Positions 1 through 64,000 of a DNA stretch of 64,000 nucleotides are shown here, piece after piece; the first letter of the stretch is position 1, and each line of letters begins with the position of its first letter. Both the position numbers and the translations under genes were made by a program. This DNA is from Octopus vulgaris (Eukaryota). The notes beneath the pieces were generated by a model. That model did no database searches. It saw nothing but the letters and a program-made list of their open reading frames with translations, and had not been told where the DNA came from. Where the stretch lies: the NCBI GenBank assembly GCA_951406725.2, contig OX597818.1, positions 5,332,001 to 5,396,000 of the forward strand, given 5' to 3'.

Positions 1-589
1 TACTTGAGCTGTTGCACCTTATATGATTTACTTCGTAAATTATTCGGCTCGTGCTCTCTTTGCTATCTGGAGTCATTCTGTTTATTCTTTTCGTATTACA
101 AAGTTCATCCGCTGTATTTTTGCTTCATAATACAAAACTAAATTCTAATGATCAAGTAAATTTTCTCTTTTTCTTCATTGGTAAATCTAATCAGTAAACA
201 TGATATTGAATGTGTCATCAATATATATTTAATATGCTTTATGCACTTGTATACACATTTATTCCATTATTAAAAATTCTTCTTCATACATTCCACTATA
301 TTCTGTTCTACTTTTCTATATTTCAACTGTAGACAATTTACATGTATTCTATGTATTCAACTGTAGCCATCTTACTTATTACCCTGCACGCGTGTATTCC
401 TTACTTCAAGCAAAAAAACAATAACAACAAAGCAAAACAAAAAACAAGGATAATAAAAAATTACAAATTGAAAATTTAGAAGGACTAGGTGTACTAGTGC
501 TTTCTGATGTCTATACCAGAAATTTTGTTATTCAAGGACGTTTGCAGTGGAAGTGAATAACAATGAATAAAAATACGAACATTTGTAAA

Positions 590-772
590 TCCGGTGAGCT
601 GTCAGAATTGTTAGCACTCTGGACGAAATGCTTAGTTCAAATTCTAAGTTCAAATTTCGCTGAGGTCGACTTTGCCTTTCTTCCTTACGGTGTCGAAACG
701 CTGGGGCCGATGTAATCGAGTAGTTCCCCCCAATCAAGTTTCAGGCCTTGTGCCTTTAGTAGAAAGGATTAT
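590..772 (+). mobile_element. tRNA-derived SINE, family 1 (degenerate copy)
   Basis: Head ggtgagctgtcagaattgttagcac...gttcaaat, core gaggtcgactttgcctttc, tail ggccttgtgcctttagtagaaaggatt. The same blocks recur at 12603, 32219, 46452 and elsewhere in the window. Confidence 0.8.
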
Positions 773-2029
773 GTATATTTGTAACTTTCATATATCAAAT
801 ATGCTGTATATGACTAGCGTTTGGATAAACTAAACGTGCTGTTCCTTGAAAACCTTTAAGGAACTGTATGAAACTTTTTGTAAGATCATATACTCATGTG
901 TAAATATGTATATATACAAATACATGAACAAAATTTGTGATATTAGGTATAGTGTAACATAATATTGAATAATGAGTGCTTTATTGAAATATTGCAAGTA
1001 ATCAAACCTCTATAATATTTGGGGACTGATAAATATAACTCTCTTATTTTCCTGTTATTTTTTCTTTTTTTGTATTTTTATTTACCGCCTCATATTCTCA
1101 TTAACAACTTTCATTATGTATATTTTGCAGGAATACCGGCAAATGGAAAAGTCGAGCATACATATATACAAACCAAAATGTAATTATTACCAAAACTACT
1201 CACTGTCATTATTGACGGTTCGGATATTCTAGTTATTAAATAAGCTGCCAGATGTCGTTCATGTCATAGCTGTGGGGAACATAACTTTCTTGCAGGTGTT
1301 TACTCAGATTGACATTCGGTGAATGATGCTGGCTTTCAATTATATCAGTTTGGATGTTTTGGATTTGCTTAATCCCAGCAACAGTCCCCTGCATCTCTAC
1401 ATTGTTGCATTTTCTGTATTTATATACAAAGAGCATCTTATAATAGATATAAAAATGATTTATATGATCATTCTAATATGCACACCCTTAACAACTGTCC
1501 GGTTTTTTTTTTACATTCGATAACAATATAATAACTGCATTAATGCAATGTATAAACTAATAAGCATTCCTATAGTAAACATGATTCTCCTCAATGTTGT
1601 TCGTCAATCGCTTCATTTTCTTTTTCATGCATTTCGAAAAACTAACAGGAATAATGAAATTATTTTGTATCATTTTATTACATGAACAGGAAAAAGAAAT
1701 GTAACAATGTGATATACGGAAGTTCTCCATCGCTGCTTCGCCAACAATACCACTGCTGATAAAACTGTCATTTTTCCATTTTGCTACTGTTAGATAATGT
1801 TTAGAAAGTCTCTCGTGTGATAAACATAGTTACACACATATCCAGTGTATTTTCGGATACATTCATGCATATTTGTAAATAGATATATGTGCACGTATGT
1901 GCATGCATGCAATTAAGCATGTATTGCAATAACAGCTCCAAACATAATATGAGAAGAACAAAAGCAAAAAACACATTATTATTAAAACTATTACTATATT
2001 AATTTACAGGAGTGAATTCTTTAGGTTTC

Positions 2030-2460
2030 GTGACTAGTTTCCTGAAATCTCAAGAATCTTTCTTAAGATTCCTGTAGAATATAGAATCGTACTTTTTGCA
2101 AGTCAACATTGCAAGTCTGAATTCCAGTACACTCCAGCCTCTTAGGAAACACTTTGGATGTTGTGCCAAGTGTACCAATTACCACAGAGATAGCTGTTAA
2201 TGTAGACTTCCACAATTTCTTTATCTTCTGGTTAAGTCTTCATATTTACCAATTTTCTGAATTTTTTTGGTATCTACACAAATAAATTATACTATTACAA
2301 ATCTATGATCTTATATTTTTTCATTTATTTTCTACTATCGTCGTTTTTGAACTTTGTCAGTCAGAATGTGGAATTCCCATAAAATCCAGTAATTCTATCA
2401 CAATGTTGGCGTTCGTACGACTTTTCTGACACCTTGAATCCACACACTCGGCTCAAAAGT
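2030..2460 (-). mobile_element. 3' fragment of an RLE (R4/Dong-like) LINE, decayed
   Basis: Minus-strand translation fragments KIGKYEDL...LWK...AISVVIGTLG...DLQK match the RLE C-terminal motifs of the 40814-42232 ORF. Confidence 0.65.
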
Positions 2461-2569
2461 CTTTCATCTATGTCTTGCACTCTACTAACAATCAGTTATA
2501 TCTGCCCTTATAATCTTTGTGTTGGCTTACAACATTCAGGGATGGTTACTACTTTTTACGACAGATATC

Positions 2570-2780
2570 TTCTATCTTTTACTTGTTTCAGTCATTTATC
2601 GGAGGCCATACTGCAGCACGACCTTGAATGGTGCTTAGTCGACCAAAGTCTAGGGCTTACGTTTTCTAAGTCCAGTACGTATTCTATCGTTCTCTTTTAC
2701 TAAGCCGCTAAGTTGTGGAGGCATAAATACACCAACACTGGTTGTAAAGCGGTGATTAAGGACAAACAAAGACACAAAGA
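2570..2780 (-). mobile_element. SINE-like repeat, minus orientation
   Basis: tcttttacttgtttcagtcatt...ggccatactgcagcac is approximately the reverse complement of the repeat tail at about 9270-9325 (ccagcatggccgcagtcaaaatgattgaaacaagtaaaag). Confidence 0.6.
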
Positions 2781-3249
2781 CACACACATACATCCATACG
2801 ATATAAATTCAAAAAGTAATCCCTCTTAATGGTACTATAAATTGATTTAAAATGACAAAATGCACAGACCTCCATGATCTCAGAAAAAGGAGAAGTATAA
2901 TACCCCCAAAATGGTGTTTTGTCAACGAATTATCAAATATTTAACCACATTCAAATAATTGCACACTCGGAGCTTATTATAGATCGGCTGCTTGGGAAAA
3001 TTGTCTTATTGGTGATGACCAATAAGACAAAATTATGGCAGATGCTCATGTGAGTTATTACTGAGACGATAATCGCTTACCTCATATATATATTTGTTTT
3101 TGAAACCACATACCAACGAAGAAATCTTCTCTCAATCACAAACACCAAAATCATCAGCCTTTTTAATGATGTATGTAGTTTAAGTACGGAAAACATATGT
3201 CTAGACACGCGCGCGCACACACACACATAAGTACACACGTGCACGTCGG

Positions 3250-3850
3250 GGTTTTTTCTGTTTTCGTCATTTCGAACCCCTCATTGGTCTTAGCCACCAG
3301 ATCGGCCTTTGTATTGCGGACAGTGCGGTTGGGATTGCAATCAATGGAATTAAATGTCCAGAAATTGGGGCTGGTGAAGTAGAAATTTCCGAAAACCATT
3401 TCAGACATTTTTTTTCTGGAGTATGGCAAGGAACCGAATACTGATGCCACATATGTGGTTTTTCAGCAACTACCCTCTCCATCCATGGATTGACCACAAT
3501 CTCCAGCAGCTTTACATATCAGTCTGAACTGAGCGTAAAGCGCAGTTCGTAGATATTGGGGATGAATTCCGGCGTGTCGACGCGGTCAGAACAACTGCGT
3601 TGTCTCGGCTTCGTAGTCTCTGTTGCAGCCGTCCATGACAGGTGTTTCAGAATTTACATTGTTCAGAGGGCATTGAGCAATAGTCAGGATGTCGTCAGTT
3701 TGATAGCCGGTGCGAATCATCATTGCACAGGGTTTCCAATATTCAGATGGTTTCCATTCTTCCCTGTCAGCTACCTTTTTCCCAACTAAAACTTTCAACT
3801 TAATGCTGTTCTACGCTGTTGACTGTTCACCAATACAAACAGTTTGTGAA
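3250..3850 (-). mobile_element. Tc1/mariner-superfamily transposase remnant (frameshifted, internally deleted)
   Basis: Fragments YVKLLEIVVNPWMERV, KPHMWHQYSVPCHT (like QQDSAPCHT) and NFWTFNSIDCNP (like WPPNSPDxNP) occur in different frames. Confidence 0.7.
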
Positions 3851-4359
3851 CAAAAAGAAGACACACAGTTACGTAATATATAACTATTATGTCTATTTCA
3901 CGCGAGTCGAGTTGAAATCTCAACGTAAAAATCTATAGTTTTTGTGAATTATATATTCGTACAGAAAATGTTTCCAAAATGGAGAGATGTTACGAATAAA
4001 ACGAACTAATCTCGAGTAAATTTTATATAATAAATATGTAGGTTTCACTCATTTAGCTGCATTTTGCATTCCATTCTATTCGTTCCAATCACATGCTTTT
4101 GAACAGTAAAATTATTATGCACATCCTATTGTGCATCTAATGGTACAACAACAGAATTAAAGAAACCTAATGAATGCATACTCTAGTAAATTGCAATAAC
4201 AAAATATAACGAATCAAATTATTTTATATGACATGAGGAACAAAAGTATTCATGATTAACATTTTCTAGTAGAGAGAGGGAGAGAGAGCGAGAAAGAGAG
4301 ATAAAGAGAGAGGAGCTACATTTATTCAATGTGATATATACATGGGTGCATTTACTTAT

Positions 4360-4850
4360 ATATTGGATCATCATATAAATAATGCGGTTTTTTTTTACTT
4401 CTTAAGATAAATTTCTCTTTTTTCATCTAAAATATACTCTCCTTTATTTTCTACAATGCTCTTCCATCTATCTGGTAGATTTGCAAAGCCCCTCTTCCAA
4501 AATTCACTTGTACGTGACCTCCAGTACTGTTCTGACCTCGATTACAGAATTCATATTTGAATGATACCTTTTCCCATTCAAACTACTCCAGTCTTTGGAA
4601 TGTCATCCTCTCTGTATGTGGCCGAGCATTATCCTGCTGGAAGAACAGCTTTCGTCTTGAAACAAAATTCGTCGTTTTTCTTCTAGCGCAGGTGTCGACG
4701 AGAGATTGATAGGCTAAATCCAAGCCTCTCTGATAGTTACTCAACAGTTGCGATGTGATTTTGTTCCACCAGTGTTTGCAGGACGTCCTATTCGAGCTCT
4801 ACAGATCTTCCAGGGCGAGGCTCGTCTTCTAGGCTGTAGTTTCCGGCTAT
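4360..4850 (-). mobile_element. mariner transposase remnant
   Basis: Minus strand gives SLEDEPRPGRS (HTH linker), FFQQDNARPH (second catalytic Asp motif) and FWKRGFANLPDRWKSIVE (C-terminus). Confidence 0.8.
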
Positions 4851-5406
4851 ACAAATAATGCATAGTTGTCGTTAGAACAGCAGAAATACTGGGTAACTTA
4901 CTCTTATAAAGTAGAAAATTTGTCAACAACCAACCATGGGACTGGAACCCATATCCCTCAAAGATTTCTTCGCAAAATTAGACGCTAAATAGCTAAATGT
5001 ACAACTAAGTGTATAAATATATACGAACTAACATGTGTTTGTTTATAAACAGACACATACAGATACACACACATACACGCATGTTTGGTTTTCAGTTGCC
5101 GTCATCAACTCACCTCCGATGCTGTCCCGCAAGAAATCCGGCAGATAAACAAAATGCATACACTACGTAAATCATAAACTATATATTGAATAATATCCAA
5201 AAGATTTATTAAGGAATTCCTTATAACTAACAATTATGTATGATGCTACTGAAGTATAATGACGTGAAGTTTTGAATCATTGCCAGTGGTTGTTACTGTT
5301 TCTTCAGAGATCATGCTATTTATAGTTATTGTTTATTGAGCGTATTAGAAACTTGTGTGCAGTAACGTAATGATATTTGCTATTTTATTAGTTCGAAAAA
5401 TACTGG

Positions 5407-7383
5407 TTATAATTTAATCAGTATTGAGTTTTGATAAGGAAGATGAGTTTTACAATATTTCAGACGATATACCATGTGCTGGCATTTACCATGACAAGTC
5501 TCTGGAGACCGGTGCTCGCATTGTTGATTGATGGAGCAATCTTTATTAAAGGAGCATTGTTTATTTGTAAAACATTCTTTATCCATGGAGCATTCTTTAT
5601 TTACACAGCATTCTTTATCCATGGGGCATTCTTTGTTTACACAGCATTCTTTACCCATGGGGCATTCTTTGTTTACACAGCATTCTTTACCCATGGGGCA
5701 TTCTTTATTTACACAGCATTCTTTATCCATGGAGCATTCTTTATTTGCACAGCATTCTTTATCCATGGAGCATTCCTTATTTACACAGCATTCTTTATCC
5801 ATGGCGCATTCTTTATTTATACAAAATTCTTTATCTATGGTGCATTCTTTATTTACACAACATTCTTTATCCAAGGGGCATATTCTATTGATTGAACACT
5901 CTTTATTCTCGGGGCATTCTTTACTGACAAACGATGGACCCTTCTGCGCTTTCTGCGGAAACTGCTGTTGTTTAGCGCGTTTACTTTGCCCATTTATTTC
6001 AGGGACAACATTTTTTATGTTCTGTTCTCGTTCTTGCTTTTTCGTTTGCTTGGTAGATGTCTTCGGCTTGGGAAGTTGTTTCTCTATTTGTTTCACTTTA
6101 TATTCACGCTTGAGTAATCGCCCACCTTGCATCTTCTTTTTGTTTGATGTTACATTATTTTGTATATGATTGTTTGTCGTACGTTTTTGCTTCAGGTGTT
6201 TAGTTAGTTGTGGAGATTCATTTACTTGCCTTTTTTTATGACTGACATTCTCGGACTGTTGCTGAAGTTCTTGTTTCTTGGGTTTCTGTTGCTGCCCATT
6301 TTTCTTGTCGCTTTTCGTATTGCTTTTCTCCTGTCGAAGTTCGTCTGACTTTTGTTTCCGAATATTCGATGCTTGTGGTATATATTGCTCTTTTTCTTTT
6401 AATTTGCCCTCAGGTTTATTTTCCCGTCGTTGCTGCTCTTCAATCCCCTGTTTCTGTTCAGATATTTGTGTCTTAACTGGGCTTTTATCTTTATTCTTCA
6501 ATACAGACTTTTGTGTTTGTTGCACTGGCGTCTCCTCCCGCTTCTGATTTTGGTATGTATTTTCACTATATTTTTCGGGCTTTTTAGGGCGCTCATATGC
6601 ATAGTATTTATTATTTTCATTTCCAAATTGATTTTCGTCATAGTAGCTTGGATAGCAGTGTGGATATCGTTTATAATATTGCATATAGTAGTCACGATTA
6701 TGATCACAATAATAATGATGATAGTGGTGGTGATGATGTTCATGTTGGTGGTGGAATGGGCATGTTGTTTCACATTCCTGCAGATTATCACTTGTCTGAG
6801 AAAATGTCTCTGAGTCATCATATTGCTCACTACCATATGGATGCTGAAAACAACAATAACGACAACGATGATCCAGACAATTATAATGATTATATTCATG
6901 GCGAGATTTATTTTCGAGACATTCTTGTTTCTGAACATTAATATGCTTCTGAATATCTTTTTCTTGGTTTTCGTCTTCCCGCTGACATTGTTTTTCGGGA
7001 TAGGAAACATCGTCTTCTAATTCATCAGTGTAATATTCAGAAGCGGAACTAACGCTATTCTGAACGGATCGCTGCTTCCCAATCTGATTGCATCGATTTA
7101 TATTCTGAAGTGTATTGTAATCAAATTGCTTGTTCTGTAATTGTGACTGGTGATGACACTGATAACCATGGCATTTACGGCGATATCCCTCCTGAAGATA
7201 CAATCTAAGTATATATTCTTTATCATCTTCAACACATTCTAGTATATAATCGTCTGGACAGGAATTGTAATCACTGGTTATCATAAAGCTGTGGTAATTG
7301 CAGTGGCGATGGCCCCCTGTTAATAGGGTTTCCTGCAGATGGCAATTTCGGGGACAATAGACATTTCTTCTGGCTATATCTCT
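5407..7383 (-). CDS. Large terminal coding exon of an uncharacterised His/Cys/Tyr-rich, Lys/Gln-rich protein with C-terminal Cys hexapeptide repeats
   Basis: Open for 658 codons in AT-rich DNA and carries no TE motifs. A phase-0 acceptor (tattgtcattttttcag|AGAGAT) lies at 7383, the stop TAA at 5407-5409, and minus-strand AATAAA signals downstream (about 5332, 5385, 5205). Confidence 0.75.
5512..5925 (-). repeat. Coding tandem repeat with 18-bp and 36-bp periods, 23 hexapeptides [N/D/G]KEC[C/S/P][V/M]
   Basis: Visible directly as gcattctttatttacaca / gcattctttatccatgg(a/g) units; translation runs [12 protein letters not shown] ... [12 protein letters not shown] ... NQQCEH. Confidence 0.95.
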
Positions 7384-7436
7384 CTGAAAAAATGACAATA
7401 GATATACAAACAATACGCATGCATGATTTTACAATG

Positions 7437-7508
<72 letters not shown>

Positions 7509-7551
7509 TGCATGTATGTATGTATGTATGTATGTATATATATATACATAC

Positions 7552-7586
<35 letters not shown>

Positions 7587-8830
7587 CAGGGGTTGGACGA
7601 GATAATGGAAACACCTTAAACTTTCAAACGAATTTATTATAATATGTGGTAGAACCGCCTTTGGCAGTAATTACAGCTTGAATTCTACGAGGTATGGACT
7701 CATAAAAAAGTTTGAATTGTTTCCAAAAGGACTTTTTGTCCATTCTCCAGCTAAAACAGTTTGCAGTTCTTGTAGTGATGATGGTGGAGGATATCAAATC
7801 CTTACTTATTTTCCTAAAATGCAACATAGATGTTCAATAATATTGAGATCTGTGAACAGTGGTGGCCAGATAAGATGTTCAACTTCTCTAGAATGTTCCT
7901 CGTGTCATTCAGTAACAACTTTAGCCGTGAGAAATGGTGCATTACCACACTGAAAGACTGCGCGTTCCCCCGGAAACACTTCCGAAACCATAGGATGAAT
8001 TTGATCAGATAAAATGCATAAATAATCTTGACTATAAATTCTGCCGTGAAGTGCAACCATTGCGCAGGCGGATTTCCAAGATATGCCCCCCCCCCCACAC
8101 AGACCATCACAGATCCTACCCCATGTTTAACTGTTGGAAGAAGCCAGTCTGGGTCAAATGCTTCTTTTGGCTGTCTTCACACGTATCCTCAGCCGGTGAT
8201 CGGAAACAAAGTAAAGAGTGACTTCTCCGAGAAAATAACATTCTTCCACTGCTCTAGGGACCAATTCTGTAGGTTTTTACTCCACTCTAAATGCTTTGCA
8301 ATGTTTGTTTCTGAAATTAATGGTTTTCTGATTGCAGCCCTCTCGTGAAATTCAGCTTTGTGCCTCTCCCAGCGAACATTTTTGTGGAAACTGGGTTCCC
8401 GAGGTAGTCATTAAGCTCTAAAGTCATTTTCGGAGCTGTAATTTTGTGATCCTTTCCAACAATTCGCGTGCCAGCCCGACGTTTCTTGTCTGAAAGTTTT
8501 GGTTTTCTTCCCGAGTTTTGTTTCGACGATGAGGTTTTTCCCTCTTTCTCAAAGGCTGTCAATACTTTCAAGACAGTACTTCTTCATACAGCAAACATTT
8601 CAGCTGTTTTCGTTACGCTAGCGTCTGTCATACGATCGCCAACAATTTGAGCTCTTTCAAAGTCCGATAGATCTGTCATTTTAGCGAATTTTAATTACCC
8701 TTTTCTGATAATATCTGAAAATAACCAGCAATTTTAGCAAAACATATTAAGCAACACAAATAGTAAATAAAAAAAAACAAAAATAAACAAGCTTTTGATG
8801 GTTTTATAAATATTTCAAGTTTATGATGCT
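7587..8830 (-). mobile_element. Tc1-family DNA transposon with pseudogenised transposase (about 7624-8679)
   Basis: TA followed by a TIR-like cagggttggacgagataatggaaacacc at 7587. Transposase fragments: [58 protein letters not shown]. Stops and frameshifts are present and the second TIR is not visible. Confidence 0.9.
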
Positions 8831-8836
8831 ACGATG

Positions 8837-8900
<64 letters not shown>

Positions 8901-8913
8901 ATATCTATCTATC

Positions 8914-8944
<31 letters not shown>

Positions 8945-8969
8945 CTACCTATCTATCTATCTATCTCTC

Positions 8970-9038
<69 letters not shown>

Positions 9039-9331
9039 TACGGTAGATAAACACAGTTAAATTTCTCACGTATATTTACTGGTCGAAAGGGATAAACAGC
9101 CCCCAGTTTAAAACATTCATTAATGTTACAATGTTATATCGCCTGAAGAAATGAATCCATGAAGATGATCTACCCGATGCCCACGGGCGCTATGGAATAC
9201 ACTGTAATCATCCTGAAAATACGGACTGTGGTCTTAAAAAGCATGAGTGCTATGGAAACGCAAGTTGGTGGTCCAGCATGGCCGCAGTCAAAATGATTGA
9301 AACAAGTAAAAGCAGAATAAAAGACCAAAAC

Positions 9332-9374
<43 letters not shown>

Positions 9375-9409
9375 GTGTGTGTGTTTGTGTGTGTGTATGA
9401 GTCTGTGTT

Positions 9410-9451
<42 letters not shown>

Positions 9452-9452
<1 letters not shown>

Positions 9453-10934
9453 TAGCATGATGACCCGTCGGTGCCGGGTCATAGTGCTAGTGCTTGTTTA
9501 TATATGTGTATGTATATGTGTACATATTACATGTACATCTATATATATATATACATCTACACATAAAATACAAAGTTATATCTTGATATAGCTAGTGATA
9601 ACAATACTCAAAATATATAACAGACTGGAATTCTAGGCCCGTCTCTTGTAATTTCGATCAATTTTATCGTGTTCTTCCTCTTGTATAGAAGTGTGGCTAC
9701 AATCCAGCCTACTTCTACTTCTGGGGGAAAATTTTTAAAATTTTTATCCGGGACGTTCTACGTCCCAGATCTAAAGGTAAAAGTAAAATATTTCCACTTT
9801 GCAAGGTTCAAGTCGAGTACTCCCTTGCACGCTCCGTTGACTCATCTTTCATAGTCGCACCAAGACACTTTTCGTTGGTGCTTTCATCCAGGTGTTCAAA
9901 TCTTTTTTTCCTCTACATTGTATACTTTATAGACAATAGTCTTTTCTTTTATTTAACTTTTTATTTCGTTTGGCTGTGTTATCCTAGATTCACCGTCTTT
10001 GTCGGTGATCAATAGGAAATAGCTTTGTATTTCTTCCATTTTAATTTTAATGAGTTCTCGCCTGCCGACGGCGGCAGCAAAGTTCATTTTTGGACTTTCT
10101 TCTATGGAAGGCATTCTAACAAAAATGCTTCCGTGTAAACGGTGAAAATATTGTCAATTTCCCCAAACAGGGAAACAATTCAATTTTTAAACAATAACCA
10201 AAGCTCCTTCACCCAAAGGGGGAGGACTACAGTTTACAATTATTTAACAAATGCAACACAACAACGTTTCCCTTACGAGGAACCAATAAAACGTGATAAC
10301 AATAGTTAAACAGCAATAATAATAACAACAAACCTTACGGTGAATCAAAAAGCAGTACGCAGTTGAAGCTATAGTCCTTTATGTATAAGAAATAAACCAA
10401 CAGCAGTAGAAGCGGCTGTTCGAGAAAACAGACATTACATACAGCCAAACTTCATATAGATAGTTAATGCTAGCTAATTAGCAGATAAACTAATGTAAAA
10501 GCCGTAGTAAATAGTATGTGCACAGCTCCATCTGGACTATTCCATTTCTGCACACTAATTTTATTTTTAATTTATTCTCATTCATGTGAAACCACTTATT
10601 CAAGTTCAAGTCATTGATGCAATTTTATACCAATTGCTATTTTTACTTTTCTTATGTTACGATTATATTATACTTTAGTTTGATTTTAATTATTACTTAC
10701 TACATATAATTCAATTGTTATTATTATCTCTAAATTTTATTGTTAAAGTGAAAGTATCTGACATAAAATAGGGAAATGTTTTTGTTTCATTTTTAACACG
10801 TAATACTGTAATTCATTTGCCCGCCCATGAAACTACATGGACCCTAAGTAAGGCATGTGTAAAATTTGAAGGAAATTGGTTGGGTAGTTCTCAAGTTTTA
10901 GGGAAACACACAGACAGACAGACACACATTCTCA

Positions 10935-10945
<11 letters not shown>
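9452..10945 (-). mobile_element. Probable non-autonomous Helitron-like element
   Basis: The minus-strand 5' end reads tatataaaactgagaatgtgtgtctgtctgtctg, typical of Lep1-like Helitrons. The other end has the hairpin atgacccg/cgggtcat bracketed by CTAG (9452-9491). The same architecture occurs at 34190-35400. Confidence 0.5.
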
Positions 10946-10969
<24 letters not shown>

Positions 10970-10983
10970 TATTATATAGAAGG

Positions 10984-11034
10984 AGCTTCTACAGGACTAG
11001 AACTGTTTCATTCAAGAGAAATCTTCAGGAAGCT
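10984..11034 (-). ncRNA. Type I hammerhead ribozyme motif (mirror copy in the palindrome)
   Basis: Exact reverse-complement copy of 11031-11081, a consequence of the palindrome. Confidence 0.75.
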
Positions 11035-11081
11035 TCCTGAAGATTTCTCTTGAATGAAACAGTTCTAGTCCTGTAGAAGCT
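11031..11081 (+). ncRNA. Type I hammerhead ribozyme motif
   Basis: Stem I agcttc(11031-36)/gaagct(11076-81); core CTGAAGA 11037-43; stem II t-ttc-tctt-gaa-t; GAAA 11056-59; stem III ACAG/CTGT with loop ttctagtc; GUA cleavage triplet ending at 11075. Confidence 0.8.
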
Positions 11082-11167
11082 CCTTCTATATAATAAATTA
11101 ATTTTACTCTGCTATGTATTGAGTACCTTATTTACTGTGGTTAACCCCGAATCAACCCGGGACCTAC

Positions 11168-11237
<70 letters not shown>

Positions 11238-11442
11238 TAGCTTAATAATCCTAACGCCGGGCTAAACTACTAGGGATTCTATAAGTTTCTAAGTTTAATA
11301 CAAATTATATTTCGAAATTAAATTAATGTCTGTATAAATGTTTTCGAAGATAAGTGAAAAAGATTTTATGAAAGATTTGAAATATCAGTAATTCTTTTTC
11401 TCTTCAGTGAATTCAACACACACATATATACGCACACACACA

Positions 11443-11496
<54 letters not shown>

Positions 11497-11529
11497 AACA
11501 CACGTGTGTCCATTTATGCATGTATGTAC

Positions 11530-11578
<49 letters not shown>

Positions 11579-11904
11579 TTAAACGCACAAATTATATATT
11601 CTTTCTTCGCTCGTTTATTATTGTTCTTATTTTATCTTATGTCCATCGTCTGTAAATCTTCTTCAGTGATCCTTTCCGTCCACGAGTATTCTGCTCCTCC
11701 TAAAAAATGGACTAGGCGGGGCAGGAGGATACACGTGGATAGAAAGTGTCACAGATGTGAGACAAAAGATTTTGAGGCATTGGATATAAGCTAAAATAGC
11801 AGTAATAAACGTGTGAAGAACGAATATATGATGCGTGTTTCTTTGGCAAAAAACGACCATCCTGAATAATAATAACAATAATAATAGTGATAATAATAAT
11901 AGTG

Positions 11905-11982
<78 letters not shown>

Positions 11983-11985
<3 letters not shown>

Positions 11986-12310
11986 GCATGAGCACAAACC
12001 GCAGAGAGTGGCGGCGTCGGAGATTAACAAAATCCTGTGGGTCTTCGCTAGCCAAACAGTTCAGGTGCAAGAGTATAACAGACCGGAAAAAGTGCACCAC
12101 ATGTGCTATACAGTTGATGTAGCATGCCCCTTTCGCTCGGGAATAGTCAAGAAGGAAGGTAAAACAATACATAAATATAACCCTCTTAAGTACGAAATAG
12201 ACCGGGTATGAAAAATGAAGGTGAAGATAGTGCCAATTATTGTTAGGTCCTTGGGGTCAGTATCAGAAGGCATGAAGAGGAACATAATGGAAGTTGGAAT
12301 AGAGTGTTCA
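11983..12310 (+). mobile_element. 5'-truncated RLE LINE fragment following an (AAT)n tract
   Basis: WHEHKPQRV...KILW...NRPE...VDVACPF...KYNPLKYEI...KIVPIIV are RLE domain motifs; the fragment starts directly after (AAT)n at about 11866-11982. Confidence 0.75.
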
Positions 12311-12602
12311 TTATGAATATAAATGAATTTATAATATGATATATTTTGTTAAAGTAAACCATAATAATATTTTATTATGTTTATATTATTATTTCATTTA
12401 TATATTCATACTGATATCAATATGTATATTCATAAAATATATATTGAATATATTGAGTAATGAAATAAGTATAATCAAATGTTTAAATGTCGTATCATAA
12501 ATTTCCAATGTTTGAATTAATATATTTTTATCCTGCGAACGGTTTATTTGACCCTGCATTTCAGTTGGTATGGACAGTTTCCTACTTCAAGATAAATTAT
12601 TT

Positions 12603-12830
12603 AAAGGCGGTAAGCTGGCAGAAACGCTAGTACACCGGGCGAAATGCTTAGCCGTATTTAGTCTGTTTTTTACGTTCTTGAGTTCAAATTTTGCCGAGGG
12701 CAACTTTGCCTTTCATCCTTTCGGGGTCGATAAATTAAGTACCAGTTGTGTACTGGGGTCGATCTTATCGACACGCTCCCTCCAAAAAAGCAAAACAAAT
12801 CGGGCCTTTTGCATAGAGTAGAAAAGAAGA
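12603..12830 (+). mobile_element. tRNA-derived SINE, family 1
   Basis: ggcggtaagctggcagaaacgctag (A-box-like), gagttcaaattt (B-box-like) and the core tttgcctttcatcctttcggggtcgataaattaagtaccag. Confidence 0.85.
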
Positions 12831-14089
12831 TATATCCTCTATACATATACATTCTCTTAGCCAGCATGAGTAAGGGAGCTTAATGAAGATGCAACGCAGA
12901 TTTTTTCATCTCCTTTATCTGATTTATATACTTGTATTTATATATGTATCAATACATATATATACACACACAACTTAAGCACGCTGCCAACATACCCATG
13001 GTGTAGAAAGTTTTCAAACCTATACTCGGATTTGTCTTTGATCTAACGCGCTATATTTTGAAGTCTTTCTTTAAGGGAGAAGAATGACTAAGTAATTGTC
13101 TTCTGATATGTGGACAAACCATAAATAAATAAGTTTATTTTCTGATTTATTGCATCTCTTTATATGCATGTAAATCACACTGGATTGTTCTTACTTCACA
13201 GAATGTTGTTACTGAGTAACCTATACAAATAAATTGTTGTACAGGGAGTTGGATTGTGTTGGATCTATCGCACTTTCTCTTTATTACATTATCGTTTCAC
13301 CTGTCAGAAGCAAATCAGAATTATACCGGAAAAGAAGCGATGTGAAATCTAAACTTATTCCTTTACTTCTGAAGCACATCAAATGTGAAGGTGACTTAGC
13401 TGAAACTTTTCATGTAATAAATACTTCAATGTTCACATCACATGTCGATTAAACTTGTTTTATAGTACCCATATACTATAGAAATATGTTACACACGAGC
13501 TGAAACATACAAAATTACCTGCTTAAACGTATTGTGTCCTTTAAATTCACCTGCAGGAACTGTAGAAATTCATTAGGAGTGCATCACTAGCAAAGATGAT
13601 GTTCATTTATCATATTGATATTTTTTGTGTCCTACAAAATCTAGGAGGTTATTTCTGTAATTGTAATAGATGTTGCATTCACCCTGCTGGTTTATCGCAA
13701 CATTACCCAGAATGAAAATCAGCTGGGGTTTCTGCTTATTTAGTCACGGACTCCTAATTTTGATACGCTGTACTCAGATACTAGAGAATCACATGCACAT
13801 ATATATAAGTATGTATGTATGTATGTATGTATGTATGTATGTATGTCATTTTCAGTTTATTTCAACATTTTTTTGCTAATAGAGAAAGAACCGGTTTCTA
13901 ACCTAGATCCAAGGCTCCATTGGAATTTCAACATCAACAACAGGGTATTTTTGTTTGTTTGTATGCATGTATGTATCTATGTACGTATGCATGCATGCAT
14001 GCATGTACATAGGCATGTGGAGATTTGTGTGTGTTTCATGTATGTAATCTCATGCATATATTTGCATATCTAAACATGCTCATAAATTT

Positions 14090-14308
14090 AAATTGTAAAC
14101 TGGAATTTTTATCAGAATTTTACAGTTCCAGTGATGGTTAGAATCTGTAGTCTTCGAATTAGATTTCTCCTTTCTGGTTTTAAGAAGCATAATTTCTCGA
14201 GATTGGTATTTAGGCAGTGTTTTCCGTATCACAGGGCCCCAATAATTACAGGTATAAACCTGAGCTTGTAATCTGGATTGAGTAACTGTAGATTTCTCAA
14301 TGTATGTT

Positions 14309-14310
<2 letters not shown>
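14090..14310 (-). mobile_element. 3' fragment of a further RLE LINE family
   Basis: [23 protein letters not shown] followed by LIRRLQILTITGTVK matches the IPVxIGALG C-terminal motif. Confidence 0.65.
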
Positions 14311-14380
<70 letters not shown>

Positions 14381-14979
14381 TATATATATACATACATACA
14401 TACATACATACGTACATACATACATACATACATACATGCTTACACACACACACACACACACATATATATGCAGGTAAACTATAAGTGTATATAGACATGC
14501 TTATACATATATATGCGACTCTTCTGGCGAAATAGACTATTACAGGTTTGTAGAAATAGAAGCACAACAAACTCCCATCTTCAGGCTTAATATACAGCCA
14601 CATATTCTACACCCTGTATTGAATACTTCTTCGTTCTTCGTACGAAACAAAGTAACGTACATATAAGTATATATATATGTGTGTGTGCGTGTGCGTGTGT
14701 GTGTGGGTTTGTGTGTGTCTGTGTTTGTATGTGTGTATATGTGTGTATTAGCGCATGTGTATGTATTAATATATACCTATGCATATTTATTAGCAACACT
14801 GCTCCGAGTTTCTGTAGATAGTGAATTTTAGGATGTTAATACAAAATCATAGCTTCTTATACATATCAAACCATAAGGCTATACGTTAACGAGCAAAATG
14901 ACCTGTGAATGAGATGATTTTAATAAGGAGGGAATGAAGTGAGGCAATATATATAATATAAAGTCTCTCTTAAACTTAC

Positions 14980-15054
14980 CACGTCTTCGAAACGTTGATT
15001 AGGATGAACATTACCGGACGCCAACGAATACTCTGGTTCTTTGATATAAGACAT
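14980..15054 (-). CDS. Candidate first coding exon of the 5407-7383 gene (MSYIKEPEYSLASGNVHPNQRFEDV)
   Basis: Acceptor ttcatcttcatcag|ATG at 15054, 25 open codons, donor GTG|gtaagt at 14980/14979. The phase-0 end matches the phase-0 acceptor at 7383. Confidence 0.5.
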
Positions 15055-15429
15055 CTGATGAAGATGAAATATTTGAAATAACATCAATCAACAGGTAATA
15101 AAACTATCTGGGAAAAACATTATTGAAATAAGCCTTTTCCTTAAAATAACATTCCAATCATTTTAAAATCCCATTAAAAATGTATTCAAAGAGACACAGC
15201 CCTATGGCATATATGGATAAACATTTTTGCGTATCTGCAGTCATGTAATTTTTCTGGCACGTTTGCTTACCTGGGTAAGTGCAATGAAACGTAATTATTT
15301 CGATGTGACTTCAAGAATTCCTTCGTAAATTGTTTGGGATAAATTTGAAGATAATATGTCTCCTTTTTTCAGGAACAGCTTGATATATTAGTGAACAGTC
15401 AATAGCGTTGGAGAACATAAAGATTAAAA

Positions 15430-15985
15430 TTTTAGACAAAGCCAGCTGACACAAGATGGCTGACTATCTGAATATTGGAAAAAAAGTTATTTATATCATG
15501 GAGATTCGCGCCATATATCAGAATGCCGACATCATGACTGCTCCTCAGTGAAGAATGTCCCGGTTGTAAGACGTGCCATGACATCCTAAAAACCAAGTTT
15601 CCCTAATCTATGTTCTTTGGTTGTGTCTCTAGTGAGAATGACGCCATGCCGCTGCACGGCTTTGAACAAATTCTTAGACTCAATTCAAACGACAACGTGA
15701 AACTTCTGTAGAATGTGGACAATCGTTCACCAACCGCTTTGCCTACAACCCTATAGCCGGCTGGTGGCATAAATCAAGTAGATATTCGAAGATCTTCCCA
15801 GGCAAACAGTGAAGAACGCATGCTCCAGGTTCTGAAACCGTCTTGAGGCCGTAGTGGGAGCAGAGCGGAACTACTTTCAGTTAACTGTTATTTCCCAGCC
15901 ATAATCTAGTCGATATTTTTTTTGTTTGGAGAAATCGTTTTCTTTACATTTTATGCAAACTGTCAAATTTAACTTGAACACCCTG
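15430..15985 (+). mobile_element. Tc1/mariner-superfamily remnant
   Basis: Fragments TKFP..MFFGCVSSE and ACSRF*NRLEAVVGAE; the element ends in a TIR-like gaacaccctg followed by TA. Confidence 0.65.
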
Positions 15986-16424
15986 TATAAATCAAAGTGA
16001 TATAACAAGTAGAACAAGTTCACATATTTCACATTTATCATAACTTTTGCGAAAATGATGTTATAAAATACAAAAGATTATATTTTCCTAAAACAATAAT
16101 ATTGGTACACATTTCTTTCTAGGATTTCAAATGACTAAAACTTTTTTTTTTCTATTTACGATGTCCAATGCACTTATACTATGGTCTAGAAACGAAGGCT
16201 GGGCAAATAGCTCTGTCTAACATATATTGAATGTATTTAAATAGATGGACAAAAAATAAATCCAGTCATCACGGCAAAAACATTACATAGCATATTGCTA
16301 AATATTGTTTTCCGCTTTATAAATCTGGAATATAAATGCAGGCGCCAGTTATATGAAACAATACATTCAAATACATACCGGTGTACATACTGAGATTTGT
16401 GAAAATTATAAGAAAGATGGGTAT

Positions 16425-18546
16425 TAGGGCGGAGCGAAAAGGTATTTTTTACATAGATTTTCGAAATATGTTTTTGAGAATATATTTTTTATTGTGAAAT
16501 CCTTTAAAACAACTGTGTTGAAATCTGAAGTTCGTAAATTTACAGCCTTAAGCTCGGCAGCCCACTTAAAATTTTGAATAATACGCGAAAAATCAATTTG
16601 TAGCATGTTTGCCGTTACTCATTTTGTTTTCACATTCATTGTTACGAATTAATTAACCTTTGCAAAATTTGTAAGAAACAAAACTGTTAAAATCACAAGC
16701 TCTAGAATTTATACCTTCAAGCTCCGCAATGCACTTAATATTTCGAAATTATGTGAAATAAATAGACTTTCCGACTTTGTTTTCTTTACTATTTTTAATA
16801 TATAAGGTCAACGAATATATGTGTTACGTGAGGTCTAGATTACACACACATTAGAATAAAATTACGTGTAAACCAATTTTTGATTCTTGACACGTTTCGG
16901 TGATAAAAATAATTAACATTTCCATCTCATTTTATTCGAAATAAATCCCTGTCACTAAATAATACGAATCGCCGCAGTGCATTCCTTTCCGTTCCAGTAG
17001 TAAAGTCAATTAATGTTTTTCGTAGAATTTGCATCTGAATCTCCATTACTGAAACATTCAAAGATTTGTTGTTTTGTAAATTCCTAAAACCACATATTTC
17101 TAATTGTTTGTTTTGTTCAAAATAGCTAAAACTAAACGATTCTAATTGATTATTGCTGTATTATCTTTCAATTTGAAGTCCTTTTTTGTCTAGCACACAG
17201 GAAATTTTTCTCTTATATATGTGCATGTGATTCTCTAGTATCTGAGTACAGCGTATCAAAATTTTTCTCTTGGTTCAATTCGACTCCTAATGAAACCGTC
17301 TCGACTGTTATCACTGGATCGTTTCCGCCTTACTATTGTTCTGTCTATAACGAAACAGCATTCACCAGATCTACTTGCTGTTAAGTCGCTGATGACCGAA
17401 CTTGTAAGAGCAGCAGCACAGTCTGACACACCGGTGCGGTCACAGGCTAGTTCTGGGAATTTCATTCGTTTTATTGGAGTATTTGGACTTACGTTTTGCT
17501 GACGTCTTTTCGTTACAGGGAAAATGGAATTGGAAAATCTTCATCTGCTGATCCAAATTCACTGCTTGAGGAAAGGGCTATCAATTCAGAATCTCTTCCT
17601 GATGTAGAAGGGTGAATGTGACCTGGCCGATTCTTTCTACTCAACCTCTGAACGTTCTGTTTTGATACTGCTTGATCTGTTCCGCGAATGATCAATTTTC
17701 AATTTGTCCGTTGATTCTGTAAAGAAATTTTGTTCTCTCTGTGGTTCTCCATTACAACTGCAGTTTGTCAAGGAGTTGCACTTGCAGTAGGAAATGTCAA
17801 TTAAATCTTTTGTTGCATTGTTTTTAAACGCATTAAACTTGGTTTGAAACGATGACACATTTTCTTTTTCATTTTTCACAGATTTTTGTAATGTTTGGTA
17901 CTTTAGATAAAAGTCTAAGATTTCCGGTTTAACTGACTCAATCATGGTACAAGGGATAGATGCCCTTTGCCAACGAATTACCTTTTCTGTTGCAACCTTG
18001 ACGATTTGTTTGATTAAAGGATCTTTTTTAACTACATTGTTTTTGTTTTCTTGTCCAAATAAATTTGAGAACGTCCTTGTAAGTTGGCAAAACTAGTTCG
18101 TTAAGGTCACATGGAGTATCAAATATTGGGTATTCAGTGTCATGACGCATTATTAGCTTATGAGTCATCACTAAATGCAAAGAACACTAAATTTAACGCG
18201 ATCATTAATTTTAATAGAATGTCTTAAAGTCAAGGTACAAAGATGAAAACTTCATACACGTACGACGTACGTTCACACACAACGACCGTTGCAGCGGCAC
18301 TGGAGACAAGTTCACACTCCCGTTCTATTTATATTCAATGCGTAACCTCATGATATTAGTCAATTGTATAGAAACTTGGTATGCAACCTCTTAAGGATAC
18401 CATATTTACAGTTTTGCATTCTGCTATGTAAAAATATATATTCGTTATGACTTATAATCCATGAAATCCAAAATTTGACCAAAACTAGCGATTTTCAATT
18501 ACGTTGAAAAAATATTTAATTTTTATACACCTTTCTTTTAACCCTA
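16425..18546 (-). mobile_element. Decayed DNA transposon, probably hAT (hATm-like)
   Basis: TAGGG...CCCTA termini. Minus-strand fragments LPTYKDVL, WQRASIP, LIDISYCKCxxxxxCSC and ACDRTGVSDCAAAL...VIDRTIVRRKR. Family assignment is from recalled motifs; no TSD found. Confidence 0.55.
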
Positions 18547-18702
18547 ATTCTGAACAAAATATTGATTCGTGGTTACTAATTTCGAAAGCTGCAGTTTTCG
18601 CTGCAAGTTAGTGGGTATCAATTATAATTTTATTTATCATGGTATAAATGCTGACTGATCTCCCATGAAATTCATAAAAATTGTTGATATTCAATTTTAC
18701 CT

Positions 18703-18794
<92 letters not shown>

Positions 18795-20944
18795 AAACAC
18801 AAGCACACACACAAACACACACACGCATGCATGTACGTATGCTCGCACGTACATATATCTAGTGTTGGAAAACAAAGGCATTATGAGACGGAATGCCGTC
18901 AAACTTTGGAGTTTTAATGGTTACAGGGAAAATGTCTATGTTTCATTTCCAGCAAGTGTGACGCTGGTATTTAGGAATATAGTGGATTTGTGCCTATAGT
19001 AGAAAGGATTACTTTTCAGCCAAATATACCCCGCTCCCACTATTACGCAGTTATTTTCCCATATTTTGGGAAATGGATATCAGCAGATGTTATGAATGCA
19101 AAATTATTTGAATAAATTTGAACACCCATTCCTTCTATGAAACATCAGAAGTTTTTATTTTTCCAATTGATTTTAAAATCTATTAAACAGTCTTTACAAC
19201 AAAAATGCTGTTGTACTTCTTTGTAGGTATGTTGTGAACCTATTGCTTTATATTGTTTTAAAATGTAATTACTACAGTTAAAATGTGAATATTCTTTTTA
19301 GTGCATTTCCAGAGAACTCAATGATTGCTGTTGGGTAGATAATCAAAGAAAACTTTGAAGACAAAAAAAAGTTTGAAAAAACTGAAAATTTTGGGAAATG
19401 AAGCTAAAATTATAACGATCGTTAATGATACAAACTACTATTTTGAATGAAAATATGCGTGGTTTATTCTCTCAAATTAAGCGTGATCCTCCTCTTTGCA
19501 GACGAGGTTGCACTCATACTCAAAAGAAAAGTCTATTGATATCAGCCTAAACAAATTGTGCTCCTTGTTTCTAGATCACATTACTAGAGAACGATTTCCG
19601 GTGAGTTGAAGTAATACTGTGTAGTACTAAAGAATTGATCAGGTATGTAAAATGAAAAGCAGATGAGTTCTGTGTAATTAGTATGTTTGTTCAGAACGGT
19701 AATCTTTTTACTAATTCATTGTAGGAGAAGGGTAGAACAGATATAAAAAGGAAACGCATTCGTAGTTGTATATTTCAGGTAGAGTGATTATTTTCTCATT
19801 TAAAAGCGTTTCATATAGTTGTAGTTCTTGACAGTAATCAGAAGGCTAATAAAAGGGAATCAGTTGTCCCTGAATTTTTACACCCGGAATGCAAAACTCG
19901 CCGTGGTTAACTCAGCCATTTATCTCTGTAGAACTAATAAAATAAAGTGCTAGAAAAGTTCTGATTTCAGTGTTATCTGTTAACCCCACATAGAGCTTAG
20001 ATATTTGCCTTCCGCCCTCGGGATTTGATAAACTATGTACCAGTTTAACTCTGGGGTCAATGTAATCGAGTTGCAGCCTCCCATGAACTCGCTGTACTTA
20101 TGCCGAAATTCGAAACCAATATCTCTAATATTATTCTGCACGTTCCTGTGTTTCTGTCTGTTTTATCCGCGTGTTACTATTACGCCAAGGGAGGTAATAA
20201 CTCGAATGGAGAAATATATATATATATCTAAGGACGGAGAAAGAGAAACATAGAAAGAAACGAAATGAGAATAGTGAAATCAGTGAAAAATAGAAAACAA
20301 AAACAAGAAAGAGAGAGAGAAAGAGGGAGAAAACCTATATCATTAGAGAGAGAGAGAGAGAAGGTCTACATCATTGTGCATTTGTGTATTAAAATCGTAG
20401 GCACAAGAGAAATGTTAAACATAATAAAAAATTAATATTCCGAACTATAAATTTACGCTTTAAAAGATGTATTGATAGATAATTAATTTGAAGTGAAATA
20501 TCTTTTGTTAACAGTTAGGTGCGGATGGTACACTTTTAACTTTCACGTATTCCAGACAGACAATAAAATTAAAAGTTTAGTTGTTGTTACTGATTTTAAT
20601 GTTCAACAGTTTGTATATCTTCAATCCGTCGATGTATCGATGTGGATTGATAGATTCATTGATGGATAGAATATAGAATGACGGATGACTCGATACATCT
20701 ACACATAATTAAGTCAAAGTAAAATAACCTTAGGAAATAGCTGTGGATGTTACTTTTACCTCTTTAAGCTGAGGCCATGCAGTGGCACCGCAATTATCTA
20801 GATTTCTTGTTAGTTATTTGGTTTTAACATTTCTCCGTAGACAGATACATACATCGACAGAAATGTAAATAGAATATGATAAATAGATAGATAGGAAGAT
20901 AGATAGGTAGGTAGTTAGATTGGTCCGACCTCGACTCTCACCAA

Positions 20945-21290
20945 GAGACTCAGGTGCAGGCTGGACGGTGCCTATACCAGAATGTTATGTGGTGTGCTCC
21001 ATATCTCTTGGAGGGAGCACCCAACAAAACAACGGTTATGTGGAAATATACTAACTTTCTCATCAACCATCCAAGAGCGGAGATTGAGGTTTGCTGGCCT
21101 CTGCTGGAGAAGTAAGGAAGAACTTGAGAGTAATAAGTTGCTGTAGACACCAAATACGGAAGACGTATTTACAACAATTTCTAGAAGATGTTGAATGCCG
21201 AGTTCAAGACTTAAAAACACTTATGGAAGATCGGGAGGGATGGAGAGAGGTAGTCAGGTTGGCTCGGGCAATCCGCCTGACTGGATGATG
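20945..21290 (+). mobile_element. RTE-clade LINE 3' fragment
   Basis: TRMLCGVLHISWREHPTK...IQERRLRFAGLCWRS and DLKTLMEDREGWREVV resemble the RTE C-terminus. Confidence 0.75.
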
Positions 21291-21959
21291 CCCCGATAAA
21301 AAAAATGGTTGGTACGTAGGTAATTAGTTAGAGAGATCGGTAAATAGATATATATAGAGAGATAGCTTGACAGATTGTATGCTCGTTTGATTGATTGCCT
21401 TTTCAGCACTGCGTTTGTTGATGTTTACACCTTTAGAATAAAATATTAAGGAAAAATGTACTATTTCATCATGCAATATTCAAAATAATCGTGGAAATTC
21501 CACGGGTACTCCTAGTTATTATTACTGAGATGGCAGAATCGTTAAAACCCCAAGCAAAATGATTCGAATCCATTATTATAATGATAGTTATAATTATCAA
21601 TAATATTAATATGCTAACTTTCTGTTTTTGTATGTACCTGTTGCGTGCGTCCCATTTACTTCTTTCAAGTGACAAAGCGAGAGAGAGAGAGAGGAGGACA
21701 GAGAGGAAGTAAGAGAGAAGGAGAGAGAGAACGAGAGAGAAAGAGACAGTGAGTAGTAACGGCGTTCGTTTTGTGTTTTTAAATGTTTATCACATCTCAA
21801 GACAAGTCGATACATAGATACATATACGCATTGTTAAATCAAAAGCGGGAGAGAAGAGAGATACAAAGGAAGTAAAAGGGAAAGAGAAAAGTGAGACAGT
21901 GAAAGAGACAATAGGTACATAAATACAAAGAAAAGTTCATACATTGATAGATCGACGCA

Positions 21960-22130
21960 GCAAATATTGGCTGTCAATTTCACTTTTCATTACCACACGA
22001 TGATGAAATTAACTCAAAATTAACAGCTGAGTACTCCACAGACATGTATAACATTAACGTAGTTTTCAAGGAGATTCATCCTCACACAGAACATGACAAG
22101 GCTGCACCTTTGAATTACAGCTACAACTCG
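21960..22130 (-). mobile_element. SINE family 2 fragment
   Basis: caaggctgcacctttgaattacagctacaactc is approximately the reverse complement of gagttgtagctgtaattcaaaggggccagccttg at about 36152. Confidence 0.6.
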
Positions 22131-22399
22131 AGACATCTATATACATGTTTTTGTGTGTGTATGTGTGTGTGTGTGTGTGTGTGTGTATAGTATAGTTTAC
22201 TTAAAACATGTTTGCAATAATAAGTGTTGCGTGGTGGAAATAAACGCAATTACCAAATATTCATTCATAAGTCCATTTCGTTCTTTTACGTTTCAATTTG
22301 TACATTTGAACCCAGAAACTTTCAACTGCTGCACCCCAGAAGAAATGGAAAATCGAGTAATTTTATCTCCTACAAGTTCTGACTGTCTTGCAATAAATG

Positions 22400-24100
22400 A
22401 ATATGCTCTTAATATTATACCAGAGGCACTTAAAACGCACTTAAGCACAGGTTCAGTGTCTTCCATACGGTATGCCATTTTTGGGGTCTCCTAGTATCTG
22501 AACTAGGTCGGAATCAGCCCCTTTTGCTACCATTCCTAGGCCACCTATGACAACAGGTATTGCTTTTGTCTTGAGGTTCCACATTTTGCCAATTTCTATT
22601 TCAAGATCATTATACTTACTCAGTTTTTGGTCTTTCTCGACAAATACATTTATGTTGATTGGGACAGTTATACCAATGAGAAGGCATGAGTTCCACAGGA
22701 GTGAGATGTGACCATTTTCAAGTACTGCAAGGGGTAAGTCCAGGTCTTGTCAAATTACCCAGTGAATATATTGTGCTGCTCTATCTTGCTGAGATACTCC
22801 GCAAGATAACGGTACACGAAGACAATATGATCAGTTGTTTCATTCTGTTGTTCACATATACGACATGCTGGGCTACTGCCGTTCTTTAATATGTTGGCCT
22901 AGTAGTTCCTTGTAGGTGGGCATTGATCTTGGGCTGTTATGGTAGACCCTTCTGTTTCTGATTCTAAGTCAGAAGACACTAACCATTGATGGGCAAGTAC
23001 TTCGTCAACATCGGCATTATTAGCTCCCTTTCGGTATTTGTCGTTGACAGGTGTTTCCTGCCATTTATCAGTAAGAATATCTAAAGCAGCAGTTTTAGCA
23101 CGGTTTTTCATAAGATTAGCTTTTTCTGTGCTTGTTTCTAGTAAGTCTAATTCTGGAATTTGTTGTATTTGGAATTCACTTGGATATACCTGTTTTGTCA
23201 CTGAGTATGATGCTTTTCTTGTTGTCATGCTTTAAGACATAAGTTATCAAAATTTTTCAGGTAGGTGTCTAGGCCAATTGTGGCAGTCTTCATTTTGAAA
23301 TCGAGTTGTAAATGGCCACTGCCAGCCTCTTTTCTTGGCATAAAAAGTCGTTTTGTATCTGCCTTAGGCTGGTGCATTCTATTCACTGTCAACGAATTTC
23401 GTATTTTTCTGTCAAGATTATATATTTCAATAATTGAAGAGTTAGTGATATTGAAATTGTAAGTCAAGACTGGCATGGCCAAAGTATTGATGGCTTCTAT
23501 CTTGTTTATTGGATTCAGCTCTCACCTACCCTGCAATAACATTCTCTTTTGATACTTTCCCTTATCACTGAGTGTGTGTTTCCGTCCCGTTCAAATACCC
23601 CGAAGTATTTGGAGTTCTCCGCAGGTTCTAACTCCTTTATGACTTTCTGATGGTTAAGATTAACGTTGGATGTTTTTGTCCTTTTTCTTTTGATAAATGT
23701 AGATTTTGTACATTTATGGAGGCCACATTGCATCTTGATGTATTCACTGAAGTGTTTAATAAATATACAACTTTCTATTAAAAAGAAAACTATAGGTATA
23801 TTCAGTCAGAACAGATGTTCGTATTTTATATATTGCTGTTAAGCATGTTATGGGTGTAAGTATTTAGTTCAATTGCTTCTTCATTTCTTGGAAGTAGGAA
23901 TGTTACACTATTAACTAGCCAAAAGGGAATAATACAAGTTTGTTGTATCACATCGTTGTAAAGTTTTGTTAACAGTTTATGACTCTCTGGGAAAGCATTC
24001 AGCCAGAATTTAGGAATTCCATGCTTTCCTGGAGACTTACATTTGCTTGACCTTAGAGAAGATCTTACATCCTGTATCTTGATACGTTCCCACATTTGTA
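22400..24100 (-). mobile_element. R4/Dong-like RLE LINE, family A, decayed with internal deletions
   Basis: Fragments KSPGKHGIPKFWLNAFPE, LDRKIRNSLTVNRMHQPKAD and HQWLVSSDLESETEG are homologous to 40814-44073. Confidence 0.9.
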
Positions 24101-24109
24101 CACGTAGAT

Positions 24110-24490
24110 TCTAAGTCAAGAGAAAACAAATCAAGAGAAAACAAATCAAGAGACAGCACGTTAGAAGGTCAATTTAGTATTATGTCTAGGGTGTCATATA
24201 TTTGGTTTTGCACGTAGTATTGTTCTAGAAAAAGTTCAAGAAAACATAAATTATAAGTTTGTTTTAAATTTTGAGATTACACAGATAGTATTTAAGGTAG
24301 GATGGGGGCAGTTCCCATGAGTATTATCTTTTGAATTTCTGTCATTTGGAGGTTTCCTGATATCTGAACTAGGTAGGAATCAGCTCCTTTTGCTATAATT
24401 CCTAGGCCACCTATGACAAAAGGTATTGTTTTAGTCCTGTGGTTCCACATTATGCCAATTTCATAATACTTTCATGTTTATTGGGACAGT
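24110..24490 (-). mobile_element. Family A LINE 3'-end fragment
   Basis: cagttcccatgagtattatcttttgaatttctg corresponds to EIQKIILMGTA; the 3' UTR resembles 37200-37340. Confidence 0.8.
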
Positions 24491-24579
24491 CATTCAACGA
24501 TTCTATGTGGTGAAAACATTAGAAAACGACAATATTTCCACAAAGAGTCCACTTAGCAAGAGCGTATTCAGCACCAAAT

Positions 24580-26885
24580 TCAGCTACTTAGGTCTGACAT
24601 TGAATATATAAAAACTTTAAGGTTGACAAGTCTATCAAAGCAACAAAATTCCGAAAATTAAAGAAAAGATATAATATGAAAACCATACTTGACATCGATA
24701 CCACCATAGAAACTATCAAGCAAATGGTATGTGGTAAAGGTGCCCGCATAGCAAGGTATGAAAAGCGTGTTAGATTCTTCAAGGACAAAATGTTAAAAAT
24801 AACCCAAAAACGTTTTACAGGAAAATAGGGAAAATACCAGTTACAGTAAAGTATGTTCCATCAAAAAAAGTGCAGGAGTTTTGGAATAAAATTTGGGCGG
24901 AAGAAAAAACACACAATAAAAAGTCTCATTGGATTGATAGAATATCTACTGAGTTGGAATTCTTAGAAGAGCAAATGTGGGAGCGTATCAAGATACAAGG
25001 TGTAAGATCTGCTATAAAGACGTGAAGCAAACGGAAGTCTCCAGGAATGGATAAAATTCCTAAATTCTGGTTGAATGCCTTCCCAGTGAGTCATGAACTA
25101 CTAACAAAACTTTACAATGATGTGATGCAACAAACTAGTAGGATTCCCTTTTGGCTAGTTAATGGTGTAACATTCCTATTTCCAAAAAATGAATAAACAA
25201 ATGAACCAAAAAATGATAGACCCATAACATGCTTAACAACAATATATAAAATACTAACATCTGCTTTGACTGAATGTACCTATAGTTTTTTAATAGAGAG
25301 TAGTATATTCCCTGATGATCAAAATGGATGTAAACGTAAGTCCTATGGCTGTAAGGATCAGCTACTCATCAATAAAATGATCTTGGAAGATTGTTACCAA
25401 GGAAACAAAAACTTGTCGATAGACTGGATAGACAATAAAAAGGCTTTTGATCGTCTGCCATATGGAATAAAAAATGCCTAAGAAGTATAATATAGCGTCT
25501 ACTGTGAGAAACATCTTGTTTGTAAGTATGAGATCATGGAGAAGCACACTGACTTTGAACAGTGACAATGAATCTCTCAATGCTGTAGATGTAAGAATTT
25601 CATGTGGTATTATCGAGATTGACTTTCTATGAATACTCATCTTTTCTCTCGAAATTGCTCGATGATGTACAATAATGGCCATAAAATGTTTGATTAAAGT
25701 ATAAATCATCTCTTTCACATGGTTGATTTGAAGCGATTTGCAAAAAATCACCAACAACTACAGGGCTTACTAGTGATTGTTAAACAAATCAGTGATGACA
25801 TCAGGATGCAATTTGGCCTCGATAAATGTACAAAAGATACCTTTATCAAAGAAAAATGACATAAACAAAGGTAAAATGACCAGCAAAATGTCATAAAGGA
25901 GTTAGAATTAGCGGAGAGCTACAAATACATAGGGTCATGTGAAGTTGATGGAATCAGACATTCAATGATGAGGGAAAGGATCAGAAGAGAATGTTTTCGC
26001 AGGGTAAGGGCAATACTGAAGACAGAGCTGAATGCAATAAACAAGACCGAAGCAATCAATACTTTAGCAATACCGATTGTGACTTACAGTTTTAATACCA
26101 TTAAGGGGTTAATTACTGAAACGTGTAATATTGACAGGAAAATAGGAAATTTGTTGACAATGCATAGAATGCACCAACCTAAGGCAAGGAAAGAAAAGAA
26201 GGTGGCCGTGGATTTTACAACTGGAACTAACATTGAAGATTGCTACAATTGACCTAGATGCCTACCTGATAAACTTTGATCACTGGATGTTTAAACTTGT
26301 CTTAAAGCATGAAAACATGAAAGCATCATACTCGGTAACAAAACAGGCAAAGGAATATCTAAGTGAATTCCAAATACAATAAATCCCAGAATTCGACATA
26401 CTGGAAAGAAGCATAGAAAAGCTAAACCTGTTGCCTTATTGATAAATGGCAAGAAAAACCTCTCAATGGCAAATACTGAAAGAGAGCTAATAAAGCACTT
26501 GCCCATCAATAGTTAGTGTCTTCTGGCTTAAGATTATAAATAGAAGGGTTTATTATAACTGACCAAGATCAACTCCTACCTACAACGAACTACCAGGCCA
26601 ACATATTAAAGAACAGCAGTAGCCCAACATGTGTATATAAACACAGAATGAAAGAATTCATCATGTTGTCTCCATGTGCAGTCTTCTTGCGCCTACCGAT
26701 TATCTCAACAGGCATGATGGAGCAGCACTGGGTAATTTGATAAGACCTTGACTTACCCCATGGTAAAAACTGGTGGGAACACAAACCACCTGCAGTGCTT
26801 GAAAATGACCACATCTCACCCCTCTCGAACTGAAAGAAAGATAGATTCGAATAGGCCAGACATTATATTTAAAGACTTCAGACTA
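24580..26885 (+). mobile_element. Family A LINE, plus orientation, decayed
   Basis: GCKRKSYGCKDQLLINKMILEDC, WIDNKKAFD, RIRRECFRRVRAILKTELN and KIDSNRPDII, with many stops and frameshifts. Confidence 0.9.
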
Positions 26886-26939
26886 ATATCACACATAACT
26901 GATCAGACTGTTGTAAAAGAAAAACATTCTAACATCAGG

Positions 26940-27950
26940 CTACACCAAGTAACCTTAGATGCCAATAACCCTCCTCAGTATCATAGCTGTTTTCTGGAGT
27001 TGTACTAAACTAGGTTTTATGCCTATTTCATCTATCTATTCAAATCTTTAGGGACACTTCCTATTGCACTTATAACTACTGGGATTCATTTTATCCGCAC
27101 TTTACATAGTTACTGTAATGCAATAGCTATGTCCCGGTACTTTGCCATTCTTTCTATACTTCTCATATTGATTTTGTCAATATTTGGGACTGTAAAGTTA
27201 ATTGTCTGGCATTTTGTATTTTCTTTATCTACTATTACACAATCAAGCCTTACTCTGTCAGTTTGAATGTTAAATTCCCATAACATCTTGCATTTCTTAC
27301 TTTCTGAAACTTTACATGGTTAAGATTCATACTATTTATTAGTATGTTCAATTCCTTGCTTTCTACTCTACCCAGCCCCTAGGTTGTCATGTCTTATGTA
27401 TTCTTTCTATGCCAGCATGCTACATTCACTTACTATATAAGTAACGCTTTCCTCTTCTGATTTACATAACCTACATTAGGAATCTATTTTTGTATATCTT
27501 GGCTATTATCCAATTAGACCTAATGCTTGATCTTGCGCTGCTCCAAACCAACGCTCTGTCTCCCTCATTAGCTTTCATTTCTGTACCATAGCCATGTTTC
27601 ACTACATTATAGAGTCTTGCTTCGGTTGAGAGCAAGTAATATAAATTTGTCCTATTGCTGCAACTATCATTGGGAATCTATCATGCAACCCATTCTCTTG
27701 CCTGTCAGATAATTTCTGTTCCTTTTGTTGATTTTTACCTTCGTTTGGATGTTTGGTTTCCCTATTTCGTGCTGCGGCCCTAGCAACTCTTGGTAAACAT
27801 TATTCATTATTACCTACACAGGAGTCTATATCTACCTTTGCGTTTCTTTGATATATGATTTCCATTATATTTTTCGGATATAATGCTTTCTCATTCTTGT
27901 GGTGCAATATTTTGCATGCTTTTATTCACCGAATGAGTTCAATGTCAACT
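26940..27950 (-). mobile_element. RLE LINE 3' portion, different family, old
   Basis: Minus strand AAQDQALG and KYRDIAIALQ...IPVVISAIGSVPKDL...LQKTAMILRRVIGI*. Confidence 0.7.
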
Positions 27951-28000
27951 AAAGCCTTCATTTATCTATATGTATGCTACGAAATAACTTTCACATGCTG

Positions 28001-28043
<43 letters not shown>

Positions 28044-28046
<3 letters not shown>

Positions 28047-28833
28047 CCAAGCACTATATGAGAGAGATTTTCTTTAAGTATTAGAAATGGTTTTTAAAAA
28101 AGTTTTTTAGCTGCTATTTCTAATGAGTTCAGTATGCGGCAAAGTAATTTATTTTACTAAGCCCTTTTATATATTGTAATAATTTGAATTCGCCTTAAAT
28201 GGTCCCTTTGCATACTGAACACTTGGTGAAATTAATTAATAATTAATTAATTTTACCCTCAATTGTTGAAATTATAATTAATCTCCCTCTAATTAATGCT
28301 TCGGATTTTACCGAAATAAGCAGAGTGTTTGTTGATTTTAACCCACGCTGGTGGAAAGGGGAGAGCAGAAATTCTTCGCTTGCATGTTTGAGTTTGTTGG
28401 CACTGTTAGTTACGAGCAGATCTTCGAAAGCGATGAGAGGCCGAAAAAGTATGCTCTCACTTTCAGTGTTTTCAAATCCAAACCAAGGAGTTTCTGAGCT
28501 GATGATAGAAGTGTCGTGATGACTAATCTTGAAACGTACGTTCTCAAATAACCTTTGCATTTGATTTTTTGATGTCTTTACCCCCAAACTTTCGTGGGTT
28601 GAGTTGACCAAGCACTATATGAGAGAGATTTTCTTTAAGTATTAGAAATGGTTTTTAAAAAAGTTTTTTAGCTGCTATTTCTAATGAGTTCAGTATGCGG
28701 CAAAGTAATTTATTTTACTAAGCCCTTTTATATATTGTAATAATTTGAATTCGCCTTAAATGGTCCCTTTGCATACTGAACACTTGGTGAAATTAATTAA
28801 TAATTAATTAATTTTACCCTCAATTGTTGAAAT
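28044..28833 (+). mobile_element. (TA)n-embedded partial tandem: 561-bp unit with identical 229-bp terminal direct repeats (pLTR/retrozyme-like)
   Basis: 28044-28272 is repeated at 28605-28833 (offset 561). (TA)n lies on both sides and the unique part contains a hammerhead motif. Confidence 0.8.
28495..28546 (+). ncRNA. Type I hammerhead ribozyme motif
   Basis: Stem I tgag/ctca; CTGATGA 28499-28505; imperfect stem II (aga..gtc/gac..tct); GAAA 28531-34; palindromic stem III ACGTACGT; GUU triplet ending at 28542. Confidence 0.65.
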
Positions 28834-28838
28834 ATATA

Positions 28839-28874
<36 letters not shown>

Positions 28875-29149
28875 TGTATGTATGTATGTATATATGTATG
28901 TATGTATGTATGTATTCGGGTTTGTGCGCATGTGTATTGTATTTCTATATGTATGCAAAAATATATGCATAATAATAGACGAAATATTTAGGCGTATATT
29001 TCGTGATTTAAAATTCCAGTTTTGCAAAATCTTAAGCTTTCTTACTGACTTATAATTACTTTGGGACTTATTTTTGAGTCTTTGTTACTTTATACATACC
29101 ATTGAGAGAAATCGTAAGAAACATGGAACAAGGAGAAAACTGCACGGCG

Positions 29150-30160
29150 CTGTTATACTGATTTCAAATTTTGGCACATGCCAGCAATTGCAAGGAAGTA
29201 GGCAAATCGATTTGGTTACGTATTTTGTCGATTCCGAAATGATGAAAGCCAATTCGGCTTCGGAAGAATTTACACTAAAAACGTGTAGACAGATGAAATA
29301 TCGCTGAGTATTTTCCCGTCGTCCTAACGACCTTGGCAGCTCGCCGCTTTATACTATTCATATTTTATTAATGAATAAGTCGGCGAGCTGGCAGAATCGT
29401 TGCTGCCCCAGAGAAGATACTAAGCGGTATTTCTTCAGTCATTACGTTTTGAATCCTTTCCGCGGAGATAAAATAAGTACCAGTTGGTGGAACCAATGCT
29501 GAATTTAAAGTTTAGCTCAAGGCTAGAAATTGTAAGCGCTGGGTTTGTTGTAACTGAATACACATTCTCTTAAAATTTCATACCTTGTGACTATAGCTGA
29601 AAGGAATATTACCACTGAATATAAGGCGGCGAGATAGGATCGATGTAATCAGCTTATTACTTCCCCCAACTTTGCTAGCCTTGTGCCAAAATTTGAAACT
29701 AATATTACCGTTCAATATAAAGCGGTGAAGTGGTAGAATCATTAGTACACCTGCCAGTATGCATAGCGGAATTTCTTCCGTTTTCACGTTATGAGTTCAA
29801 ATTCCGCTGAGGTTGCCTATGTCTTTCATCATTTCGAGTCCGTTAAAATAAGTACCATTTGATCATTGAGGTCTATGTAATCGATTAGCTCCCACTCCCG
29901 AAATTGCTTTTCATCGGCCAAAACGTCAAATCAATATTGCCAATGAGAAGACGGCGAACTAACCGAATCGTTCGCACGACCGAATAGATGCTTAGCGGCA
30001 TTTCGTTCGTCGTTGCATTCTGATTTCAAATACCACCGAGGTCGACTTTTTTCTTCAATCCTTTCGGAGGAAACTACAAGTGGAGTACTAGGGTCGATGC
30101 GATCGACTTTGTCTCTCCCCCGAAACTCCCGACATTCTGCCAAAATCTAAAATCAATATT
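29150..30160. mobile_element. Cluster of about 4-5 family 1 SINE copies and fragments (one minus, the rest plus)
   Basis: Repeated ggcgagctggcagaatcgtt, gagttcaaattccgc, ataagtacca and gatgtaatcga blocks. Confidence 0.75.
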
Positions 30161-30749
30161 TTATTATATGAATGAATGTACTAATACATAATGTATGACA
30201 TGTAATTTTAAGACATTAATAATATAGGCCTAAACAAGTAAGTTCAACATCCTTTGAAAATAATTACAAAACAGATATATCAACTTGAAATCAAGTATTG
30301 AATATAATAGTGAGTGCTGTAACAAGAGCTAAAAGCAAATAAATAAAGGAAAGAGGAATAGCCTTTAACACATCACTTTTCAAACACTCTCCACGGAAAT
30401 TAATTGCAAGAGGACAGAATGTAGCTAAAATACATGACAACTAAAAAAGAGAAAGAGAAATGTCACATACAAAAAAAAAATGTAAGCAAACAGAAAATAA
30501 TAGCTATTTAGAATGCTCCAGAATTTGCACAAACATAATCTTAAGATAAAACCGCCTATACACTTTCCTTTATTTTGCTATTATTCATATATTTTATTCT
30601 ATTTTGGTCAAATTACGTTCGGTTCGGTTCAATCCCCTATCGACTGAAAACATACGCGTTTTTCACAGAGACGCGTGCATTTTCAATCTCCATTTACATC
30701 AAATATACTTTTTTTTATTATCATTATCGCTATTATTATTATTTTTTTT

Positions 30750-32073
30750 CTTCTTCTTTCAAATTTGCTTCCATTTCTTGCCGAGCGTCTTCCCGACGCC
30801 TAGGGCAAAGAAACTCATAGTATGCATTGGTAGGCCATTAAACCAAACTCAATAGTTCGTTAATTTTTTTAATTTTTTAAAGAAATTTTTTAAGGTTAAA
30901 TTAAAATAAATGGGCAGTAACAGCTCTCACAGCGACAATGCTCTCCTCAATACGTGTGATGTACCAGTTAAGACAATCTTTTGCACTTCTTGCAGGGATG
31001 GTAAGCCAGGAATCATTCTCATATAATTTTCGGTTCCCTTCTTGATCATTCCTAGTGCTCCTACGATCACTGGTATTGTAACCGCCTTGAGATGCCACAT
31101 TTTCTCAATTTCAATGAGCAGGTCTTTATATTTTCTGAGCTTGTCAAACTTTTTCGCCGAGATATTATGATCACAGGGGATGCTTATGTCGATCAATAAG
31201 CAAACTTTATTGTCTCTGTCTTTCACAACAATATCTGGTTTATTGGCTTTGATGGTTCGGTCTGTAAGTACTGGAAAGTCCCACAGAATGGTTACATTTT
31301 CTCCTTCAGTTACAGCTTCAGGGTGGTGATTATACCACTTGTCGGCAGTTTTGATATTGTAATGCCGACTTATTAGCCAGTGTAGATATGCCTTAATTTA
31401 TACTCCACTGGTGCTAAGATTTTACATCCAGAGATTAGGTGGTCCACTGTTTCAATCATGTCATTGCAGAATCGGCATTTTGGGTCTGCTCCATTTTTCA
31501 TTACATTGGCCTGGTAGTTCCGGGTTAATAGGCTTTGATCTTGAGCTGCCAGGTTGAAACCTTCGCTCTCGGCTTTTAGCTCTGAGCTCCGTAGCCACTG
31601 ATGGGTTTGCTTCTGGTCAACATCAGCTTGTTTGCTACGGGCCACATATTTGCCGTGCAGAGGTTTCTCCTCCCACCTATCAGCCAATTGCTCGTGCGCT
31701 TTTTTCGTTGCCATTATTTTCACCTTCTTTGCAACAATAGTTGCCGTACTTCCCTCGGGTTGTTCAGTTTGGGTATCCTGCACGAGATCAATAGCAAATT
31801 TTTTGCTTTCCTTTATGATAGAATGAAGCTTCTTTCGTCTCTCGTGATTTTCCACGAGCTTTAGCATCCAGTCATTCGTTATTTCAAGATATTTGGCCAG
31901 TCCAATTGTGGTTGTTTTGTAAGCTAGTTCAAATTGGATCAGGCCTCGACCTCCTCGGGCTCTGGGAAGGTAAAGGCGATCTACGTCTGCCTTTGGGTGG
32001 TGCATCCTATTACAACTCAGCAGCTTGCGTATTTTCCTGTCTATATTCTTTACTTCACTCATATTCCAGTTCA
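30750..32073 (-). mobile_element. R4/Dong-like RLE LINE, family B, 5'-truncated, flanked by (TTA)n
   Basis: ORFs 31373-32073 and 30927-31226: MHHPKADVDRLYLPR, CRFC...H...C zinc finger, KPDI, KYKDL...TIPVIVGALG. (TTA)n at 32074-32218 and about 30715-30745. Confidence 0.92.
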
Positions 32074-32199
<126 letters not shown>

Positions 32200-32218
32200 T
32201 ATTATTATTATTATTATT

Positions 32219-32435
32219 GAGGTGGCGACCTGCCAGAATCATTAACACGCCGGGCAAAACGCTTGACGGCTTTTCGCCCATCACTACCTTCTGAGTTGAA
32301 ATTCCTGCGAGGTCGACTTTGCCTATCATCCTTTGGGGGTTGATAAAATAAGAACCAGCTTAACACAGGGGTCGATGAAGTAGATTCATCGCCTCCTCTA
32401 AAATTAATGCCCCTGTAGCAAAATTTGATATTATT
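32219..32435 (+). mobile_element. tRNA-derived SINE, family 1
   Basis: ggtggcgacctgccagaatcattaacacgccgggc...gaggtcgactttgcctatcatcc. Confidence 0.8.
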
Positions 32436-32439
32436 ATAA

Positions 32440-32880
32440 TGTGAAAGAACATTGAATGTCATCAAAGTGACACTGAGTAAAATATACGACGCCCAGTATA
32501 ACCATCATGACTACCTGTCTGATAAGGGTACACCAGGTATATGCATCACAAGCATATGTGCACGCCATGGGGATCTCACTCATATCAAGGTAAACAGTAC
32601 ATATCCTTGCAGGTGGGGCTCAGTTAAAATTTTCTTCAGATCGAGTGGCCCATCCCTTTCAAAAGGTCCCTGAATAAGGCTTGTTTAAGGATGTTAAACA
32701 AAACACGTACGCTTCCAGAGGTGAATTATTTAAACACCAAAGAATCCTCCTCAAAAACATGGCTATGATGCTCCGCCACTACTTGTGCTTGGGGTCAGAG
32801 ATGCACATATCGTCAGCCACTAAAGGACATGCTCAACTGGCAACATGCGTATGGTCAAACGACTGACAAGCAAATATCAC
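32440..32880. repeat. Non-coding interspersed repeat (second copy at 46750-47370)
   Basis: catcaaagtgacactg...catcatgacta...gatgcacatatc aligns by eye with 46770-47240. Confidence 0.8.
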
Positions 32881-32889
32881 GTCTTAATT

Positions 32890-33130
32890 TGCTGGGTATG
32901 ATGGAAATTGTCAGCTGTCAACAGTCAGCAGACTAAGGACACTCATTTAATGGGCATGTTTCAAGTACTCTGCGAAGAATTCTTGTAATTCCAAGCAATG
33001 CTGATTTTTGTAGGTGTTCTGCTTTCACACTCACACAAATCTTTTTCTGCCATGTTAGTAGTTGTGTGGTGATAGATCCAAGTGCACCAATTACTATTGG
33101 TATCACGTTTACTCTCTTCATTGACCACAT
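32890..33130 (-). mobile_element. Short RLE LINE 3' end, another family
   Basis: MWSMKRVNVIPIVIGALGSI...LQKSALLGITRILRRVLE. Confidence 0.8.
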
Positions 33131-33264
33131 ACTTCGTATTTCTAATCACGTCTGCTTTCTTCATTGTCCACAAACTTATTTCTCTTCATTGTGATCAGCC
33201 TTCGTATTTCTCTTCATTAACTGCAACATACGTATTTTCTTTCATTGACCACAACCTTTATTAC

Positions 33265-33295
<31 letters not shown>

Positions 33296-33296
<1 letters not shown>

Positions 33297-34047
33297 TATG
33301 TTTGACTTTTGCTTTATATTTGTACAAGTTGGCTCCAAGTCTCACCGAGAGACCTCAAGAGACAACAGGGTTGGAAGTTCATGTTGTTGTTATGCCTAGT
33401 GTGCCATATATTTGAGGGGTGGGGGTGTTGTACTAATGAATGTCTAAAAAAAAGTTTTTTTTTTTTTTTAAACCGAAAATTATGTTTGTTTTAAACCTTG
33501 AGATTACATAGAAAGTATTTTGCGTAGGATATGAGCAGTTCCCATGAGCACTATCTTTTGAATTTCTGCCATTTTTGGGTTTCCTGGTATCTGAGTTAGG
33601 TAGCTATCAGCCCCTTTTGCTATCATTCCCAGGGCACCTATGACAACAGGTATTGTTTTAGTCTTCAGCTTCCACATTTTGCTGATTTCTATTTCAAGAT
33701 CTTTATATTTGCTCAGTTTTGGTAGGTCTTGACAGATACGTTTATATCGATTGGGACAGTCATATCAATGAGGAGGCATGTTCTTTGTTTGAAGTCTTTC
33801 AATATGATGTCTGGCCTATTTGCATCTATCTTTCTGTCAGTTTGAATGGTGAAGTTCCAGAGGAGTGAGATGTTGTCATTTTCAAGCACTGGGGGTGGTT
33901 TGTGTTCCCACCAGTTTTTTTCATGGGGCAAATCCAGGTTTTTACAGATTACCCAGTGAATATATTGTGCAGCTCTATCATGCCTGTTGAGATACTCTGT
34001 AGGCGCTAGAAGACTGCACTTGGCGATAACATGATCAATGGTTTCAT

Positions 34048-34052
<5 letters not shown>
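33296..34052 (-). mobile_element. Family A LINE, 5'-truncated, (TTA)n on both sides
   Basis: WWEHKPPPVLENDNISLLWNFTIQTDRKIDANRPDII; nearly the same sequence as 40605-41365. Confidence 0.92.
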
Positions 34053-34116
<64 letters not shown>

Positions 34117-34120
34117 GTTA

Positions 34121-34151
<31 letters not shown>

Positions 34152-34153
34152 CA

Positions 34154-34184
<31 letters not shown>

Positions 34185-34189
34185 TATTA

Positions 34190-35400
34190 CTAGCAGAAAG
34201 ACTGCCCTCCGGGCGATTTTCTGCTAGCCACCCAATAATATTTCCAGATTGCATTCCCAATTCTAATAATTTTATTATTTTATGTCTACTTATTTCTTTG
34301 TATAATAGTGATCCCTTGTTTAATAGATATTTTATCAGTCATTATCTCTCTTTTTTTTAAGAGTCAATCTGTTATATTTATTTATCATTGAAATTGGTCG
34401 AACTTATATTAATAATTGGTAGAACTTACATACGTTTGCATAGATAGATAGATATGTAGATAGATAGATAGATAGATGGAGGGATGCACGCGCGCGCACA
34501 CACACACACACAACATCTGATGCTGTGAGAACACACGAGAATGACGTTTCCTTACTTTTTCAAATATACCCAAGCATAAGATGATCTAATATAACGATAT
34601 CATTCATTCAGCATCTGTTTAAATATACCAAAACAATTTAATTCCACACAAATATATGTTACTTTACATATAATTTGCATTAATTCTATTTACTGAAACT
34701 TGCTAAAAGGCATATTTTGCTTTAAAGTAGTATTTGCTTTAGACACAAATGTCAGTAATCATACAATTTCCATTTCTCTCGGCCAATATTTTTACATTAG
34801 CCTTCTTTTGAACTCTAGATAGTGCTACATACATCTGACCATGTGAGAAGAATTGTGTCTGAAGATATATTCCGATTTCTTCAAAATTCCATCCCAGTGT
34901 CTTGTTGCACGTCAAGGCAAAAGATGTCTTGACAGGAAATGGTTTGCGTATAAATGGAAATGGAAATTCCATTTCTTGAGATACATGTGTTATTCTTGGG
35001 ATTAGCAGAGTTGATCCTGCATAAGGACCACAAGCAACCTCAGCCTCAAAAATATGACCATGGAAACTGACAATGATGTAGTGTGTGCAATTGCAATGTC
35101 CATTAGAAGCATGTAAATTTATCAGAAGCATTGTGCATCGTTTTTTTATCAGTTTGACAATGTGGAAACCCTGATGGTATAAGCTTGTTGATTACCTCAA
35201 AAAGTATAGCTAAACAACAAGCTGAAGAGATCCACCAACAAACGACAAACCAACCACATTTGCGATCGCTGCAGTAGTGACTGTCACTCACTCATTGACC
35301 TTGTCAATCACAAGCGATGCTGCAAAACCAATCCAATCCAACGCGCAGATCCTTAGTATTTCGAGACGAACGGATGCCAATCATCGTTTATATATATATA
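34190..35400 (-). mobile_element. Helitron remnant with PIF1-like helicase C-terminal fragment (34739-35131)
   Basis: LLINL..NGHCN, LIPRI, PFPFIRKPFPVKTSFALTCNKTLG and FSHGQMYVALSRV are Helitron helicase motifs. The 3' end has the hairpin gccc/gggc and CTAG followed by T at 34190. Confidence 0.85.
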
Positions 35401-35438
35401 TATATTCATCTCTCTCCCTCTCCCCCTGTCTCTCTCTG

Positions 35439-35475
<37 letters not shown>

Positions 35476-36019
35476 CGGGCTTTCAGTTTCCTTCTACCAA
35501 ACCCACTCACGTGGCTTTTGTTTCTCCTAGTCTATAGCAGAAGACACTCTCTAAAGTATAGAGTTGAATTTCGTTGGCAACTTTTCTCCCCCATCCATTT
35601 TGTGGGAGCTATCACCGTTCGAAATTTGCATTAGTTTTTGTATGAAAAAGAAAGTAAGTAGGGGTTTGTGTGTAGTTTGTAGAGAAAACGCTACACGTGC
35701 CTGAAAAGCAACATTATCTTTCCGTACCAACTAAAAGACATGAAGTATTATCAAAGAAGACGAATAAGTACCGGTATCGGGGAAAAGAAAGAACTAACAC
35801 TCGATCGTTCTAGAACCCCCAGAATGAAAACGTAAACACTTGAAACACTTTCCCTTCTATTCATTACCAAATGTGTTTCCCTCTTCTTCATTGTTAAAAA
35901 ACAAAGAAGGTAGAAAAGATCGATCGTATTTCAGTCTAATTGTCATTTTAAATGACTGATGCTTTCCTTTCCCTGTCCTTATCACTTCATCCCTTTTCTC
36001 TACGGTTAAGATAGAGAAA

Positions 36020-36310
36020 GTGCGTGGCTCAGTGTGTAGGGGTATAGAGCCCACTATCGTAAAGACATGAGGACGATTCCAGGTGTCGCGTCTTCTTCTT
36101 GAGCAATTTACTCTACTTCACTTTGCTGCAGTTCACTCATCTGGCAAAAATGAGTTGTAGCTGTAATTCAAAGGGGCCAGCCTTGCCACATTCTACGTTA
36201 TGGTATGCATGTCTGTGTAGTATTCAGCCTCTTGCCCGTTAATTTTACGAGTAGACTATTCCGTGGATTGGATAAAGAGGAACCTCGTCGTCGTAACCGA
36301 CGGAGTGCCA
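36020..36310 (+). mobile_element. tRNA-derived SINE, family 2
   Basis: A-box-like gcgtggctcagtg, degenerate B-box gacgattcc, then cttgagcaa...cactcatctggcaaaaatgagttgtagctg. Partial copies at 36630-36790 and 21960-22130. Confidence 0.65.
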
Positions 36311-37139
36311 TTTTTTAAAAAGAGTAAAAAAAAAAGGAAATGTTCCATTTCGTATGGCAAAAATGTCTTGTGCTTAGTATAAGCCGTGAAAACTAAGCTG
36401 AAATATTTGCTATTCTGTCGTGTAGTGACCTCGCCATCGACATACGCTTAGTTTGATAACAACAGCGTGCACATCGGTGTTTATCTGGGGGCTTGGCTTC
36501 CAGATCTATGAGACCCAGAAATGCTGCTGTTAGGACCGGATTAACACCCATAGTGACCCGAATGTCTAAAAATATTTTCTTGTCCCTATATAGTGTATTT
36601 TTTCGTTTTCTTCCAACAACATGAAGGTTTATCTTGCTCCAGTCCATTCAGCTCGCCAGATTGAGTTGTAGCCGTAATTCAAAGAGGCCAGCCTTGTAAT
36701 ATTCTGTGTGAGGATGAATTCTCTTGAAAACTACGTTAATGGTATGCATGTCGGTGGGCTTTTCAGCCATTTGCAAGTTAAGTTTATCCTCATGCCGTAA
36801 TAAAAAGAGAAAGTATTTGCTGCAGATATTTGCCTTTGATTTAACAATGTGTCTATGTATCTATATATCAACATTTATTTCGATCTATGTATCTACTTTG
36901 CTTCCGAGATATACTTTTCTTGCAATGTATGTATCAGTCTACTCCAAAAATAACATTTAAAAACACAAAGCGAAGGCTGTCACCACTCACAGTCTCACTC
37001 ATTTACTATCTCTCTCTCTCCCTTTGTCCTCCTCTCCCTTGCTTTGCCACTCACTTCTTTAGAAGTAAGTGTGATATACACGACGGGTATATCACACTTT
37101 AAAAAAGTCGGCATATTAATATTATTGATAATTAATATT

Positions 37140-40100
37140 ATTGTTTCATGTTGGACTTTTGCTTTACATTTGTCCAAGTTGGCTCCGACTCTCACCCAGA
37201 GACCTCAAGAGAGAACGAGTTGGAAGTTCATGTTGGTGTTATGTCTAGGGTGCCATATATTTGGTTTTGTACATAGTGTTGTTCTAGAGAATGTTCAAGA
37301 AACCATGAAAACATTATGAGTTTGTTTTTAAATATGAGATTATATACAAACTATTTTGCGTAGGTTATGAGCAGTTTCCCTGAGCAATATCTTTTGAATT
37401 TCTGCCATTTTGGGGTTTCCTGGAATCTGAGCTAGGTAGCAATCAGCCCCTTTTGCTATAATTCCCAAGACACCAGGTATTGTTTTAGTCTTCAGGTTCC
37501 ACATTTTTCTAATTTTTATTTGAAGATCTTTATATTGGTTCAGTTTTTGGTAGGTCTTGACAAATACGTTTATATAGATTGGAACAGTCATATCAATGAG
37601 GAGGCATTATTTTTGTCTCGAGTCTTTCAATATGATGTCTGGCATATTCGCGTCTATCTTTCTGTCAGTTTGAATGGTGACGTTCCAGAGGAGTGAGATG
37701 TGATCATTTTCAAGCACTAGATGTGGTTTGTGTTCCCATCAGTTTTTACCATATGGCAAGTCCAGGCTTTTGCAACTTACCCAGTGAATATATTATGCAG
37801 CTCTATCATGCCTGTTGAGATACTCTGTAGGCACAAGAAAACTGCACTTAGTGACAACATTATCAATGGTTTCATTTTGTTGTTGACATACACGACATGT
37901 GCTATGACGTTCTTTAATATGTTGACCTGGTAGTTCCTTGTAGGTAGGCATTGATCTTGAGCTGCTATGATAAATCCTTCTGTTTTAGATTTTAAGCCAG
38001 AGGCCATTAGCCATTGTTGGGTTAGGGCTTTGTCATCGGCATTATTCGCTCTCTTTGGGTATTTGCCATAGAGAGGTTTTTCTTGCCATTTATCAAGAAT
38101 ATCTAAGGCATCAGTTTTAGCACGGGTTTTCATGTGCTTAGCTTTTTCTGCGCTTGTTTCTCGTATGACTAATTCAGGAATTTATTTTATTCGGAATTCA
38201 CTTAGATATTCCTTTGCCTGTTTTGTTACTTGGTATGATGATTACTTGTTTTCATGTTTGGGACAATTTTAACATCTAGTCCTCAGAGTTTTCAGGTAGG
38301 TGTCTAGGCCAATTGTGGCAATATTCATTGCTAACGTCAGTTGTAAAAGTCCACGGCGTCCATCTTTTCTTGCCAGAGAAAGTCCTTCTATATCTGCCTT
38401 AGGGTGGTGCATTCTATGCATTGTCAACAGTTTTCGCATTTTTCTGTCAAGATTACATATTTCAGTAATTGACCAGTTAACGACTGACCTGGTAGTTCCT
38501 TGAAGCTGCCCGCATAACGAGGTATGAAAAGCGTGTTAGATTCTTCAAGAACAACAACATGTTCAAAAATAACCCCCAATTTTTGGGGGGTAGTTCCTTG
38601 TAGGTAGGCATTGATCTTGAGCTGCTATGATAAATCCTTCTGTTTCAGATTTTAAGCCAGAAGCCATTAGCCATGGTTGGGTCAGGGCTTTGTCAACATA
38701 TGCACTATTCGCTCTCTTTGGGTATTTGTTATAGAGACGTTTTTCTTGCCATTTATCATTCAGAATATCTAAGGCAACAGTTTTAGCACGGGTTTTCATG
38801 CGCATAGCTTTTTCTGTTCTTCTTCTTCTTCTTCTTCTTCTTCTTCTTCTTCTTCTTCTTCTTCTTCTTCTTCTTCTTCTTCTTCTTCTTCTTCTTCTTC
38901 TTCTTCTTCTTCTTCTTCTTCTTCTTTTTCTTTTTAAAGCATTTCTGTTAAAGCATTGATCGCTTCTATCCTGTTTCTCGCATTCAGCTCTGTCTTGAGT
39001 ATTGCTCTTACTCTGCGATAACATTCTCTCCTGATCCTTTCCTTCATCACTGAATGCCTTATTCCGTCCCCTTCAATTACCCCTAGTTATTTGTAGCTCT
39101 CGGCTAGGTCTAACTTTTTTATGAAATTCTGCTGGTCAAGGTTAAAGTTAAACGTTACTGTCATATTTCCTTTGATAAAGGTAGCTTTTGCACATTTATC
39201 GAGGCCAAATTGCATTCTGATATCATCACTGAATTGTTTAACAATCGCTAGTAAGCCCTTGAGTTGTTGGTCATTCTTTGCAAAGAACTTTAAATCATCC
39301 ATGTAAATGAGATGATTTATATTGTTATCAAACATTTTATCACCGTACTGTTCATCATTGAGTAATTTTGAGAGGGGTATTAAGGCTAAAGATAAGAGGA
39401 TTGGTGATAGTGAGTCACCCTGGAGAATGACAGCATTTAGAAATACATTGTCACTATTCAAAGTTACTGTGGTTCTCCATGATCTCATACTTCCAGACAA
39501 AAATAGCGCCTACTTAGCAGAGTAGGCGCTATTTTATACATTTCTAGGCATTTCTTAATCCAGCTATGTGGCGGGCTCTTAAAAGCTTTTTTATAGTCTA
39601 TCCAAGCTATTGACAAGTTCTTGTGTCGTTTGTGACAATCTCCTAAGATCATCTTATTGATGAGTAGCTGATCTTTACAACCATAGGATCCACGTTTACA
39701 TCCTTTTTGCTCATTAGGGAATATGCTGTTTTCTATTAAAAAACTATAGGTATATTCAGTCAGGACAAATGTTAGCGTTTTATATACAGTTGTTAAGCAG
39801 TTTGTGGGTCTATAAGTTTTTGGTTCGTTTGTTTCTTCACTTTTTGGAAGCAGGAATATTAAACCATTGACTAGCCAAGAAGGCATCCTACTAGGTTGTT
39901 GCAAAACATCGTTGTAAATTATGTTAGCAGTTCATGGCTCTTTAGGATGGCATTCAACCAGAAGTTAGGAATTTTATCCTTTCCTAGAGACTTCCATTTG
40001 CTTGACCTCCTGAGAGCAGATCTTATATTTTCTACCTTGACACCCTCCCACTTTTGCTCCTCTAAGGAGTCCAAGTCTGTAGATATTCTATCAACCCTAG

Positions 40101-40583
40101 GGGCTTTTTCATTGTGTTTTTTCTTCTGCCCAAATTTTATTCTAAAATCCCTTCACTTCTTTCGACGGAACAAACTTTACAGTAACTGGTGTTTTCCCTA
40201 TCTTACAGTAAATAAATTGGGGGTTATTTTTGAACATGTTATTGTTCTTGAAGAATCTAACAAGCTTTTCATACCTCGTTATGCGGGCAGCTTCAGCACA
40301 TACCTTTTGCTTGATGGTTTCTATGGTGGCATCAATGGTTTTCATATATTTTTTCTTTAATTTTCGGGTTTTTGTAGGTTTAGTAGTCTTGTCAAACTTA
40401 AGGTTTTCCAAACATACCATGTCATACCTAAGTAGCTTAATTTGGTGTTGGATACACTCTTGCCAAGAAGGCTTTTTGTGAGAATGTTGCTGTTTTCTAA
40501 TCTTTTCAACACATAGGATCATTGAGATTTTCGCGGATGCATAGTACAGGTGGTTGTGATCTGTGATATCCACATCATTAGCT
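37140..40583 (-). mobile_element. Family A LINE, older copy, 5'-truncated, with an internal rearrangement at 38481-38950
   Basis: RT motifs ILQGDSLSP, HLIYMDDLK and WIDYKKAF; RLE C-terminus at 37340-37591; several frameshifts. Confidence 0.92.
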
Positions 40584-40604
40584 GATTATTATTATTATTA
40601 TTAT

Positions 40605-43600
40605 TCTATGTTTGACTTTTGCTTTATGTCTGTACAAGTTGGCTCCAAGTCTCACCCAGAGACCTCAAGAGACAACAGGTTGGAGGTTCTGTGCATTATA
40701 TTTTTTGTTTTTGTTTTTTGTTTTTTTTGGTGTTGTACTAGTGAATGTCTAATACATAAAAATTAAAAAATAAAAATAAAAATATAAAAAAAAGTTTGTT
40801 TTAAACCTATGTTTTACATAGAGAGTATTTTGCGTAGGATATGAGCAGTTCCCATGAGCACTATCTTTTGAATTTCTGCCATTTTGGGGTTTCCTGGTAT
40901 CTGAGTTAGGTAGCAATCAGTCCCTTTCGCTATCATTCTCAGGGCACCTATGACAACAGGTATTGTTTTAGTCTTCAGGTTCCACATTTTGCTGATTTCT
41001 ATTTCAAGATCTTTATATTTGCTCAGTTTTTGGTAGGTCTTGACAGATACGTTTATATCGATTGGGACAGTCATATCAATGAGGAGGCATGTTCTTTGTC
41101 TGAAGTCTTTCAATATGATGTCTGGCCTATTTGCATCTATCTTCCTGTCAGTTTGAATGGTGAAGTTCCAGAGGAGTGAGATGGGGTCATTTTCAAGCAC
41201 TGGAGGCGGATTGTTTTCAAACCAGTTTTTTTCATGGGGCAAATCCAGGTTTTTGCAAATTACCCAGTGAATATATTGTGCAGCTCTATCATGCCTACTG
41301 AGGTACTCTGTAGGCGCTAGAGGACTGCATTTGGAGACAACATGATCAATGGTTTCATTTTGTTGTCGGCATACACGACATGTTGGGCTACTGCCGTTCT
41401 TTAATATGTTGGCCTGGTAGTTTCTTGTTGGTAGGCATTGATCTTGAGCTGCTATGATAAACCCCTCTGTTTCAGATTTTAAGCCAGAGGCCATTAGCCA
41501 TTGATGGGTCAGGGCTTTGTCGATATCTGCATTATTCGCTCTCTTTGGGTATTTGCCATAGAGAGGTTTTTCTTGCCATTTATTATTCAGAATATCTAAG
41601 GTCGCAGTTTTGGCACGGGTTTTCATGCGCCTAGCTTTTTCTGTGCTTGTTTCTTGTATGTCTATCTCTAATTCCGAAATTGGTTGTATTCGGAATTCAC
41701 TTAGATATTCCTTTGCCTGTTTTGTGACTGAGTATGGTGCTTTCTTGTTTTCATGTTTTGAGACAAGTCTTAACATCCAGTCCTCAGAGTTTTTCAGGTA
41801 GGTGTCTAGGCCAATTGTAGCAATCTTCATTGTTATTGCCAGTTGCAAAAGACCACGGCCTCCCTCTTTTCTTGGCAGATAGAGTCGTTCTGTATCTGCC
41901 TTAGGGTGGTGCATTCTATGCATTGTCAGCAGTTTCCTTATTTTTCTGTCGAGCTGACATATTTCAGTAATTGACCAGTTAACAATATTGAAACTGTAAG
42001 TCACGACTGGTATGGCTAATGCATTGATCGCTTCGATTCTGTTTCTTGCATTCAGCTCTGTCTTGAGTATTTCTCTCACTCTTCGATAGCATTCTCTCCT
42101 GATCCTTTCCGTCATCTCTGAATGCCTTATTCCGTTCCCTTCAATTACCCCTAGGTACTTGTAGCTCCCCGCTGGGTCTAGTTCGTTTATGACATTCTGC
42201 TGGTGAAGGTTAACGTTAGATGTTTCTTTCATTTTCCCTTTGATAAAGGTAGCTTTTGCACAGCTGCTGCCTAGACATGTGATTTTTTTAGTACAGCTTG
42301 CGTAGCTACAGTAAAATGGAAGAATCTGATGTCGTCACTGAATTGTTTGACTATCGCTAGTAAGCCCTTGAGTTGTTGGTAATTTTTTGCAAAAAGCTTT
42401 AAATCATCCATGTAAATGAGATGATTTATATTTTTATCAAACATTTTATACCCGTACTGCGCGTCATTGAGCAGCTTTGAGAGAGGTATTAAGGATAAAC
42501 AAAAGAGGAGTGGTGACAGTGAGTCACTCTGGAAAATGCCACACGAAATTTTTACATCACCAGCATTTAGGGATTCATTGTCACTGTTCAGAGTTAGTGT
42601 GGTTCTCCATGATCTCATACTTACATACAAGAAGTTTCGCAGAGTAGGTGCTATCTTATACATTTCCAGGCATTTCTTAATCCAGCTATGTGGTAGGCTA
42701 TCAAAAGCCTTTTTATAGTCTATCCAGGCTATTGATAAGTTTTTGTGTCGTTTGTGACAATCTTCTAAGATCATCTTATTGATGAGTAGTTGGTCTTTAC
42801 AGCCGTAGGATCCACGTTTACATCCTTTCTGTTCATTAGGGAATATGCTGCTGTCTGTTAAAAAACTATAGGTATATTCCGTCAGGACAGATGTTAGTGT
42901 TTTGTACATAGTTGTTAAGCAGGTTATGGGTCTATAGTTTTTTGGTTCATTTGTTTCTTCACTTTTTGGAAGCAGGAATGTTAACCCATTAACTAGCCAA
43001 GAAGGCATCCTACTAGGGTGTTGCAAAACATCATTGTACAGTTCTGTTAGCAGTTCATGGCTCTCTGGGAAGGCATTCAGCCAGAAGTTAGGAATTTTAT
43101 CCTTTCTTGGAGACTTCCATTTGCTTGACCTCCTGAGAGCAGATCTTATATCTTCTACCTTGACACCCTCCCACTTTTGCTCTTCTAAGGGGTCCAGTTC
43201 TGTAGATATTCTGTCAATCCAGGGGGTCTTTTCGTTGTGTGTTTTTTCTTCTGCCCAGATTTTATTCCAAAATCCCTGCAATTCTTTTGATGGTACAGAC
43301 CTTGCAGTAAACGCTGTTTTTCCTATCTTCCTGTAAAAATTCTTGGTTTTATTTTTGAACATGTTGTTGTCCTTGAAAAATCTAACACGCTTTTCATACC
43401 TCGCTATGCGGGCAGCTTTGGCAGATACCTTTTGTTTGATGGTTTCTATAGTGGCATCAATATCAAGTATAGTTTTCATATTGTATTTTTTCAGTAATTT
43501 TGGGGTTTTTGTAGGTTTGGTAGTCTTGTGAGCCTTAAGGTTTTTCAAATATTCAATGTCAGATATAAAGATTTTAATTTGTTGTTGCAGACGCTCTTGC

Positions 43601-44660
43601 CAAGAAGGCTTTTTGTGGGAATGTTGCCGTTTTCTAATCTTTATACCACATAGGATCGTTGAGATTTTCGCGGATGCATAGTATAGGTGGTTGAGGTTTG
43701 TGATATCAACATCATTAGCTGAAATTATATCCTTACATGCAAGCCGGATTTTACCAATTATTTTCATGTTTTGGTTAGAGTTGCGGATTTTAGGAAGTGT
43801 ATCACGTTCATCCATGCTGGTTTCTTTAATTTTCAGCCATTCAATCATGATTTGATTTTCTAGCTCATGTAGTTCTGTTGGGTCAATATTTGTGTGACTT
43901 TCTTTATCTATTTGATGCTCATCTGTCTTAGTGTTTATGATTGGTTCAGGGAGTATTTCACTTTGCCTATCACTTATACTAAATCTTTCAATCCTCACAT
44001 CGTTTTTATCAGCCCTGGGCTGGTCTATAATTATTTCCTCTGTATTATCTTCTCTAGCTGCAGCTTCGTTCATTTTATCCGATATTGCTTGTCTAACTTG
44101 ATCAATCTCTACTTCAGTCAGTAATTTGTTTTTTATAATGTTTCTTCTGACGTTGGCAAGTTTGTTACTGTCTATGTAGGGTCTTACTTCAGGGTGTTTC
44201 TGTCTCCAGTTTAAGTATGCTTGTACAGTACTAGATTTATCCGTGGGGAAAATAATGGCATGGTAGAAGGCCTCAAGAACTTCTTTATTATCTTCCCTAG
44301 ACCATTTCTCCTTCTTTTCTTTTGATTATTTGGTGATGAGCATGGATGGCCATCTGTTGGAATATTCCGGTTGTGGGGTACGTCCAGCTCCTATGTGTTG
44401 GGAAGATTTGATCCAGTAGCTGATTTTTCAATCAGAATTTGGTTCAATTTTCGGGTACGTGGTCTTTTGTAATCCGCGCAACGACCAATGCGATTTATTG
44501 TTTGATTTGTTGACCTTGAAGCATGACGAGCATCCATTCTTATATTAGGAGATGGATCTGTCAGTTTAGGGTTCTCTACATGTAAGCATTGCTCATAGCG
44601 CAGCTTCTTAAGACTAGCAGATCTATATTCGTCTGTATTTTTTTTGTTGATAGTTTTATC
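40605..44660 (-). mobile_element. Near full-length R4/Dong-like non-LTR retrotransposon (single ORF: Myb-like N-terminus, RT, CCHC finger, RLE)
   Basis: KWSREDNKEVLEAFY (about 44310), NYRPITCL, WIDYKKAFDS, GIFQSDSLSP, YMDDLK, CRVC..ETIDHVVSKC, RHD, RPDII, IDMTVP, KLSKYKDL. The ORF is broken at 42263-42324 and near 44320; (TAA)n tail at 40584-40604. Confidence 0.95.
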
Positions 44661-45590
44661 TCCGAACATTTTTTTTCCTCCTCTTCCTTTCTTCAAGGCT
44701 CACTCTGCCTGTATTAGTTCGAAATAATGAGAATAAAATACGGAGAAAAAAAACGAAAAGAAAGGGAAAAAGACGGGATCTGTCAGTTATTATTGTTATT
44801 ACTATCACCTTCACCACCATCACCATCATCAGCAACATCACCATGACCATCATCATCATCAATGACATTGTTTTATGTGTAGCCACAGCCACCATCAACA
44901 CTCCATCGTGAGGGAGAATGGTTGGTTAAAGAATTCATGTTCTTTGGGTCTATAAATAGATTCGGCAGATGGTGGAGACAAAGGACGTTAATGGTCAGTA
45001 AAATGTCAAACCTGTTTACATTTATTTATTTTATTTTATTTTTATTTATTTTTTTTCCTTTCCTTTCTCTTTTCTTTCTCTCCACATACATATGTATATG
45101 TATATATATACTCACTCACACATTATCTGATGTTTACGTCGATGATTTAAAAAAAAAAAAACTTTCTGAGTTCAATGTTATGTAAATATTTTTTAAATTT
45201 CTGAATTCAGTTGTATGTATATATTAGTAGGTGCTTAATTCCATAACTTTTCATCGTGCATTTAATTGTGTTGTTACAATAAAAGGTAATTTAAAAGGCA
45301 ATTTTACACATTCTTATAGTCATGAGAGATGACTAAATGTAAATGTTCACACAGAATTGAAGATATTTATGTTTCTAATTTTTCTTGTTAGGTGTACGTT
45401 TGTATGAGCTGTAGATATGTAAGTTTTTTAAACTTATTTTGAGGGAAATTCAAATTACAGTAGTTCTTCCAGTTTTCTACAGTTGTTTTTTTCAGTTGTC
45501 CTGCTGGGTTCGCTGTTGCCAGTTCAGAGCATCGTAAAAATACATCCATCCTCTGTCACATCCAGCCGCCTTCCTTCTTATTATTTTCTT

Positions 45591-45655
<65 letters not shown>

Positions 45656-45672
45656 CATCATCATCATCATTA

Positions 45673-45707
<35 letters not shown>

Positions 45708-45715
45708 GTTATTAT

Positions 45716-46130
45716 TCATGGGGCAAATCCAGGTTTTTGCAAAATACCCAGTGAATATATTGTGCAGCTCTATCATGCCTGTTGAGATACTCTGTAGGCG
45801 CTAGAAGGGTGCACTTGGAGACAACATGATCAATGGTTTCATTTTGTTGTTGACATACACGACATGTTGGGCTACTGCCGTTCTTTAATATGTTGGTCTG
45901 ATAGTTCCTTGTTGGTAGGCATCGATCTTGAGCTGCTATGATAAACCCTTCTGTTTCAGATTTTAAGCCAGAAGCCATTAGCCATTGTTGGGTCAGGGCT
46001 TTGTCAACATATGCACTATTCGCTCTCTTTGGGTATTTGTCATAGAGAGTTTTTTTCTTGCCATTTATCATTCAGAATATCTAAGGCATCAGTTTTAGCA
46101 CGGGTTTTCATGTGCTTAGCTTTTTCTGTT
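45716..46130 (-). mobile_element. Internal family A LINE fragment bounded by (TTA)n and (TTC)n
   Basis: KYPKRANSAYVDKALTQQWLMASGLKSETEG...CRVC...RHDRAAQYIHW...LPHE. Confidence 0.9.
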
Positions 46131-46143
46131 CTACTTCTACTTC

Positions 46144-46175
<32 letters not shown>

Positions 46176-46373
46176 CTTCTTCTTCTTCTTCTTCTTCTTC
46201 TTCTTCTTCTTCTTCTTCTTCTTCTTCTTCTTCTTCTTCTTCTTCTTTTTCTTTTGTTTTTCTTTTTCTTTTTCTTTTTCTTCCTCTTCTTCTTCTTCTT
46301 CTTCTTTTTCTTTTTCTTTTTCTTTTTCTTTTTCTTCTCCTTCTTCTTATTATTATTATCATTATTATTATTA

Positions 46374-46450
<77 letters not shown>
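46130..46450. repeat. Compound (TTC)n / (TTTTTC)n / (TTA)n microsatellite
   Basis: Directly visible. Confidence 0.95.
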
Positions 46451-46451
46451 T

Positions 46452-46653
46452 CGCAGAATTATTAGCACGCCGGGTGAAATGTTTAGCGTTATTTCGTTTA
46501 TCCTCACGTTCTGAGTTCAAAATTCCGCCGAGGTCGACTTTGACATTCATTCTTTCGGGGTCGATATATTAAGTACCAGTGAAACATTTGGGTAGACGTA
46601 GTCGACTATCCCACCCCCTAAAGTTTTAGGCCTTGTGCCTCTAATAGGATAGA

Positions 46654-46655
<2 letters not shown>
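46452..46655 (+). mobile_element. tRNA-derived SINE, family 1, between (TTA)n tracts
   Basis: gcagaattattagcacgccgggtgaaatg...gagttcaaaattccgccgaggtcgacttt...ggccttgtgcc. Confidence 0.85.
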
Positions 46656-46720
<65 letters not shown>

Positions 46721-46749
46721 TATTATTATTATTAATATTATTATTATTA

Positions 46750-47367
46750 TTGAGTGAGAGATCAGTAAATGCCATCAAAGTGACACTGGGGTAAAATATA
46801 CAAAGCCCAGTATACCCATCATGACTATCCGTCTGGTAAGTGTACGCCAGGCACCTGCATCACAACCATGTGTGCACGACATGTGATCTCATATCAAGAT
46901 TAACAGTGCATGATCTTGCAGGTGGGGGCCTATTTAGAATTTTCTTCAGGTCGAGTAGCCCCTCCCGCTCAAAAGATCCCTGAAGAAGGATTGTTTAAGG
47001 GTGTTGAACGAACCACCCGTGTTTGCAAAGGTGAATTATCCAAACTTCTAAGATTTCCTTTCAACACATGGCTATGATGCTCCTCCACTACTTCAGCCCT
47101 GAATAAGAGTTGTTTAAGTATGTTGAACTAAACACCTATGTTTGCAGAGGAGGGGGGATATCCAAACTCCAAAGAATTCCTCTCTACACATGGTTATGAT
47201 GCTTTCTCACCACTTTTGCTCGTGGTCTGAGATGCACATATCAACCGGTTAAGGTCAAACAATTGCTGTAGGCCATCTTTTATTCCAAGACAAAACAATG
47301 TACATGATAAAACTTCCAATCTAAGATCAGAAGCCATGAGAGCCACTGTCCCATACTGGATAAAGGA

Positions 47368-47370
<3 letters not shown>
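46750..47370. repeat. Non-coding interspersed repeat with an internal tandem duplication of about 120 bp, flanked by (TTA)n
   Basis: Homologous to 32440-32880. The block ccctgaa.aag..ttgtttaag...acacatgg.tatgatgct occurs twice (about 46978 and 47097). Confidence 0.8.
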
Positions 47371-47425
<55 letters not shown>

Positions 47426-47499
47426 ATTATTATTATTATTATTATTATTGTTGTTGTTGTTGTTGTTGTTTATCATTATCATCATTATTATTATTATTA

Positions 47500-47581
<82 letters not shown>

Positions 47582-48742
47582 CATCATTATTGTTGTTGTT
47601 GTTGTTATTGGTATTGCAATATTATTAGCAGCAGTATCACATTTCATAAAGTGTTGTTAATATATGTTTACGTATTTGTAATCTCTTAAATAGTAACTAA
47701 AAATGACACAAGTAAAGAAAATAAGTCTGATGAGAACTTTAGCGTAGGTGTGATCGATGTTTCGGTAGCTTAATCTATGTATTGCGTCCTTAATTTTGTT
47801 GATATTTAGAATTACTAAAAGCGATGTTTTATGTTATGTTCCCATGTGTTGCATAACGTAGTGTTTCCATAAATAACGTTCAATCAAATCAGTAGCTTAG
47901 CAAAATGATTACATCGATTATTCTAATAGACACCGCCCTGAAAATGGTACATAAATAATATTATAATCCAATGACAGAATGTACCAAAATAATAAAAGAT
48001 TAGAAGAAATAGCAACTTGTACTTTCATTGCCGTCGATGTCTCTCTACTCTGACAATAGAAATTATATATGCCTCTCTCACTCTCTCAATGTATTTATCA
48101 CTCTCTATTTGCCTTTCTTTAACCTAACGACCGGAACATCACCCTCTGCTGAATATTGTATCCTAAACATATATCTTTCTCTTTACCTTTCCCTCTCCAC
48201 CCTACATCACGTCGTTAACACTTCTCTCTCCCTCTTTTCTCACCGTTTTCTTCTCTCGATTTTTTGACCCTCTCTCCTCAACTAATCACATGACGCATTT
48301 AGCCTTATTATACATCTTTTTCTACTTCTTCCTCAATTCATTCTTCTCTACTCACTTTTCTCCCCTTTCTCTCACTTTTACTCCACCACTCACTCTCTCC
48401 ACCTCCACGTCTCTTACTAATTAAAGTATAACGGGCGAACGAACAAGCAGATTATATAGATTTACTGATAAAATATAATCAAGAATATTTAGTTGATGAT
48501 TCGATTAAGAATTTCAATTGTGTTCATAAACTTAAAAGCAGCTTCTGACACCATATTCTCCTACGGGTGTAAACAGTGAGCATCGCTAGGTCCAGAGTTT
48601 AATCTCTAGCTTGTATCAGTACTCAGATATTCTGCATGTAACTGCAACTAGATTCATGAAGAAAATACTGATCCTAGTTAAATTACTGAGTGGGCAACTG
48701 TGTCGCGACTCATGAAGAATTTAGGGCACACAACATGGAGGG

Positions 48743-48799
48743 GATATATGGTACGATGTGTGCCATATATGGTACGATGTGTGCCATATATGGTACGAT
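48743..48799. repeat. 21-bp tandem repeat, about 2.7 copies
   Basis: atatatggtacgatgtgtgcc repeated head to tail. Confidence 0.9.
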
Positions 48800-51151
48800 G
48801 CAGATGTAGCACTTACACAGTGATGGTGATGATGATGATGACGATGATGACGACAATGGAGATGCTACTGCTGCTGAGTATTGTGATAATGATGGTGAGG
48901 ATGATGGAGATGCTGTTGATGATGACGACGATGTTGACTACGACGATAATTATCATTAGGATTATGACGAACATGATGATGATGGTGGTGACGTTGACAA
49001 ATATGCTGTAGAAGGGATATCACTGTAGTAGTATCTACTCCGCATTTCAAATATTAAGAACATCGTAAGATCACATGCTAACTTGAATGATATATTGACG
49101 AAAATAATTCAAGAAAAACCCATATAAAACTGGATGGCCAAAAATCAACGTCTTCTACCAAATATCTACTTATTCAATTCTCATTTCATAAAAATCGCCC
49201 CGATTTTTGATGTGCAAACTTCATATTTCAATTGAAATCAAATTTTCTAGCGTAGAAAACATGGTGTTTTCTTTTAATACTTACATGAATATTACGAGTT
49301 TTGCAGAAATACAAAGCTTATTTACATCAATGAAAGATATAATATTTATAAAATATACTCAACTGGAAAGTTCTATTCAACTATGTACTTTTTGATATCC
49401 GAAAAATATCGAAATGTGTAATAGATAATTGCCGATTCTGATCCTATAGAACAAAAATAAATAAATATATATATAAATATAATACAAACTTTTCTCATTT
49501 ATGACGTCATTTGCTTTGGAATATAATTAATAAGACATTACACTTTTGCAAAAATAAATACACCCATAACTACGATTATGCGAAAAACGACTAAATGTTA
49601 TATAGATTAATAAATGGTGAAATAAATCACCAATATTCATTGAAAGATATGTAGTTATTTGACTAAGTTGAAAAAGATTTAGAAGTGAGCGTGCCAACTT
49701 ACTAGAAGCATATTTATCATTAAATGACTCCATCATTTTTCAGCTATTAATCTATGCTGTTTCGATGTACATAGCTACTGCTATTAAAACTACCAACTGA
49801 ATTTTATTATACCATTACTATCTCTAATATACAAAGAACATATATTATAAATTATTTCTTATTGACGATTTCTAAGCGGCCAAGCACATTTATCGCTCGA
49901 CCCAACAAAATGTTGGCTCGAACTCAAACCAGTCTTGACTATAATTCCGTAGCCTAACCGCACATTAAAAATATCGATTTTTTCAATTTTTAATTCCCAT
50001 TAACTTTCTTAAACTTGTTTAATATTATTCATTATATTATATAACCTTTATTTTCATATAAGTTTTATAGCATAATAATTGATAATTATAATAATATGAT
50101 TTTTTTAAAAACATTATTTACTCGAGGACCTTTTCATATTCACATTTTGATAGACTCTCTATTTTACTCTTATACTCTCCCACTCTTCTTCTTTCTATGT
50201 ATATTTACTCTCTCTTTTACTTATTATTTCCCCTTTCTATCAGTCATCCCCTCTTTAGATATCTATATTTCTGTCTGTCCATTTGTTTCTCTGTCTGTTT
50301 CTTCTGTTTGTTTTTCTCTCTCCCATTTTACCACTCTCTATTTTTGCTTACTCGCTTTTTAACTTAATCTCCTTCTATTTCTGTCAATTCTCTGTCAATC
50401 CTCCTGTCCATCTATGAGTCCTCCACTCTCTCTATATCTATATGCCGGTCTGTCTGTCTCTATCTCTATCTCTGTTTTCTCTGTATTTTCGTTTGCGTTT
50501 CCCTTTGACACTCTTCCTCCTCTACCTACTGAACTTCCTCTCTTCCTCTCCTACTTTCCTCTATCTACCGACAATACTTTACTACCCTTTCTTTTCAGTC
50601 TACACAGCTTATTAATCTCTACCTCACAACATTAGAGAAGTTAAATTGCCCACGGGGTCATGTCACCACTCTGGTTATTCTTTGTCTCTTCTTTACGGTG
50701 ATCATCTCCAGGTCAAATTTAATTAACACCATGTCCGAATTCTCATTAATTCATTAGAATAAAAATACTACATGGGTTGTATCTTGAAGATAATAAATTT
50801 GAATTATTTTGAAAAAAGTAATAAACAATTATTTCCTTTGTACCTTCGAAAGGCAACATAAATAGAAATACAGAATATTCTCCCCTACCATAATCTCCCT
50901 CTTCCGGTGTTTGTTTATACATATATTGAAATATGTCATTCCGTGCAGTCGTGAGTATTTGTGTATGAATATCGTGATAATTTATATTTGTATCTTTATT
51001 GTTTGTGCATCTGCGTGTCAGGGTATATATATATACAAATATATATTTGTGTATAAATTTTTATTGTATCCCGGGTTTTATGCGCTAAGCCACTTGGTGT
51101 TAAATTGATGGTATTATTAAATTAATATCCAATTTTTCATCCTTATTTTTG

Positions 51152-51216
<65 letters not shown>

Positions 51217-51244
51217 TGTTGTGTTATATATATATATATATATT

Positions 51245-51280
51245 CGTTGCGTCTTGCAACCTTGGTTGCAAGACGCAACG
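51245..51280. repeat. Perfect hairpin with 17-bp arms and a 2-nt spacer
   Basis: cgttgcgtcttgcaacc-tt-ggttgcaagacgcaacg at the start of a (TA)n-flanked insert of about 200 bp. Confidence 0.95.
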
Positions 51281-51439
51281 TAAATTTTAGAAAATAAAAA
51301 TAAGAAATAAGTGGACATTTTACCGGTCAGTGTGTTAAATAATAAGGCACTGAAAGAGAATGACTCTCCCCAGACACAAGAGAATATGCTTCAACACACG
51401 AACTCATATAAAGAATCTTGCAAACCAAATCTAAAAGCG

Positions 51440-51479
<40 letters not shown>

Positions 51480-52939
51480 GTGCATACATACATACACACA
51501 CATACCTACATACATGCATATATGCGTACACATACACATGTATCTGTGTGTGTATCGGTGGATGTGTGTTTCTGTACGATGCTTAGATTGAAGAAATACA
51601 TTGGGGAAACTTCTAGGTTTACATATTCAAATAAATATATGCATACATATTCTAATTTCTCTCGAAAGGTATTAATTTCTGCTAAAGAAAATACCTTTTA
51701 TTTCGGCGCTGTTGTATGTCGAGATCCAATAAAAGAAGCAGCATTTAATGATGTTCGATATTGTTGCTGTCGCATCAACTGATGCGTTTTGCTGTTGCTG
51801 TAGAAGTTGTAGGTATTGTTCCTAATTCGTGCAGTAATCGCTATCGCCGTGGTTGCTTCCTGTTGCTGTTTACCTGCTGGTGTATTTGATGCTGTTGTTC
51901 TTCTGGTGGTGGCACTAGGTTAAGTCTTTAAACTTTCTGTCATTTGTCTATTGTTTGGTAGATAGCATTGATGTGATTGGTGCTTCAACAGCTTTTCGCT
52001 CATGTGTTTTCTACTCTGCACTACAAATAACATCTTCTGCTCTCCTGGGGTTTTTATTAAGGGTCTTGTCCAGTACCTCAGATTTCACCTGGTATAGGAT
52101 CTCTAAATACATCCCGATGTAATTGTCCTCTCAGTGTTTTTATATCGCTAAGAATGTTGATTTTCACTATACAATACATGTTTACACCCACCAGAAATCT
52201 ATTTCTGATGGTATATTCGAAACTCTCATCTTGGTCTCTCCAAGGTAGGTTTCTATCAGTGTGATATACCTTTCCTACGTGGAATTGAACTCACTCTAAT
52301 TCATGGCAATTGTTTCCTATTGAAAAATTACTTGTAAATAACCAAATCGCCTGGGATTTGTAAAAACCTCGATGTCCTTGGATATTTTCTGCTCGTTCTT
52401 GAACATATTCACTCCAACCTATTTTTTTTCATTAGTATTGATCCAAACACACATATTCTTTGCTCGGCTTGTCCCATAAGTTACAATGGGATCGTGCGTG
52501 TAACCTTTTTTTTCAGGTCATTCTGCTTTTTCCAGATTTCGCTGCTCCGTTGGAGGTATTCATGCTTTTATCTGTTGGTGTTGTTGCTTCTGTTGTTTAT
52601 TTTTTTCTTACTTCCGTTTTACTACTCAGTTCACTACTACGGCTGTAATGCTGTAGCTTCAAAGGCGTTGACAGCCTATTACTATATCCATTGCAAAATT
52701 ACCACCCATCCCACACTCCTCATGGCTGTCTTGGGTGAATATGTGGAAGCCATTTTAAACGTATTTGATTTGCAAAGCAAAAGTTCCTTTTTACTTCCAA
52801 AGTTTTGTTCTGGGTGGTAACAAAATGCATCAACCTATTCGGAACAAGTCATAGTGCCACGGAGCTTCCAAAATACTTTCAGCTACAGTAACGAAAAATA
52901 TCAACAGTAAGAACCACAGCACCAATAATAATTTCTAGT

Positions 52940-53125
52940 TTAGGGTGAAGGCGAGTATTTATGTAGGGTAGAAATACAACGAACCGAGGACTTGGATGGT
53001 GCTATATTTTATCAACCTAAAATGGATAAAAGGTAAATCTGACTTCAGTGGAATTTGAACTCAGAACGTAAAGAATTGGAATAAATATTCGCAACTACTT
53101 TTCAACGATCCAGTCATTTTGCCGG
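52940..53125 (-). mobile_element. Family 1 SINE, minus strand, degenerate
   Basis: ggaatttgaactcagaacgtaa is the reverse complement of ttacgttctgagttcaaattcc. Confidence 0.65.
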
Positions 53126-53289
53126 ACATACTACACCCGTATAATAGGCGCAATATTAGAAATAAATATCGACCATGCTATGTAAAAAGAGAAAAGAACT
53201 ATGACACTGCATCGGTAATATTACAGCACAATAATCATCAAATCTCCCAGGGCGATTACTATTCTTTCAGTTTTTATTTGTTCCCCTGA

Positions 53290-54420
53290 CTATGTGACCT
53301 TTCTCAGCAGTACCACCGTTTGTCGGCCCACAGAAATAGGAATCCTCCCGTTCCGCTGCCAGTTGCAGTTGATATCTGCTAAGAGGCCTACAAACAAATT
53401 TGGCATATAATAATAAAGCTGGTAGGGTAGACCATCGAACCGGGCGATTTGCCCCCCGTGCATCCCATCAACGCATTTCGTTTTTCCTCGGTTGTTATCG
53501 GCATCACGTAACGCCTCGCTCCAACTGCCGAGAGTCGTGCAATACTGTCGATGTTCCGCGCCACCATTCTTCCCAAACAGTTGGCCGAAGTGCTGCTGAA
53601 ATGCTGCACACATCTCAGGTTCAAGTACCGTGGCTTTGTTGTCACGGTGAGCCTCTGCTAATTGGGCCCATCGAGTGGCTTTAGTTTCCTTGTTTCTTAG
53701 AGCTTTACCTTAGATCTGATAATGCATCCTTCGTGGTTAGCGTTAAAGAATTGGTCAAGGACCAATCTCGCCCCCAGCACATGCGCTGCAAGGCCCCTTC
53801 TAAGTGCCTCTTCTAAGTTCCTAAGTTTCCCTCTATTCGATTTTCCTCTATCACTAGTGCTTTTCTAAACCTAATCGATTATATTCTAATTGCCCTTTAT
53901 CATTGCGTACCTTCATTTGTTATTGAGAATTGACCCCGTTAACGCCCGCTTAACTAATTCCTCATTGCGGTCTCTGTAAGCTTGGCACACCGGGCGTGAT
54001 GCATTCAGCTTCCAGTAATCGGATCCTTGTCTACATAGTCTATCTAAGCCGACTGTATAGATCACAAATTTGTGGTGTGTGTAGCCGACGATTTTAAAAA
54101 GTGGACAACCTACACCACTTATGTACTGGATGACCCGATGAGATGAGAGAGATCCACATTGGTACATACGGAAAATTTAGCCGTTACCTGTGAGACTTTT
54201 GAAATCATCTTAGCAGGTTTTCATGGCTTTTGCCCATCCCTCTTCTGTCCGCTAACCACACACTGCCCAATCGTGGCTCAAAGACAGCTGATAAGCTCCA
54301 AAGAATGTGACAATCCCAGGAAAACCTCAAAAGGGCTGCCCTGCTTCTGTCAGACCTCACACAGCCACTAGTCTGAAAGCACTCCCTTCGTTACTACTCA
54401 CATCCAGGAAGGGTCCAGGA
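53290..54420 (-). mobile_element. L1/Tx1-clade LINE ORF2 remnant (AP endonuclease to start of RT)
   Basis: Fragments LDVSSNEGSAFRLVAV, YTHHKFV (like SDH), DYWKLNAS, AFQQHFGQLF, GKSPG and DGLPYQLYY. Confidence 0.7.
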
Positions 54421-54585
54421 AGTCATTAGTATTCACGTCGTTAATATTCACGTACCGACTTCCTTCCAGGTATACGCTTAATATGTATATTAGTTTATCC
54501 AATGTATATTAGTTTATCCAATAACTATGATCAGCTATATACAGTGGCTATTTAAGCAATGTGTTCGAGGATGATTAATGGGTTA

Positions 54586-54639
54586 GATGGGTGCTGATAA
54601 AGGGGAAAAACCCACCGAAATATGGCATATACATCCATC
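54586..54639 (+). ncRNA. Type I hammerhead motif with a core substitution (CTGATAA)
   Basis: Stem I gatgggtg/catccatc (8 bp); stem II ggg/ccc; GAAA 54617-20; stem III ATATG-g-CATAT; AUA triplet ending at 54631. The G8-to-A change probably inactivates it. Confidence 0.65.
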
Positions 54640-57249
54640 ACCCAGTTTTCATCTTAGATTTCATTGTTTACATCTGACATCCTGTATACGAAACGTAGTA
54701 ACAAAAATCAGTGCTGGCTATAATTTCTATTGAATATCTGTGGAGATAACCGTAACAAATAATGTAAAGTCGCACTGCTGACGCAGTAGAACGCAATGTT
54801 GGCCTATAAAATCATTTAAAATACTTTATAGTATATAATGGTTTCATAACGAAATACCTGTAGCAGGGAAGTCGTAACACAGGTAATGCGTTCCTCTGCC
54901 CTTTAAAAGCTAGCGGCGGAGGAACACACATGACGACTTCTGCCCAGCCATAGGGCACAAATTCTTAACAAACTTTCTGTTGCTGCCTAGAAGTTGGAAG
55001 GCTAACACGCGATCGTCAACTGTCCAGTGACTCTGGTCACTCAAAACGACACGCTGATTGGTTACTTATACACTCACTTGGAAACGTCTTATTGCATTTT
55101 CTCTTTCACACAATGCATGGTTTGCTACTGCACATTAGTGAAGTAACTCTTCTCCGACAACATCAGTCCAGCAGATCGTTATTTCTATCGTCGCACACTT
55201 CTTTATACAGAACTGTCAAAACCATAATTACCTTTGTTTATTTGTTACACCGTGTTATCCACTCTTTAAATAAATCTGCATTATGTCAATTTCCAAAATG
55301 CCTTCTGATGATTTCATTTTCTCACACTGAGCAAGTATCTCTGTTACTAAAATCAGTGACCTGACGTGAGAATGTTTCATGATGAAACATTTATTAACAT
55401 TTAAAGTAAAAATGAAAAAAAGAATAGGGAGTACTAGCCGCATCACTGAACATTCACAGATGAACTCAGATGTGTAAATATTTTCATTCCATTTCCAAAA
55501 CACCGACTTATCTTCCAGTTTATGGTATTCCATGCACGTGCCTTCGCACTTGGATATATACATTTTCCCGCCAGCCGCCATTTGATACCGATTGCAACTC
55601 TGTTTCACTAGAGTTTAATTTTTTTTCTCGGTCAAGCGACAAGAACATGAAAAACAATGTGGACTAATTCCTATCTTCAGCATTATATGAAGATTCTTGT
55701 TCAAATTTCTTTCTGCTCATTTTGTTGCATTTTGTTGCATTCTTTTCATATTCTCATGTGCATCCATTCTGTAACATACCTTTTGACGCTGTGACACGCA
55801 CCCTACTCACACCTCATGTTGCACATTCAGTCTCTGATGCACAGCTTTTCTTTGGGAGATACTGCATCAGACTTTGCTATCGGTGTTGTTTTATGTTACT
55901 TCCAGCAGATACACGCGCACATTATGTTCTGCATGTTTTATCCTTCCTGTATTTAATGCATTGACACTTTAGTCTCTGCAGGCTCCCAATTGTAGCATCT
56001 GTAAGCGATTAATCGCTCTTGCAGGCTTGCAACACTTGTATCTACAAGCGACCCACCGCTCTTGCAGATTTAAAACTCTCTTGCCACTTCAGGCGACTCG
56101 CTGCTCCTGCAAGCAAACTTTTGGCACTGCTGATGGCCTAACAGCCAATATTTTCTGCAAGTGACCCACCGCTTTCGCAGACAAAATCTTGGCACTGCTT
56201 ATGTCTCAGCAACCAACATTCCACTCTCATACACTTTGACATTCGCATCCTGTAGATTCCAGTTTTCAGGACAGTTGCGATCACGTTTGCATGTCAGGTT
56301 TCGCTTGTTCTCTTTCGCTGAGACCAGATACTCGGACAGCAAACTACGAAGGTCTTCCTTCAGCTTCTTTATTATTATAGTGTACATTTGTTTTTGCTTT
56401 TCAGGGCTCCTTTTTCCTGTTACATATGTTTGTGAATATTCAATATTTTGCTTATGCCATTTTTTCCGAGATCAGATGGAACTCTGATCTGGAACATTCT
56501 TGGTAATTTTTTTACCGGTTCTAGACCGTTGTTTGCATGCTCCATGTTTATAATGTTCAAATTACTATTGTCTTGTATTTTAATGCGTGCTTAGCGTTCT
56601 ACAATCCCCGACTGGGTATCTGTAGTAGGGTAATCGAACTATTTCGCCCCTGCCTAACGACATACAGGTAATGTGTTCCTCTGCCCTTTAAAAGCTAGTG
56701 GTGGAGGAATACTCATGACGACTTCCGCCCAGCCGAAGGGCGCGAAAACAAAAAAAAAACTTTCAGTTGCTGCCTCGAAGCTGGAAGGTTAACACATGAT
56801 CATCAACTGACATGCTGATTGGTTATTTATACACTCACTTGGAAACGACTTATTGCATTTTCTCTTTCACACAAAGCATGGATTGTTACTGCTCATAAGT
56901 GAGGTAACTATTTTATTTGCCAGCATCAGTCCAGCAGATAGTTAATTCTATCGTCGCACACATCCTTATACACAAGAGAAAATCATAATTATCTTTATTT
57001 ATCTATTTATTACACCGTGTTATCCTCTCTTTAAATAAATCTGTTTTAAATTCCAAAAATGCCTTCTGATAATTTCATTTTCTCACTGAACAACTAGCTC
57101 TCTTACTAAATCACGTACCTACAAGTCATTAGTATTCACGTACCAGCTTCCAGGAATGCGTTTAATATGTAAATTCGTTTATCCAATAACTCTGCACTGC
57201 TATATATAGTGACTATTTAGCAACGTGTTGGAGGATGATCAATGGATCA

Positions 57250-57303
57250 GATGGGAGCTGATGAAAGGACAAAATCCACTGAAATATGGCACTTACACTC
57301 ATG
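57250..57303 (+). ncRNA. Type I hammerhead motif with canonical core and degenerate stems
   Basis: CTGATGA 57258-64, gga/tcc stem II and GAAA 57281-84, at the position paralogous to 54586-54639. Confidence 0.55.
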
Positions 57304-57419
57304 ACCCATTTTCCATCTTGATCTCGTTGCTTGTTTACATCTGACGTCTCACGTACGAAATGTAGTAGAGAAATCAGTGCTGGCTATAATTTGTATTGAC
57401 TATCTGTTGAGATAACCTT

Positions 57420-58213
57420 AAATGTTTTTGTTGTTGGCAGTGGTGTTGCTGCTGTGGATATTGTAGTCACAGTTGTTGCTGATGTTTACGAGGTTATCGG
57501 TTTTGGTTCTGTTGTTGGTGATGTTGCAGCTACCTACCTTCGTTGGTGTTCGGCCGTTGACAGAAGTGTATGTGGGGTGGAGGGGTCTTCCTTGTTTTGT
57601 TGTTGGCAGATGGCTTTTAGATGGTTTGTGTCCCTGCAGAGGGAGCACCTCGGCTTCTGCCTTCAATGAACACGTGGAGCTTGTTGTCATCTGATATAGA
57701 TTTCGTACTTTCAAAATCCAATTGGACCCATAATTCCATTATTTGTCCCATCGAGCTTTGCTGTTGCATTTTCCTTACCTTTAAAATATTCGCCTTGTCC
57801 ATGTTTAGGAGGACATCTGCTAACAACCAGTTGATATTTATTTCTAGTCGGATTTCTGTGGTTTTTAGTTTTTCCACTCTGCCACTCAGACATATGGGTA
57901 TTAAGAAGAGATCATTGTCTCTCAGTGTGGTGGTTGACTTTTTTCTGGCCTCTTCTTCTGTAGCGAATCTTACGTCTACCGTTCCATACCGATTAATTTT
58001 CGTAAGGTATGTCCCAGATTGGACACAAAGCCCTGTGAAGTTCTTCAAATTCCGACTTTTCACATCTGTACGTTTATAGGAGATTATTTTTTTCATTGTG
58101 ACTTCTACGTCAGTTTGAGGAGTATTCAGAAGTACTTCTCTCCCATTATATATGCTCACATAGCTTCTTGCATTTTTCAAATCGCTTGCTGAACAACACA
58201 GAAAATCTATCAC
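57420..58213 (-). pseudogene. LINE ORF1 (gag-like) remnant with a CCHC zinc knuckle
   Basis: 198-aa ORF with an RRM-like YGTVDVRFATEEEA segment. After a frameshift, PRCSLCRDTNHLKAIC fits CX2CX4HX4C (about 57605-57655). Confidence 0.65.
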
Positions 58214-58214
58214 T

Positions 58215-61200
58215 GAAGTGAAGCAGAAAGTTCTGAATGAGCTTGCAGTTGTAGGGCCTACGAATATGAATGATAGGGAACCACTCCATCAACTCTCAAA
58301 TGCACACCAATACAACACACAAATAAACATTGGCAACTGCGTTTACACGAGAATCATACAACTAAATCATGATCTTAATAAGATAAATGAAATGATTTAC
58401 TCTGTTGCTAAAGTAATCGAAAGACGCTGTTTAACTCCCCAAAAGCCAACAATACCAAATTCGAAACGAAATCAAACTGGAGGAGTAGAATTGAAACTGA
58501 AATTGAATCATTGCGACGGGAGATATCAATATTAACTGAGCTGATCTCTGGAAATGGTGTAAGATCAAGAAAAGGCAGGAAGATTGTGAGAAATTATGGA
58601 CTCACAACAAGAGAACTAATGTCAGCAAAAGAAATACTTAAACAAAAAGTTCAAGCAAAAGCTCAGATTTGAGAAAAGAATCAAATTCTACAAACAAAAT
58701 AAGATGTTCAAATCCAATGCCGAATCGTTTTACAGGGAAATAGGGAAAGAAAAAAATAGCCATTGAAAATCCACCCCCAATGGAAGAAGTTGAATACTTT
58801 TGGAAAAGGATCTGGGGTGATGAGAAACCATACAATGAAAATGCAAAGTGGATCAAACGCACCCAAGATGACGACAAAAATCAACAAGAACAGGTAAGAG
58901 AAGACATCTCAATCGCCGACCTAATGAGGGCACTAGCGAAAGCACATAAGTGAAAATCCCCTGTTATTGATAGAGTACCAAATTTCTGGCTCTTATCACT
59001 CTCGTCCGCATACTATTTAATAATACTATATTTAGTAATACTATTTAAAAGACCCGGCAAAAGCTCCCCATTGGATGGCAAATCGTATTGCTACCTCCTC
59101 CCCAAAAATAACGAACCGAAAGACCCAAACAACTGTCGGCCTATAATATGCTTATCTACTACCTATAAGATTTTGATATCTATTCTAGTAGAGAAAACAT
59201 ATACGTTTATGGAAGAGAATTACCTCTTTCCCACTGAACAAAAAGAATGCAGACTAGGCTCATACGGATTCAAAGATCAGCTGCTAATTAATCGCATGCT
59301 CCTTGAGAACTGCCATAAAAAGCGCAGAAATTTCAGCTCTTCATGGATTGATTATAAAAGAGCTTTTGACAGCATACCACATTCGTGGATTCTGAAATCG
59401 CCGGACATTTTCAAAATGTCTCCTGTGATTTCAGATTTTTTATAGTATAATGTATCACTATGGAACATGAAGCTCCAATTATATCATTCTAATGGAGTAT
59501 TGCGCTCAAACAAAATCAGCATAAACTGTGGCATTTTCCAAGGTGACTCACTTTCACCATTAATTTTCTGCATAGCACTAATACCATTCTCAAGTGAACT
59601 GAATAGAACAGGATATGGCAACAAAATTGACAACAGGAAAATAAGATATTTATTTTATATGGATGATTTAAAACTTTATGTCAAAGATGATGAAGTGCTT
59701 CAAGGACTACTACATACTGTGAAAGGATTCAGTGATGATATCGGGATGGAGTTTGGCCTTGAAAAGTGTGCCAAAGCCACGTTTAAGAAAGGGAAACTGG
59801 TAAAGTCAAGTTCAATCGAATTAGATGTCGAAACAGTAATAAAGGAACTTGAGCAGGAACAGACCTATAAATACCTAGGAATAAATGAAAGCTCTGGTAT
59901 CCAGCATGCAAGCATGAAAGAGAATGTTAGGAAGGAATGTTATAGAAGAGTTCGAGCAATCCTGAAGTCAGAGCTGAATGCATATAATAAGGTGTTAGCC
60001 ATAAATTCCTTAACAGTCCCAGTTGATCTTTATAGCTTTAATGTGCTTAACTGGAATACCAGTGAAATAATGAAAATTGACAGAAAAATCCGCAAGCTAC
60101 TGAATTGTAATAAAATGCATCATCCAAAGGCAGACGTGGACCGCCTTTACCTTCCAAGAGCTCAGGGAGTTCGAGGTTTGATCCAGCTTGAACTTACATA
60201 CAAAACTACCACAATCGGACTGGCCAACTACCTTGAAGCAACCAACGATTAGATGCTAAAACTTGTTGAAAAACATGAAAGACTGAAAAAACTTCACTAA
60301 AGAGAGCAAAAAAGTCGCTACTGATCTCTTAGATACCCACCAGATTGATCAGGTTGAAGGAAATGCGCTAACTGCTGCTGCAAAGAAAATAAAATTAATT
60401 GCACATGAAAAATTAGCTAGCATATGGGAACAGAAACCTCTGCATGGCAAGTATGTGGTCCGTAAGCAAAAAAGCTGATATCGACCAGAAACACACGCAC
60501 CAATGGTTACGAAGCTCAAAGCTAGAAGCAGAGAGTGAAGGTTTCATATTAGCTGCTCAAGACCAAAGCTTATTAACCTAGAACTACCTAGCCAATGTGA
60601 TAAAAAAATACAGCTGACCCCAAATGCCGAATCTGTAACGATGAGATTGAAACTATAGTCCACCTAATCTCAGGGTGTAGAGTCTTAGCACCTGTAGAAT
60701 ATAAAGCAAGACAACAGAGTCGGCCAGTATTTACATTGGACAATATGTCGGCATTCTAAAATCAAAACCGCTGACAAATAATATAAACACCATCCTGAAG
60801 CTGTGACTGAGGGAGAAAATATTTCGATTCTATGGGACTTCACCGTACATACCGACAAAACTATAAAAGCTAATAAACCGAATATTATTATAAAAGATCA
60901 GACAAAAAAGGTGTGTTTATTAATTTACATGAGTAATCCTTGCGATCACAATACAGCGGCGAAAGAATTTAACAAGATTAGTAAATATAAAGACTTGCTA
61001 ATGGAAATTGATAAAATGCGGCATCTCAAGTCTTACAGTACAAGTGATTGTAAGATCTCTAGGAATGATAAAAAAAAAGATACTGAAACCTATTTAAAAA
61101 TAATACCAGGCTTACCATCCTTATAGGAAGTGCAAAAAATCGTATTAACTGGAACGGCTCATGTATTGAGAAGAGCATTATCGCTGTGAAAACAACATCC

Positions 61201-61340
61201 ATTCATGAATTTATGTATTTATTAATTTTTAAATACATATTTCACCTGTGAATTTGCGCGTGTAATCTGGGAATGCATACAATGAGTTTCCCTGCCCTAG
61301 GTGTACGGAAAACACTCGGCGAGAAAAGGAAGAAAAAAAA
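58215..61340 (+). mobile_element. R4/Dong-like RLE LINE, family B, decayed
   Basis: NCRPIICL, WIDYKRAFDSIPHSW, GIFQGDSLSP, YMDDLKL, ILWDFTVHTDKTIKANKPNII and the EVQKIVLTGTAHVLRRALSL* end. The 3' UTR resembles 30750-30830. Confidence 0.93.
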
Positions 61341-61359
61341 TAATGATAATACATTTTAC

Positions 61360-64000
<2,641 letters not shown>

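Follow-up and report, generated by a model that had tools for sequence, protein, structure and literature searches.

A perfect palindrome of two hammerhead-motif repeat ends, probably of Penelope-like origin, in an intron of Octopus vulgaris

An intron in the 64-kb window analysed here (the whole 64,000-nt stretch of Octopus vulgaris DNA) holds an insert with a perfect palindrome at its centre. We read this insert as two dead, ORF-less, head-to-head copies of the hammerhead-motif end of a repeat that is young and abundant and probably forms the terminal repeat of a Penelope-like element (PLE); the copies were likely joined as two cDNAs. Taken as a whole, this reading seems to us rather probable. 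That the insert is a terminal module mobilised by a PLE is highly probable from the sequence features set out below. Head-to-head structures have already been described for PLEs, and as a single locus the insert is nothing unusual among the by-products of this class of retroelements.

The palindrome and its repeat family

The arms of the palindrome, 10969-11032 and 11033-11096, are 64 nt each and 100% complementary with a spacer of 0, giving 128 bp in total. A11031, with which hammerhead helix I opens, is the starting point of both arms, which overlap in a self-complementary AGCT (11031-11034); the centre of the palindrome, 11032|11033, lies inside the 5' strand of helix I. Together with the shared AGCT, the left arm forms an inverted, 5'-truncated copy of the terminal module (10969-11034, minus strand), and a direct copy runs from the first base of helix I to a short 3' end (11031-11098, plus strand). 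On the right the insert outruns the palindrome, to about 11165-11167. This optional 3' extension, or tail, of about 67 nt (11099-11167, plus strand) is found on the right side only and ends in a predicted stem-loop with an AC-rich loop (11139-11164). (TA)n tracts that would be part of the target microsatellite flank the insert at 10939-10966 and, with one interruption, at 11168-11231; in a check for a target-site duplication, both flanks read as (TA)n. An earlier note on this DNA had described a spacerless 128-bp palindrome with exact 64-bp arms, folded back within the 5' strand of stem I and inserted between (TA)n tracts, and the sequence bears out this description. The second longest perfect, non-simple inverted repeat in the window (n = 5 with arms of at least 12 bp and a spacer of at most 10 bases) lies at 51245-51280 and has arms of merely 17 bp, separated by 2 bases. 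The window thus holds no other comparable palindrome, which argues against an origin by template switching at a replication fork.

To place the insert in a family, we looked for 13 sampled words of 10966-11165 in 24 listed public runs. Between 77 and 100% of these words were held by 20 of the 24 runs (9 studies), some with contig sets of just 5 million letters. Four of the 20 are possible source samples, and 16 runs from 8 studies remain when these are set aside; the runs X21-X24 had a word share of 0.00 and were given no evidential weight. None of the 20 is listed as an RNA run; X10 may be one. The region 11017-11165 (149 bases) was then aligned to the contigs of four of the 20, runs X1, X7, X9 and X10. 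This yielded 1035 contigs in X1 (909 at least 95% alike) and 1721 in X7 (1542 at least 95% alike), from two studies. One X9 contig equals 11031-11165 with 0 differences and has 122 other letters upstream, and one X10 contig (contig 11) equals 11042-11165, also with 0 differences. Hundreds of near-identical contigs, together with the exact X9 contig, indicate that 11031-11165 is a young, high-copy repeat, of which the window copy is the majority form; it has the majority base at both variable sites of the family (11048 and 11064). No second copy of the repeat was found within the 64-kb window, and an exact 25-base pattern was absent from viral, metagenome and prokaryote collections. A search of the literature, as distinct from repeat databases such as Repbase and Dfam, turned up no account of Octopus repeats that bear a hammerhead. 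Passages of PMC13282606 report recently active Penelope-like families in O. vulgaris (31 families, 336 insertions), and the octopus repeat may already be catalogued, for instance in the O. vulgaris repeat library of that study.

The family has two kinds of 3' end. Among the loose ends listed, contigs pass into (TA)n behind 11096, 11098 and 11102 in X1 (2, 14 and 4 contigs, respectively) and behind 11098 in X7 (12 contigs), while other contigs run on to 11165. The left arm of the palindrome stops near 11096-98, at the short end, and the right copy near 11165, at the tailed end; the outer end of the left arm matches the short 3' end of the family plus one extra TAA before (TA)n begins. Sequence comparison thus shows that each outer end of the insert falls on a 3' end of the family where (TA)n follows. 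The loose ends that lead into (TA)n at 11096-11102 could themselves be left arms of other palindromes. A few contigs share the tail but differ just upstream, before 11103-11105 (7 + 1 in X7 and 2 in X1). In the X7 contigs, the upstream sequence is unlike the 3' side of helix I, a hint that there may be a sister subfamily whose hammerhead stem is different or missing.

On the 5' side, non-palindromic contigs leave the reference before A11031 in four of the four aligned runs, a clustering that is partly built in by the palindromic reference. The upstream consensus is mixed (agreement of 0.63 in X1 and 0.67 in X7), which shows more than one upstream sequence, and one X10 contig has (TA)-rich sequence joined directly before 11031. 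A helix I that was originally longer was considered and dropped, as the upstream letters of the non-palindromic contigs do not extend it. One X9 contig has a TATAAA motif 29 bases before 11031, of which the outermost letters are different in the X7 consensus. This motif hints at a possible transcription start site that would fix the 11031 end. The upstream T and the AG at 11031-32 also read like a splice acceptor. As passages of PMC4209133 describe an intron of Drosophila virilis Penelope that ends at helix I, the acceptor-like AG suggests by analogy a splice boundary that fixes the 11031 end, which we note as a lead only. No ATG-started frame stays open to the tail end at 11165. The pLTR plus tail holds the start of the ORF in Pen2a_Av (passages of PMC3846280) and PAc (PMC11167929).

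Next, we focused on whether the junction between the two copies recurs. In the bins that only the palindrome can fill (11017-21 and 11022-26), the summed depth was 3702 and 5245 in X1, 4342 and 5321 in X7, and 0 in X9 and X10, with no differences listed in these bins for X1 and X7. The ratio between the two bins was 0.82 in X7 and 0.71 in X1, compared with 0.80 expected for an unbroken junction contig that starts at 11018. The words tell a similar story. X1 and X2 hold all 13, and X9, which contains all of 11031-11165, holds 11 of 13, the missing ones being among 16 words of the junction or left end (13 of the 16 from the junction). A large DNA run of another study, X8, has 11 of 13 words as X9 does, and it may lack the junction. 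Four small runs (36-51 million letters) hold all 13 words, but they are possible source samples and not independent. When junction depth is divided by the median over the 8 pieces listed for each run, the result is about 110-160, although depth does not equal copy number. The 20 contig pieces listed, of 2826, do not show the junction cleanly, and the sole piece over 11017 is a poor gapped alignment; part of the depth at 11017 could be forced alignment of upstream sequence. The junction appears in two independent studies, and from these depths we roughly infer that it is probably there in something like a hundred copies.

That the palindrome is genuine and found in other samples is well supported by these sequence comparisons. 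The evidence consists of contigs, which cannot span a perfect palindrome, and this is what speaks for a fold-back artefact of assembly or library preparation. Such an artefact is nevertheless scarcely credible, given the junction-side depth in two independent studies, the full word share in X1 and X2, and arms that run into different flanks, each at a natural end of the family.

The hammerhead motif and its fate in the host gene

A type I hammerhead motif lies at 11031-11081 on the plus strand. It consists of a helix I of 6 bp (11031-36/11076-81), CUGAAGA at 11037-43, GAAA at 11056-59, a helix III of 4 bp whose loop III contains a CUAG palindrome, and GUA at 11073-75, with a predicted cleavage site 3' of A11075. 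All conserved parts of the core are present (C3-A9, G12-A14, A15.1-U16.1, the NUH triplet, helices I and III). A strict descriptor that combined the core with a helix I of at least 6 bp and a helix III of at least 4 bp matched only the two motifs of the palindrome in the window. Of 200 shuffled versions of the 64-kb window it matched 1, and of 20,000 shuffles made from 11025-11096 it matched 0. Looser matches (helix I of 4, helix III of 2) occur in the window at 28499 and 57258.

Helix II is weak. It has 3 bp (UUC/GAA) and is closed by U11044.U11055 at positions 10.1-11.1, where hammerheads usually have a G-C pair. This U.U is the majority state of the family (X9 and X10 show no difference), and we found nothing relevant in the literature on mismatches at 10.1-11.1. 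Passages of PMC4209133 describe G10.1-C11.1 as highly conserved in PLE hammerheads; the octopus motif lacks this pair, which counts against its assignment to PLEs. In isolation, the 51-mer gains no stability over shuffled sequences (z 0.17; 97 of 200 shuffles as stable). Rfam models gave no hammerhead at the gathering score. The locus and its surroundings had 45 matches at E<=10, none of them a hammerhead, and 11031-11098 alone gave 0 matches. The earlier note had seen a hammerhead ribozyme on each strand, had called that of the right arm a complete type I hammerhead and had proposed an Rfam search. The features that it listed are there, but the word complete is too strong for a helix II of 3 bp with a U.U, and the Rfam search returned no hammerhead match at any threshold tried. 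MicroRNA models match the locus only below the gathering score, as they would any long hairpin, and these matches were set aside as unspecific.

Only two substitutions are listed in the family at a frequency of at least 2%, T11048A in loop II and T11064A in loop III, and none falls in the stems. T11064A lengthens the palindrome of loop III, a feature that passages of PMC4209133 present as typical of PLE hammerheads that act as dimers. Substitutions confined to the loops fit constraint on the core and stems and a dimer-type PLE helix III, as judged from sequence; they do not amount to covariation.

Outside the octopus family, a relaxed descriptor matched 106 loci (49 + 57). We regard these as unrelated, as none of the 106 has blastn similarity to 11031-11165. 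Most of them (82 of 106) are one 42-base string in two variants, found in many phage contigs and with a helix II of at most 2 bp. One metagenome locus (L003:3001-3051, minus strand) has helices II and III of 5 bp; it is no relative of the octopus repeat but could be a true type I hammerhead. Further metagenome matches are L048:345-389 (minus strand), L006 and L040.

The insert lies in a gene of the minus strand. Its exons map to 15054-14980 and 7383-5410, with a GTAAG donor and a CAG acceptor, and the main exon agrees with a predicted protein of O. vulgaris at 658 of 658 positions. As these exons flank the palindrome, it lies inside a GT-AG intron of 7,596 nt (7384-14979, minus strand). The exons and splice sites confirm the earlier placement of the insert in an intron of a Cys-repeat gene. 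The ORF at 5407-7428 (minus strand) matched only Octopus proteins (2 clusters among 2416 candidates in one search), and Pfam gave no match for the protein. Its N-terminal part is rich in His, Tyr and Cys and its middle in Gln and Lys, and Cys-rich repeats of 12 residues follow towards the C terminus. Besides 5407-7428 and 14980-15054, the gene includes 17334-17465 (minus strand), and isoforms in databases range from 635 to 727 aa. The name "Mediator subunit 26" given in one source looks like a low-complexity mislabel. The same intron contains, at 7600-8700, a decayed fragment of Tc1/mariner type (HTH_Tnp_Tc3_2 at 8192-8407, E 5e-4, a weak match below the cut-off).

As the host gene is transcribed on the minus strand, its pre-mRNA carries the mirror motif (10984-11034, minus strand; predicted site 3' of A10990) and not the A11075 motif, a point on which the earlier note is to be corrected. 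The predicted probability of the exact hammerhead fold is 0.018 for the motif by itself; it falls to 0.002 when the tail is included and to about 1e-54 inside the palindrome (secondary structure only, with no tertiary contacts), whose transcript is predicted to fold into a hairpin of -107 kcal/mol. When successive prefixes of the pre-mRNA were folded, the hairpin grew while the mirror motif emerged. As the hairpin is predicted to form while the motif emerges and the fold probability is about 1e-54, cleavage of the host transcript is not expected. Folding thus speaks against the competition between hammerhead and hairpin that had been proposed: the antisense arm is made first, and the intronic hairpin is predicted to suppress ribozyme cleavage, with the motif locked shut rather than active. 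At most, the hairpin would be an ADAR substrate; 42 of the 128 palindrome bases are A on the strand of the pre-mRNA. Passages of PMC5625713 describe palindromic repeats in frog as heavily edited and octopus as rich in potential dsRNA; by analogy, palindromic inserts are plausible editing substrates.

Identity of the insert and formation of the inversion

Several features of the insert are those of PLEs: the type I hammerhead motif, the head-to-head inverted and 5'-truncated copy, the two 3' ends with a one-sided tail, and the (TA)n target. An inverted 5'-truncated copy adjoining the terminal repeat is standard in PLEs according to passages of PMC8557442 and PMC8969392, and passages of PMC8557442 add that the inverted copy is at the 5' end, the tail at one end only and the target biased towards (TA)n. 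The earlier note had taken such inverted pLTR copies to be known from PLEs, as passages of PMC8557442 and PMC3846280 indeed state. Its view of the insert as a young insertion of a PLE-type terminal module gains from the high-copy, nearly invariant family with PLE-like 3' ends and tail. The ORF that defines EN+ PLEs encodes a telomerase-like RT and a GIY-YIG endonuclease. No such partner could be tied to the repeat, which counts against a PLE: a GIY-YIG match was absent from the 205 of 211 ORF segments of the window that were scanned (the other 6 lie at 5528-7616).

The known systems close to the insert include canonical EN+ PLEs (Penelope/Poseidon, Neptune, Nematis, Hydra; passages of PMC8557442 and its Fig. 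2), which share the head-to-head inverted truncated copy, the one-end tail, the (TA)n target and a type I hammerhead in the pLTR. These usually have a tail of 30-40 bp, whereas that of the octopus insert is about 67 nt long, and the whole insert is about 200 bp and has no ORF. In Adineta vaga, passages of PMC3846280 describe a palindrome at the head-to-head junction of Pen2, Pen2a and Pen3a, again with an inverted copy shorter than the direct one. Those palindromes are of 18 and 38 bp, low-copy, and read as self-priming on an antisense template, whereas the octopus junction is 128 bp, perfect, centred on the first bases of helix I and apparently recurrent. PAc, a Poseidon element of Anolis carolinensis (PMC11167929), resembles the octopus repeat in its two 3' ends bounding a tail, its AC-rich outer stem-loop and its AT-rich target, and the copies of both begin elsewhere than at the cleavage site. 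The tail of PAc spans the interval between its two start sites of reverse transcription. It is part of the ORF, which begins in helix II; the octopus repeat has no such start. The main text of that paper does not discuss inverted insertions. Naiad_Ovul and Naiad_Obim (passages of PMC8557442) share the (TA)n preference, the inverted copies and the host genus Octopus. Unlike the young octopus family, Naiads are described there as old remnants in cephalopods that lack canonical hammerheads. None of 6 short words of the repeat occurred in the supplement text of PMC8557442, as far as it was available, a weak result as long runs are cut there.

The repeat could instead be a non-LTR retrozyme, a short tandem hammerhead repeat mobilised in trans by PLEs, and not the end of a protein-coding PLE. 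According to passages of PMC7761336 and of bioRxiv 10.64898/2026.07.22.740005, metazoan non-LTR retrozymes are likewise short and non-coding, with a type I hammerhead that has a helix III, and are probably PLE-mobilised. The full helix III of the motif resembles that of canonical retrozyme hammerheads, whose units measure 150-300 bp (passages of PMC7761336), and retrozymes derive from pLTRs and are often monomers (passages of the bioRxiv text); the octopus repeat, too, has no ORF start that we found. Retrozymes are defined in these passages by head-to-tail tandem units and circular RNAs, whereas the octopus locus has one unit with an inverted partial copy. There is no tandem unit at the locus and no second copy in the window, no head-to-tail joint is listed for the 149-base aligned stretch, and the copy does not start at the cleavage site. 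As the signature of two 3' ends and a tail has moreover been described for PLEs (PMC11167929; passages of PMC8557442), we consider a retrozyme unlikely. A MITE or other DNA transposon with terminal inverted repeats was rejected, as about 69 nt lie beyond the right arm and the family majority has a non-palindromic upstream sequence.

For the formation of the palindrome, we give about even chances to a route with two cDNAs. A PLE protein with RT and GIY-YIG domains would nick both strands of the (TA)n target. Reverse transcription would start at two internal sites of the RNA, at about 11165 (with tail) on one strand and at about 11098 (without tail) on the other. Both cDNAs would stop at 11031, at the edge of helix I, which is probably where the uncleaved RNA has its 5' end. 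Their AGCT-3' ends would pair, and fill-in would give a spacerless palindrome with the length of the shorter cDNA; a fixed stop point would give the same junction at many loci. PAc offers a precedent, as it cleaves and extends both strands, is predicted to be dimeric, has two internal starts in an AC-rich stem-loop and uses uncleaved RNA (PMC11167929). Extension of both strands, two start sites and a predicted dimer favour two cDNAs that meet where the template has a fixed end. A spacerless product requires pairing of AGCT with AGCT, for which the ends of two cDNAs offer the simplest way. This duplex is weak (-3.8 to -4.8 kcal/mol), and we found no published two-primer model of PLE inversion in the literature.

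The earlier note had proposed fold-back or template switching. Simple fold-back of a single cDNA does not fit best: for a cDNA ending at 11031, the six bases at the 3' end are predicted to pair with the mirror helix I (0.63-0.80 per base), and if they were extended, the arm would be 17 bases long and enclose an unpaired core. This product, a short arm with a spacer, is unlike the spacerless form; it was not seen, and no such joint is listed. Self-priming is the published reading of palindromic PLE junctions (passages of PMC3846280). In the octopus insert, a single strand, either the first cDNA or an antisense template like that suggested for Adineta Penelopes, would turn back at AGCT and be extended on itself for 64 nt before it joined the target. 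It accounts for arms that are 100% identical, and the AT-rich stop point could have joined (TA)n by microhomology. Identical arms are, by contrast, also expected in most two-template events, as the copy has the majority base at both variable sites, and the left arm ends where family contigs often meet (TA)n. Since a zero-loop turn at AGCT is sterically poor and the predicted pairing of the 3' end with the mirror helix I gives another product, we find self-priming doubtful.

Two further origins would not involve joining at each insertion. The junction may have arisen once, in a master whose palindromic unit was then amplified as a small non-autonomous element. This would suit a junction that seems multi-copy with one exact centre and the four small runs of 36-51 million letters that hold all 13 words, which as possible source samples are not independent. 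It is improbable in view of the majority form in X9 with another upstream sequence, a junction depth of about 4-8% (a rough figure) of the depth that starts near 11031, a transcript whose -107 kcal/mol hairpin would be a poor template for reverse transcription, and an inverted repeat that, unlike that of a MITE, is not terminal on the right. Alternatively, a plain copy may have become palindromic after insertion by a template switch at AGCT in a replication fork. Microhomology-mediated inverted duplications are a general outcome of repair. Such a switch is very improbable here, as the left arm ends at a family 3' end with no unique host flank, the same junction appears abundant in two studies and the window holds no comparable palindrome elsewhere.

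If the two-cDNA route is right, roughly a hundred independent, identical, spacerless junctions in octopus would each record two cDNAs, made from both target strands and joined through a self-complementary 4-mer at the fixed 5' end of the RNA, the edge of helix I. We put this forward tentatively, as a possibility that we would not yet bet on. It would explain the head-to-head inversions and one-sided tails of PLEs and make them countable in one genome; passages of PMC8557442 name the formation of tandem and inverted PLE insertions as an open task, and passages of PMC7761336 call the role of PLE hammerheads a mystery. It would also mean that introns tolerate ribozyme inserts that silence themselves, and that perfect 64-bp ADAR substrates are added to a heavily edited genome. 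With its single fixed junction point and two loop positions that vary, this young family lends itself to a computational test of two templates against fold-back.

Neighbouring repeats in the window

The (TA)n that received the insert may belong to an older repeat. On the left, GACA repeats at 10740-10938 (minus strand) run into TTTT(TA)n, and on the right a short GC hairpin followed by CTAG lies at 11232-11273 (plus strand); the window has no other copy. The left flank resembles what we take to be the 5' end, and the right flank the 3' end, of a non-autonomous repeat of Helitron type. A small GC hairpin at 9450-9495, with CTAG on both sides and adjoining (TA)n, is presumably another possible end of this type.

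The window also contains a nearly intact non-LTR retrotransposon at 40814-44325 (minus strand), presumably Dong/R4-like, with two long overlapping ORFs (684 and 506 aa), an RVT_1 match (E 3e-21) and a weak zf-RVT match. Many further pieces of such elements occur at about 22.4-26.3, 30.9-34.1, 37.8-40.6, 45.7-46.1 and 58.9-64 kb, several of them beside (TAA)n tracts. Matching short matches at 28141-28259 and 28702-28820, 561 bases apart, suggest a local direct duplication.

Follow-up and report, generated by a model that had tools for sequence, protein, structure and literature searches.

Two identical direct repeats set in a (TA)n microsatellite, with a hammerhead ribozyme motif between them, raise the question of which kind of mobile element left this insert and whether the molecule copied into the genome was a circular RNA. 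The locus lies in a 64-kb stretch of Octopus vulgaris DNA (the window), in which the element was found once. Comparison of the window with itself revealed that positions 28044-28272 and 28605-28833 are exactly the same over 229 nt, at a spacing of 561 nt, and that the identity stops sharply on both sides. The insert is 790 bp long and consists of 1.4 head-to-tail copies of a non-coding 561-bp unit with a GC content of 34.6%. Its parts and flanks are as follows.

28002-28043 (28002-28044 when read as (AT)n), no strand: (TA)n flank on the left, belonging to the probable target microsatellite
28044-28272, plus strand: repeat copy 1, 229 bp, read as an extra 0.4 unit, probably 5'-truncated and resembling a pseudo-LTR
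28273-28604, plus strand: unique part of the 561-bp unit, 332 bp, starting with TATA (28273-28276)
28485-28555, plus strand: type I hammerhead with its core at 28499-28505 and 28531-28534, checked for variation in the family
28605-28833, plus strand: repeat copy 2, 229 bp, with the same sequence as copy 1; reverse transcription putatively started at its right end
28786-28818 (also 28225-28257), plus strand: AT-rich 15-bp hairpin, ending 15 nt before the 3' end
28833-28915, no strand: right flank, (TA)7 followed by (TATG)n

The TATA at 28273-28276 is microhomologous to (TA)n and lies where the right end of the element falls within the unit, and the AT-rich hairpin is a putative, possible signal for protein recognition. 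No target-site duplication can be read in the (TA)n surroundings. The 229-bp repeat begins with TG and ends with AT, and a search of both strands for LTR hallmarks at the insert revealed no CA end, no TGG primer site and no purine tract abutting the 3' repeat. The insert is without the TG...CA termini, the primer-binding site, the purine tract and the ribozyme within both repeats that characterize LTR retrozymes and TRIMs. An earlier note on this DNA had described identical 229-bp repeats 561 bp apart, an absence of LTR-retrotransposon hallmarks and (TA)n on both flanks. The first two points are confirmed, and the third needs a small correction, as (TA)n is present on both sides but the right one has just seven TA units before (TATG)n.

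The single hammerhead of the 790-bp insert is located between the 229-bp repeats, on the plus strand. Its CUGAUGA box occupies 28499-28505 and is followed by stem II (28506-28530) and GAAA (28531-28534). The 25-nt stem II begins with a basal U.U pair, continues with two 3-bp segments on either side of a 3x3 loop and ends in a 5-nt loop, while the palindrome ACGUACGU at 28534-28541 forms a 2-bp stem III with a GUAC loop. In the GUU triplet U17 is position 28542, and the cut is predicted after this nucleotide. Stem I has 4 bp (UGAG 28495-28498 paired with CUCA 28543-28546) and can be extended past an internal loop. The hammerhead descriptor, which matches at 28499 and gives one type I hammerhead per unit as in metazoan retrozymes, was matched by 1 of 20,000 dinucleotide shuffles of the unit, by none of 20,000 when the palindromic stem III was included, and by none of 100 shuffles of the whole window. 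The earlier claim of one type I hammerhead with a palindromic stem III in the unique part holds. The Rfam search did not detect the hammerhead at 28499, neither at the gathering score nor at E values up to 10.

In the energy model, the active monomer fold of this copy has -0.7 kcal/mol versus -10.7 for the local minimum, and the double-hammerhead fold reaches -16.0 kcal/mol for two molecules, where the co-fold minimum is lower, at -32.4. When the unit is folded as a circle, the ensemble does not populate the active fold (probability 0.0 for stem I and about 0.02 for stem II). As the monomer fold is weak and the double-hammerhead fold is favoured, help from a dimer in the cleavage of this copy's hammerhead is plausible as far as the model goes. 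The more restrictive proposal that such hammerheads cleave only as dimers is not established: the double hammerhead is preferred in the model, but hammerheads with a tetraloop on a 2-bp stem III represent the invertebrate type, which is described as cleaving as a monomer (PMC7229834, PMC7761336). The description of the axolotl HHR_Amex2, of which the monomer was reported to be cut at 22% in an hour and the dimer much better, is matched here by the 2-bp stem III with a tetraloop and by the U.U pair at the base of stem II (PMC7229834). The unit as a whole is strongly self-paired compared with shuffles (z of -5.9 when linear and -6.0 when circular).

Out of 24 public sequencing runs listed, 20 contain the stretch or part of it (nine studies, four organism labels), and there is no RNA run among the listed runs that contain it. 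Family counts were obtained from four runs of four studies, three under one organism label and one under another, the two other labels (share 0.38 each) not entering the counts, and the query for the contig comparison was one unit length (28160-28720) with both element ends inside. The matching contigs numbered 4148, 758, 140 and 2491 per run, covered all 30 bins and contained 46-71 variant sites in each run; the summed depth of contigs does not give a copy number, and contigs show no RNA ends, strand or circularity. The 561-bp unit is covered over its whole length by a polymorphic multi-copy family, which occurs under two organism labels. A single-copy locus, which the earlier note had considered fatal to its own reading, is not what these variant contigs describe. 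The combination of head-to-tail units (1.4 here) with multiple copies (contigs in all four runs) is that of a retrozyme. Among the 32 records listed, three bridge the unique-to-repeat junction 28604/5 by at least 31 nt per side, and none bridges the junction 28272/3 by 31 nt on both sides, the best short sides being 26 and 23 nt. Loose ends at about 28430 (28431-28448) in two runs suggest a variant of the unit that is some 18 nt shorter, and the unit length may therefore vary (about 543 versus 561). A 21-mer of the hammerhead region had no matches in metagenome and viral contigs. Two metagenome matches of a 19-mer of the repeat were rejected as chance matches of 19-21 nt inside bacterial-looking reading frames.

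Seven variant sites of the family fall in the 52-nt hammerhead, none of them at the 26 positions of the core, stem I and stem III (among 40 of the 73 variant rows listed). They affect the free position N7 of the core, the U.U pair, which becomes G.U, the internal loop, one pair in which the change preserves a wobble, and three loop bases. The sparing of the 26 positions within the motif has a hypergeometric P of 0.005, a post hoc value that refers to the same 40 of 73 rows; the absence of core variants alone, tested over the whole unit, is not significant (P 0.15). One family contig covers 28487-28549 with one difference. Decay of the core in other copies, another finding that would have spoken against the reading of the earlier note, was not observed, since the listed variants (40 of 73 rows) spare the core. 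The hammerhead looks conserved across the family, and cleavage therefore probably matters. Over the whole unit, family variants break 11 predicted pairs versus 16.1 expected at random (P 0.036).

The only long frame in the unit has 123 codons on the minus strand, a length reached by 35 of 2000 shuffles. It was rejected as coding: the 36 family variants within it comprise 29 non-synonymous changes, 6 synonymous changes and 1 stop, the latter carried by 43-64% of the depth, and it matches no Pfam family below E 0.07. No tRNA gene was found in the 64-kb window.

The two repeats also provide information on the template. At 28234, 28608, 28612 and 28650 both repeats share the letter of the window, from which 74-99.7% of the family depth differs in each of the runs. 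These four common minority alleles point to one template lineage rather than to independent draws from the family; they fit a single RNA read twice, and also a homogeneous tandem donor belonging to a minor subfamily. The repeats differ at 0 of 229 positions (95% upper bound 1.3%), which supports a young insertion, as was proposed from their identity, unless assembly polishing equalised them.

As for the ends of other copies, the 24 of 247 loose ends listed include two contigs, both from one run, that pass from the unit into (TA)10 at 28276, no more than 4 nt from the point corresponding to this copy's right end. There the unit reads TATA, which would allow base pairing with a nicked (TA)n primer. 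Among the same 24 of 247, none runs into (TA)n at the left boundary or at 28605, in a listing from which contigs bearing microsatellites may be dropped. Three single contigs switch strand in the family, one of them at a quasi-palindrome, and none does so at this locus. Taken as a weak hint, these ends suggest that the Penelope pattern, in which priming occurs at a nearly fixed 3' site, 5' truncation varies and copies are sometimes inverted, fits better than free permutation. The terminal redundancy had been called arbitrary in the earlier note, and this is not established, given the two (TA)n ends close to the right end of this copy.

The features of the insert can be compared with those of three known systems. 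With metazoan non-LTR retrozymes, as described in PMC7229834, it shares the lack of coding capacity, a GC content under 50%, head-to-tail arrangement, a type I hammerhead, the lack of LTR, primer-binding site and purine tract, a self-paired fold and multiple copies. The 561-bp unit is longer than the 170-400 nt circles of that 2020 study and falls within the retrozyme range of 51-972 bp given in a 2026 preprint (bioRxiv 10.64898/2026.07.22.740005). In the same preprint an active element is defined by two complete hammerhead units in tandem; as the insert has one ribozyme, it is not 'active' by this definition, and this copy would be incapable of releasing a circle through double cleavage. With the exception of the second ribozyme of an active copy, the insert, judged by its sequence, has the characteristics of a metazoan non-LTR retrozyme.

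Similarities to Penelope-like elements (PLEs; PMC4209133, PMC8557442, PMC11167929) include a partial tandem that gives a pseudo-LTR, the (TA)n target and the lack of a readable duplication, a long stem II, a 4-bp proximal stem I and a palindromic stem III, and there are hints that the 3' end is fixed and that inverted copies exist. Unlike the Penelope-like elements described there, the insert has no reverse transcriptase (RT) or GIY-YIG frame, and its hammerhead lies outside the duplicated part. No GIY-YIG endonuclease was detected among the 115 frames of the window that were scanned (Pfam, E<=0.001). Plant LTR retrozymes and TRIMs are also short non-coding elements with identical direct repeats and a hammerhead (PMC7761336, bioRxiv 10.64898/2026.07.22.740005). 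In plant LTR retrozymes, type III hammerheads are found inside both LTRs, along with a primer-binding site, a purine tract and 4-bp duplications (PMC7761336, bioRxiv 10.64898/2026.07.22.740005), whereas in the insert a single type I motif lies outside the repeats and these signals are all absent.

Circles have been shown for three animal retrozymes, i.e. those of coral, mussel and axolotl (PMC7229834, PMC7761336). A circle-templated cDNA of more than unit length was proposed for PLEs in 2014 (Cervera and de la Pena, PMC4209133) and for retrozymes in 2020 (PMC7229834, PMC7761336), and retrozymes have been argued to derive from PLE pseudo-LTRs (bioRxiv 10.64898/2026.07.22.740005). PLEs target (TA)n, and the Naiad and Chlamys PLEs, which are devoid of canonical hammerheads, make partial tandems in microsatellites (Craig et al. 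2021, PMC8557442). Naiad PLEs have been reported in Octopus (PMC8557442), recently active Penelope-like families in O. vulgaris (PMC13282606) and 235 'hammerhead 1' hits in the giant squid (PMC6962438). The 35 genomes of Li, Clavereau and Pollet 2026 include no mollusc (bioRxiv 10.64898/2026.07.22.740005). In the work on O. vulgaris repeats (PMC13282606), 'ribozyme' is absent from the text, and ribozyme, hammerhead and retrozyme are absent from the supplement. We found no description of a cephalopod retrozyme or of this family in the literature searched; the supplements of 2014, 2020 and 2026, Repbase or Dfam may already list it. As both the retrozyme class and the model of rolling reverse transcription are already published, the finding alone would not surprise a specialist.

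Based on the motif, the multi-copy family and the (TA)n target, we suggest that the family is very probably an animal non-LTR retrozyme, that is, a non-autonomous Penelope-type element, which supports the assignment made at the outset, and that the insert was probably written by target-primed reverse transcription of a head-to-tail RNA. The complete path with a circular monomer RNA as the template is one that we favour tentatively, at somewhat below an even chance, and its RNA- and enzyme-level steps are those that we infer from the observed structure, target, motif, family and shared alleles. A donor located elsewhere and possessing two or more ribozymes would be transcribed. By analogy with the coral, mussel and axolotl retrozymes, cleavage by the hammerheads would follow U28542, and the monomer would be joined by a host ligase into a circle of about 561 nt. 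A borrowed Penelope-type RT/endonuclease may then nick (TA)n and prime at a near-fixed UAUA located 291 nt 3' of the cut. The enzyme would copy 790 nt, through the junction and past its own start, before stopping, and this would produce the two identical 229-bp ends that the insert displays. The circle is the best single choice, since the ribozyme seems to be conserved and the three animal retrozymes studied produce circles in abundance. On the other hand, no full dimer or autonomous partner was found in the short contigs or in the window. Activity of the hammerhead in this particular copy is called into question by the GUU triplet, by the U.U pair closing stem II and by the absence of the fold from the circular ensemble. 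Among Xenopus retrozyme dimers, 8 of 9 were reported without cleavage in vitro (bioRxiv 10.64898/2026.07.22.740005).

The layout of the locus is compatible with a circle and also with an uncut tandem transcript or a template jump, because Penelope-like elements without ribozymes make the same partial tandems in (TA)n. The same family might have inserted by Penelope-type target priming from a linear template, either an uncut tandem transcript or cleaved monomers between which the enzyme jumped, and the 229-bp repeat would then be an ordinary pseudo-LTR resulting from 5' truncation, with no circle involved. We regard this as quite possible and as following closely behind the circle, since not only the Naiad and Chlamys elements devoid of canonical hammerheads but also the non-autonomous MRC1 form such partial tandems (PMC8557442), and since PAc, the one PLE enzyme tested in vitro, uses uncut RNA with an internal start, its ribozyme mutants inserting normally in vitro (Frangieh et al. 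2024, PMC11167929). The hint of a near-fixed 3' end fits a linear template, and the weak predicted monomer fold (-0.7 versus -10.7 kcal/mol) would leave the RNA uncut. It is more difficult to reconcile a linear template with a hammerhead that looks conserved family-wide, so that cleavage probably matters, and with the abundance of circles in the three animal retrozymes studied; neighbouring units of the array would, moreover, need to have the four minority alleles in common.

It is improbable that the insert is a TRIM-like or other fixed-end element, with true terminal repeats of 229 bp, an internal region of 332 bp and a hammerhead that processes one end. Such an element would be expected to have identical direct repeats, and the left end does begin with TG, but there is no CA end, primer-binding site or adjoining purine tract, and no (TA)n loose end lies at 28605 among the 24 of 247 listed. 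In the four runs the repeat has, on average, 1.2-2.0 times the summed depth of the unique part, as terminal repeats would predict, although the peak depth ratios are 0.9-1.3. The depth profile tends to rise from 28274 onwards (rho 0.26-0.67) and drops at 28255-28274, the drop ranking 1st to 3rd of 27. These ratios and steps were set aside, since summed contig depth is no copy number and the dips follow divergent sites. Microsatellite targeting and strand-switch joints fit PLEs. Very improbable, finally, is the insertion of a monomer followed by partial local duplication, or repeats made identical by polishing. A local duplication would also yield shared minority alleles; however, the unique-to-repeat order was seen in other family contigs under two organism labels, so the junction is not private to this locus, and the repeat-unique-repeat layout differs from an adjacent duplication of 229 bp.

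Returning to the circle-templated retrozyme, published work leaves two questions, that of the circle as the actual template and that of the autonomous element by which retrozymes are mobilized, and a young, dispersed and polymorphic family with copies of more than unit length is good material for a test of the circle template. A bolder proposal, which at present seems doubtful, is that a high-copy, recently active family exists in at least two related animal species (probably octopods) and that its copies start at one fixed UAUA and overshoot around a ribozyme-made circle. If this were true, the genomic copies would be a natural data set, and they would offer the first direct and countable test of circles as the template of a Penelope-type RT.

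The window contains a second, unrelated type I hammerhead-like motif, in the segment 10969-11167 (core 11037-11043, GAAA 11056-11059), with a 4-bp stem III, a GUA triplet, a predicted cut after 11075 and a U.U pair at the base of stem II. It is located inside a perfect 128-bp palindrome (10969-11096), is mirrored on the minus strand and lies between two (TA)n runs. The right end of the segment is 92 nt past the cut, and the spacing implied for PAc is 85-92 nt (PMC11167929). Judging from this arrangement, the segment resembles a Penelope-type copy that was truncated at its 5' end and has a partner in inverted orientation, and it suggests Penelope-type activity in this genome.

Several copies of a dispersed, SINE-like repeat of about 170 bp are present in both orientations at 29150-30160, and others, with 67-87% identity, near 636, 12599, 20029, 32235, 46455 and 53072; this repeat presumably resembles octopus SINEs. 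A low-complexity frame of 673 codons on the minus strand (5407-7428), with a 36-bp tandem repeat inside (5535-5923), matches no Pfam family, and a weak match to the Pif1 helicase 2B domain (34742-35191, E 0.021, below the cut-off) perhaps represents a Helitron fragment. The window is AT-rich and rich in microsatellites, and it contains many broken copies of non-LTR retrotransposons with reverse-transcriptase and zinc-finger matches (22400-27000, 30760-34060, 37100-46200 and 58950-64000), which are often interrupted by (TTA)n or (TTC)n runs.

Follow-up and report, generated by a model that had tools for sequence, protein, structure and literature searches.

A probable fossil retrozyme-type hammerhead dimer within a nest of mobile elements in Octopus vulgaris

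In a 64,000-nucleotide stretch of Octopus vulgaris DNA (assembly GCA_951406725.2, contig OX597818.1, positions 5,332,001 to 5,396,000 of the forward strand; the window hereafter), two pairs of similar blocks stand in the order X-Y...Y'-X', and both X blocks hold a hammerhead motif. This arrangement raises the question whether the blocks belong to one ribozyme-bearing element, as an earlier note on this DNA had supposed, or to different elements inserted into one another. Our analysis favours the second answer. We consider it quite likely that the locus is a nest of three layers, in which an X-Z-X' dimer lies in a decayed Tx1/L1-type element and was split later by a low-copy, LTR-like element of 2.25 kb. 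By analogy with described elements, X-Z-X' would best be read as a fossil, partial non-LTR retrozyme-type dimer of a repeat of about 410 bp. The observed anatomy comprises the repeat blocks, a contrast in depth, the Z-to-X junction in other copies, a PBS-like site and host remnants. The features are as follows, in positions of the window:

53263..54419, minus strand: host ORF2 remnant of a Tx1/L1-type non-LTR retrotransposon, from the C-terminal half of the AP endonuclease to the start of the RT, with stops and frameshifts
54420..54858, plus strand: unit 1 (X+Z) of the high-copy hammerhead repeat, 439 bp, GC 0.34
54578..54645, plus strand: type I hammerhead of X, core CUGAUAA, predicted cut after 54631
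54859..55351, plus strand: Y, likely 5' LTR, with TG start and imperfect terminal inverted repeat
55352..56620, plus strand: internal region, 1.27 kb, at 1-3 times single-copy depth in run X2
55353..55370, plus strand: PBS-like site, matching tRNA-Trp at its 3' end in 13 of 15 aligned columns
56621..57110, plus strand: Y', likely 3' LTR, with TG start and its end at 57110-57113
57111..57421, plus strand: unit 2 (X'), 3'-truncated, GC 0.38
57242..57309, plus strand: type I hammerhead of X', canonical core CUGAUGA, predicted cut after 57295
57422..58288, minus strand: likely ORF1 remnant of the host element, with a CX2CX4HX4C knuckle near 57650-57610 followed by a Thr/Pro-rich tail

The block order given in the earlier note was borne out by alignment, and both pairs are genuinely homologous. 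X (54420-54758) and X' (57123-57421) share 81% identity over 258 columns, with a gap-free divergence of 0.164±0.022 (48 differences per 292 aligned bases), while Y and Y' share 79% identity over 481 columns, with a divergence of 0.123±0.015 (56 differences per 455 aligned bases). The length of X+Z includes local duplications of 15 bp and 19 bp. Without the 2,252-bp block, X-Z-X' measures about 750 bp, corresponding to ∼1.75 units, and the predicted cut-to-cut distance is 412 nt (2664 − 2252). The hammerhead units have a GC content of 0.34-0.38 and contain no ORF of at least 100 aa in X+Z or X'. No LTR, PBS or PPT proper to the hammerhead unit was found either, the LTR features being confined to the low-depth nested block. 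The window as a whole is AT-rich animal DNA, in which microsatellites are numerous and decayed non-LTR retrotransposons occur.

The X motif consists of CTGATAA (54594-54600), in which A replaces G at position 8 of the core, GAAA (54617-54620), the triplet AUA, a stem I with 8 of 8 pairs and a palindrome-like stem III of 4 bp. In X', CTGATGA (57258-57264) is combined with GAAA (57281-57284) and the triplet UUA; two of the four stem III pairs are broken, and distal stem I keeps all but one of its eight pairs. The two motifs share their spacing, with 16 nt from the core to GAAA and 9 nt from there to UH, and helix I (6+8 bp) and helix III (4 bp) are canonical rather than minimal. Among the 23 pairs of stems I-III (distal I, proximal I, II and III), three are broken in X (a stem II base pair and two distal stem I pairs), five in X' and none in both, all 23 being formed in at least one of the two copies. 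One stem II pair covaries from G-C to A-U between X and X'. The earlier description of X, with CTGATAA and intact stems I and III, was thus accurate for the core and for the 8/8 pairs of stem I but not for the broken stem II pair and the two distal stem I pairs, and that of X', with a canonical core and eroded stems, applies to the core and to stem III but not to the largely preserved distal stem I. Likewise, the lesions termed complementary indeed never coincide, although independent decay suffices to account for this (P = 0.46).

When the pairing partners were slid along each other, pairing dropped from 83% to 28-44%, a contrast to be read with the structure itself drawn from these two copies. 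Folding of X gave a strong stem I with stems II and III at low probability, while X' gave no hammerhead fold, and the circular MFE had a z-score of −1.63 for X+Z (40 shuffles) and 0.78 for X', both copies being decayed. With a loose type I descriptor, 300 shuffled versions of the 3 kb gave at least two sites with P = 0.053 and a site with an 8/8 stem I with P = 0.007; across the 64-kb window the descriptor yielded 17 rows. No Rfam match reached the gathering score across the window, and at E ≤ 10 the region contained no hammerhead but only three chance snoRNA matches. Descriptor matches by themselves are therefore modest evidence, the strong evidence being the family data from contigs described below.

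Loss of G8 cripples hammerhead cleavage, and our literature search found no paper on the effect of a G8A exchange. Since X lacks the core G8, X' lacks stem III pairing and the units lie 2.25 kb apart, the locus is likely dead. Two consecutive units with complete hammerheads, which mark active loci according to Li et al., are absent here: X carries A8, stem III of X' is broken and the pair is interrupted. The near-palindromic stem III would permit monomeric or dimeric cleavage.

Public contigs from four of 24 listed runs were aligned to positions 53600-58300 at 80% likeness. Three of these runs are DNA (X2, X4 and X8), while the nature of X17 as RNA is a guess; the stretch was present, whole or in part, in 14 of the 24 runs, under four organism labels. 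The two bins of X+Z reached depths of 12,689 and 22,410 in X2, 17,582 and 26,324 in X4, and 1,269 and 1,893 in X8, compared with single-copy flank depths of about 65, 49 and 4-7, respectively. Positions 54542-54855, and with them Z (54758-54858), thus stand at several hundred times the single-copy depth in all three DNA runs. The Y and Y' bins (138-513) and the internal bins (64-203) lie at about 1 to 8 times the single-copy level in X2; depth is a rough measure and not a copy number, and the contrast still amounts to one to two orders of magnitude. Z, the 100 bp between X and Y that had been taken for a spacer, shares the depth of X and is assigned to the X family.

Loose ends behind 54858 continue into the start of X (the letters at 57113) in all three DNA runs (66, 68 and 36 contigs), and a joint from 54855 to 57110, skipping all of Y...Y', occurs in each of these runs in two contigs. 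Z and X therefore adjoin in other copies; at the present locus, the block Y...Y' occupies their junction. Loose ends behind 54589 (55, 69 and 42 contigs, with an agreement of 0.77-0.79) read into CUGAAGA as the core, then a stem II of five unbroken Watson-Crick pairs and the GA of GAAA, the reading of 30 letters covering only the start of the latter. This indicates that the family hammerhead is canonical, as had been proposed, and that the copies are old. Among the ends listed, those at 54543, 54589, 54704, 54758 and 54858 all resemble the X+Z unit by eye, suggesting that the X+Z family closes on itself. The contigs considered were the best 15 of 362 joints, 24 of 2,239 loose ends and 32 of 8,218 pieces, and none of these best 32 pieces bridged the Z/Y or the Y'/X' junction. 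At the outer borders, near-identical contigs span the left host junction in X2, X4 and X8, which carry three organism labels, and the right host junction in X2 and X8; the insertion is therefore shared and old.

The unit is thus a high-copy, hammerhead-bearing, head-to-tail repeat of ∼410 bp (X+Z); the contigs reveal its Z-X junctions, the length of arrays being beyond their reach. The earlier proposal of an old family with a circular or tandem unit accordingly persists in the Z-to-X junctions, with a unit of about 410 bp instead of 0.9 kb. At least two hammerhead variants exist, one with CUGAUGA and a bulged stem II at this locus and one with CUGAAGA and a perfect stem II in most of the listed relatives. 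Run X17 contained 70 aligned contigs, some of them on X, and also a contig that matches the host flank exactly; the core variant listed for this run is non-canonical. A metagenome scan with the hammerhead pattern returned no locus; a scan with a 19-mer returned 11 loci, which were taken as chance matches because none of the 11 extends beyond 38 bases.

The block at the Z-X junction has an anatomy of its own. Y and Y' are direct repeats of ∼490 bp that differ by 12% and both start with TG at a sharp boundary; the 3' end of Y is uncertain by about 3-4 nt, and a CA end is obtained only if the boundary is moved by 3-4 nt. The terminal inverted repeat pairs at 5 of 8 positions in Y and 6 of 8 in Y'. 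The PBS-like site sits 2-4 nt behind the end of Y, with its first two matches absent, and its score was attained by 2 of 11,634 tiles (this very site and one other), with tRNA-Trp as the only tRNA compared. A tRNA-Trp primer site is illustrated for Gypsy elements such as Gypsy-32_NVi (PMC10886601 Fig. S2). The internal region contains a 28-nt motif four times at a spacing of 43-68 nt (55998-56181), and just a short, poor purine tract precedes Y'. A Pfam search in six frames of 55369-56618, with stops read through, gave no gag/pol, RT or GIY-YIG match (best match E 0.0042, below the cut-off), a search that decayed remnants could escape. No exact duplication of 4-5 bp flanks Y...Y', which has decayed by ∼12%. 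The type I descriptor found no hammerhead site in Y, Y' or the interior, and there is no tRNA gene in the window and none in the LTR.

Other copies of Y and of the interior occur in the contig runs. Taken together, Y...Y' is likely a separate low-copy element of 2.25 kb with LTRs, inserted at the Z-X junction, and if it is an LTR element, the lack of a gag/pol match makes it likely non-autonomous or internally deleted. An insertion after that of the X-Z-X' dimer would fit the lower divergence of the LTRs compared with X/X', the errors of the two values overlapping.

On both sides, the nest is flanked by remnants of its host. The protein P0005 (Exo_endo_phos + RVT_1) matches 54113-53299 with an E value of 2e-24, and minus-strand matches to homologues with PF03372 and PF00078 cover 54116-53263 (iE 2e-14 and 2e-11); this order of an AP endonuclease followed by an RT fits ORF2 of a Tx1/L1-type element. 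An exhaustive protein search recovered relatives of the host fragment; of eight relatives of the host element that were looked up, one comes from Argonauta hians. The adjoining endonuclease fragment (54419-54231) is collinear, with scores of 29-34 against shuffle maxima of 37-55, and is not significant alone. The ORF1 remnant lacks Pfam support. The first ∼90-100 residues of ORF2 were not found at the locus, and the host flanks of X-Z-X' share no 5-mer or longer sequence that could represent a TSD, and for these reasons a host deletion of at least 0.3 kb likely accompanied or followed the insertion. The interior of Y...Y' was considered as a part of the host and rejected, a profile of nine full-length ORF2 relatives giving no N-terminal match in 50001-59000.

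The reading as a single element, either a circular or tandem X-Z-Y unit of ∼0.9 kb or a 3-kb element with the hammerhead-bearing terminal repeats X and X', draws on the occurrence of both X-to-Y and Y-to-X adjacencies at the locus and on the pLTR-like flanking of 2.7 kb by X and X'. We regard it as highly improbable, as the depth of Y is roughly 25- to 160-fold below that of X+Z in X2, other copies run from Z to X without Y, and Y possesses a TG start and a PBS-like site of its own; X and Y are independent families rather than one, and the spacing of the supposed terminal repeats is due to the nested low-depth block. The missing clean TSD, the poor PPT and the absence of a gag/pol match would agree with a retrozyme-type X+Z dimer in which Y...Y' is some other low-copy repeat, namely a tyrosine-recombinase relic, a hammerhead-less Penelope-type relic or a local duplication. 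This is improbable in view of the TG starts of both copies, the imperfect inverted repeat, the PBS-like site so close to the Y end and the further copies of Y and its interior in the contig runs.

A rival of another kind concerns X+Z itself, which could belong to an autonomous Penelope-like element (PLE) as its pseudo-LTR (pLTR) or its 3' end, X-Z-X' being a truncated partial tandem newly produced by that element and not derived from a self-propagating circular RNA. The hammerheads in PLE pLTRs are of type I, and in some of them helix III is small and palindromic or helix II carries a bulge (PMC4209133); partial tandems are typical of PLEs (PMC8557442), and PLEs make up 6.83% of the O. vulgaris genome according to the supplement of PMC13282606. 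However, the listed loose ends of X+Z are all unit-like and the family is self-closing, the interior frames contain no RT or GIY-YIG match, and helices I and III are of canonical length, so that we consider this reading unlikely; as a preprint proposes that retrozyme repeats derive from pLTRs (bioRxiv 10.64898/2026.07.22.740005), it differs from ours in degree only. A further reading takes the lesions of X and X' as functionally complementary: in one long read-through transcript, the intact core of X' would cleave X at its intact site. There are known examples of dimeric hammerheads (PMC4209133, PMC7229834), and an X/X' hybrid can be drawn with 7/8 pairs in stem I, 5/5 in stem III and 4/5 in stem II. 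Its energy is −6.9 kcal/mol compared with −32.1 kcal/mol for the separate folds, a disadvantage of about 25 kcal/mol, the partners lie 2.66 kb apart, and the non-overlap of lesions is readily obtained by chance; such trans-cleavage is scarcely credible.

For the reading that we prefer, a retrozyme-type dimer split by an LTR-like element, a route is described in PMC7229834, comprising tandem transcription, hammerhead cutting, circularisation by a ligase and reinsertion as tandem cDNA, probably by Penelope-like elements. By analogy with these animal non-LTR retrozymes, tandem units of X+Z would have been transcribed in a read-through RNA, each type I hammerhead would have cut the transcript to yield a ∼410-nt monomer, a host ligase would have circularised it, and a Penelope-like reverse transcriptase/endonuclease may have copied the circle back as a head-to-tail partial multimer. 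X-Z-X', with its ∼1.75 units and no TSD, matches such a reinsertion. If the divergence rate of 0.09 per 25 million years given in PMC13282606 applies, the dimer would be roughly 26 million years old and the LTR element about 19 million.

X+Z likely extends the hammerhead retrozyme-type repeats to the octopod lineage. No description of a hammerhead or retrozyme family in octopus or cephalopods was found in the literature searched, which lay outside most subscription papers, Repbase and Dfam, and the main text and the one supplement of a 2026 O. vulgaris repeat annotation (PMC13282606) contain no instance of "ribozyme". The supplement of PMC7229834 may list cephalopods. It is possible, although doubtful, that no cephalopod retrozyme family was described before this one, that it comprises two or more hammerhead subfamilies, and that its younger members at other loci still self-cleave, give rise to an abundant ∼410-nt circular RNA and are mobilised by host Penelope-like elements. 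The nest orders three insertions, and its dimer X-Z-X' bears on the question of whether a Penelope-type route inserts retrozymes as partial multimers. It also calls for caution, as an apparent X-Y...Y'-X' permutation may simply be an LTR element inside a tandem repeat.

Among known systems, X+Z most resembles the metazoan non-LTR retrozymes (Cervera & de la Peña 2020, PMC7229834; Li, Clavereau & Pollet 2026, bioRxiv 10.64898/2026.07.22.740005), with which it shares a type I hammerhead with canonical helices and a short, non-coding head-to-tail unit of low GC content, present in many dispersed copies and devoid of an ORF. Retrozyme repeats are given there as 150-450 bp long with a GC content below 45-50%, and the nearest mollusc example in these accounts is a 350-390 bp repeat of Mytilus galloprovincialis. 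In contrast, the X+Z monomer of 412 nt slightly exceeds the 170-400 nt of the described RNAs, the family has at least two hammerhead variants and old, divergent copies, and X-Z-X', known here from DNA alone, is interrupted, decayed in its motifs and lacks a TSD. The PLE pLTR hammerheads (Cervera & de la Peña 2014, PMC4209133; Craig et al. 2021, PMC8557442) are likewise of type I, with palindrome-like helix III pairing between copies and partial tandem insertions lacking a clear TSD. X/X' differ from them in having no RT or GIY-YIG ORF between or beside the copies, in a 2.7-kb spacing that is due to the nested element, and in helices I and III that are longer than those of the minimal PLE hammerheads.

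Y...Y', with its TG direct repeats, PBS-like site and non-coding interior, is comparable to Gypsy-type LTR elements that use a tRNA-Trp primer and are non-autonomous or have lost internal parts (PMC10886601), while it is larger (2.25 kb) than TRIMs (<1 kb) and lacks a clean TSD or PPT. The locus as a whole superficially recalls the plant LTR retrozymes (PMC6765202, PMC7229834), which combine LTRs, a PBS and two hammerheads; there, however, a type III hammerhead lies inside each LTR, whereas the octopus hammerheads are of type I, lie outside the LTRs and belong to a far more abundant family.

Contig depth from the DNA sequencing runs X2 and X4 was high (~3,000–12,600) at 53914–54227, which covers some of the endonuclease region of the host, a decayed Tx1/L1-type non-LTR element, and again at 58153–58300, the right edge of the compared stretch 53600–58300. 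Other abundant repeat families therefore overlap both places. A 9-nt direct repeat (54403–54423) spans the left junction between the host and X, the first unit of the hammerhead repeat, and duplications of 15 bp and 19 bp lie immediately inside X; together these may represent an integration scar or later slippage.

Within the interior of the nested LTR-like element, a near-perfect 21-nt palindrome (55371–55391) adjoins the primer-binding-like site on its 3' side. A 28-nt motif occurs four times at 55998–56181, spaced 43–68 nt apart, and its minus-strand translation yields a recurring LQER-like peptide in frames broken by stops.

Further features were recorded elsewhere in the window:

5407–7428, minus strand: 673-aa stop-to-stop frame with a Cys-rich tandem repeat
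40814–44325, minus strand; 38563–40585, minus strand; 58954–64000, plus strand: several decayed copies of a non-LTR retrotransposon with a reverse transcriptase (RT) match and a C-terminal region

The repeat in the 673-aa frame is a 12-aa unit in ~10 copies, corresponding to a 36-bp tandem, and is accompanied by His/Tyr/Gln-rich stretches; Pfam returned nothing above the cut-off for this frame. The RT of the retrotransposon copies matched Pfam RVT_1 (E 3e-21), and their C-terminal region looks like a restriction-like endonuclease, a type that we take to be R4/Dong-like. Trinucleotide microsatellites often interrupt these copies, whose relatives are found broadly in marine animals at 50–59% identity.
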